A program made the position numbers and the translations under genes. The notes below the pieces were generated by a model. It did no database searches and was not told where the DNA came from. It worked only from the letters and a program-made list of their open reading frames with translations. Below, one piece after another: positions 1 to 34,297 of a stretch of DNA of 34,297 nt (position 1 is the stretch's first letter; every line of letters begins with the position of its first letter). Source of the stretch: a virus; the IMG/VR virus record IMGVR_UViG_3300008012_000010; one strand, 5' to 3'.

Positions 1-122
1 AGTCTCAGAGAATAGACACTTGGTGAATTTCATATTGAGTCAGCATCCAGATGTGATGATCAATGCAGACAAGTGTCCACAACTGGTGATTGATTGTCAA
101 TATGTGGAGGCAGATGATGAAG
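1..122. repeat. Terminal direct repeat, copy 1 (identical to 34176-34297); signature of a circularly closed or terminally redundant genome of 34,175 unique bp
   Basis: Read directly: agtctcagagaatagacacttggtgaatttcatattgag... at 1-122 recurs base for base from 34176 to the last base (offset 34175). Confidence 0.95.
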
Positions 123-244
123 GAAATATTTTGAAAAAGAACAGAAACAAAGAGAGTCAAAGAGCTGACCATGCTGATGCTTTCAGATACTTGCTCAATG
201 CTTTCATCGGTGATTTCGTCATCAAGCCAAAAAAGTATATATAA
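2..244 (+). CDS. terL: Terminase large subunit, C-terminal end of the nuclease domain (5' part lies at 33126-34297 across the circular junction)
   Basis: Track ORF 20..244 is open back to base 2. VSENRHLVNFILSQHPDVMINADKCPQLVIDCQYVE...RADHADAFRYLLNAF carries the C-terminal catalytic Asp motif (DHxxDAxRY) typical of TerL RNase H-like nucleases. Stop TAA 242-244. Confidence 0.85.
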   Translation, partial: VSENRHLVNFILSQHPDVMINADKCPQLVIDCQYVEADDEGNILKKNRNKESQRADHADAFRYLLNAFIGDFVIKPKKYI

Positions 245-276
245 AAAAACAGAGACATCATCAATCTTTTTGGTTG

Positions 277-284
277 TAAATTTG
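277..284 (+). promoter_or_regulatory. Bacteroidota-type -7 promoter box TAnnTTTG (taaatttg)
   Basis: Exact match to TAnnTTTG in the 54-nt gap after terL, 15 nt upstream of ATG 299. Confidence 0.4.
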
Positions 285-298
285 TAAAAAACATCATC

Positions 299-673
299 AT
301 GTCTTGTGAAATAGCACATTTCCAAAATGTCAATTGCTCTGTTGACACAATCACATTTGCTGAAGTTGAAACACCATCTGCTGGGTATCAGATCCAGATC
401 ACCAATCCAAACACCAAAAAGTCTTGGTTTATCACAATTGATGGTGATGTCAATGAGCTTGTTGCAGCAAGCATCACAACCACATTTGATGTTGGTGTGC
501 CTTATGAGTTTGAGATATTTGATACACTTGACTCACAGCAAAAAGGTGCTGTGTCATTCAATGCTGCTCAGATTGGAGCAACAACATATCCATTCACAAA
601 AGGTGTGTTGACATTCAACAATGTCATTGATGGAACAACACCAACATCTGCAATCTTAACATTGAAACCATGA
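299..673 (+). CDS. Hypothetical protein (124 aa), probably virion-associated by position
   Basis: Track ORF with ATG start after a promoter-like box. Its stop overlaps the next start (ATGA 670-673). No motif recognised. Confidence 0.55.
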   Translation: MSCEIAHFQNVNCSVDTITFAEVETPSAGYQIQITNPNTKKSWFITIDGDVNELVAASITTTFDVGVPYEFEIFDTLDSQQKGAVSFNAAQIGATTYPFTKGVLTFNNVIDGTTPTSAILTLKP

Positions 674-966
674 TTGACTTTCTGATTTTTTCTCTTATCA
701 CATCACTCTGGTGTCTTGGTGTATATCGTTCAAGCTTTCCAGAGATGATTCTTGAGCCACTTGACAAGCTGTTGAGCAAGTTGCCATCATTCTTGTACAA
801 GCCATTGATTGGATGCATATTTTGCATGGCATCAGCTCACACTGCTCTTGTTTGGCTCTTGTGGACATTCTCAGCATCAGAGCCAATCCCAGTGATTCAA
901 ATCATCATTGCAATGCCAGTTGTGAGTATTCTCAATGGCATCATTGCTCAAATAGTGCCAGAATAA
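670..966 (+). CDS. Small integral membrane protein (98 aa, about 3 TM segments, GCxFC motif)
   Basis: Track ORF. Hydrophobic stretches FLIFSLITSLWCLGV, LIGCIFCMASAHTALVWLLW and VIQIIIAMPVVSILNGIIA. ATGA overlap upstream and TAATG overlap downstream. Confidence 0.6.
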   Translation: MIDFLIFSLITSLWCLGVYRSSFPEMILEPLDKLLSKLPSFLYKPLIGCIFCMASAHTALVWLLWTFSASEPIPVIQIIIAMPVVSILNGIIAQIVPE

Positions 967-1079
967 TGCCTTGTGTTAAGTGTGCCAATGGCAAGTGGAG
1001 ACTTGGATCATCCTCTTGCAGATACAAAAGCAAATCATCATGTGAGCGATCACAAAAAGCATATAAAACAAAATCATGA
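966..1079 (+). CDS. Possible 37-aa Cys-rich basic micro-protein (MPCVKCANGKWRLGSSSCRYKSKSSCERSQKAYKTKS)
   Basis: ATG 966 overlaps the preceding TAA (TAATG) and its stop overlaps the next start (ATGA 1076-1079). It exactly fills the gap between two genes. CxxC...C...C pattern. Confidence 0.35.
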   Translation: MPCVKCANGKWRLGSSSCRYKSKSSCERSQKAYKTKS

Positions 1080-1711
1080 ATAAATTCATCAAATGGTTGT
1101 ACAGCCTTGCACCAAGACAATTCAATGTTCTTGTCTATGAGACAACAATGAATCACAAAGATTGGAGAGAGCATTGCGAAGTGGCTTTCATTGATACTGA
1201 TGGCACAAAATACTGGAGATATAAGCCAGACTACAAAATGCCAATTCAAAGGATGAGCTATGTTGACACCTTAAAGTTGCAATATGTTCAAGCATGGGGC
1301 GCACAAGAACAACAGCTATTTGATCAGAGACTTGATGATCTATTTCAAGAGCTTGAGAAAGACAAAGGTCTTGGATCATATTACAAGAAACTTGCAAATC
1401 TCAAGTCATTGCTTGATGAAAAAAGAATGAGAGAGAGTCACATCATTCAAACAGACATCTTGATTGAGATGGTTGCTTGCTTGTTGATCAGAGATGATGA
1501 GAATCCAACAGAAGTGAATGAAAAAGTCTTGGCTCAGAAAGTAGAAACTTTCAAAAAAAAAGTCAATTTCAGCTTTCTCAAACAGATGCATATCTTGGAA
1601 TGGATGGGCTTGTCACATCTTACAGAAAAAGAATTTTCTCAGCTTTGGGATCTGAGCCAAAAGCATCTGAGTCAGAAAATAAACAGATTGAACTCTATCA
1701 CCAAAGAGTGA
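1076..1711 (+). CDS. Tail assembly chaperone (lambda gpG-like, 0-frame product, 211 aa)
   Basis: Lies immediately upstream of the tape measure gene. Contains an A9 slippery run and an overlapping -1 frame ORF that ends at the tape measure start. Confidence 0.65.
   Translation: MNKFIKWLYSLAPRQFNVLVYETTMNHKDWREHCEVAFIDTDGTKYWRYKPDYKMPIQRMSYVDTLKLQYVQAWGAQEQQLFDQRLDDLFQELEKDKGLGSYYKKLANLKSLLDEKRMRESHIIQTDILIEMVACLLIRDDENPTEVNEKVLAQKVETFKKKVNFSFLKQMHILEWMGLSHLTEKEFSQLWDLSQKHLSQKINRLNSITKE
1553..1561 (+). promoter_or_regulatory. Slippery sequence for programmed -1 ribosomal frameshift (A AAA AAA in the 0 frame: ttc aaa aaa aaa gtc)
   Basis: Nine consecutive A at 1553-1561. The 0-frame codons are AAA AAA AAA (FKKKV). 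The -1 frame is open from 1522 to 1866. Confidence 0.6.
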
Positions 1712-1866
1712 TTTTTGACAAGCTGCAAGGTGAGAGATCAAATCTCTGGGCATTGGCTGATCAAGACATTGCAAAATTTGATTTAATTTTGAGTCAATCT
1801 GTTGAACAAGTCACTGAGTTGATCATGTTCAAAATCAAAGAATCAAAAAAGCAATCAAATGGCTGA
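1561..1866 (+). CDS. -1 frame extension of the tail assembly chaperone (gpT-like part of a G-T fusion; about 162 aa of 0 frame plus about 101 aa)
   Basis: Track ORF 1600..1866 is in the -1 frame relative to 1076..1711. Its stop, TGA 1864-1866, overlaps the tape measure ATG 1859. Confidence 0.55.
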   Translation, partial: SQFQLSQTDAYLGMDGLVTSYRKRIFSALGSEPKASESENKQIELYHQRVIFDKLQGERSNLWALADQDIAKFDLILSQSVEQVTELIMFKIKESKKQSNG

Positions 1867-3835
1867 TGATGTAATACTGGCAAAATATAGACTTGAGCTT
1901 GATGGATTCAAGAAAGACATTGATGAAATCAATCAAAAGTTTGACAAGACTCAGAAAGATACAACTCAAAGAGCTGACAGAATTGGAAAGTCATTTGAAA
2001 AAGTAGGTGGCATGATTGCTGGTGCATTTGCTGTTGATCAGCTTGTGCAATTTGGCAAAGAGATCATCAGAGTGACTGGTGAGTTTCAAAAGTTTGAAGC
2101 TGTTCTCACAAACACTCTTGGATCAAATAGTGCTGCACAACTGGCAATGGCTGAGATTGTGCAATTTGCAGCCACAACACCATTTCAAGTTGCAGAGCTG
2201 ACTGATGCTTTTGTCAAGCTTGCAAATCAAGGTTTCAGACCAACACAAGATGAAATGAGAAAGCTTGGTGATGTTGCTGCATCAACTGGCAAGTCTTTTG
2301 ATCAGCTAACTGAGGCAATAATTGATGCACAAGTTGGTGAGTTTGAAAGACTCAAAGAGTTTGGCATCAGAGCCCAAAAGCAAGGAGATCAAGTCACATT
2401 CACATTCAAAGAGGTTGAGACACAAGTTGATTTCACTGCTGACTCTATCAGAGAATATGTGTTGAGTCTTGGTGAGCTTGAAGGTGTGTCTGGAGCAACA
2501 GATGCAATTGCAAAGACTCTCATTGGTCAGATTTCAATGCTGAAAGACAGTGTTGATCTTTTAATGGTCAGCATTGGCAATGGCACATCTGGAGCTTTGG
2601 TGGATTTCATTCAATCACTAAATGAGATTGTCACTGACACAAGACAGATCATTGAGTTGAATGATGGATGGTGGAAATCAGCATTGAGAGTGGTGTTGAA
2701 AATCAATCCAGCACTGAGTGATGCTGCTGATTTGCTTGATGAGACTGTTGAAAAACAAATTGAACTCAACAATGAGCTTGAAAGGTCAGAGCTTGCAGCA
2801 AAAGCATCAGCAGAGGCAATGGATGAGTTGAGTGATGCAATAAAAAACACAGCTCTTGACATGGATCTCTTGGCAGAGACTTTCACTGATACTGATGATT
2901 CAATTGGCTCATTGGCTGAACAGATAAAACTCACCAAAGAATTTCAAAAGAATTTCAATGAGGAGTCTGAGAGATATGCTGAATTACAAATCAAGATATG
3001 GCAACTTGAGCAACAAAGAGCTGACAATCTTGATTCAATAAGAGAGAAATATGATGCTCTAAACAGAACAGCAACTGTTGAAACAGAGATCACTCAAAAA
3101 CAAATTAAAAACTTAGACAAAAGAGCTGAGGTGACAAGAGAAGTTGTTCAAGTTTCAGTTAATGAGGAAGCTGCTGCAAGATTGAGAATGCAACAAGAGG
3201 AAGATAGAAGACAACATTTGCATGAGGAAAATATGTTGCAACTAAATGAATCAAGTCAAGTTGCTGCTGCATCATTCAATGCTCTTGGTGTCATTCTCAA
3301 CTCATTCAACAACAACTCCAAAGAGATGGCTCTCTTTCAGATTGGCATTGGTCAAGCTGAGGCAATTGCCAACTTTCTTGTTGCGACATCAAAAGGTGCA
3401 AGAAAGGATGCTGAACAAGGAAATGCAGCAGCAATTGCATCAACACTTGGCGCAATAGCAACATTCACAGCAATCACAATTGCAAACATATCACAAGCAA
3501 GAAAAATTGCTCAGTCAGAAGATGTGCCAAGATTTTATGAAGGTACAGAATATTTGACTGGTGCAAGAGGCAAAGATCAGATTCCAGTGCTTGCCAACTA
3601 TGGTGAGAGAATCATTCCAACACTTGACAATGCAAGAATTGGCAGAGACCTCAGCAACAAAGAGCTTGTTGATGCTGCATTGATTTACAAAGCATTGAGA
3701 AAAGCTGGTGGATCTGGTGTGCCAATTGATTATGGTCAGCTTGCAAAGATTGAGAGAAAAGGTGTGATGACTATTGTCAACAAGCTTGATGAGCTGAAAG
3801 CCAAGCCAAAATATAAAACAGCAACATTGCAATGA
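1859..3835 (+). CDS. Tail tape measure protein (658 aa, TP901-family core region)
   Basis: N-terminal region LTNTLGSNSAAQLAMAEIVQFAATTPFQVAELTDAFVKLANQGF...LGDVAASTGKSFDQLTEAI resembles the conserved tape-measure core. Long coiled-coil middle section. Follows the G/GT pair. Confidence 0.9.
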   Translation: MADDVILAKYRLELDGFKKDIDEINQKFDKTQKDTTQRADRIGKSFEKVGGMIAGAFAVDQLVQFGKEIIRVTGEFQKFEAVLTNTLGSNSAAQLAMAEIVQFAATTPFQVAELTDAFVKLANQGFRPTQDEMRKLGDVAASTGKSFDQLTEAIIDAQVGEFERLKEFGIRAQKQGDQVTFTFKEVETQVDFTADSIREYVLSLGELEGVSGATDAIAKTLIGQISMLKDSVDLLMVSIGNGTSGALVDFIQSLNEIVTDTRQIIELNDGWWKSALRVVLKINPALSDAADLLDETVEKQIELNNELERSELAAKASAEAMDELSDAIKNTALDMDLLAETFTDTDDSIGSLAEQIKLTKEFQKNFNEESERYAELQIKIWQLEQQRADNLDSIREKYDALNRTATVETEITQKQIKNLDKRAEVTREVVQVSVNEEAAARLRMQQEEDRRQHLHEENMLQLNESSQVAAASFNALGVILNSFNNNSKEMALFQIGIGQAEAIANFLVATSKGARKDAEQGNAAAIASTLGAIATFTAITIANISQARKIAQSEDVPRFYEGTEYLTGARGKDQIPVLANYGERIIPTLDNARIGRDLSNKELVDAALIYKALRKAGGSGVPIDYGQLAKIERKGVMTIVNKLDELKAKPKYKTATLQ

Positions 3836-5628
3836 TATACAGATTCACTTTTGACCCAGATGGCTCACCACAAGTTGTTGATGATCCGATCAATTGGAAT
3901 GACTCAGAGCTGTCAATTGAGAGAGACAATGACATCAAAGGCATCTTTTATCAATACACAGCCAATCTTGAGTGGGTTGGCTCTGCTTATTCATACATTG
4001 ATGCACTTGACACTGCATCTGATTGCTGGGAATTTGATGTGCTGATTGAGTTCAAAGTCAATCCAGATGATGCATTTCAAACACTTTTTAATGGTCGCAT
4101 TTACAGCTATGATGTAGAGTTTGACTTGCAAAAGCAGATTGCAAAATGCAAGATTGTTGATCAGAATTTGACTCAGATCATACTTGACAGACAAGATTTG
4201 ACAATCAACTCTGGTTCAAATAAAACTCTTAATGGTTCAACAATTAGTGGATTGACACCAACATCAATCTCATTGTCAGCAGTTGCTGGTGATGACTCAA
4301 ACACAGCATCATCTCCAATGTATTATGTTGATGATGTTGTTGAGCATATTGTGAAATCAATCACTGATGATCAAGTTGCATTTGATAGTGATTGGTTGCA
4401 AACAGATGAAAATCAAGTTGCCAGATGGAGATTGACAGTTGGTTCAATTGCTCTCTCATCAACATTCACAATCATAATGCAGACAGACATTGGTCTTTTC
4501 ACTGGATCTGAGACAAATGCAACTGGCTCAACAGATACAACAGTTTTTGTGTGTCTTGTGAGAGATGTGATCAGTGATTCATCAGTGACTGGAAAAACAT
4601 TTGATATGGGCGCACCATTTAGAGTTCAAAAAATTGGATCTGGAGTCTATGAGATATTTTCTGCATTTGACATCAGTGCAATCACAATCAGTGGTGGCAC
4701 AATCAACAGCACCCAGAAAATAAATGACACAACAACAGGCATGAGAGGACTTGCAATCTCTCTTGGCTCAGTAATCAGATACAATTGGGCTGGCACTGCT
4801 GTCACTGGTGTAGTAAAATTATCACTTGCAGACTGCTTGAGAGAGTTGAACAGATTTTTTGATGTTACATTCAAAATATTTGATGATGGTGGCACACCAA
4901 CAATGAAGCTTGAGAAAACAGAAACATTTTTTGATCAAGCCTCACCAGCATCTGTGACAATCACTGGTGTGAGAAATATTTCAGCAAGGAGAAACAGTGA
5001 TTTCAAACTCAACTCAATCAATCAATCTGATGGTGCTGATACATTTCAGACAGACACCATTGCATTTGCTGGAACAAGCCCAGACACATTGATGATTGAT
5101 GAAAACACTCATCAACCAAGAGCATATGTGTCAACAGAGCAATGTGGTCAGTCTGCTGTGAATGCAGAAAACACATGGACAGCAAGCAATCAAGCTATTG
5201 ATTCATTGATACAAAATCAAGAGCATTTTGACAACACTTTTGTGGTAATTGATACAAACAAATCAACAAACAGTGCAAGATTGTACTTGGTCAGCAACTT
5301 GACTATTGGATTGACAATCACACCAGCTTTCAGATTATACAATGCTTTTCTTGGTACACTTTGGAGACAAAAATATTGGATGGTATCAACTGGCAAACAA
5401 GTGAAATCTGAGAATGTAGAGTTTGACAATGACACCATCATTCTTGACAAAGAATATGAGTTTACAGCACCAATCTCACAAGTTGATGTCAATGCTATTG
5501 TTGCAGATCCATCAGTGAAAATCTCTGTGAGTGGTGAAGGTCTCACAGCAACAGATATGTGGATTCTCTCAATGTCTGTTGATATTAAAACTGGTTTAGT
5601 ACAATTTAAAACAATTTCAAATGAGTAA
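3832..5628 (+). CDS. Tail-tip/baseplate protein (598 aa; distal-tail-protein position)
   Basis: ATGA overlap with the tape measure stop. Assigned by synteny only (first gene after the tape measure). Ser/Thr/Asn-rich segments. Confidence 0.45.
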   Translation: MIYRFTFDPDGSPQVVDDPINWNDSELSIERDNDIKGIFYQYTANLEWVGSAYSYIDALDTASDCWEFDVLIEFKVNPDDAFQTLFNGRIYSYDVEFDLQKQIAKCKIVDQNLTQIILDRQDLTINSGSNKTLNGSTISGLTPTSISLSAVAGDDSNTASSPMYYVDDVVEHIVKSITDDQVAFDSDWLQTDENQVARWRLTVGSIALSSTFTIIMQTDIGLFTGSETNATGSTDTTVFVCLVRDVISDSSVTGKTFDMGAPFRVQKIGSGVYEIFSAFDISAITISGGTINSTQKINDTTTGMRGLAISLGSVIRYNWAGTAVTGVVKLSLADCLRELNRFFDVTFKIFDDGGTPTMKLEKTETFFDQASPASVTITGVRNISARRNSDFKLNSINQSDGADTFQTDTIAFAGTSPDTLMIDENTHQPRAYVSTEQCGQSAVNAENTWTASNQAIDSLIQNQEHFDNTFVVIDTNKSTNSARLYLVSNLTIGLTITPAFRLYNAFLGTLWRQKYWMVSTGKQVKSENVEFDNDTIILDKEYEFTAPISQVDVNAIVADPSVKISVSGEGLTATDMWILSMSVDIKTGLVQFKTISNE

Positions 5629-6829
5629 AACAGACGCAATCATCAAAGCACAGCCAATCAGATTCTTTGATGAGTTTGACACAGAGCTGATTGATGAAAC
5701 TGATCTTGCTCAGTTTGCAGTTTTATATAAAACAACAGACTTGATCAAGTTTCAAACCAAGCAAGTCAATGAACTTTGGTACAATCAAAAATTCACTGAC
5801 AACAATCAACCATCAAATCTCACAAACTGGTCACAATACAACTCTGGTGTTGACTCATCATGGTCAGTGAGCTTGTGCAGTGGTGACAACTCATTCACAG
5901 TCTCAAAAAGCTCTGGCTCAAACTCAACAGTTCTATATCAGCAGCTTGAATTGACAAATGGCTCTTGGTATAGATTCAAAATAGATGTGTGTGCATTTGC
6001 CACATCTGATCTTGATCTTGAGATACAGACATCAGCCAATGGTGCTGCTGGTGGTTGGACAGAGAGAGCTGCAATCACTATCAACACAACAGGAGAGCTT
6101 GAGACATTCTTTCAATGGACTGGTGGAACTGGTGCTGTTGATGTTGGTTTCCAACTCACATCTGCTGGCACAGCCACAGCATTGCAGATGACAAGAGTGA
6201 GATTGCAAGAGATTGACATGATTCTTGTGAAATGCAGTGATGAGAGTGAGATTGCAATCACTGCTGAGACAATGGATGAGAATTACATCACTTTTGAAAT
6301 CAATGCATTGACTGAGAATCTTGATGAAAACACACCATATTATTTCAATTCCAACACATCTGCTGGCATTGGAAAGTCAGTTCAATTTATCATCACTGAT
6401 GAAAAGTTCTATCAGATGCAATTCTCACACACTGGTGATGGTGTTTTTGGATTGAAATGGTCAGACATCAGCTCAAGCACATTGACATTTGGACTCAAGA
6501 AATTGCAAGTTGGTCAAGCTGTATTTGAAAATGAAGATGGTCAGACATATCAAAACAGCTCTGAGCAATGGCGCAACTTGTACAGCCAGATCAATAAAAA
6601 AGTGACTATTGCAACAGATGTTGTGCCTTGGTATGTCCATGAATGTTTGGCATATTTGACAAATGTGAACAATTTCACCATTGAGCTGAATGGCGATTCA
6701 AGAAGATTTGTCAAGACTGCTGATGAATATTCACCAAATTATAATGGTTATGAGCAAGCTGCTGTCTCATTCACTTGCTATGAGGCAGAGCAATCAACAG
6801 GCATTGTGAAAAACTCTGGAAATATTTAG
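5621..6829 (+). CDS. Tail-tip protein with a carbohydrate-binding-module-like central region (402 aa; host-recognition candidate)
   Basis: 8-nt overlap with the previous gene. The segment WSQYNSG...SWYRFKIDVCAFATSDLDLEIQTS...GWTERAAITINTTGELETFFQWTGG resembles CBM/galactose-binding-like jelly rolls. Followed by a terminator. Confidence 0.4.
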   Translation: MSKTDAIIKAQPIRFFDEFDTELIDETDLAQFAVLYKTTDLIKFQTKQVNELWYNQKFTDNNQPSNLTNWSQYNSGVDSSWSVSLCSGDNSFTVSKSSGSNSTVLYQQLELTNGSWYRFKIDVCAFATSDLDLEIQTSANGAAGGWTERAAITINTTGELETFFQWTGGTGAVDVGFQLTSAGTATALQMTRVRLQEIDMILVKCSDESEIAITAETMDENYITFEINALTENLDENTPYYFNSNTSAGIGKSVQFIITDEKFYQMQFSHTGDGVFGLKWSDISSSTLTFGLKKLQVGQAVFENEDGQTYQNSSEQWRNLYSQINKKVTIATDVVPWYVHECLAYLTNVNNFTIELNGDSRRFVKTADEYSPNYNGYEQAAVSFTCYEAEQSTGIVKNSGNI

Positions 6830-6899
6830 TACATTTGATTTCTGATTTTATTCATAGCCCAAAAGTTCATTCTTGAAATTTTCTTAATGCCCAAAGAAA

Positions 6900-6928
6900 G
6901 TCAGCTCACCCAGAGTTGACTTTTTTTT
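6900..6928 (+). terminator. Rho-independent terminator closing the terL-to-tail-tip unit
   Basis: Stem gtcagctc / gagttgac (8 bp, one G-U pair), loop accca, followed by eight T (6921-6928). Confidence 0.8.
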
Positions 6929-6929
6929 A

Positions 6930-6937
6930 TATTTTTG
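6930..6937 (+). promoter_or_regulatory. Bacteroidota-type -7 promoter box TAnnTTTG (tatttttg)
   Basis: Exact TAnnTTTG directly after the terminator in a 190-nt non-coding gap, 84 nt upstream of ATG 7021. Confidence 0.4.
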
Positions 6938-7020
6938 TCAAAGCTGAATGAAAGTGGCTTGATCTCACCAGCCATCAGAAAAGGTGAATAATTTTTTTTC
7001 AAATTCTAAAATTCAAAAAA

Positions 7021-7569
7021 ATGAGTTTAGAAAAATATTGCTTTGGTGAGATTGGAGATCATGAAGTGATTTGTGGAAATGAAAGATTGTTTGGTGGCAT
7101 CAAGTCAATTGCTTTGATCAAACCAAATCAAACAACAATCACTGATTTCACATCCAATGCTGAGTGGGATGCTGCAATTGCAGATGGCTCAGTCAAAATC
7201 ATCAAGGAAATAAGAGGCGAATATGCTCAAGCATCAGAGACAACATCTGAATCTGAGGTTGCTGGATTGCCAGACAGAGTTGATTCTTTCTCTCATGTGC
7301 TTACATGGAGAGACAGAGCAGTGACTGCTGGAAATTCAACTTTGTATGATGACTTGAATGAGTACACTGCTGGTGGAGTTGTATGGTATGAGCCAAAAAA
7401 CAGCACCATCAAGATTGTTGATGCAATTGATGTGAATTTCATGGCAAAACTTGAAGTTCTTGCAGATGACAAGACAGTTCAAGTGTATGCTGCACAAGCA
7501 ATGTGGGACACAATCAAGTTGCCAGTGCCAAGTGCTGCACCATCTAATGCAGATGAAATCTTTGATTGA
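7021..7569 (+). CDS. Virion structural protein (182 aa); possibly the major tail protein
   Basis: Track ORF and first gene of a new transcription unit (terminator plus promoter box upstream, A-rich leader). No catalytic motif. The tail-tube assignment is a guess from size and expression context. Confidence 0.35.
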   Translation: MSLEKYCFGEIGDHEVICGNERLFGGIKSIALIKPNQTTITDFTSNAEWDAAIADGSVKIIKEIRGEYAQASETTSESEVAGLPDRVDSFSHVLTWRDRAVTAGNSTLYDDLNEYTAGGVVWYEPKNSTIKIVDAIDVNFMAKLEVLADDKTVQVYAAQAMWDTIKLPVPSAAPSNADEIFD

Positions 7570-8417
7570 TGAGCAAAGAACAAAATATGGTTTCTCAAGG
7601 AGTCACATTGATGGCTTTTGGGAAACCTATTTTCTTTGAATTTGCATTCAACATGGCTTTGAGTTTGAGAAAGCACTCACCAAATGTGCCAATTCAGCTC
7701 ATACATGATCATTACATCAAAGAGCTTGGTGACAGAGCAAAAATCTTTGATGTGCTGACAGACATCAGTTCTCAAGCATACACAGACAACAAACGCATTC
7801 AAGCTGGCAAAGGCAAGCTCTCAATGTATTCACTTTTGCATTTTGATGAAACATTGTATCTTGATGTTGATGGTGTTGTGTTGCAAGACATCTCACCATT
7901 GTTTGATCAAGAGCAAGATTTCAAGATCCAAAAAGATGCAATGCACTGGGTTGATGATCATGATGGTGTTGCGAAGCAATACAACTTGAAAGAGCAAGCA
8001 ATTGGTTGCAACTCATCAATCATGTTTGTGAGAAAGAGCAAGACAACAAAAAAACTCTTTGTTGATGCTTTGAAAGCTATTGATGAGCCATTTGAAAACA
8101 TGGCAACAGAGTGGTTTCATGGTATGCATCCAGATGAGTTGTATCTTGGCATCTCAATGAGCAAGAACAATCTTGCTGATGTTTACTTTGAGACAAGGTT
8201 TCCAGTCTATTTTCAAAGGAGAATTGACTATCATATCAACAAAAGTGTTGATGATGTAAAAAAAGACTTTTTTGTTCTTGGTTGCTATGGTAACCACAGA
8301 TACAATCACAGATTTGTGTATGATTTGTATCAGAGAGAGAACAGATCAAACTGGAGAGAGATCATTGGAATGTCACCAAGAAAAGACATTCACAAACTTA
8401 TGAGATATAAACACTGA
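7569..8417 (+). CDS. Glycosyltransferase, GT-A fold, GT8-like (282 aa)
   Basis: ATG 7569 overlaps the upstream TGA (TGATG); the track start at 7566 is TTG. VTLMAFGKP..., KLSMYSLLHFDETLYLDVDGVVLQDISPLF with a DxD motif, as in the glycogenin/LgtC-type nucleotide-sugar transferases. Confidence 0.6.
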   Translation: MSKEQNMVSQGVTLMAFGKPIFFEFAFNMALSLRKHSPNVPIQLIHDHYIKELGDRAKIFDVLTDISSQAYTDNKRIQAGKGKLSMYSLLHFDETLYLDVDGVVLQDISPLFDQEQDFKIQKDAMHWVDDHDGVAKQYNLKEQAIGCNSSIMFVRKSKTTKKLFVDALKAIDEPFENMATEWFHGMHPDELYLGISMSKNNLADVYFETRFPVYFQRRIDYHINKSVDDVKKDFFVLGCYGNHRYNHRFVYDLYQRENRSNWREIIGMSPRKDIHKLMRYKH

Positions 8418-8479
8418 TGAAACTGAATTTGAACAAGAGCAACAAACGCAAAGGTTGTGGTTGCGGAAAAAAGAAATAA
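8417..8479 (+). CDS. Possible 20-aa basic micro-ORF (MKLNLNKSNKRKGCGCGKKK)
   Basis: ATG overlaps the upstream TGA (TGATG). TAA 8477-8479 is followed one nt later by the portal ATG 8481. It exactly fills the intergenic gap. Confidence 0.2.
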   Translation: MKLNLNKSNKRKGCGCGKKK

Positions 8480-8480
8480 A

Positions 8481-10469
8481 ATGGTTTTTGATGAAACACT
8501 GATTGATGATCTGCTGAGTGGTGTTGTGATACCATATGCAGAGACTGTTCACAAGAGCAAAGAGTGGACAGATGAAAGATATTCTCATGCTGTTGAGTTG
8601 TATGAAAAAGTGAAAGTGCATTCACAGCTTGACACATTCCCAGATGTCTTGATCAGTGAATCAGCACCAAATGAGACTCAAGAGGAGTTTGACTACAAAA
8701 GAGCCACATATCAGCCAATCACAAGACCAGTGTGGAAAAAGGCAACCACACAGATCAACAGAATTTTCAATCCACAAAACTACTCAATCACTGACTGGGG
8801 CAATGACTCTGGTGTATATGCTGATCAATCTGCTGAGGCATATTTCACAAAAGACTTTCCAAAATTCAACTCTCTCATGAGTTATTTTGAAAACATTGTC
8901 AAGCCAGCAAAAGATGAGGATGCCAATGCAGTGATTGCACTTGACTTTGTTGATGCAGAGATTGTTGATACAGAACTTGTTGAGCCAATCTTTGTGCTGT
9001 ATCACTCACCAAAAGTGATTGACATCAACAGTGAGATGGCATTGCTGCTGATGAGTGAAAAGTCTCTGGTTGAATATGGCAACAGAAAAGAGCAATCTGG
9101 TTTGATTTTCAAACTATATGACCATAAAAACATTTGGATTCTCAAGCAAATTGGCAAAAAACTTGATTATAAGTTTGAGGCTGTTCTTTATTATGAGCAT
9201 AATCTTGGCAAATTGCCAGTTCAGATGCTTGGTGGTGAGGCAAAAACACAAGACAGAGCAATTTGGTATGAGAGTCTCTTCATGGATGCAGTGCCAAATC
9301 TTAATGATGCTTTAATTGATGCAACAAATTTGAGAGTGAACAAGGTCTCAAATGTATTCATGGAGCGCATTGAGTGGGTTGATGAGTGTGACTTTGATGG
9401 CTGTGTTGATGGATATGTCATCAATGAGAATGGTGAGCAAAAGAGTTGTCCATCATGCAATGGATCTGGAAAGAGATCAATGCAATCACCATTGAGAGTG
9501 ACTCAAGTGCAAGTGCCAAACAGAATGAATGACTCTGAGCCATTGCCATTTGATCCAGTGACTTATGTCAAGAAAGACTCATCAATGATTGATGCATTGA
9601 GAAATGAAGTGAATCACAATGTTGCTGTGTCATTCTCTTTCATGGGCATTGAAATCAGCTTGGACAAAAAGAGTGGCAAAGAGACAGCAACAGGCAAGTT
9701 GATTGATCGTGAGGAGCTGTTCTCATTTATTTCAAAGTATTCAAATCAGATGTTCAATCTCATCAAGTGGGGAATTGACATTCTTGGCAATGTGAGATAC
9801 ATTGATTTTCAATCACCATCAGTCAAGCCACCAGTGAGCTTTGCTTTGCGATCAGAGACAGACTTGAGTGCTGAGTTGAGAGATTCACAAAATTTGCCAG
9901 ATGCAATCAGAGGTGAAATGACCAAAGAGCTGATGAGTGTGAGATTTGCAAACAATGACAAGCTGAAAATGACTGTTGATCTCAAGCAAAAGATTGATAA
10001 CTATTACTTGCAAAGCACAACTGATGTGATTGCTATCATGGCAACTGGCTTGTTGCCTAAATGGAAAGCCACATTGCATTGGTCATTTGACACATATATC
10101 TCACAAATGGATGACAGCTTTTGGTCTTTGACATTTGATCAGCAAAGAGAGATGCTTGAAAAGATGGCACAAGATGAGACAAATTCAAATGTCATGACTG
10201 CACAAACCATCTTTGACAATGATATTGATGACATTGCTGGTGATGATATTCCAGAGAATGTTGATATTGAGAGTGAAGCAAAAGCAAGACTCAAGGGATC
10301 TGTTGGTGGTGTGCAAGGTGTGCTTGGCATTCAAGAGTCAGTTGCTCAAGGCATCACACAATACAGTGCTGGTCTTGCATTATTACAGGAGATTTATGGC
10401 TTTGATGACAAAACTGCAAGAGCCATTCTTGGAGACCCAAAGAGAATAGTGAATGGCATCACTGAATGA
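8481..10469 (+). CDS. Putative portal protein (662 aa)
   Basis: First ATG within track ORF 8457..10469. The size, and the position directly upstream of a Mu F/SPP1 gp7-like head protein, fit a portal. Contains an internal CxxCxGxG zinc-finger-like motif. No family recognised by eye. Confidence 0.5.
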   Translation: MVFDETLIDDLLSGVVIPYAETVHKSKEWTDERYSHAVELYEKVKVHSQLDTFPDVLISESAPNETQEEFDYKRATYQPITRPVWKKATTQINRIFNPQNYSITDWGNDSGVYADQSAEAYFTKDFPKFNSLMSYFENIVKPAKDEDANAVIALDFVDAEIVDTELVEPIFVLYHSPKVIDINSEMALLLMSEKSLVEYGNRKEQSGLIFKLYDHKNIWILKQIGKKLDYKFEAVLYYEHNLGKLPVQMLGGEAKTQDRAIWYESLFMDAVPNLNDALIDATNLRVNKVSNVFMERIEWVDECDFDGCVDGYVINENGEQKSCPSCNGSGKRSMQSPLRVTQVQVPNRMNDSEPLPFDPVTYVKKDSSMIDALRNEVNHNVAVSFSFMGIEISLDKKSGKETATGKLIDREELFSFISKYSNQMFNLIKWGIDILGNVRYIDFQSPSVKPPVSFALRSETDLSAELRDSQNLPDAIRGEMTKELMSVRFANNDKLKMTVDLKQKIDNYYLQSTTDVIAIMATGLLPKWKATLHWSFDTYISQMDDSFWSLTFDQQREMLEKMAQDETNSNVMTAQTIFDNDIDDIAGDDIPENVDIESEAKARLKGSVGGVQGVLGIQESVAQGITQYSAGLALLQEIYGFDDKTARAILGDPKRIVNGITE

Positions 10470-11370
10470 TCTCATTGAGCAAAGGTCAGCCAACATTGAC
10501 AAGCTACCAAATGAGCTATTTGGAGCAATAGAGAAAGCACAGAGAGATGTGATGAGACAAGTGTCAATTCTCATCAATCAGCTTGAGACAAATGCATCTG
10601 GTCAAGTAATTCTTAACACAAAGAACATTGCACTCATTGAGAAAATTGGTGCAAGAGCAAATGATGTGTTGTTTGGTGGATCATACATTGATGCAGTGAG
10701 AGATTTTGCTGGCTCTCTTGAGCAACAAGGTGCATTGGCTGCTGAGTACATGACAACAGCTTTTGGCACTTTTGATGACAAGAGAATCTTTCAACAAGTG
10801 CTGAGACAATCACAACTTGATGTGTTGGCATTATTAGATGAGCAAGCAGTGAATCAAGCACTCATTGAGCCACTGAAATCAGCATTGAGAGACTCTGTCA
10901 CATCTGGAGCAAGACTCACTGATGTCATTCAATCAGTGCAGCAGATTGTTGTGGGCAATGAGCAAGTTGAGAGCAATCTGCTGGGCAACAGAAAGACACT
11001 TGTGAGAGATACTTTTGCAGCGAGTGACAGAAGGTATCAAAAAACAATTGAGTCTCAATACAGCTTTGATTTTTACAGATACAGTGGTTCACTGGTGAGT
11101 GACTCAAGATGCTTTTGTCAAGAGAGACAAGGCAAATACTATCACAAGAGAGAAATTGAAAGTTGGGGAGCTTTGCAAAATCTTGGCAAATGTAGAACAT
11201 CAAATGGCTGGCAAGGTCGCAGAAAAGGCACAACACCAGCAACTATTTTCACATATGCTGGTGGATACAATTGTGATCATGTCTTTGCTGCTGTGCCAAT
11301 TGAAGCAGTGCCACCATCAGCAATTCAAAGAGCAAGAGGTCTTGGTTATTTGCCACCAGAAGTTGAATAA
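10453..11370 (+). CDS. Head morphogenesis / minor head protein (Mu F, SPP1 gp7-like; 305 aa)
   Basis: 17-nt overlap with the portal-like gene. The Cys/His-containing C-terminal region SRCFCQERQGKYY...YAGGYNCDHVF resembles the conserved C-terminal motif of the Mu F family. Confidence 0.55.
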   Translation: MASLNDLIEQRSANIDKLPNELFGAIEKAQRDVMRQVSILINQLETNASGQVILNTKNIALIEKIGARANDVLFGGSYIDAVRDFAGSLEQQGALAAEYMTTAFGTFDDKRIFQQVLRQSQLDVLALLDEQAVNQALIEPLKSALRDSVTSGARLTDVIQSVQQIVVGNEQVESNLLGNRKTLVRDTFAASDRRYQKTIESQYSFDFYRYSGSLVSDSRCFCQERQGKYYHKREIESWGALQNLGKCRTSNGWQGRRKGTTPATIFTYAGGYNCDHVFAAVPIEAVPPSAIQRARGLGYLPPEVE

Positions 11371-11378
11371 TAAATTTA

Positions 11379-11386
11379 TATATTTG
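11379..11386 (+). promoter_or_regulatory. Bacteroidota-type -7 promoter box TAnnTTTG (tatatttg) within aaatttatatatttg
   Basis: Exact motif in the 36-nt gap, 21 nt upstream of ATG 11407. The same tttatatatttg core recurs at 32537-32548. Confidence 0.45.
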
Positions 11387-11406
11387 TCATTAATAAAACA
11401 AACCAG

Positions 11407-12036
11407 ATGACAAAAATTTGCTACTCATACCTTTTTGGTGACAAAGATGTGTGGCGTGATCCATTGCCAGACAACATCAACCATGACTGGACTTATGTGC
11501 TTTTTACAGATCAAGACATCAAGTCTGATGTGTATCAAGTCAAGAGAGTTGAGTCAGTGAGCAATCCACAACTTGCATCAAGACATTTCAAGTTGCTTGG
11601 TGCAGCTCAGTTTTATCCAGAGCCATTCAAAAAAGTGTTTCATCATGATGCAAACATCAGAGTCAATTGTGATCTTGATGAGTTGCCACATTTCATGATT
11701 GTCAATCATCCATTTCATCATTGTGCCTACAAAGAAATTGAGCTTTGCAAAAAGCTTGGCAAAGCAAACAGAGCTGATCTTGAGAGAGCAAGATTGATGT
11801 TGAGAGAGTACAGATGGAACAAAGATGCTGGCTTGTATGCTGCTGGTCTGATGATGCGACCAAACACAAGAGCTGTTGACATATTCTCATTTGATTGGTT
11901 TCATCATGCAAAATGGTTCACTCACAGAGATCAGATTTTCTTGCCATACTTGCTTGACAAGCACAACATGACTCCAGAGATTGTTGAGTGGAGTGACTTG
12001 ATTGGTTCAAGATTTTTAATACATGACCATGCATAG
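11407..12036 (+). CDS. Putative glycosyltransferase (DUF616-like, 209 aa)
   Basis: The pattern ICYSYLFGDKD...WTYVLFTD...NPQLASRHFKLLGAAQFYP...VFHHDANIRV resembles the DUF616 glycosyltransferase-like family. First gene of the enzyme block. Confidence 0.4.
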   Translation: MTKICYSYLFGDKDVWRDPLPDNINHDWTYVLFTDQDIKSDVYQVKRVESVSNPQLASRHFKLLGAAQFYPEPFKKVFHHDANIRVNCDLDELPHFMIVNHPFHHCAYKEIELCKKLGKANRADLERARLMLREYRWNKDAGLYAAGLMMRPNTRAVDIFSFDWFHHAKWFTHRDQIFLPYLLDKHNMTPEIVEWSDLIGSRFLIHDHA

Positions 12037-12631
12037 ATGGCAAGTGATCAATCACTATTTAAAAACAAAATTTGAGAATAGTGATCCAAAATACCTTGAG
12101 ATAGGCATTCACAATGGTGACAACTTTCTCAAAGTTGAGTGTGCTGACAAGACTGGCATTGATCCATCACCAATATACAAGAGCAACAGAATCTTTCAGA
12201 TGACCAGTGATGATTTCTTTGATAGCAATGAGCAAGTGTTTGATGTGATTTTCATTGATGGATTGCATGAACGAGAGCAAGTTGAGAAAGATTTCTGGAA
12301 TGCGTTTCAATGCTTGAGCTTGGATGGAATTATCATCTTGCATGACTGCTCACCAAGAGTGTATTTTGAGACAGTTGTGCCAAGACCAAAGCCAATTGGC
12401 AGATGGAATGGTGACACATACAAAGCATGGATAAAGATCAGAGAAATATTTCCACAAGCAACATTCACCATTGCAACTGATGAGGGTCTTGGTGTTTTCC
12501 TTAATTCATTGAATCAAATTAATGATCAAGGTCAATGGTCTGGTCATCATGTCACTTGGGATGAGTACAAGAAAAAAAGAGCATTATTGCTCAATGAAAT
12601 CAGTCTTGATGCATTTAAAAGCTTAATTTGA
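12023..12631 (+). CDS. Class I SAM-dependent methyltransferase (TylF/CmcI-like sugar O-methyltransferase type, 202 aa)
   Basis: SAM motif I YLEIGIHNGDN, then FDVIFIDGLHEREQVEKDF...LSLDGIIILHDC. 14-nt overlap with the upstream gene. Confidence 0.7.
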   Translation: MTMHRWQVINHYLKTKFENSDPKYLEIGIHNGDNFLKVECADKTGIDPSPIYKSNRIFQMTSDDFFDSNEQVFDVIFIDGLHEREQVEKDFWNAFQCLSLDGIIILHDCSPRVYFETVVPRPKPIGRWNGDTYKAWIKIREIFPQATFTIATDEGLGVFLNSLNQINDQGQWSGHHVTWDEYKKKRALLLNEISLDAFKSLI

Positions 12632-13185
12632 TGAAACAATCAAAGACTCAAGTGAACTTTGTGTCACCATATTGTGCAGACAAGCAGCTTGCAACAGAAT
12701 ACAACAGAATTGTTGACAAGTATGATGATGATGAGTGGCTTTGCTTTGTTGATGCTGATGTCATGTTCTTGACATCAAACTTTGGTCAACATATTCAAGC
12801 CATCATTGATGCCCACTCAAGAGATTTCACTGCATTCACTTGCATGACCAACAGAGTTGGACAGCTCAAGCAATGTCATGCAAGAGAGATGTCAAACAAC
12901 TTTGATGTCTTGCATCATGTGAAAATTGCAGAGAAAAAACAAAGAGAGTCTGGTCTTGGAGTTGTAGAGATGAAACCATTCAGCTTGCTCTCTGGCTTGT
13001 TTATTTGCGCCAAAGTATCAACATTCAAGAGAGTGCCATTCAAAGGTGCTGGAATGCTTGGTATTGATAATAGATGGCACAAAGACTTGTACACAAAAGG
13101 TGGCAGACTTGGCTTGATGCTTGGTGTGTATGTCTTTCACAGATACAGAAATCAAAATCCATCAGATAAAAGTCATTTGAAATGA
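12631..13185 (+). CDS. Glycosyltransferase, GT-A/GT2-like (184 aa)
   Basis: ATG 12631 overlaps the upstream TGA (the track start at 12628 is TTG). DDDEWLCFVDADVMFL contains a DxD motif. Confidence 0.5.
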   Translation: MKQSKTQVNFVSPYCADKQLATEYNRIVDKYDDDEWLCFVDADVMFLTSNFGQHIQAIIDAHSRDFTAFTCMTNRVGQLKQCHAREMSNNFDVLHHVKIAEKKQRESGLGVVEMKPFSLLSGLFICAKVSTFKRVPFKGAGMLGIDNRWHKDLYTKGGRLGLMLGVYVFHRYRNQNPSDKSHLK

Positions 13186-13805
13186 AAATCACATATATTG
13201 ACATAGGTCTGCACAAGGATGGCTTTGAAATTGATATGTTTCAACTTGCTGCACTTGGTCATGATGTGACCATGTATGGCATTGAAGCTCATCCAGAATA
13301 TATTGAGCAATTGAAAGATAATCATCCACAAGCAAAGATTCTCAACTATGCAATCAACAACACAGAGAGATTGTTGCCATTGTATTTGAGTGAGTCAAGT
13401 GATGGTCATGGCAACTCGATATTTCCAGACAAGAACAATGTGACAACAGACTTTGTGAAAGTGCAAGGTGTGAAACTTAGCACTTTGATTGAAAGAAAAG
13501 AGATTGTCTTGAGTGATTTCAATGTGCTGAGGTACAACATTGAAGGTGCTGAGTGGCATCTGCTCAATGATTTGATTGAGAGTGAATTGTGGAACAAGTT
13601 CAACATTCTTTCTGGAGCAAGATCAGATATGCACAAGGTGACTCACTTGAAAGATTTGAAATGGCAATATCAAACTTTGGTGCTTGGATCTGGCAAATGG
13701 GTTGATTTTTGGTATCATCCACAACAGCAAAAGCGAAATAAAAAGATGATTGAAAAAATGAAAAGCAGAATCAATGAAAGAATTGACATTCCATCAAATA
13801 GTTGA
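13182..13805 (+). CDS. FkbM-family methyltransferase (207 aa)
   Basis: ATGA overlap upstream. YIDIGLHKDGFE, MYGIEAHPEYIEQL and VLRYNIEGAEWHLLNDL match the FkbM-type pattern (xDxGAxxG ... EP ... KxDxEGxExxxL). Confidence 0.6.
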   Translation: MKITYIDIGLHKDGFEIDMFQLAALGHDVTMYGIEAHPEYIEQLKDNHPQAKILNYAINNTERLLPLYLSESSDGHGNSIFPDKNNVTTDFVKVQGVKLSTLIERKEIVLSDFNVLRYNIEGAEWHLLNDLIESELWNKFNILSGARSDMHKVTHLKDLKWQYQTLVLGSGKWVDFWYHPQQQKRNKKMIEKMKSRINERIDIPSNS

Positions 13806-14430
13806 CAAGCTGCAAAAGCTTGAGCCATTTCACTTTGCCAGAGTTGGTGATGGTGAGATGATGTGCATGGCTGGAAAGCAAGGCAAGAATTGCGATGATC
13901 ACAAATACTTTGTTGATCTTGGTCAAGCATTGAGAGCAATATACAAAAAAGAGCAAGACTATTTTGTTGGATTGCAGCCAGTCAAACATGATCTTTTCAC
14001 TGACTTTGACAAGTATCCTCAGCAGTGGTGCAATGCAGATGTGTTGCATGATGCATCAATCAAGGGATGGATGCCAGCACTCTTTCATGCTTTGAGCAAT
14101 AGAAATGTGGTGATGATTGGCAATCATTCACTTGCAAAGCTCAATTTCATCAATGTCATGGTTGAGATACCAAAAAAAAATGCATGGCAAAAGAGACAAG
14201 AGATTTGGTCACATCTCAAGCAAATCATTGCAGAGCATTTTGACAAAAAGCTTGTGCTGTTGTTTAGTGCTGGCATGATGTCTGGTGTTCTCATTGATGA
14301 GATTGCAAACAATGAGCAAATCAACAGATTAGTGACTACAATTGACACTGGCAGCTTGTTTGATCCATATGTTGGCAAAACAACAAGATCATATCACAAA
14401 CAGATAATTGAGAGAGAGAATGCATCTTGA
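13774..14430 (+). CDS. Putative GT-D (DUF1792)-like glycosyltransferase (218 aa)
   Basis: The N-terminal FHFARVGDGEMMCMAG resembles the RFGDGE signature of DUF1792/GT-D enzymes. 32-nt overlap upstream. Contains an A9 run at 14172-14180. Confidence 0.4.
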   Translation: MKELTFHQIVDKLQKLEPFHFARVGDGEMMCMAGKQGKNCDDHKYFVDLGQALRAIYKKEQDYFVGLQPVKHDLFTDFDKYPQQWCNADVLHDASIKGWMPALFHALSNRNVVMIGNHSLAKLNFINVMVEIPKKNAWQKRQEIWSHLKQIIAEHFDKKLVLLFSAGMMSGVLIDEIANNEQINRLVTTIDTGSLFDPYVGKTTRSYHKQIIERENAS

Positions 14431-15142
14431 CCCAATAGTGGTGAGCATTGCAACTCACAATGCAAGACGAGAACATTTGCCAAAGACCATTGAATCAATC
14501 AAGCAGTCTGTTGTGCCAGTTGAAATCAATATTTGGCACAATGAGCCATCTGACTATGAATTGATTGATGGAACAATCAATCATCTTGCTGATGCAAATC
14601 ATGGTGCAAGATCAAAGTTTCTTGAGCAGCATTTGACACCATATTCACACTATTATTTCACTTGTGATGATGATCTGATCTACCATCCACAATATTTTGA
14701 GACACTTGCTCTCAAGCTCAAGCAAAAGAATCACAGATGTGTTGCTGGTGTTCATGGATCATATTATCTCAAGCATCCTGTTGATGATTACTTTTGGAAT
14801 CAAAAAGTGGTTCACTTTTCTGCTGAGATCAAAAATGACCAGTTTGTGACCATGCTTGGCACTGGCACAATGGCTTTTCACTCATCACTCTTTGATGATG
14901 TTGATTTGTTTTCATACATTGGTGATGATTTCAACAACATGGTTGATGTCAAAGTTGCAGAGCTGTGCATTAACAGAGAGATTCCAAGACTCTGCATTCA
15001 AAGACCAAAGAACTTTGTCAAAGAGCAAGACAACTCACAAGAGTCAGCCATCTGGCACAAAGCAGCCAAAAGTGCTGAGAGACAGACTGCTGTGTTGAAT
15101 GCCATTGACAAGAAAAAATTCATGTATAGACCAAAATGTTAA
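14420..15142 (+). CDS. Glycosyltransferase, GT-A fold (240 aa)
   Basis: First ATG within track ORF 14408..15142. IVVSIATHNARREHLPKTIESI and YYFTCDDDLIYHPQYF (DDD/DxD motif). Confidence 0.55.
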   Translation: MHLDPIVVSIATHNARREHLPKTIESIKQSVVPVEINIWHNEPSDYELIDGTINHLADANHGARSKFLEQHLTPYSHYYFTCDDDLIYHPQYFETLALKLKQKNHRCVAGVHGSYYLKHPVDDYFWNQKVVHFSAEIKNDQFVTMLGTGTMAFHSSLFDDVDLFSYIGDDFNNMVDVKVAELCINREIPRLCIQRPKNFVKEQDNSQESAIWHKAAKSAERQTAVLNAIDKKKFMYRPKC

Positions 15143-15147
15143 ATTTG
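15140..15147 (+). promoter_or_regulatory. TAnnTTTG box (taaatttg) overlapping the stop of the last glycosyltransferase
   Basis: Exact motif 7 nt upstream of ATG 15154. Confidence 0.35.
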
Positions 15148-15153
15148 TAAATT

Positions 15154-15570
15154 ATGAATATGAAAATCAATAAGCATGACAACAAGAAGTTTGTCAGAAT
15201 AGCAAAAGGAAACAAAGTGCAAAATGATGTTGCACTCTCTGCTGCAAAGAGATTGGTTCACAAAGGATGGTCAATTGAGAGTGATCAATATGATCAAAAT
15301 GGCTTTCCAAGACAAAAACACATTGAGCAAGACATACCAGTTGCCAATATTCAAACATTTGCTGAGTCAAAAGCTGATCAGACTGATGAGCAAGATGTTG
15401 AAGTGTTTGAAGCATCAGAGCCAGAGATTGATCAAGATGAGCTTGATGAGATCAAGACAACCATCATGAGAGCAAGATCAAAGTCAAAACTTGAAGCTCT
15501 CAAAGTGATGCATGGTCATATCTTTGAAGTGAATGAGTTAATAAATGAGCGTTTAACCAAATACAAATAA
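15154..15570 (+). CDS. Hypothetical acidic protein (138 aa)
   Basis: Track ORF. Basic N-terminus, then an acidic central stretch TDEQDVEVFEASEPEIDQDELDE. Upstream of the scaffold gene. Confidence 0.55.
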   Translation: MNMKINKHDNKKFVRIAKGNKVQNDVALSAAKRLVHKGWSIESDQYDQNGFPRQKHIEQDIPVANIQTFAESKADQTDEQDVEVFEASEPEIDQDELDEIKTTIMRARSKSKLEALKVMHGHIFEVNELINERLTKYK

Positions 15571-15575
15571 AACAA

Positions 15576-16403
15576 ATGAGTGATTTGAACAAAATTCTGG
15601 AGGAGCTTGGCGATGATGAAAAAGCACAAGCTATCAAAGCAGCAATTGATGAAAACTATGTTGGCAGAAATGTGGCACATGAGGACAAGCAGATTGTTGG
15701 CAAAATAGTTGGCAAGACTCTTGGCTCTTTTGAAACAAAACTCAAGAGATCAATCAAAGGCATTGATGAGAATCTGATCAAGCCAACAGAAGTGGATGAG
15801 CTTGGCTTTGAGAAAGCCTTTGATGCAGCATTTGATAGGCTGCAAAACAAGTTTGCTGAGTTGAATCAACAAGCAAAGTCATCTGGTGCAACAGACAAGG
15901 AAATCAAAGCACAGCTTGATGAAATCTCTGGCAAGTACAACAAAGCAGTGAGTGACTTGAATGCAATCTCATCTCAAAAGTCAAACATTGAGCAAGAGCT
16001 TGAGAAAAACAAATCAGAGTTTCAGAATTACAAAGTTGGATTGCAGCTCAATAGTAAAAAGCAAGCAGCTCTCAAAGAAGTTGATTTCACTGACACTTTG
16101 CAAGGCAAAGCCAAAGAACTTGCCATCAAAGGTTTTCTTGATGACATTCAATCAAAATACAACATTGAGCTTGATGACTCAGATGCAAGTGGATTGAGAA
16201 TCACAGACAAGAATGGTCAGAGAGTAGCAAAGGACAACAGATTTTTGACTCTCTCTGAGATTTACAAAGATGAGGCAAAGCAAGCTGGTCTGCTCAAGAT
16301 GAGTGCTGGTCAAGGCAATTCAAAAAAATCAATTATATTTGACAACATTAAATCTGGAGATGCTGATCAAAATGCTCAAGGCTTAAAGATCAAATCCAGA
16401 TAA
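15576..16403 (+). CDS. Scaffolding protein (275 aa)
   Basis: Highly charged Lys/Glu/Gln-rich sequence with predicted coiled-coil character. Lies directly upstream of the major capsid gene. Confidence 0.6.
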   Translation: MSDLNKILEELGDDEKAQAIKAAIDENYVGRNVAHEDKQIVGKIVGKTLGSFETKLKRSIKGIDENLIKPTEVDELGFEKAFDAAFDRLQNKFAELNQQAKSSGATDKEIKAQLDEISGKYNKAVSDLNAISSQKSNIEQELEKNKSEFQNYKVGLQLNSKKQAALKEVDFTDTLQGKAKELAIKGFLDDIQSKYNIELDDSDASGLRITDKNGQRVAKDNRFLTLSEIYKDEAKQAGLLKMSAGQGNSKKSIIFDNIKSGDADQNAQGLKIKSR

Positions 16404-16507
16404 ACATTCAGCAACAAGTGAGTTGACTCTCAGAAAAAAGTCAAGTGTGCTGGCAAGCAGAAAATTGCAAAACAATTTTTTTCAAACAGTTAAAAACTTG
16501 ATTTAAA

Positions 16508-17557
16508 ATGAGTTATACTATCAATTCACTTGTTGAGTGCGAAAATGTACAAGCAGCACTTGATGAAAACTTTTTTGGTGCAGCATCTGGAATGTTCAAC
16601 CAATCAAATCCTTTTCTTGACTATGTTGTTGGTGATGAGAATGCCAAAGTAGGTGTTCAAGAGCCATTGACAGCAAGAGGCAAGCTCAAAGGTGTGACAG
16701 TCAAATACTTCAACAGATACCTTGAAACTGACAATGATTTTGTTGGTAGCAATTCAAATGATTGCACTGGTGGTGGAGAGTTGACTGAGAATTTCTACAC
16801 ATATGATCTTGATGAGACAGAAGGTGACTCAATCAAGAAATCAATTCCAATCACTGACTTGGTGACTGGTTGCCAAGATGATGCAACTTATGTTGGACAG
16901 CAAATACAAATGATGATCAATGTGCTTGAGAGAAAAATCAACACAGATGGCATCACACAAGCTGCTGCTCTTGTTGGTAATTTCAGAAGCACTGGAAACT
17001 CAAATGCAATCACTGTTGATGCAAAAAACACAGATGGTGCATGGGTGACCAACTTGATTGAAGATGTTCAATATGAGTTCACTGACATGGAGTACAATGA
17101 CAAGATTGTTGCCATTGGTGGATCAAAACTTTGGAGTCAATACTGGTCAGCAATTGGTGCTGGTTGTTGTATTGACAAAAAAGGAATTGATCAAGGTGCA
17201 TTGGCTGCTGGCACTCGAATCATGCCGATCTATGACAGAAAGATTGATGACATTGTTGGAGCAGAGAGATTCTTTGCATTTGCACCAGCAGCCATTCAAA
17301 TGTTGAAATACAACAGATATGGTCATGGCTCACCAGCAAGAGAGATCACACAAGCTGACACAGTTGTTGGCACAGTGACATCTCCATTCTCTGGCTTAAC
17401 CTTTGACTATCGTGCAAAGCTTGAGTGCGAGACTTGGAACTTTTTTGTTGGTTTGACTTACAAATTCGTAGTTGCACCAGATGATCTATTTGATGTAAAT
17501 GATGACATGAGTGGTGTGAACTTGTTCAACCAGTTCACTGCTCAAATAGCATCATAA
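16508..17557 (+). CDS. Major capsid protein (349 aa)
   Basis: Follows the scaffold gene and is followed by a strong hairpin. Size is typical of HK97-fold capsid proteins. Family not recognised by eye. Confidence 0.65.
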   Translation: MSYTINSLVECENVQAALDENFFGAASGMFNQSNPFLDYVVGDENAKVGVQEPLTARGKLKGVTVKYFNRYLETDNDFVGSNSNDCTGGGELTENFYTYDLDETEGDSIKKSIPITDLVTGCQDDATYVGQQIQMMINVLERKINTDGITQAAALVGNFRSTGNSNAITVDAKNTDGAWVTNLIEDVQYEFTDMEYNDKIVAIGGSKLWSQYWSAIGAGCCIDKKGIDQGALAAGTRIMPIYDRKIDDIVGAERFFAFAPAAIQMLKYNRYGHGSPAREITQADTVVGTVTSPFSGLTFDYRAKLECETWNFFVGLTYKFVVAPDDLFDVNDDMSGVNLFNQFTAQIAS

Positions 17558-17589
17558 AAGCTACTCCAGAGGGTTTTGTTTTATTTAAT

Positions 17590-17618
17590 GGGATGCATGG
17601 TCATTGATTGTGCATCCC
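17590..17618 (+). terminator. Stem-loop after the capsid gene (possible terminator or mRNA stabiliser)
   Basis: Perfect 8-bp stem gggatgca / tgcatccc with a 13-nt loop. No clean U-tract (taaaatataaaag follows). Confidence 0.5.
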
Positions 17619-17634
17619 TAAAATATAAAAGTTT

Positions 17635-18675
17635 ATGTCATTGATTTCTTGCTTGGACAATCTTGTTGATATTGTTGGAAACTGCTCTAATACAAGACAG
17701 AGTGGTGTGATGTACCTTGATGATATTGGTATCAGCTTACAAGATGTGACTGATGGCAATGATATTGATGAGAATGCATCATCATTGGTCAATAACAAAA
17801 TTGGCTTTTGTCAGCAGATCATCAAGAATCATGTTGAGACACATTTCAATGGCAAGCTTGAGCGCAACACAGTTCTCTCAAATGGTGTTGCTGGCTATTA
17901 TCAAGAGAATAGAGTTGAAGAGAGTCACACTGCTGACACATTAGGTGGCTTGTTTTTAGAGGTCAACAAATATCCATATCTTGAAATCTACATTGACAAA
18001 GTGAGAATATTCACAAAAGATGCTGAGACATTTGATCTCAAAATCTTTGATGTGATGACTGGTGCAGAACTGTTCACTCAATCAGTGACAACCAATGCTG
18101 GCACAATCACAGATGTTGATGTTGATCAGACATTCAAAACAGATGGACAAAAAACTCAGCTTTTCATTGCTTATCCTCAGCAGAATGTGACAACATACAG
18201 ATCACAAATCAGCCAAAGAGGATGCAGTTCATGCATATTTGGTTCAACTTATGATGGTTTTATGCACAGACAAGGTGCAACAATTGGCTCATCAGAGACA
18301 TTGAGCAAGAGCAATTTGAATCTTGGTGGTCAGACTCAAGGTGTGTCAATCATCTACTCATTGAATTGCAGCTTGGACAACTTTGTCTGTTCAATCAGAA
18401 ACAGACTACAATATTCATTGCTCTATTTGGTAGGTGCAAAACTGGCTGAGGAGATATTATTCTCCAAGAATCAAAACTCAACCACTATCATCTTTCGAGG
18501 TGATGCTCGTGAAATGATGGAAAGATTCGAGAGTGAATACAACATGGCAATGTTTGGTGCATTTGATGATAATGGCAGAAAGATCAAAAAAGGTTTGCTT
18601 GATCAGATCGCATTGCCAAATGACATTTGTTTCAAGTGCAAAAAGACTGTCAAGAGAAAAGTGATGATACCATGA
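17635..18675 (+). CDS. Hypothetical virion protein (346 aa)
   Basis: Track ORF, first gene after the capsid hairpin. C-terminal CFKCKK. No family recognised. Confidence 0.5.
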   Translation: MSLISCLDNLVDIVGNCSNTRQSGVMYLDDIGISLQDVTDGNDIDENASSLVNNKIGFCQQIIKNHVETHFNGKLERNTVLSNGVAGYYQENRVEESHTADTLGGLFLEVNKYPYLEIYIDKVRIFTKDAETFDLKIFDVMTGAELFTQSVTTNAGTITDVDVDQTFKTDGQKTQLFIAYPQQNVTTYRSQISQRGCSSCIFGSTYDGFMHRQGATIGSSETLSKSNLNLGGQTQGVSIIYSLNCSLDNFVCSIRNRLQYSLLYLVGAKLAEEILFSKNQNSTTIIFRGDAREMMERFESEYNMAMFGAFDDNGRKIKKGLLDQIALPNDICFKCKKTVKRKVMIP

Positions 18676-18679
18676 TCTG

Positions 18680-19198
18680 ATGGCAAATTTTGACTCCATA
18701 GATGCATATCAAGCAGCTCTGACAGCAAGAGCCAGAGAGATATTGTCTCTCCAGAAAGAGATTGCATTCAATGCAGCACAAGATGTGAATCAAAAGAAAG
18801 TTGACAGAATATTCATCAGAGGATTGAACGCGAATGGTCGCAACATTGGCACATATAGCACAAAACCAATCAGAATCTCACAGAAAAACTCACCAACACA
18901 GCTTGGTGGTAAGACAAAATACTTTGCTGGCGGGTACAAAGATTTTAAGCAATTTATTGGCAGAGGCTCAAAAGTGAATCTTGTTGTTTTCAGAAATCTT
19001 GAGAAAGATTTCAGAACATCATTGACTTATCGTTCTGGAGAGTGGACAGAAGGTGTGAAAAGAAATGAGAATCTTGACAAAATTGGTGGCATATTGAAAA
19101 AATATGGTGATGTAGTTTTTGAGTTTTCAAAGACTGAAATAAAAAATTTCAATAAACTTGTTGAGCAAGTTCTCAACAGAAAAATGAAAGGAAATTGA
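18680..19198 (+). CDS. Putative head-tail connector / tail completion protein (172 aa)
   Basis: Assigned from position and size, with a loose resemblance to HK97 gp10-like proteins. Weak. Confidence 0.35.
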   Translation: MANFDSIDAYQAALTARAREILSLQKEIAFNAAQDVNQKKVDRIFIRGLNANGRNIGTYSTKPIRISQKNSPTQLGGKTKYFAGGYKDFKQFIGRGSKVNLVVFRNLEKDFRTSLTYRSGEWTEGVKRNENLDKIGGILKKYGDVVFEFSKTEIKNFNKLVEQVLNRKMKGN

Positions 19199-19728
19199 TT
19201 GATCAGATTGTGACATACATCAACAACAAGCTCACTGACATAAATGTGAATTATGGTCTTTGTGAGAAAGTGACTATTGATGAGAGATCAGTTGTGAAGC
19301 AGCTTGGTGAGAATGGTGCAATCATTGACTTTGCAAAAGTCAGCTCATGCTCATACATATTACCAAATGGCACAGTGACAGCAGAGGAGATTGATGGTGA
19401 TGTTGGTGGTGGCTATGTTCAAAGATTAACATATCCAGTCAACTTGGTGATTTTCAAAGAGAGATGTGAGTTGCCAGAGCTTGATGAAATATATCAAGTC
19501 AGCCAAAAGATTGTGACCAATAATGATCCAGCACTTGTGAGTGACTCTGGTGCATTGCAAGGTGCAAAGATTCAGATGACTGAGGCTTTGCATGATAAAA
19601 CAGAGATATTTGAAAGAGATTTCAGTGAAAATGAAATGAGATTCAAGTTGAGTCAGATTATGATCAGCTTGACTCTTGACATCATTCTTGATCTGGATCT
19701 TGAATGCGATAACATTAAATCATGTTAA
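19195..19728 (+). CDS. Hypothetical virion protein (177 aa; TTG start, or nearby GTG 19210)
   Basis: Track ORF. TTG 19195 overlaps the upstream TGA. No in-frame ATG near the 5' end. Confidence 0.45.
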   Translation: MIDQIVTYINNKLTDINVNYGLCEKVTIDERSVVKQLGENGAIIDFAKVSSCSYILPNGTVTAEEIDGDVGGGYVQRLTYPVNLVIFKERCELPELDEIYQVSQKIVTNNDPALVSDSGALQGAKIQMTEALHDKTEIFERDFSENEMRFKLSQIMISLTLDIILDLDLECDNIKSC

Positions 19729-19746
19729 AATTTTAAAAAATAAAAA

Positions 19747-20136
19747 ATGGCAAGCTTAACTCAGTATTTAGAAGATCAGATTTTGAATTGGTTGAAAGGC
19801 TCAACCTTTGCATCAGCACCAACAAATGTCTATGTTGATTTACTTGATGGATCTGGAAACTCAATTCTTTCAACAATCACTGGATCAGCAAACAGACAAT
19901 CAATCACATTTGGCACAATCACCACAGATGGCACTGGCAGAATCATGGCAAATTCAACAGACATCACATTCACTGCAAGTGCAGTTGGTGGAGCAACAGC
20001 AGTGTCTGCAAGTGTACATGATGCACAGACTGGTGGCAATGAGTTGGCAAGAGAAACTTTGGCATCAAGCAAAACGATTTCTGCTGCTGATGAGGTGAAA
20101 TTCTCTGCTGGCAATTTGACATTTAAAATGGACTAA
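19747..20136 (+). CDS. Conserved small phage structural protein (129 aa)
   Basis: An N-terminal YLEDQILNWLKG motif followed by Gly/Thr/Ser-rich beta-type sequence. Lies immediately upstream of the fibre gene (TAA then ATG). Confidence 0.5.
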   Translation: MASLTQYLEDQILNWLKGSTFASAPTNVYVDLLDGSGNSILSTITGSANRQSITFGTITTDGTGRIMANSTDITFTASAVGGATAVSASVHDAQTGGNELARETLASSKTISAADEVKFSAGNLTFKMD

Positions 20137-21195
20137 ATGAGATGTTGCAAAGGCAAGTTTAACAGATTTAAGTTTGGCAACATTGCGATTGGTTTTGGTA
20201 ATCTTCGCAAAACCAATGACACTGGCAGAGGTTTGAGAGTCAGATTCAACGGAGTTGGTTCTCTTTTTGGTCAATTGGCTGGTAGTTTGAGAGATTTCAG
20301 TGCTGATTTTGTTGGCTCTGGATCTTTTAGTGCTGATTTAAGCAACATTAAACAGCTTGATGCAAGCATTGCTGGTCAAGGAACATTGACTGGTGATTTG
20401 GCTGATTTTGTTGGTTTGCTTGATGATTACCCAAACGCAGCAGCAGCTTATTCTGTTCGTTTGTTAAGCGGTTCTTATACAGGAGCATTAGTCAGAATTA
20501 GAAAAGACACAGGAGGTCAGCCAGAGAAGGATTTCTATCCAGATGAAAATGGTGAGTTGAGTCTTGACAGTGAAGATGGTGGAAACACAAGGCTTGGCAA
20601 TTGGATTGGAAGCAACGATGGTTATCTTGTGACATGGTACTCACAGGCTGGCATAAGTGGGCGAGATGTGACCAACTCAACGGCAAGTACGCAACCAAAA
20701 TTATTAACTGCTGGAGTTTTTGAAACCAACGACAACGGAAATATAGCGGTAAATTATGCAAGTGGTAATTTCTTGAGAGTGACTGGTGTCACAGGAATAA
20801 GCACAACTAATGTTGAAGTTTATACTGTTTTCGAAAATGACTCTATTAGGGGAGTGCTGTTTTACAGCCCTAACTATATTTATTTTCAATCTGGCGACGC
20901 ATCAAGCGCGTTAAGTGGTGTTGGTTCGCCGTCGTTGAGAATTAATGGTGCTGATGATGGAGCAATAACAAGTAGAGCAAATCTATATACGAGTGTAGGA
21001 ACAACGACAAAACTTTTTGGAGTAAGGGATATTGTCCCTACTGCTTATAGTGAAATTAATGTTTTGCAATTTGGGGCAGCCGCTATTCCACAAATATGCT
21101 TTTTAAGTGAATACATTGTTTGGGATAGTTCACAGAGTGGCAACAGAACAGGAATAGAAACTAATATTAATGACTTTTTTAACATATATCCATAA
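20137..21195 (+). CDS. Tail fibre / receptor-binding protein with a lectin (AbfB/ConA-like) C-terminal domain (352 aa)
   Basis: N-terminal G-x-G-x-L type repeats (GSLFGQLAGSL, GSGSFSADL, GQGTLTGDL). Then YPNAAAAYSVRLLSGSYTGALVRIRKD...LVTWYSQAG...TQPKLL, a motif set common in phage fibre tips. Confidence 0.6.
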   Translation: MRCCKGKFNRFKFGNIAIGFGNLRKTNDTGRGLRVRFNGVGSLFGQLAGSLRDFSADFVGSGSFSADLSNIKQLDASIAGQGTLTGDLADFVGLLDDYPNAAAAYSVRLLSGSYTGALVRIRKDTGGQPEKDFYPDENGELSLDSEDGGNTRLGNWIGSNDGYLVTWYSQAGISGRDVTNSTASTQPKLLTAGVFETNDNGNIAVNYASGNFLRVTGVTGISTTNVEVYTVFENDSIRGVLFYSPNYIYFQSGDASSALSGVGSPSLRINGADDGAITSRANLYTSVGTTTKLFGVRDIVPTAYSEINVLQFGAAAIPQICFLSEYIVWDSSQSGNRTGIETNINDFFNIYP

Positions 21196-21413
21196 TGTAT
21201 TATATAGGCACAAAATCACAGGTTCAATATTACATCAGCAAGGTTGATGATGCTGAACAATACAATGGTACAACATCTACATGGGCAACACCTTTGCAAT
21301 CATTTGAAGATTCGGAAAAGTATGCTGTTGTTAAACATAATAATTATGAACACAGCAATATGACTTTAAGCGAATCTTTGCCAGATGAGTTTATAAATAA
21401 TGAATTTGAATGA
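21195..21413 (+). CDS. Hypothetical 72-aa protein (possible fibre-associated factor)
   Basis: TAATG overlap with the fibre stop. Lies within the atypically composed stretch that begins in the fibre C-terminus (only 2 CG within the ORF itself). Confidence 0.4.
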   Translation: MYYIGTKSQVQYYISKVDDAEQYNGTTSTWATPLQSFEDSEKYAVVKHNNYEHSNMTLSESLPDEFINNEFE

Positions 21414-21660
21414 TAATGTTAATTTTTTTACTATGGAAAAAGAATACATTGAAAAGCTTGACACTGTACATGAAAAAGTGAATGACATTCACAAGGCTTT
21501 GGTTGGAAATGATTATCATGATGGCTTGATTTCAAAAGTGAATGACATTGAAAAAACTCAGAACACTGCAAAAAGATACTTTTGGATGGGTGCTGGTGGT
21601 GTAGGTTTGGGAGCTGTTCTCTCACATTGGAAAACAATCAAAGGATTTTTTGAATTATGA
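21400..21660 (+). CDS. Membrane-anchored lysis-cassette protein, holin-like (86 aa; alternative start ATG 21433)
   Basis: Single C-terminal TM segment YFWMGAGGVGLGAVLSHW. ATGA overlap with the endolysin start. Confidence 0.4.
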   Translation: MNLNDNVNFFTMEKEYIEKLDTVHEKVNDIHKALVGNDYHDGLISKVNDIEKTQNTAKRYFWMGAGGVGLGAVLSHWKTIKGFFEL

Positions 21661-22109
21661 TGTTGAGCAAAAACTTGTCATTGGCTGAGGTTATCAAAAG
21701 CCAGACAGCGATCAGAAAAAACATTGACAACATACCATCACTCAGACATCAAGACAACTTGATTGCAATTGCTCAAGCAGTATTTCAGCCATTGAGAGAT
21801 TGGTATGCCAAGCCAATCACTGTGAGCAGTGGATACAGATCACCACAGCTCAATCAAGCTATCAATGGCAGTTTGAGCAGTCAGCATTGCAAAGGTGAGG
21901 CACTTGATCTTGATGTTGGTGATGAGAATTTCATGTTGTTTGATTACATCAGATTGAACCTTGACTTTGATCAAATGATCTGGGAGTTTGGTGATGATGT
22001 CAATCCAGCCTGGGTTCATGTGTCATACAAAGTGAGTGGAAACAGAAAACAAATTTTGAGAGCTGTCAAGATTGATAGCAAAACAAAATATGAGCAATGG
22101 CAAGATTGA
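21657..22109 (+). CDS. Endolysin, peptidase M15 family (150 aa)
   Basis: SGYRSPQLN, SQHCKGEALDLDV and NPAWVHVSY correspond to the Zn-binding H/D/H motifs of M15 cell-wall peptidases. Confidence 0.85.
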   Translation: MMLSKNLSLAEVIKSQTAIRKNIDNIPSLRHQDNLIAIAQAVFQPLRDWYAKPITVSSGYRSPQLNQAINGSLSSQHCKGEALDLDVGDENFMLFDYIRLNLDFDQMIWEFGDDVNPAWVHVSYKVSGNRKQILRAVKIDSKTKYEQWQD

Positions 22110-22369
22110 GCAAAAAAGATTTGTCTTGCAACAAGCCAAAGAGAACACCAAATCATTCAACAAAGTCTCATGTTGTCAAAGCTTGTGAGAATGGCAAAGA
22201 AAAGCTCATCAGATTTGGTCAACAAGGTGCAAAGACTGCTGGCAAGCCAAAGAAAAATGAAAGTGCAGCAATGAAAGCAAAGAGAAAGTCATTCAAAGCT
22301 CGTCATGCAAAGAATATTGCAAAAGGAAAGATGAGTGCAGCATATTGGTCAAACAAAGTAAAATGGTAA
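22097..22369 (+). CDS. Conserved small basic protein (90 aa) of unknown function
   Basis: The motif set KSHVVKA..GKEKLIRFG...KRKSFKARH...AAYWSNKVKW resembles a small protein family widespread in marine phages. 13-nt overlap with the endolysin gene. Confidence 0.55.
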   Translation: MARLSKKDLSCNKPKRTPNHSTKSHVVKACENGKEKLIRFGQQGAKTAGKPKKNESAAMKAKRKSFKARHAKNIAKGKMSAAYWSNKVKW

Positions 22370-22370
22370 A

Positions 22371-22910
22371 ATGAGCAAAATTTTGGACACCATCAAAAGC
22401 TTTTCACCATCTGGCATGGTCAAAGAAGGTTTGAAAAACACTCTTGGCATCATGGCTGACAAAGGTGTTGAGATATTTACCAAAGTGCAAGATGGCAAGA
22501 TTTCAATTGCTGAGGGTCAACAAGAGCTTGAGCAATTCAAGTTGCAAATGCAAGCTGATGCAGAGCAAGCTGCTCTTGAAATGGACAAAGCATACTTGGC
22601 AGATAAAGCAAATGCCAGAAATATGAATCTTGGCATTCAAAGGTCTAAGAGCGCAAGCTGGCTTGCAAAAAACACTCCGTATTTATTGGCAATCACAGTG
22701 GTGTTGCAATTCTTGATAATGCTTTATATTATAGTATTTTATGTAATACCATCAGAAAATAAAGAAATATTTTACACTGCATTTGGTGCATTATCAGCAA
22801 CAGTCACTACCATTATGATGTTCTTTTTTGGTGCTAATAAAGATACAAGTGACCAAAATGAAGTGATGAGAGAAGAACGAGAAATGAGAAAACAAGGTAA
22901 AAATAATTAG
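22371..22910 (+). CDS. Putative holin (3-TM type with a long N-terminal cytoplasmic helix; 179 aa)
   Basis: Coiled N-terminal half (QQELEQFKLQMQADAEQAALEMDKAYLADKANARN), then TM segments YLLAITVVLQFLIMLYIIVFYVI and FYTAFGALSATVTTIMMFFFGA. Confidence 0.45.
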   Translation: MSKILDTIKSFSPSGMVKEGLKNTLGIMADKGVEIFTKVQDGKISIAEGQQELEQFKLQMQADAEQAALEMDKAYLADKANARNMNLGIQRSKSASWLAKNTPYLLAITVVLQFLIMLYIIVFYVIPSENKEIFYTAFGALSATVTTIMMFFFGANKDTSDQNEVMREEREMRKQGKNN

Positions 22911-22911
22911 C

Positions 22912-23073
22912 ATGAAAAAATTTCCTTTGATAGTAATTGGCATCACACTTGGTGTGCTGATCTCAGCAGTGATTGTTGGTCAATATACAGAGGCAGTGAT
23001 TGCTGGTGCTGTGTTTCTTGCATGGTTGATCTTTTTCAATTGGATCAGAAAAGGAGAGAAAGATGCTCATTGA
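22912..23073 (+). CDS. Small 2-TM membrane protein (53 aa; below the track length cutoff)
   Basis: Manual translation: MKKFPLIVIGITLGVLISAVIVGQYTEAVIAGAVFLAWLIFFNWIRKGEKDAH. ATG lies 2 nt after the upstream stop. 11-nt overlap with the next gene. Confidence 0.45.
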   Translation: MKKFPLIVIGITLGVLISAVIVGQYTEAVIAGAVFLAWLIFFNWIRKGEKDAH

Positions 23074-23449
23074 TATCTGGCTCATTCCATTTGTTGTTTA
23101 TTGGTTCACAAAAGCAGCACAAGATGCAATCATGTCTGATGGGCATGGCTTTGATCCAGATGCCAAGTACAAGTCACCAAAAGTGCCAGTTGATAAGATC
23201 AAGAACAAACTTTGGAAATTGTATCACAAAATCAATGGATTAAAATATCAAGAGAGATTTCCATTCTCAGCAACATTTCTGGTGATGTTCACTGATCTCT
23301 GGCATCTGTTTGGCACATTTCGTCATGTGTGTGTTGTCTGGCTTGCATGGCTTGTTGTTGGATCAACTGTGATTGATTTCTTGATGTTGTATGTTCTGGG
23401 CTTGCTTGTTTTCAATATCTCTTTCAGAGTGCTGAGGCTTGTGGATTAA
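23063..23449 (+). CDS. Integral membrane protein (128 aa)
   Basis: Track ORF. Hydrophobic N-terminus IWLIPFVVYWF and a C-terminal block VCVVWLAWLVVGSTVIDFLMLYVLGLLVFNISF. Confidence 0.55.
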   Translation: MLIDIWLIPFVVYWFTKAAQDAIMSDGHGFDPDAKYKSPKVPVDKIKNKLWKLYHKINGLKYQERFPFSATFLVMFTDLWHLFGTFRHVCVVWLAWLVVGSTVIDFLMLYVLGLLVFNISFRVLRLVD

Positions 23450-23500
23450 AAAAATTTATATATTTTTTCACTTGAATTGCACAACTTTGTGAAAAAGTAG

Positions 23501-23508
23501 TATATTTG
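23501..23508 (+). promoter_or_regulatory. Bacteroidota-type -7 promoter box TAnnTTTG (tatatttg)
   Basis: Exact motif in the 79-nt gap, 21 nt upstream of ATG 23529. A second near-match, tatatttt, lies within aaatttatatatttttt at about 23456-23472. Confidence 0.45.
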
Positions 23509-23528
23509 ATCTAACAAAAACAAAAAAA

Positions 23529-23852
23529 ATGAAAAATTACAGCATACAACATACAATCATCAATGAAACAGTAGGAATGAAAGCTGGTTTTGCCAGACCG
23601 GTTAGTTTGGTGAAAGTTTTTGATGGCAATTCATTAGTGAAAACTTTCACCAAAAAAGCATCAAAAAAAGATGAGTTTTCAGTGGCAGTTTCAATTTTTA
23701 TGTCAAACAATTCATTGTCTGATATGCATTGTTCATTTTATCCAAAAAATGTGAAGTCAAAATGGTATTGGACAAGCAGAAATGATGAGAATTGTGAATT
23801 GTTGATATTGGAATCAGTGATCAATCAACCATCAGCAACTAAAAAAATATAA
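23529..23852 (+). CDS. Hypothetical 107-aa protein in a single-gene cassette (own promoter box and terminator)
   Basis: Track ORF bracketed by the TAnnTTTG box and the 23860-23885 terminator. No TM segment or recognisable motif. Confidence 0.6.
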   Translation: MKNYSIQHTIINETVGMKAGFARPVSLVKVFDGNSLVKTFTKKASKKDEFSVAVSIFMSNNSLSDMHCSFYPKNVKSKWYWTSRNDENCELLILESVINQPSATKKI

Positions 23853-23859
23853 ACCAACC

Positions 23860-23885
23860 AAGCCCAGCAGCAATGTTGGGCTTTT
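23860..23885 (+). terminator. Rho-independent terminator
   Basis: Stem aagccca / tgggctt (7 bp, perfect), 10-nt loop gcagcaatgt, with a TTTT run at the 3' side. Confidence 0.7.
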
Positions 23886-23897
23886 AAACTTTCAACC

Positions 23898-24113
23898 ATG
23901 CAAGTAATATCACAGCACACCTTTGGCAGTCACACCAAGACAGTTGTCAAGCATCAATCTGGCAGATGCTTTGACATTCACAAACATGATACTGAATCAG
24001 TGTTCATTGTCTGTGGTCATGGCATTGACATCTGCTTTGGGCATCAGAGAGCATCTTTTGATGACTGTCTTGAGTTCATCAATGATTTTCACATCAAATA
24101 CAACAGAGTATGA
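23898..24113 (+). CDS. Hypothetical early protein (71 aa)
   Basis: Track ORF. ATGA overlap with the next gene. Confidence 0.5.
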   Translation: MQVISQHTFGSHTKTVVKHQSGRCFDIHKHDTESVFIVCGHGIDICFGHQRASFDDCLEFINDFHIKYNRV

Positions 24114-24466
24114 AAGTGAAATATTTGCTCCAACTCAAAACTCACTATGGCTCATACTTTTCAAAAGTGAGTGACTTTGAGTCTGAGAAACATTTCTCAA
24201 ACTATTGCAAAGCCACCAGCGAAAAGTTCAAGATCATTGGCATCTTTCCAATGATCTCTGATGAGCTGATGTCTGACATCATCAAAAGCTTTGGTGGCTC
24301 AATTACCATCAAGCAAGCAATTGCTCAAGCTCAAGCAAGACTTGACTGGACATTTGATGAGCAAGACATTGAGCATCTCTGCTCACTAAAATCAAACAAT
24401 TTTCAAATCATAAACAAAATCATACATGAAAAACTTGATCAAAGCAGTCAACAAAGTGATGACTGA
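24110..24466 (+). CDS. Hypothetical early protein (118 aa)
   Basis: Track ORF coupled to its neighbours. Confidence 0.55.
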   Translation: MKVKYLLQLKTHYGSYFSKVSDFESEKHFSNYCKATSEKFKIIGIFPMISDELMSDIIKSFGGSITIKQAIAQAQARLDWTFDEQDIEHLCSLKSNNFQIINKIIHEKLDQSSQQSDD

Positions 24467-25037
24467 ATGCACAACAATTGACAAGTCATCAAAAGTTGGC
24501 TCTGGCTCTTATGCGTACAAAGGTGTCAAAGACTCAGAACTCAAGCTGATGCTCTCAAGATCAATGAGAGAGAATGGTCTTGCAATCTTTCCAACTCACA
24601 TTGATGAGTCAACAGAGATTGAGAGATACACAGACAAAAATGGAAAGCCAAAAATGCAAGTATTCACCAAAGTGACAAGCAAGTTCACTCTCATGCATGA
24701 GTCTGGTGAGAGCATTGAACTGTCTGGCATTGGTCACTCTGTTGATAATGCTGACAAAGGTGCTGGCAAAGCATCAACCTATGCAATGAAATATGCTCTC
24801 ATGTACACTTTCATGGTTGCTGCTGGTGAGATTGATGATGCTGATGACTATCACTCAGATGAGATTGAGCAACCACCAGCAAAATCATCAAATGCCATTG
24901 ACATTGGTGATGAGAAATTTGACTCTGCTGTTGTGAAAGTCATCTCTGGTGACATCACTGTTGACAAGATATTGACCAAATACAATCTCACCAAAAGAGC
25001 TGAGAAAAAGCTCAGAGAGATTGAAAATGCTGAATGA
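24426..25037 (+). CDS. erf: ERF-family single-strand annealing recombinase (203 aa)
   Basis: YAYKGVKDSELKLMLSRSMRENGLAIFP...LMHESGESIE...DKGAGKASTYAMKYALMYTFMVAAGEIDDADD matches the ERF pattern (H.SGE ... G.A.TYA.RYAL ... acidic tail). Confidence 0.7.
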   Translation: MKNLIKAVNKVMTECTTIDKSSKVGSGSYAYKGVKDSELKLMLSRSMRENGLAIFPTHIDESTEIERYTDKNGKPKMQVFTKVTSKFTLMHESGESIELSGIGHSVDNADKGAGKASTYAMKYALMYTFMVAAGEIDDADDYHSDEIEQPPAKSSNAIDIGDEKFDSAVVKVISGDITVDKILTKYNLTKRAEKKLREIENAE

Positions 25038-25420
25038 TGAGAGTAAAAAAAGAAACATTATTTGAGCTTATAAGAGCCACTGGTCGAGAATTGCCACAGT
25101 TTGATTTGCTTGACATCATTGGAGCTGCTTATGCAAAATTGAACAAATCTGCACCAACTGATGAGCTTTATGATCTGGACATCATTGGCAATTTTCTCAA
25201 CATTCCTTTGCAAGTTCATGCTGATTCAATCAAGATGAACTACATGAAAATGCAAACAACAAGACAATTCATCTTGCAGACTTACCCATTGCAGCAAAAA
25301 AAGAAAAACATCAAAGAGTTGGCAATACCAGAGCCAATGAATGGCATTCTTGCATGGGTTGACAGATATGAGATCTGGCACTATTGGTATCTTAATCATA
25401 ACATTAAACCGATTAAATGA
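25034..25420 (+). CDS. Hypothetical protein (128 aa)
   Basis: Track ORF with ATGA overlaps on both sides. Confidence 0.55.
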   Translation: MMRVKKETLFELIRATGRELPQFDLLDIIGAAYAKLNKSAPTDELYDLDIIGNFLNIPLQVHADSIKMNYMKMQTTRQFILQTYPLQQKKKNIKELAIPEPMNGILAWVDRYEIWHYWYLNHNIKPIK

Positions 25421-25704
25421 GAAAACTCACTGAAATCATCAATGAATGGTCTGAGATGACAATCACTGATGAGTCTCTTGCAGATGTGCTTGAGATCAGA
25501 AAAGAATTAGCAACCAAATATTTTGAAGTGGCTCACACAGCAGCAAAAGATGCAATGAGCCACTTTGCAGATCCAGATGATGGCAATCTCTCTGGCAAGT
25601 ACAATGGCAAGCTGAGACTGCTTGAAGGTGTGGCACAAGTGCTGGCATCAATGCAACAATCAATCACATTCTTGCAGCAAAGACAGCCAAGTGATCAAAA
25701 TTGA
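25417..25704 (+). CDS. Hypothetical protein (95 aa)
   Basis: Track ORF with an ATGA overlap upstream. Confidence 0.55.
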   Translation: MRKLTEIINEWSEMTITDESLADVLEIRKELATKYFEVAHTAAKDAMSHFADPDDGNLSGKYNGKLRLLEGVAQVLASMQQSITFLQQRQPSDQN

Positions 25705-25885
25705 ATTGCCATATCAAAATGCTGAGGCTTTGAGAGACATTCTCTTGCAGAGTGTTGATCAGATCAAAGCTGATCTTGATGAGTCAAAAGCTCTCAATGA
25801 GCCAAAACTCACTCAATACTTGAAAACAAAACTCAATACAGCTCAAGTGTTGATTCACAATCTTGAGCAATTAACGTATATTTGA
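25691..25885 (+). CDS. Hypothetical protein (about 64 aa from GTG 25691; start uncertain)
   Basis: 3' part of track ORF 25622..25885. The region before 25691 overlaps the preceding gene in another frame. Confidence 0.3.
   Translation: MIKIELPYQNAEALRDILLQSVDQIKADLDESKALNEPKLTQYLKTKLNTAQVLIHNLEQLTYI
25877..25884 (+). promoter_or_regulatory. TAnnTTTG box (tatatttg)
   Basis: Exact motif 8 nt upstream of ATG 25892 and about 190 nt upstream of ssb. Confidence 0.3.
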
Positions 25886-25891
25886 AGTATT

Positions 25892-26065
25892 ATGAATTAC
25901 ATATTTTTAATCATTATGTCATCAATCGCTGGTCATGTGATGTCTTGGCTTTGGGATAAGATGATAAAATATGAGAGCTTTCAAAAGCTCAAAAAAAACA
26001 GATTCAAAGTGAGCTGGTACAAACTAAACAAGACCAGATTTCACTCAGAAAATTCAACCTTGTAA
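25892..26065 (+). CDS. Possible small membrane protein (57 aa; below the track cutoff)
   Basis: Manual translation: MNYIFLIIMSSIAGHVMSWLWDKMIKYESFQKLKKNRFKVSWYKLNKTRFHSENSTL. N-terminal TM segment. Fills the gap before ssb. Confidence 0.4.
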   Translation: MNYIFLIIMSSIAGHVMSWLWDKMIKYESFQKLKKNRFKVSWYKLNKTRFHSENSTL

Positions 26066-26075
26066 ATTTTTAACC

Positions 26076-26471
26076 ATGAATAAAGTCATTTTAATGGGCA
26101 GACTCGGAGCTGACCCAGAGTTCAAAACTCTAAACAGTGGCACAGAGATGTGCAAATTTTCACTTGCAACTCGCAAAAACAAAGATGAAACTGACTGGCA
26201 CAGATGTGTGGTCTTTGGCAAAGCTGCTGAGATAGTTGATAAGTATGTCAAAAAAGGTGATCAACTGCTTGTTGAGGGTCGCATTGAATATGGTTCTTAT
26301 GAGAACAATGATGGTGACACTGTCTACACAACAGACATCATCTCTTACAATGTTGACTTGATTGCATCACCAAAGCAAGACAGCAATGATGAGCCACAAG
26401 CAAAAGCAAAGAGAGCTGCTAAAAAGCCAGCAAGAAAGTCTGCACCAGCAGATGATGATTTTGATTTGTAG
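26076..26471 (+). CDS. ssb: Single-stranded DNA-binding protein (131 aa)
   Basis: MNKVILMGRLGADPEFK...WHRCVVFGKAAE...KGDQLLVEGRI is an OB-fold SSB signature. Acidic C-terminal tail DDDFDL. Confidence 0.9.
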   Translation: MNKVILMGRLGADPEFKTLNSGTEMCKFSLATRKNKDETDWHRCVVFGKAAEIVDKYVKKGDQLLVEGRIEYGSYENNDGDTVYTTDIISYNVDLIASPKQDSNDEPQAKAKRAAKKPARKSAPADDDFDL

Positions 26472-26492
26472 TCATTAATTTTTTTCAACCAA

Positions 26493-26526
26493 AGTGGCTC
26501 AAGAAAATAGAGAGGCTTGAGCCACT
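26493..26526 (+). terminator. Strong stem-loop after ssb (terminator or attenuator-like; no U-tract)
   Basis: Perfect 11-bp stem agtggctcaag / cttgagccact with a 12-nt loop. Confidence 0.5.
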
Positions 26527-26543
26527 TATCTCAAAACAAAACC

Positions 26544-26714
26544 ATGACAATCAAAGAGCAGATTGACAGAAATATAAAAGTGCAAGGCAGAAAGTTTACT
26601 TGGCTTTCTGGGCAACTGGGCATGAGTAGAAGGTTGCTATATTACAGAATGGAGTTCAACAACTGGACTCAGAAAGAGCTTGACAAATTGAAAGAGCTGA
26701 AATTCATCTCATGA
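26544..26714 (+). CDS. Small putative DNA-binding protein (56 aa)
   Basis: First ATG within track ORF 26517..26714; the track's TTG start lies inside the hairpin. FTWLSGQLGMSRRLLYYRM resembles a helix-turn-helix. ATGA overlap with the helicase gene. Confidence 0.45.
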   Translation: MTIKEQIDRNIKVQGRKFTWLSGQLGMSRRLLYYRMEFNNWTQKELDKLKELKFIS

Positions 26715-28144
26715 TCAAGCTCAGAGATTACCAACAAGATGCAATCTCAGCATTGCAAGATGTCATCAGAGCTGGCAAGAAAAGACCAATCATGACATTG
26801 CCAACTGGAGCTGGCAAAGGTCGCATCATTGCAGCGATTGCTCACAGTTCACTCAGCAAAAACAGAAAAGTTCTCATCACAGCACACAGAGCTGAGATTC
26901 TTGATCAACTGATTGACAATCTCAATGACCTTGGAGCTGATTTCACAAATCTTGAGTTGATCACTGTGCAGACAATGGTGAGATCACCACACAAGATTCC
27001 AAGCTTTGACTTGTGCATCATTGATGAGGCTCACATTGGAAATTTCAGAAAGTTCATGGAGCTTTCAGATCCAAAGAGAGAGAAATATTTCATTGGCGTG
27101 ACAGCAACTCCAATGGCTGCATCAAAAAAGAAACCATTGTGGCAGACATTTGATGATGTATCACAGACCATCTCAATCAATGACTTGATTGGCTTGGGCT
27201 ATCTATCAAAACCAACATATCACATTGCAAAAGTTGACACCAGCTCACTTGTCAAAGACTCAACTGGTGACTTTTCAAATAGCTCACAAAATGATCTCTT
27301 CAATCAGACAACACTCTTGCACTCAATTGATGATGCATGGCTGAGGAGAGTTGGCAAGACAGTGATTTTCACACCAAACAATGAAATGACTGAGCAAGTT
27401 GCTCAGAGATTCAACATTCCATTTGTACACTCAAACATCTCAAAACAAGAGAGAGATGACAGGATTGATCATTTCAAAAATGATGGTCAAGCAATTGTCA
27501 ACACTGGCATTCTCACAACTGGCTTTGATGCACCGATGATTGAAACTGTCATAATTTACAGAGCAACCACATCATTGCCATTGTTCTTGCAGATGTGTGG
27601 CAGAGGCTCAAGAGTTGTCAATGGTCAAAAACACAAATTTCACATTGTTGATCTTGGTGGTAATGTTGAGAGACTTCAACTCTGGCATCAAGAGCATGAC
27701 TGGCAACACATCATGATGACTCAAGGCAGAAAGATCACTGATGGTGTTGCTCCAGTGAAAGAGTGTCCAAAATGTGGATATTTGAATCACACAACTGCAA
27801 AAGTGTGCAAAGCATTTGACTGCACATACATCTTTCCAGAGCCAAAGAAAGAGAAACTCAAAGCAACCACATGGCAGACATTCAAATATGGTGATCAGAT
27901 GCCAACTGAGCTGAGAAAGCCAGTCAATGAGATGACTGCTGATGAGCTGCTTGCAAGAGCTGCACTTGGATCAAAACAACATGGCAAGTCTTATTCAATC
28001 TCATGGGTTGTGTATCAAGTTGGTCAGATGTCAGCAGACAGATGGTTGCCAATGCTGCACAAAATTGCAAAAATCAAAGGATACAAGAAAGGATGGGTGA
28101 TGTGGTCACTTGGCAAGATTAGATCACAAAACAAATTGAATTGA
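26711..28144 (+). CDS. SF2 DNA helicase (DEAD/DEAH box, 477 aa) with a C-terminal zinc ribbon
   Basis: Motif I LPTGAGKG, motif II IIDEAH, motif III VTATP and motif VI QMCGRGSR, plus CPKCGYLNHTTAKVCKAFDC. Confidence 0.85.
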   Translation: MIKLRDYQQDAISALQDVIRAGKKRPIMTLPTGAGKGRIIAAIAHSSLSKNRKVLITAHRAEILDQLIDNLNDLGADFTNLELITVQTMVRSPHKIPSFDLCIIDEAHIGNFRKFMELSDPKREKYFIGVTATPMAASKKKPLWQTFDDVSQTISINDLIGLGYLSKPTYHIAKVDTSSLVKDSTGDFSNSSQNDLFNQTTLLHSIDDAWLRRVGKTVIFTPNNEMTEQVAQRFNIPFVHSNISKQERDDRIDHFKNDGQAIVNTGILTTGFDAPMIETVIIYRATTSLPLFLQMCGRGSRVVNGQKHKFHIVDLGGNVERLQLWHQEHDWQHIMMTQGRKITDGVAPVKECPKCGYLNHTTAKVCKAFDCTYIFPEPKKEKLKATTWQTFKYGDQMPTELRKPVNEMTADELLARAALGSKQHGKSYSISWVVYQVGQMSADRWLPMLHKIAKIKGYKKGWVMWSLGKIRSQNKLN

Positions 28145-28145
28145 T

Positions 28146-28841
28146 ATGTGGAGTTATTATGGCAGCAAAAGCAAAATCATTGATTTATATCCACCACCAA
28201 AACATCAAACACTGATTGAGCCATTTGCTGGATCAGCAAGGTATGCATTGAAATATTTTGACAGAGATGTGATTCTTGTTGACAAATATGATGTGATTAT
28301 CAAGCTGTGGCAATGGCTGCAACAATGTTCTGAGAATGATATTTTGAACTTGCCAAGATTAAAGAAAGGAGATGACATCAGAAAAATGAATTTATCTGAT
28401 CAAGAATTTTCTTTTTTATCTTTTGCTTGTAGTGCTGGTAGTTCAACTCCAAGATATTCAGTGAGCAGATTTGGTCAACAAAATGCTAAAAGTTTATACA
28501 GAAATGTATCAAAAAATCTGTTTAAAATAAAACATTGGACAATCATTCATGGCTCATATCAAGATTTAGAGAATCAACAAGCAACTTGGTTCATTGATCC
28601 ACCATATCAATTTGGTGGTCATGAATACAAAGAAAGCAACAAAAAAATTGATTTTCAAGAATTGGCTCAATGGTGTCAATCAAGAAATGGGCAAGTGATT
28701 GTCTGTGAAAATACAAAAGCTGACTGGCTTGATTTCAGACCAATAAAAGACTTTATTGGTACACAGAAACTGAAAACAACAGAGGCAATCTGGAGCAACT
28801 TGCCAACAAACTATGATTTTGAACAAACAAAACTTTTTTGA
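28146..28841 (+). CDS. DNA N6-adenine methyltransferase, Dam (D12) class (231 aa)
   Basis: N-terminal YYGSKSKII...LIEPFAGSARYAL (SAM binding) and the catalytic FIDPPYQFGG (DPPY). Confidence 0.85.
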   Translation: MWSYYGSKSKIIDLYPPPKHQTLIEPFAGSARYALKYFDRDVILVDKYDVIIKLWQWLQQCSENDILNLPRLKKGDDIRKMNLSDQEFSFLSFACSAGSSTPRYSVSRFGQQNAKSLYRNVSKNLFKIKHWTIIHGSYQDLENQQATWFIDPPYQFGGHEYKESNKKIDFQELAQWCQSRNGQVIVCENTKADWLDFRPIKDFIGTQKLKTTEAIWSNLPTNYDFEQTKLF

Positions 28842-29161
28842 TGATTTACAAAAACACAATCAAGCAACTCACTGAGATGAGATATCAAGCAAAGCTGACT
28901 CAGCAACAACTGGCTGATCAACTCAATATCACATGGACAACTCTCTCAGCTTATGAGAATTTTCACAAAACACCAAAAGCTGATCTTTTCATCAATTGGT
29001 GTCATGCTCTTGGGTTTAGTGTGACAATTAAAGATGATTTACAAATGTGTACTGGATGTGGTCATCTGAGTGATGAGCCAATCAAATCATCAGCTCTTGC
29101 TTGTTTTCCAGATAGCAACTACTTATCAACAAAAGAGCCAGCTTTCACTGGCTCTCTATAA
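28841..29161 (+). CDS. XRE/Cro-type helix-turn-helix transcriptional regulator (106 aa)
   Basis: ATG 28841 overlaps the upstream TGA. LTEMRYQAKLTQQQLADQLNITWTTLSAYENFHKTP is an HTH_3 pattern. Confidence 0.65.
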   Translation: MIYKNTIKQLTEMRYQAKLTQQQLADQLNITWTTLSAYENFHKTPKADLFINWCHALGFSVTIKDDLQMCTGCGHLSDEPIKSSALACFPDSNYLSTKEPAFTGSL

Positions 29162-29187
29162 ATTAGCAAAAGCAAAACAAAACACAC

Positions 29188-31440
29188 ATGAGCAAATATA
29201 CAATTTCAGAGTGCAAAACATTGATTGAAAACAACATCTCTGTTGTTGTTGCTGATCAATACAAAAAGCCATTGTGGTCAGCATGGCAATCAAAACAAAT
29301 CACTTTCTCACAATTCTCAAGATACTACAACAAAGCTGATGCAAAGATCACTGGCATTGTCTGCACCAACAACATTGAGTGCATTGATGTTGATCTCAAG
29401 ATATTACCAGAGAGCAAAAGAGACTCTGAGTTCAAAAAGATGATCACATTCTTTGCTGATCAAATTGATGACTTTCACAAGAAATTCTTTGTTCAACGTA
29501 CACCATCCAAAGGATTTCATATTGTTTACAAATGCAAATTCACAGAGAGCAACAAAAAGATTGCTTTTGTTGAAACAGAGTCAGACAAGTTTGAATGTCT
29601 GATTGAGACTCGTGGCTCTGGTGGCTACTTTGGCATATACAAGAATCTGAACATTTTTGGCTCTGCTTTCAACATTCCAGAGATCACAACTCATGAGAGA
29701 GATATCATCATGCATTGTTGTGAGTCATTCAATGAAAAACTGGCACATGAGAAAGTCTCAAAAAAAGCCATCAAAGAACACTCACAATCAACTGTCACAC
29801 CTTGGGATGACTATGACAGCAAGACTGATGTTTTTGAAGTAGTACAGAGCATCTTTGATGTTGTTGGCAAGACTCCAAAAGGATATCAAATCAAGAGAAT
29901 TGGTGGATCAAAGTCATCACATCACTCTGGATATATTTACACAGACAGAAATATCATGTTCTTGTTTTCTGGCAACTCGATATTTCCAGCAGAGATTGGA
30001 CTTTCACCATCAGCTTGTCTTGCTCACAGAGATTTCAATGGTGACTTTGCTGAGTGTGCCAAGTATCTCTATGATCAAGGCTATGGTGACAGAAAACCAA
30101 CAACAGAGATTGAACAAGTTGAGATGCCATCATCTGATGGATTTCTTGTTGAGATATTTCCTCAGCCAGCGATCAAGTACATCAATGCTGTTCACAAGGA
30201 GTCTGGATTACCAGTTGACTTTCTTGCCTCAGCAATTCTCTTTGTTTATTCAGTCATCTGTGGCACAACATTTGGCATCAGAACAATCTTTGGTGGTGTG
30301 CAATTTCCAGCAATCTGGATTTGCTTAATCACTGGCACTGGCAGATTCAAGTCACCAGCAATCAAGAGAGCCATCTTGCCATTGATTGAAATTGAAGAGC
30401 GAATGCACAAGACATTCATCAATGAGATGAGAAAGTACAAGCAAGCTCAAGAGAATCAAAAGAAAGGTCAGAAAACTGCTGAGGATGCAGAGCCAATTGA
30501 TCATATCATCTATGTTGAGAATACAACATTTGAAGCTCTTGCAGATGACTTGCAGAATAATGAGCATGGTGTTGGCTATATCAAAGACGAGCTGAAAGGC
30601 ATGATGACTCAGTTCAACAAATACAGTGGAGGTGACAATGATATGTCTCAATGGCTTGAGATTTGGAATGGTGGTGCATTAAAGCTCAGACGAAAGCAAG
30701 CCAAGAAAGCAAGAATCAGCAATGTGTATGTGCCATTAATTGGCGGCATTCAACCAGACATCATTCACTCAATCATTGATGATGAGAACAAGTCATCTGG
30801 CTTTGTTGATCGTTTTCTCTTTGTGTCCAATTATGATGAGATGCCAATGCTCAATGACTTTGAGATGAGCAACCACATTGAAAGACAATACATCAATCAC
30901 ATGATCAAAGGATTTGAAACAATGACAAAGCTCAAGAGAAACTCAATCATGTACTTGAATGATGATGCAAAAGATGAGATCAGAGAGTTTTGCAATCAAG
31001 CAAGAACAAACATGAATGCTGGTGACATGATTGGCTTTGATGGAATGTTTGCCAAGTCTCAAGCATACATTCACAGACTCACAGCTCTTTGCCATCTGAT
31101 GCATGAGATGCATGATCATCAAGGTGGTCAAGTCTCAGCTCATGTTGATGTGACATCAGTTCAGAGAGCAAAGCTGATCATGAACTTTTTTGAGCAACAT
31201 GGCATTCACACTCGGAAAAAGCAGAGTGTTGATCTTGAAAAGATGCAGACATTGAAGTATCTCAAGATGAAAGGTGCAACAACTAAAAAACAGCAAGCAA
31301 TTGAGCTTTTCAAGAAATACAATGGATCAATCAAGTATGATGAGATTGCTCAGTTGGTTGGATACAATAGCAAACAGGCAGTTGAATATCATCTCAAGAA
31401 AGACAATGCTTGTGTGAAGTTGATGAAATCAAGAAAATAA
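29188..31440 (+). CDS. Primase-polymerase / helicase-like replication protein (750 aa)
   Basis: N-terminal prim-pol features (IECIDVDLK DxD, TPSKGFHIVYKC). The C-terminal half has a P-loop-like LITGTGRFKSPA and resembles DUF3987/D5-type primase-associated domains. Adjacent to the iteron region. Confidence 0.7.
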   Translation: MSKYTISECKTLIENNISVVVADQYKKPLWSAWQSKQITFSQFSRYYNKADAKITGIVCTNNIECIDVDLKILPESKRDSEFKKMITFFADQIDDFHKKFFVQRTPSKGFHIVYKCKFTESNKKIAFVETESDKFECLIETRGSGGYFGIYKNLNIFGSAFNIPEITTHERDIIMHCCESFNEKLAHEKVSKKAIKEHSQSTVTPWDDYDSKTDVFEVVQSIFDVVGKTPKGYQIKRIGGSKSSHHSGYIYTDRNIMFLFSGNSIFPAEIGLSPSACLAHRDFNGDFAECAKYLYDQGYGDRKPTTEIEQVEMPSSDGFLVEIFPQPAIKYINAVHKESGLPVDFLASAILFVYSVICGTTFGIRTIFGGVQFPAIWICLITGTGRFKSPAIKRAILPLIEIEERMHKTFINEMRKYKQAQENQKKGQKTAEDAEPIDHIIYVENTTFEALADDLQNNEHGVGYIKDELKGMMTQFNKYSGGDNDMSQWLEIWNGGALKLRRKQAKKARISNVYVPLIGGIQPDIIHSIIDDENKSSGFVDRFLFVSNYDEMPMLNDFEMSNHIERQYINHMIKGFETMTKLKRNSIMYLNDDAKDEIREFCNQARTNMNAGDMIGFDGMFAKSQAYIHRLTALCHLMHEMHDHQGGQVSAHVDVTSVQRAKLIMNFFEQHGIHTRKKQSVDLEKMQTLKYLKMKGATTKKQQAIELFKKYNGSIKYDEIAQLVGYNSKQAVEYHLKKDNACVKLMKSRK

Positions 31441-31711
31441 AAAATGGTCAAAAAAGTCAAAGAAAGTCAAAGCAAAGTCAAGGTGCAACACATTGACAGT
31501 CAGTTACTTAATACTAAATTTTGACTTTTTGACCAGTTTCTTTGTAAGTAAGAAAAAAAATGATGATAGTGTATAGAAAAATGTACACTAAATAAATGAA
31601 ATAGTAAAAAATAAAGAAAAAGTCAAAATATATATATATATACTTAATAATCAATAACTTACACCTTGACTTTCTAAAGTCAAAATTTGTCAAAAAGTCA
31701 AAAAGTAAAAA
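31441..31711. other. Putative origin of replication: 12 GTCAA/TTGAC iterons flanking an AT-rich core with an (AT)7 tract
   Basis: GTCAA at 31447, 31456, 31466, 31477, 31622, 31679, 31689 and 31697. TTGAC at 31493, 31521, 31529 and 31666. Alternating AT at 31628-31642. Largest non-coding gap in the genome, directly after the primase gene. Confidence 0.6.
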
Positions 31712-32056
31712 ATGACCAAACACGATCAACTGCAATCTCAATGTTTCATATGGTTTCACAACAATCACTCTGATGTGCGTGGATTGATGTGGGCAAATGA
31801 TAACTCACCAAGAAACAAAAGAGATGGAGCAAAGAGAAAAGCCATTGGCATGATAGCTGGTGTATTTGATCTGTTGTTTTATCATCATGGCTCTCTCTAT
31901 GCATTTGATATCAAAGTTGGCTTTGATAAATTGAGCAAGAAACAACTCACTTGGAAAAAACTCATTGAGATGCATGGTGGCAAATGCTATGAGATCAGAT
32001 CACTCAGCCAGTTTCAAATGCTCATTAATGGAGTGCTAAACAAAGAAAAGCAATGA
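31712..32056 (+). CDS. VRR-NUC domain nuclease (114 aa)
   Basis: GMIAGVFDLLFYHHGSLYAFDIKVGFDKLSKKQLTWKKLIEMHGGKCYEIRSL matches the VRR-NUC pattern (G.PD...E.K...L...Q..W). Confidence 0.7.
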   Translation: MTKHDQLQSQCFIWFHNNHSDVRGLMWANDNSPRNKRDGAKRKAIGMIAGVFDLLFYHHGSLYAFDIKVGFDKLSKKQLTWKKLIEMHGGKCYEIRSLSQFQMLINGVLNKEKQ

Positions 32057-32197
32057 TTGCTTGTTTTGCACACTTTGCAGATTGCTCACTGCTCTCAAAT
32101 ACTTTTTTGATGTGTTTGATGCTGAGATTGATTTGATGCTCTTAAAACGCACGGATGACACTAAACAAAATTTGATTGTGTTAAAAATATATATAAA

Positions 32198-32533
32198 ATG
32201 AAAAGACTTGAAGAACTCAAGCAGCATCGCAAAAACTCAAGAAATATTCAAGTGATTGAACAACTTTGCTTGAATTTCTCAAGAAACATAATCATCAAGA
32301 ATGAATTTATCAATTTGCTCAGAACAAAGCAGATGGTTGGTGGCAAAGCATTCTCTGATGACAGACTTGTGATTGCTCAATACTTTTGGCACAACAAGAG
32401 ATGGAACATCAGCAGAACATGGTATTTTCAAAAGCATGAGCTGATGACTGGATCATCACAAGAACAATTCAACAAGCTCATTGACTTGATTTCACACAGA
32501 TATGCAAGTCTTGAGTTTACAGATGTGCATTGA
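32198..32533 (+). CDS. Hypothetical protein (111 aa)
   Basis: Track ORF after a 140-nt gap. Confidence 0.5.
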   Translation: MKRLEELKQHRKNSRNIQVIEQLCLNFSRNIIIKNEFINLLRTKQMVGGKAFSDDRLVIAQYFWHNKRWNISRTWYFQKHELMTGSSQEQFNKLIDLISHRYASLEFTDVH

Positions 32534-32540
32534 TTTTTTA

Positions 32541-32548
32541 TATATTTG
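32541..32548 (+). promoter_or_regulatory. TAnnTTTG box (tatatttg) within ttttttatatatttg
   Basis: Exact motif 6 nt upstream of ATG 32554. Confidence 0.35.
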
Positions 32549-32553
32549 CAAAC

Positions 32554-32751
32554 ATGACAACAAGACCAATCAAAGATTTTGATGACTATCACATTGATGA
32601 GCTTGGCACTGTGTACAACAGGCATGGCAGACCACTCAAGCATCAAACTTTGTGGAATGGCAAGGCTGGTGTCTTTCTGAGAAAAGAGAGAAAGACATAT
32701 TGCAGAACAGTTGACAAACTTTTAAAAGACAACTTTGATGGCAACAGCTAA
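32554..32751 (+). CDS. Small NUMOD4-like protein (65 aa); possible remnant of an HNH homing endonuclease
   Basis: First ATG within track ORF 32530..32751. IKDFDDYHIDELGTVYNRHGRPLKH...GVFLRKERKTYCRTVDKLLKDNF resembles the N-terminal NUMOD4 region of phage HNH endonucleases, but no HNH catalytic motif follows. Confidence 0.4.
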   Translation: MTTRPIKDFDDYHIDELGTVYNRHGRPLKHQTLWNGKAGVFLRKERKTYCRTVDKLLKDNFDGNS

Positions 32752-33133
32752 AGGCAGACAAAGACTATCAGTGAAAAAGCCATCAGTTGCTCGATTCAAA
32801 GAGATAATCATTCAAGAAAAAGGCAATGTGAAAAACATTGCAAAAGCTCTTGGTGTAGCATACACAACTGTGTATCACTGGGCGAAAGATCACAACTTGA
32901 AAAGCACATTTGCAAAAGCCAGAGAGCTGAAACTTGATGAGCTTGAAGCAGTGGCACATCAGAGAGCAATATCTGGAAAGTCAGATGCTTGTCTCATCTT
33001 TATGCTCAAGACTCAAGGCAAGTCAAGAGGCTATGTTGAAAAGCAAGAGATTGATCACACGATCACTCCACCAACTGCTGTCAACATCATATCAGTTGCT
33101 GCAAACCAAATTGCTGATGACATAAATGGCTGA
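32738..33133 (+). CDS. terS: Terminase small subunit (131 aa)
   Basis: ATG 32738 (the track start at 32735 is TTG). An HTH-like NVKNIAKALGVAYTTVYHWAKDH, then DELEAVAHQRAISGKSDACLIFMLKTQG...GYVEKQEIDH, typical of small terminase subunits. 8-nt overlap with the terL start. Confidence 0.65.
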   Translation: MATAKGRQRLSVKKPSVARFKEIIIQEKGNVKNIAKALGVAYTTVYHWAKDHNLKSTFAKARELKLDELEAVAHQRAISGKSDACLIFMLKTQGKSRGYVEKQEIDHTITPPTAVNIISVAANQIADDING

Positions 33134-34190
33134 TGTAAATTTCAAGCTGCCAGAGAAATTTGTCAATCTCACCAACAACCACAGCAAATATCTTTTCATC
33201 CTTGGTGGAGCTGGATCTGGCAAGTCAGTCTTTGCATCATTCAAGCTCATCTTGAGATGCATCACTGAGCCAAATCACAGATTTGTGGCTGTGAGAAAAG
33301 TTGCCAAGACAATCAGAGAATCTGTGTTCAAAGAGCTGACAATGAGAATCTCTGAGATGAATCTCACTCAATTCTTTGATATCAACAAGACAGAGATGAA
33401 ATTGCTCTACAAGCCAACTGGCTCTGAGATCATCACATATGGTCTTGATGACCCAGAGAAACTCAAGTCACTTGCCAAGATCACTGGCATATGGATTGAG
33501 GAGCTGTGTCCAGAAGTTGACAAGAACAGCTTTGATCAGCTCATCTTGAGATTGCGTGGTGAAACACCATTCTATAAACAAGTGATTTGCACATTCAATC
33601 CAGTTGATGAGAGGCACTGGTCAAAATCAAGACTTGATGAGCAGAGAGATGGTGATCATGTGCATCACTCAACGATGTTGGACAATCCATTCATTGATCA
33701 AGAGTACATCTCTGAGGTCAAGATGATGGCAAAATCAAATCCAAATTATTACAGAATATTTTATCAAGGTGCATGGGGCAGAGCTGAGGTGCAATCACCA
33801 TATTTCTACAATTTCGAGCTGTCAAAGCACACTGGCAATGTTGAGCTTGATGACAGATTTCCACTGATATTCTCTTTTGACTTCAATGTTGATCCATTTG
33901 TCTGCATCATTGCTCAGATATACAGAGACAGCTCTGGTCATCATGTTCATGTGCTTGATGAGCTGACTCTCTTTGATGGTGATGTTCACAAGATGTGTCA
34001 GAGAATCAAATCAAAGTTTTCAACTGCTCAACTCTCAAGAGCATATTTCACTGGTGATGCCATGCAGCGAAAGAAAGAGATCACTCAACAGAACAACATT
34101 GATGCTTGGCAGATGATCAGATCACAGCTCAATGTGTCAAGCAAGAGAATGGCTGTGCCAAGATCAAACCCAAAAGTCTCAGAGAATAGA
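33126..34190 (+). CDS. terL: Terminase large subunit, ATPase plus most of the nuclease domain, as read in the start-codon frame (354 aa, premature TAG)
   Basis: Manual translation (absent from the track): MADVNFKLPEKF...FILGGAGSGKSVF (Walker A), GIWIEELC (Walker B), ICTFNP, FSFDFNVDP and YFTGDAMQRKK. The frame ends ...RSQLNVSKQENGCAKIKPKSLRE-TAG at 34188-34190, while the homologous sequence continues in the +1 frame. Confidence 0.85.
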
Positions 34191-34297
34191 CACTTGGTGA
34201 ATTTCATATTGAGTCAGCATCCAGATGTGATGATCAATGCAGACAAGTGTCCACAACTGGTGATTGATTGTCAATATGTGGAGGCAGATGATGAAGG
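34141..34297 (+). CDS. terL: Terminase large subunit continuation in the +1 frame (runs off the window and resumes at 2..244)
   Basis: The +1 frame is open from 34117 and reads SKRMAVPRSNPKVSENRHLVNFILSQHPDVMINADKCPQLVIDCQYVEADDEG. This is identical to and continuous with track ORF 20..244 through the terminal repeat. Confidence 0.8.
34176..34297. repeat. Terminal direct repeat, copy 2 (identical to 1-122)
   Basis: See copy 1. Confidence 0.95.

Follow-up and report, generated by a model that had tools for sequence, protein, structure and literature searches.

A conserved glycosyltransferase and methyltransferase operon among the late structural genes of a phage, with a possible role in virion glycosylation

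RESULTS

Organization of the locus

The window that we have analyzed is a viral DNA of 34 297 nucleotides (IMG/VR record IMGVR_UViG_3300008012_000010), and all the features described here lie on its + strand. Six overlapping open reading frames occupy positions 11407–15142 and encode enzymes that we designate A to F: 11407–12036, 12023–12631, 12628/12631–13185, 13182–13805, 13774–14430 and 14408/14420–15142. Successive genes overlap by 14, 1–4, 4, 32 and 11–23 nt, and the block lies just 36 and 11 nt from its flanking genes. The gene of a seventh, GT8-like enzyme stands apart at 7566–8417, with the portal and Mu-F-like genes between it and the block. The coordinates and overlaps of the six co-oriented genes agree with a first-pass annotation, and every motif quoted there was found in the translations. 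Its estimate that the seven enzymes take up about 13% of the genome is likewise borne out (4588 of 34 174 unique nt, 13.4%).

The reading frames from 7021 to 17557 overlap or abut, forming a transcription unit that spans the GT8-like gene, the portal gene, the block and the capsid gene. A terminator-like hairpin immediately upstream (6893..6927; a 15-bp stem followed by a T-run) is the sole strong + strand site of this kind within 6800–17700; the overall number of terminator-like sites is not above shuffled expectation. The first gene of the unit (7021..7569) encodes a conserved acidic protein of 182 aa, taken as context and not as an enzyme. It is 90% identical in the relative L005 and 100% in L008, with a dN/dS of 0.08, and family searches gave no match.

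The probable portal protein (8457..10469, 670 aa) gave no Pfam or PDB match, and its residues 462–659 match over 200 aa the protein annotated in RefSeq as the portal in Flavobacterium phage tant8-1 (E = 3e-6). A Bacteroidota, Flavobacteria-like host, as proposed on first pass, is plausible because 8/8 portal matches come from Flavobacterium phages, and because enzyme C has its best cultured matches in Cellulophaga phages. The next gene (10453..11370) is conserved across relatives and is labelled as head-morphogenesis (Mu-F/gp7-like) by position; Pfam, PHROG and PDB searches lend the label no support, and hhalign against the Mu-F protein gp36 of Cellulophaga phage phi12:1 gives a probability of 0.2%. 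The gene that separates the block from the scaffold gene encodes a small, fast-evolving and mildly acidic protein (15154..15570; 25 D+E, 22 K+R), with 36–39% identity in L005 and L011 and no family match. The scaffold-like coiled-coil protein (15576..16403) has coiled-coil-type Pfam matches only, and its position is kept in every relative.

The probable major capsid protein (16508..17557) is assigned by position only, with a putative fold. No other protein in the lineage is as conserved (dN/dS 0.085), and 524 clusters among 1.84 billion representatives belong to its family. PDB, PHROG and Pfam searches all gave no match, and the structure model is unusable (pLDDT 28). C-terminal glycosylation sites are reported for mycobacteriophages (PMC12619734), and the candidate has no Ser/Thr-rich terminal extension resembling them. 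The late structural context claimed for the block is confirmed by TerL, a tape-measure-like protein, a Gp80-like protein and endolysin; the Mu-F-like and capsid labels are positional.

The seven enzymes

Enzyme A (11407..12036) is a putative glycosyltransferase of the DUF616/TOD1_MUCI70 family (PF04765; 26.5 bits, cut-off 21.4), the match being confined to profile positions 190–290; a PDB sequence search gave no match. Enzyme B (12023..12631) is a class I SAM methyltransferase of the Methyltransf_24 (TylF/CmcI/COMT-like) group, with a Pfam score of 36.6 against a cut-off of 26.3. Its PDB profile matches are COMT-like O-methyltransferases (6g7d, E = 5e-5; 8k1f, E = 9e-4), and it is probably a sugar O-methyltransferase. 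Enzyme C (12631..13185) is a minimal GT2-like glycosyltransferase of ∼180 aa with the GT-A fold, matching phrog_14179 (‘glycosyltransferase’) at E = 2e-29. We found 167 homologues, and its DxD motif (D41, D43) is invariant. The AlphaFold model has a pLDDT of 93.9, and Foldseek aligns it with GT-A enzymes of the GT2/GT27 families, K4CP (2z86), ppGalNAc-T2, RmlT and HAS, at a probability of 1.0 and a TM-score normalized to the query of about 0.5.

Enzyme D (13182..13805) belongs to the FkbM family of SAM methyltransferases (PF05050, 32.5 against a cut-off of 22.7; TIGR01444, 40 against 37.7). Enzyme E (13774..14430) is a DUF1792-like glycosyltransferase of the GT-D fold (Pfam GT-D-like, 33.3, cut-off 27), in which D26, G27 and E28 are invariant. 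Its profile matches the structure of streptococcal dGT1/GalT1 (PDB 4phr) weakly (E = 2e-4), and the GDGE motifs are in register. The dGT1/GalT1 system lengthens an O-glycan on a serine-rich-repeat adhesin in the cytoplasm; unlike it, the phage has no GtfA/B-type initiating enzyme and no evident serine-rich acceptor.

Enzyme F (14420..15142) scores under the Pfam GT2 cut-off. It is GT45-like because a five-sequence profile matches PmHS2 residues 302–526 (E = 9e-31) and KfiA of E. coli K5 (E = 2e-18); some 220 residues are aligned, including the DDD motif, and FTCDDDLIYH is invariant among the five orthologues. By these matches F is clearly homologous to KfiA and PmHS2, heparosan alpha-1,4-GlcNAc transferases of the retaining GT-A type that belong to CAZy family GT45 (PmHS2 by its C-terminal domain). 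Unlike them it is a stand-alone phage protein of 240 aa, with no recognizable glucuronyl-transferase partner of the KfiC or PmHS2-N type, and the phage has no capsule export machinery.

The seventh enzyme (7566..8417), annotated on first pass as GT8-like, gives GT8 matches that are weak (E = 2e-3 to 5e-2) though consistent. They include Skp1 alpha-GalT (6mw5, E = 2e-3), glycogenin and LgtC; in Pfam, the Nucleotid_trans and Mannosyl_trans3 profiles stay under the cut-off (E about 1e-3). Its DVD motif is invariant, and it is classed as a retaining GT-A enzyme. The profile and structure searches thus support the glycosyltransferase and methyltransferase families given earlier to A–F, the plain GT-A label of F being made more specific.

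Conservation and selection

The gene set keeps its place between the portal/Mu-F-like and scaffold/capsid genes in L008, L005, L024, L011 and L012, with capsid identity as low as 63%, and the GT8-like gene is kept upstream of the portal gene in L005 and L011. The block is under purifying selection, its dN/dS of 0.15–0.29 being comparable to that of the portal, Mu-F and scaffold genes (0.13–0.21). Dinucleotide avoidance is extreme throughout the genome (observed/expected 0.10 for CpG and 0.31 for TpA), and the block, at 0.065 for CpG, is not a recent insertion, as had been argued by eye. Indeed, we regard the block as old in the genome because its CpG depletion (0.04–0.10 per gene) equals that of the core genes, unlike a recently swapped fibre-like gene (0.61).

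Enzyme D fills the only slot that is refilled among the relatives. This second methyltransferase position is occupied by three unrelated SAM enzymes: FkbM here, a paralogue of enzyme B in L005 and a Methyltransf_11/23/25 enzyme in L011. The function is kept while the gene is swapped. Taken together, the data support a glycan-assembly operon, with five glycosyltransferases and two methyltransferases, that has resided in the late structural region for a long time and is maintained by selection.

Recurrence in other phages

How general is this gene set? In roughly half of 47 non-redundant IMG/VR phage loci, the A, B and C (and E) families occur together. The A family is found in 25/47 loci, fused to C or no more than 6 kb from it; B and E lie within that distance of C in 16/47 and 11/47. 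Larger islands exist, such as that of L020, with sugar-nucleotide enzymes upstream of a capsid gene. A Pfam census of 99 proteins flanking the cassettes gave protease 5, portal 2, capsid 2 and TerL 2–3, so that head genes beside the cassette are not above rough expectation for small genomes.

DISCUSSION

What might such an operon make? The best reading, to which we would give an even chance, is that the block and the GT8-like gene assemble a methylated glycan that coats the virus particle. The acceptor, the identities of the sugars and the order of the steps we infer. The seven enzymes would form a soluble cytoplasmic assembly line that draws on nucleotide-sugars of the host and on SAM. Late in infection their genes would be transcribed along with the head genes, to which they would also be coupled in translation. 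Five glycosyltransferases of differing fold and mechanism (GT8-like and GT45-like, both retaining; GT2-like, inverting; GT-D; DUF616-family) would build a short hetero-oligosaccharide, with one sugar probably an alpha-linked HexNAc from the KfiA-like enzyme F, and two O-methyltransferases would cap it. The acceptor would most likely be a virion protein, either the capsid or some other structural protein that is exposed, so that particles would leave the cell with a methylated glycan coat, like the glycosylated mycobacteriophages, chloroviruses and mimiviruses.

Position, timing and analogy point to the virion as substrate. Chlorovirus PBCV-1 has capsid N-glycans with O-methylated sugars, and mimivirus has fibril glycosylation clusters. 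As we propose for the phage, these giant viruses encode a host-independent cytoplasmic assembly of methylated virion-protein glycans using several glycosyltransferases and methyltransferases. Their hosts are eukaryotic and their genomes far larger. Pyruvyl-transferase and sugar-nucleotide genes are likewise carried by related phage islands.

The reading is strengthened by analogy with mycobacteriophage Corndog, a cluster O phage described as virulent, whose gp38 is reported to be essential to capsid glycosylation (PMC12363180). Its order is portal gp34, gp35 (TylF/Methyltransf_24), gp36, gp37 (GT2-like), gp38 (GT25-like), protease gp39 and capsid gp41. Thus gp35–38 occupy the same portal-to-capsid slot, again with soluble GT-A glycosyltransferases and a Methyltransf_24/TylF-type O-methyltransferase. 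Virion glycosylation cassettes are also described for Che8 and Myrna (Freeman et al. 2023, as cited in PMC12363180 and PMC12619734). The mycobacteriophage glycans are proven by mass spectrometry, whereas the glycan here is predicted, and the hosts are actinobacterial there and probably Bacteroidota here. The families differ (GT25-like and GT2-like, against GT45-like, GT-D, DUF616, minimal GT2-like and GT8-like), and enzyme B and gp35 have a Pfam family in common without specific homology. Sequence and profile comparison finds no homology between the two enzyme sets. We have counted this against a virion substrate, together with the positional labels of the capsid and Mu-F genes, the want of a Ser/Thr-rich terminal extension in the capsid candidate, flanking head genes no commoner than roughly expected, and the unrelated cargo at the E/F junction.

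That junction bears on another reading, in which the enzymes modify a non-virion host or phage molecule in the cytoplasm (a defence or translation protein, a scaffold or chaperone, a small molecule) or make a free oligosaccharide, the location among head genes reflecting no more than chance insertion into a permissive site. The near-identical relative L008 carries a CcrM-like DNA methyltransferase between E and F, so the site tolerates unrelated cargo too, and across relatives it takes in this gene and small ORFs. Recombination at F in L008 is indicated because its dS of 0.235 exceeds the ∼0.06 of its neighbours, and the position of the cassette differs among other phages. Yet seven enzymes, 13% of a 34-kb genome, would be costly for a single regulatory modification, they are kept under purifying selection through deep divergence, and three unrelated phage groups use the same slot. 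We consider this reading quite unlikely.

The homology of enzyme F suggests instead that the enzymes might extend or decorate a lipid-linked or surface glycan of the host during infection, be it LPS O-antigen, capsule or a Bacteroidota O-glycan precursor; this could block superinfection or keep progeny from adsorbing to debris. The virion reading is weakened because the nearest characterized relatives of F, capsule polymerase domains, make capsular polysaccharide and not protein glycans. A bacterial homologue of F (P0132) sits in a polysaccharide glycosyltransferase cluster, and related phage islands contain genes of the kinds that mark surface-polysaccharide loci (Stealth, pyruvyl-transferase, deacetylase and epimerase). 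Envelope modification is also the usual reading of glycosyltransferase clusters in marine phages (PMC12801897; PMC11946311). Against this, our domain scan, which took in all ORFs of ≥128 aa and most smaller ones, found no integrase or lysogeny module, in keeping with the first-pass view that there is no lysogenic-conversion context. No initiating phosphoglycosyl transferase, flippase, polymerase, ligase or Gtr-type membrane protein was found, nor any transmembrane segment or other membrane protein. Coupling to late head genes leaves little time for export, and the block is inherited stably with the head module, not as a moron. On balance we think envelope remodelling rather unlikely.

Phage glycosyltransferases are classically DNA-modifying, and sugars on modified bases would evade restriction. 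In E. coli phage ESCO5 (Phapecoctavirus) a C homologue and three further glycosyltransferases lie beside the primase and DNA polymerase genes, and the virion reading is weakened because this homologue adjoins replication genes and not head genes. The scanned ORFs include no thymidylate-synthase-like domain and no dCMP/dUMP hydroxymethylase, TGT/DpdA-like or dioxygenase gene, as the first-pass annotation had noted for base modification. Linked as they are to the head genes, the enzyme genes are late and not early, the CpG and TpA avoidance resembles a strategy of site avoidance and not blanket hypermodification, and we know of no DNA-sugar system that combines O-methyltransferases with five different glycosyltransferases. 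DNA glycosylation is therefore very improbable.

Independent recurrence of the slot also favours the main reading, and here with homologues of the enzymes: it is seen in the Cellulophaga baltica siphoviruses phi12:1, phi17:1 and phi18:1 (Helsingorvirus), whose host is of the Flavobacteriia, as is likely for the present phage. They share the slot from the Mu-F gene to the protease and capsid genes; in phi12:1 the order is Mu-F gp36, gp39, gp40, protease gp46 and capsid gp47. The gp39 protein is a true homologue of B (profile E = 3e-29), and gp40 is an A–C fusion (E = 1e-59 and 3e-57) with A as its N-terminal half. The set is reduced to one methyltransferase and two glycosyltransferase domains, lacking the GT-D, GT45-like, FkbM and GT8-like enzymes. 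Existing annotation calls these genes ‘DNA methyltransferase’ and ‘glycosyltransferase’, and a role in modifying LPS or DNA is all that has been proposed for them so far (PMC11946311). The novelty claimed on first pass has to be narrowed: a reduced version is already present in cultured phages, and the core families occur together in many IMG/VR phages. New here are the recurrence of A+B+C(+E) in IMG/VR, the Cellulophaga B homologue and A–C fusion, and the non-homologous Corndog cassette in the same slot. Reduced versions of the gene set in many phages, cultured ones included, make the idea of virion glycosylation testable.

RESULTS

Enzyme families of the block

The six genes of the block (A to F, 11407-15142) are all present in gene calls at the positions read in the first-pass annotation, and the motifs quoted there are found in the translations. 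Profile and structure searches support placing C in the GT-A, E in the GT-D, and B and D in methyltransferase families. Enzyme F (14420-15142), previously described as a GT-A enzyme, can be placed more closely as a GT45-like homologue of KfiA and PmHS2. It scores below the cut-off for Pfam GT2. A profile of five orthologues hits Pasteurella PmHS2 in its C-terminal alpha-GlcNAc-transferase domain (8vh7, residues 302-526, E = 8.6e-31), and also KfiA of E. coli K5 (5z8b, E = 1.8e-18; query positions 6-225 covered). The segment FTCDDDLIYH does not vary among the five orthologues; its aligned counterpart in PmHS2 is yyiTCDDDiiY. The alignments thus indicate homology to GT45-type alpha-GlcNAc transferases across the whole catalytic domain. 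A word-indexed search for homologues of F found only eight proteins.

Enzyme C (12631-13185) is recognized by sequence through a PHROG ‘glycosyltransferase’ match only. A model built from a 62-sequence alignment (pLDDT 93.9, pTM 0.89) is matched by Foldseek with probability 1.0 to 2z86, 2ffv, 8bz7 and 7sp8. The nearest solved structures are all GT-A: K4 chondroitin polymerase, ppGalNAc-T2, RmlT and hyaluronan synthases. D41 and D43 of the DxD motif are invariant in the 62 sequences, and predicted fold and motif together point to a GT-A enzyme. Enzyme E (13774-14430) is GT-D/DUF1792-like, matching PF22882 at 33.3 bits (cut-off 27) and, as a profile, 4phr, the founding structure of the GT-D fold, over two stretches (E = 2.2e-4); its score against NF040628 is under the cut-off. 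The GDGE sequence (D26, G27, E28) is invariant and aligns with the GDGE of 4phr. An N-terminal D-x-E metal-binding motif is reportedly a feature of GT-D enzymes, as described with the structure of dGT1.

The two methyltransferases belong to different families. B (12023-12631) is a class I SAM methyltransferase (Methyltransf_24, PF13578, 36.6 against a cut-off of 26.3). It retains the E-I-G motif for SAM binding and the D79/H82 block. Its profile matches COMT-like O-methyltransferase structures in the PDB and not DNA methyltransferases, and the PHROG label ‘DNA methyltransferase’ finds no support in any match to a DNA-methyltransferase family. D (13182-13805) is of the FkbM type (PF05050, 32.5 against 22.7; TIGR01444, 40.0 against 37.7).

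Two of the earlier assignments are tentative. The DUF616-like character of A (11407-12036) rests on a match to TOD1_MUCI70/DUF616 (PF04765) at 26.5 bits, over the gathering score of 21.4, but spanning profile positions 190-290 of 314 only; homologues of A in other phage loci receive the same Pfam call. A profile of A gave no significant match to a solved structure among PDB sequences. For the separate gene at 7566-8417 the GT8-like matches are mutually consistent but weak. Related Pfam families fall below cut-off (E about 1e-3), and a profile matches the GT8 structures Skp1 alpha-GalT, glycogenin and LgtC with E = 2e-3 to 0.3, mainly in the DxD region. None of the seven enzymes has a convincing transmembrane segment; in E, one stretch of borderline hydrophobicity corresponds in the alignment to a core strand of the GT-D fold. 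Searching 50,697 GenBank phages by tblastn with A, E and F gave no match.

The block in the genome

The last 123 nt of the window (34175-34297) are identical to nucleotides 1-123, so the assembly is circular with 34,174 unique nt. All genes are on the + strand. The large terminase TerL (33126-34297, continuing to about 240 across the junction; 430 aa, Walker A GGAGSGKS) gives tblastn matches to hundreds of annotated terminases, and is preceded directly by a small HTH protein that is probably the small terminase (32735-33133). The late region includes a tape-measure-like protein (1859-3835), with virion proteins between its gene and the unit at 7021-17557 that contains the block. Past 17557 lie further structural genes, among them one for a Gp80-like protein (Pfam; 19747-20136), and an M15 endolysin (21657-22109). 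The early/replication region, with Erf, SSB, helicase, a Dam-like methyltransferase and a DUF3987 primase-helicase, closes the circle; a small Cro/CI-type HTH_3/HTH_19 protein (28838-29161) lies between the Dam-like methyltransferase and the primase. The late-gene order is unusual, running from TerL through small ORFs, the tape-measure-like gene and virion proteins to the portal, with no terminase-portal adjacency (33126 through 10469).

The block had been placed inside the head module. That it lies within the late structural region is certain. A position exactly between a Mu-F-like gene (10453-11370) and the scaffold-like (15576-16403) and major capsid (16508-17557) genes is less solid, because the Mu-F and capsid names are positional labels. 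Neither protein has a Pfam, PHROG or PDB-sequence match, and hhalign shows no relationship between the Mu-F-like protein and Cellulophaga Mu-F. Nucleotide and protein searches with the capsid region found nothing in the 50,697 GenBank phages. The capsid candidate (349 aa) belongs to a family of 524 clusters at 50% identity by exhaustive search; a profile of 71 sequences gave no significant match to PDB sequences, PHROGs run on the same 71 members gave nothing useful, and a structure predicted from five sequences had a pLDDT of 28. Several of its cysteines are near-invariant (C11, C86, C122 and C307, and CC220-221 within this lineage). On the other side of the block, the last 200 residues of the portal candidate (8457-10469) are similar (E = 3e-6) to the protein annotated in RefSeq as the portal of Flavobacterium phage tant8-1, which lends modest support to that label; all eight matches are to Flavobacterium phages. 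The portal profile has no significant match among PDB sequences.

The ORFs of the block overlap each other by 1-32 nt, and the gaps to the flanking genes are 36 and 11 nt. Operon boundaries rest on this spacing, since scans for sigma-70 promoters and terminators gave counts not above shuffled expectation, and the Bacteroidota -7 box (TANNTTTG) occurs genome-wide 27 times against 23 expected. Matches to TANNTTTG do fall in several short + strand intergenic gaps (6930-6937, 11379-11386, 15140-15147, 23501-23508 and 277-284), and one (TATATTTG) is 21 nt 5′ of the start of gene A. These are only a hint of promoters.

Residency and exchange

CG usage in the block agrees with that of the rest of the genome, as first reported: the genes of the block have observed/expected ratios of 0.04-0.10, like core genes, in a window with an overall ratio of 0.10 (121 CG in 34 kb). 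A single gene departs from this. The gene at 20137-21195 has a near-normal ratio of 0.61 and holds 24 of the 121 CG. In a relative that is otherwise 96-100% identical, its counterpart shares 52% identity with it, and the small gene directly 3′ of it (21195-21413) is 86% identical; in a second relative, L005, conservation is confined to the N-terminal 91 aa. The gene at 20137-21195 has the appearance of a tail-fibre or receptor-binding gene that was swapped recently. The sole gene with near-normal CpG is also the one that differs sharply, so that CpG content works as a residency clock, and by this measure the block is old in the genome.

A, B, C, E and F keep their order and position in IMG/VR and Logan relatives, at 72-37% identity and down to a capsid identity of 63%, and the relatives also keep the GT8-like gene 5′ of the portal. 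Against L005 the enzymes have dN/dS values of 0.15-0.29 and the head proteins of 0.09-0.21; dS is saturated, and the values are approximate. The block is resident and functional.

Two places in it are variable. The fourth slot always holds a methyltransferase, but which one is exchangeable. The window and L024 have FkbM there, L005 has a paralogue of B, and L011 has a Methyltransf_11/23/25 enzyme. The second is the E/F junction. In the near-identical relative L008 (IMGVR_UViG_3300025759_000275) a CcrM-like N6/N4 DNA methyltransferase lies between the E and F orthologues (L008:15668-16387), and in L012 there is an extra 85-aa ORF. The F allele of L008 has diverged beyond its neighbours (84% aa identity, dS 0.235 against about 0.06), which marks this junction as a recombination hotspot.

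Related cassettes in other phages

How widespread are these enzymes? A profile search with C found 167 proteins and 80 IMG/VR loci, and the ORFs of these loci were searched with locally built, iterated HMMs of each enzyme family. Co-occurrence was counted within 6 kb of C in 47 non-redundant loci outside the lineage of the window. The A family is near C or fused to it in 25 of the 47, the B family is near C in 16 and the E family in 11. Individual loci add further glycan-tailoring genes (pyruvyl transferase, polysaccharide deacetylase, Stealth, epimerases). An expanded island of ~10 kb lies in another IMG/VR locus (L020:1641-11606, IMGVR_UViG_3300032401_000025), upstream of an SU10-type capsid gene. 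It contains the B, A, E, D and C families with a Polysacc_synt_2 4,6-dehydratase and a DegT-type aminotransferase (a PseB/PseC-like pair), a further methyltransferase and a Stealth-like protein. By its gene content this is a putative phage-encoded amino-deoxy-sugar pathway joined to an A-B-C-type cassette.

The families also occur in cultured phages. Three siphoviruses of Cellulophaga baltica, phi12:1, phi17:1 and phi18:1, carry a B-like gp39 and, as gp40, an A-C fusion; both genes lie in the stretch that separates the Mu-F head-morphogenesis gene from those for prohead protease and capsid. In phi12:1 (NC_021791.1, 20545-22217; L101:7886-9558) the ‘glycosyltransferase’ gp40 joins two domains, one from the A family (DUF616-like) and one from the C family (GT2-like). 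Its gp39, annotated as ‘DNA methyltransferase’, is homologous to B and belongs to Methyltransf_24; the published annotation of gp39 is probably misassigned. For phi18:1, a study from 2025 remarked on the presence of a glycosyltransferase and a methyltransferase in the structural module, and guessed at LPS or DNA modification only (PMC11946311).

A head-linked position is not universal, since in the E. coli Phapecoctavirus ESCO5 a C homologue and three more glycosyltransferases adjoin the primase and DNA polymerase. Among 99 proteins encoded next to C-containing cassettes, a Pfam census showed head genes to be the commonest neighbours outside the glycan genes, but not clearly above chance.

DISCUSSION

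The block is of a known kind, that of phage- or virus-encoded glycan machinery tied to virion genes, to which it adds a variant. A proven parallel is the glycosylated mycobacteriophage Corndog, where the order is portal gp34, gp35 (TylF/Methyltransf_24), gp36, gp37 (GT2-like), gp38 (GT25-like), protease gp39 and capsid gp41. Corndog gp35-38 and the block of the window thus occupy the same portal-to-capsid slot with the same kind of enzyme mix. It is reported that gp38 is essential to capsid glycosylation (PMC12363180) and that in mycobacteriophages the capsid and tail-tube subunits bear their glycans at the C-termini (PMC12619734). The resemblance is analogous rather than orthologous, because no specific homology emerged: with B and C as queries against Corndog gp35, gp37 and gp38, BLASTP found nothing and hhalign gave probabilities of 0.4-2.4%. 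These comparisons rule out the block as an orthologue of the mycobacteriophage system, and no homology to the essential glycosyltransferase (Corndog gp38/Che8 gp110) was found.

On position and analogy, the most economical reading is that the block and the GT8-like gene glycosylate a virion protein, a proposal that we hold at about an even chance. The enzymes would form a cytoplasmic assembly line expressed together with the head genes. Its donors would be host UDP-sugars, as there are no sugar-nucleotide genes in the window. The product might be a short hetero-oligosaccharide to which F adds at least one alpha-HexNAc and B and D add O-methyl caps, and would be placed on a virion protein. The original observation is confirmed and sharpened, and the virion-glycosylation interpretation is plausible but unproven.

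The same enzymes could instead remodel the host envelope. This is how such clusters are usually read in the field, and the polysaccharide ancestry of F is in keeping with it; it fits poorly with late, head-coupled expression, with the lack of a lysogeny module and with the absence of membrane or export components from the window. We regard it as unlikely, and a different cytoplasmic target for the enzymes as slightly less likely again. The first-pass reading that base-modification genes and integrase are missing was upheld by domain scans of the window ORFs, in which no integrase, thymidylate-synthase-like (Thymidylat_synt), TGT-like or dioxygenase domain was found. Serotype conversion of the GtrABC type employs membrane GtrA, GtrB and Gtr(type) with an integrase, and the window has neither; lysogenic conversion is rejected for want of its defining genes. 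Glucosylation or hypermodification of phage DNA involves a base hydroxymethylase or other base-modifying enzyme, absent from the window ORFs, and DNA glycosylation by the block is rejected on the same ground, as a very improbable reading.

To our knowledge, a few actinobacteriophages are so far the only phages whose own enzymes have been shown to glycosylate the virion; in these the glycans shield the particles from antibodies. We suggest tentatively that the A-B-C(+E) set could be a widespread, unrecognized virion-glycosylation system of aquatic phages including those of Flavobacteriia, giving capsids or virion surfaces phage-built O-methylated oligosaccharides diversified by swapped tailoring enzymes. 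The variable methyltransferase slot and the added pyruvyl, deacetylase and amino-sugar modules might, with similar reserve, be those swapped enzymes, and the window may possibly be among the most complete small-genome versions of the set. If the cassette also glycosylates the virions of phages that infect Gram-negative aquatic bacteria, coats of glycan would be a general, diversifiable phage trait. Such coats would bear on how phages adsorb to mucus and marine particles, on grazing and the decay of virions, and on host-range barriers and phage therapy. The ‘auxiliary’ glycosyltransferase clusters of viromes, now assigned by default to host-surface or DNA modification, would need to be re-read, and the GT45-like, GT-D and DUF616 families would gain compact, soluble new representatives. 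The idea is directly testable in the cultured Cellulophaga phages, which together with the spread of the core families raises its interest.

The depletion of CG is itself recent and lineage-specific, since close relatives share it (observed/expected 0.09 in L008, 0.155 in L005) and remoter ones with the same gene order do not (0.78 in L011, 0.85 in L012). In the window TA (0.31) and CC (0.47) are also low, and CA (1.80) and TG (1.77) are in an excess that resembles a signature of deamination or CG avoidance. CG-targeting restriction or methylation by the host are possible causes.
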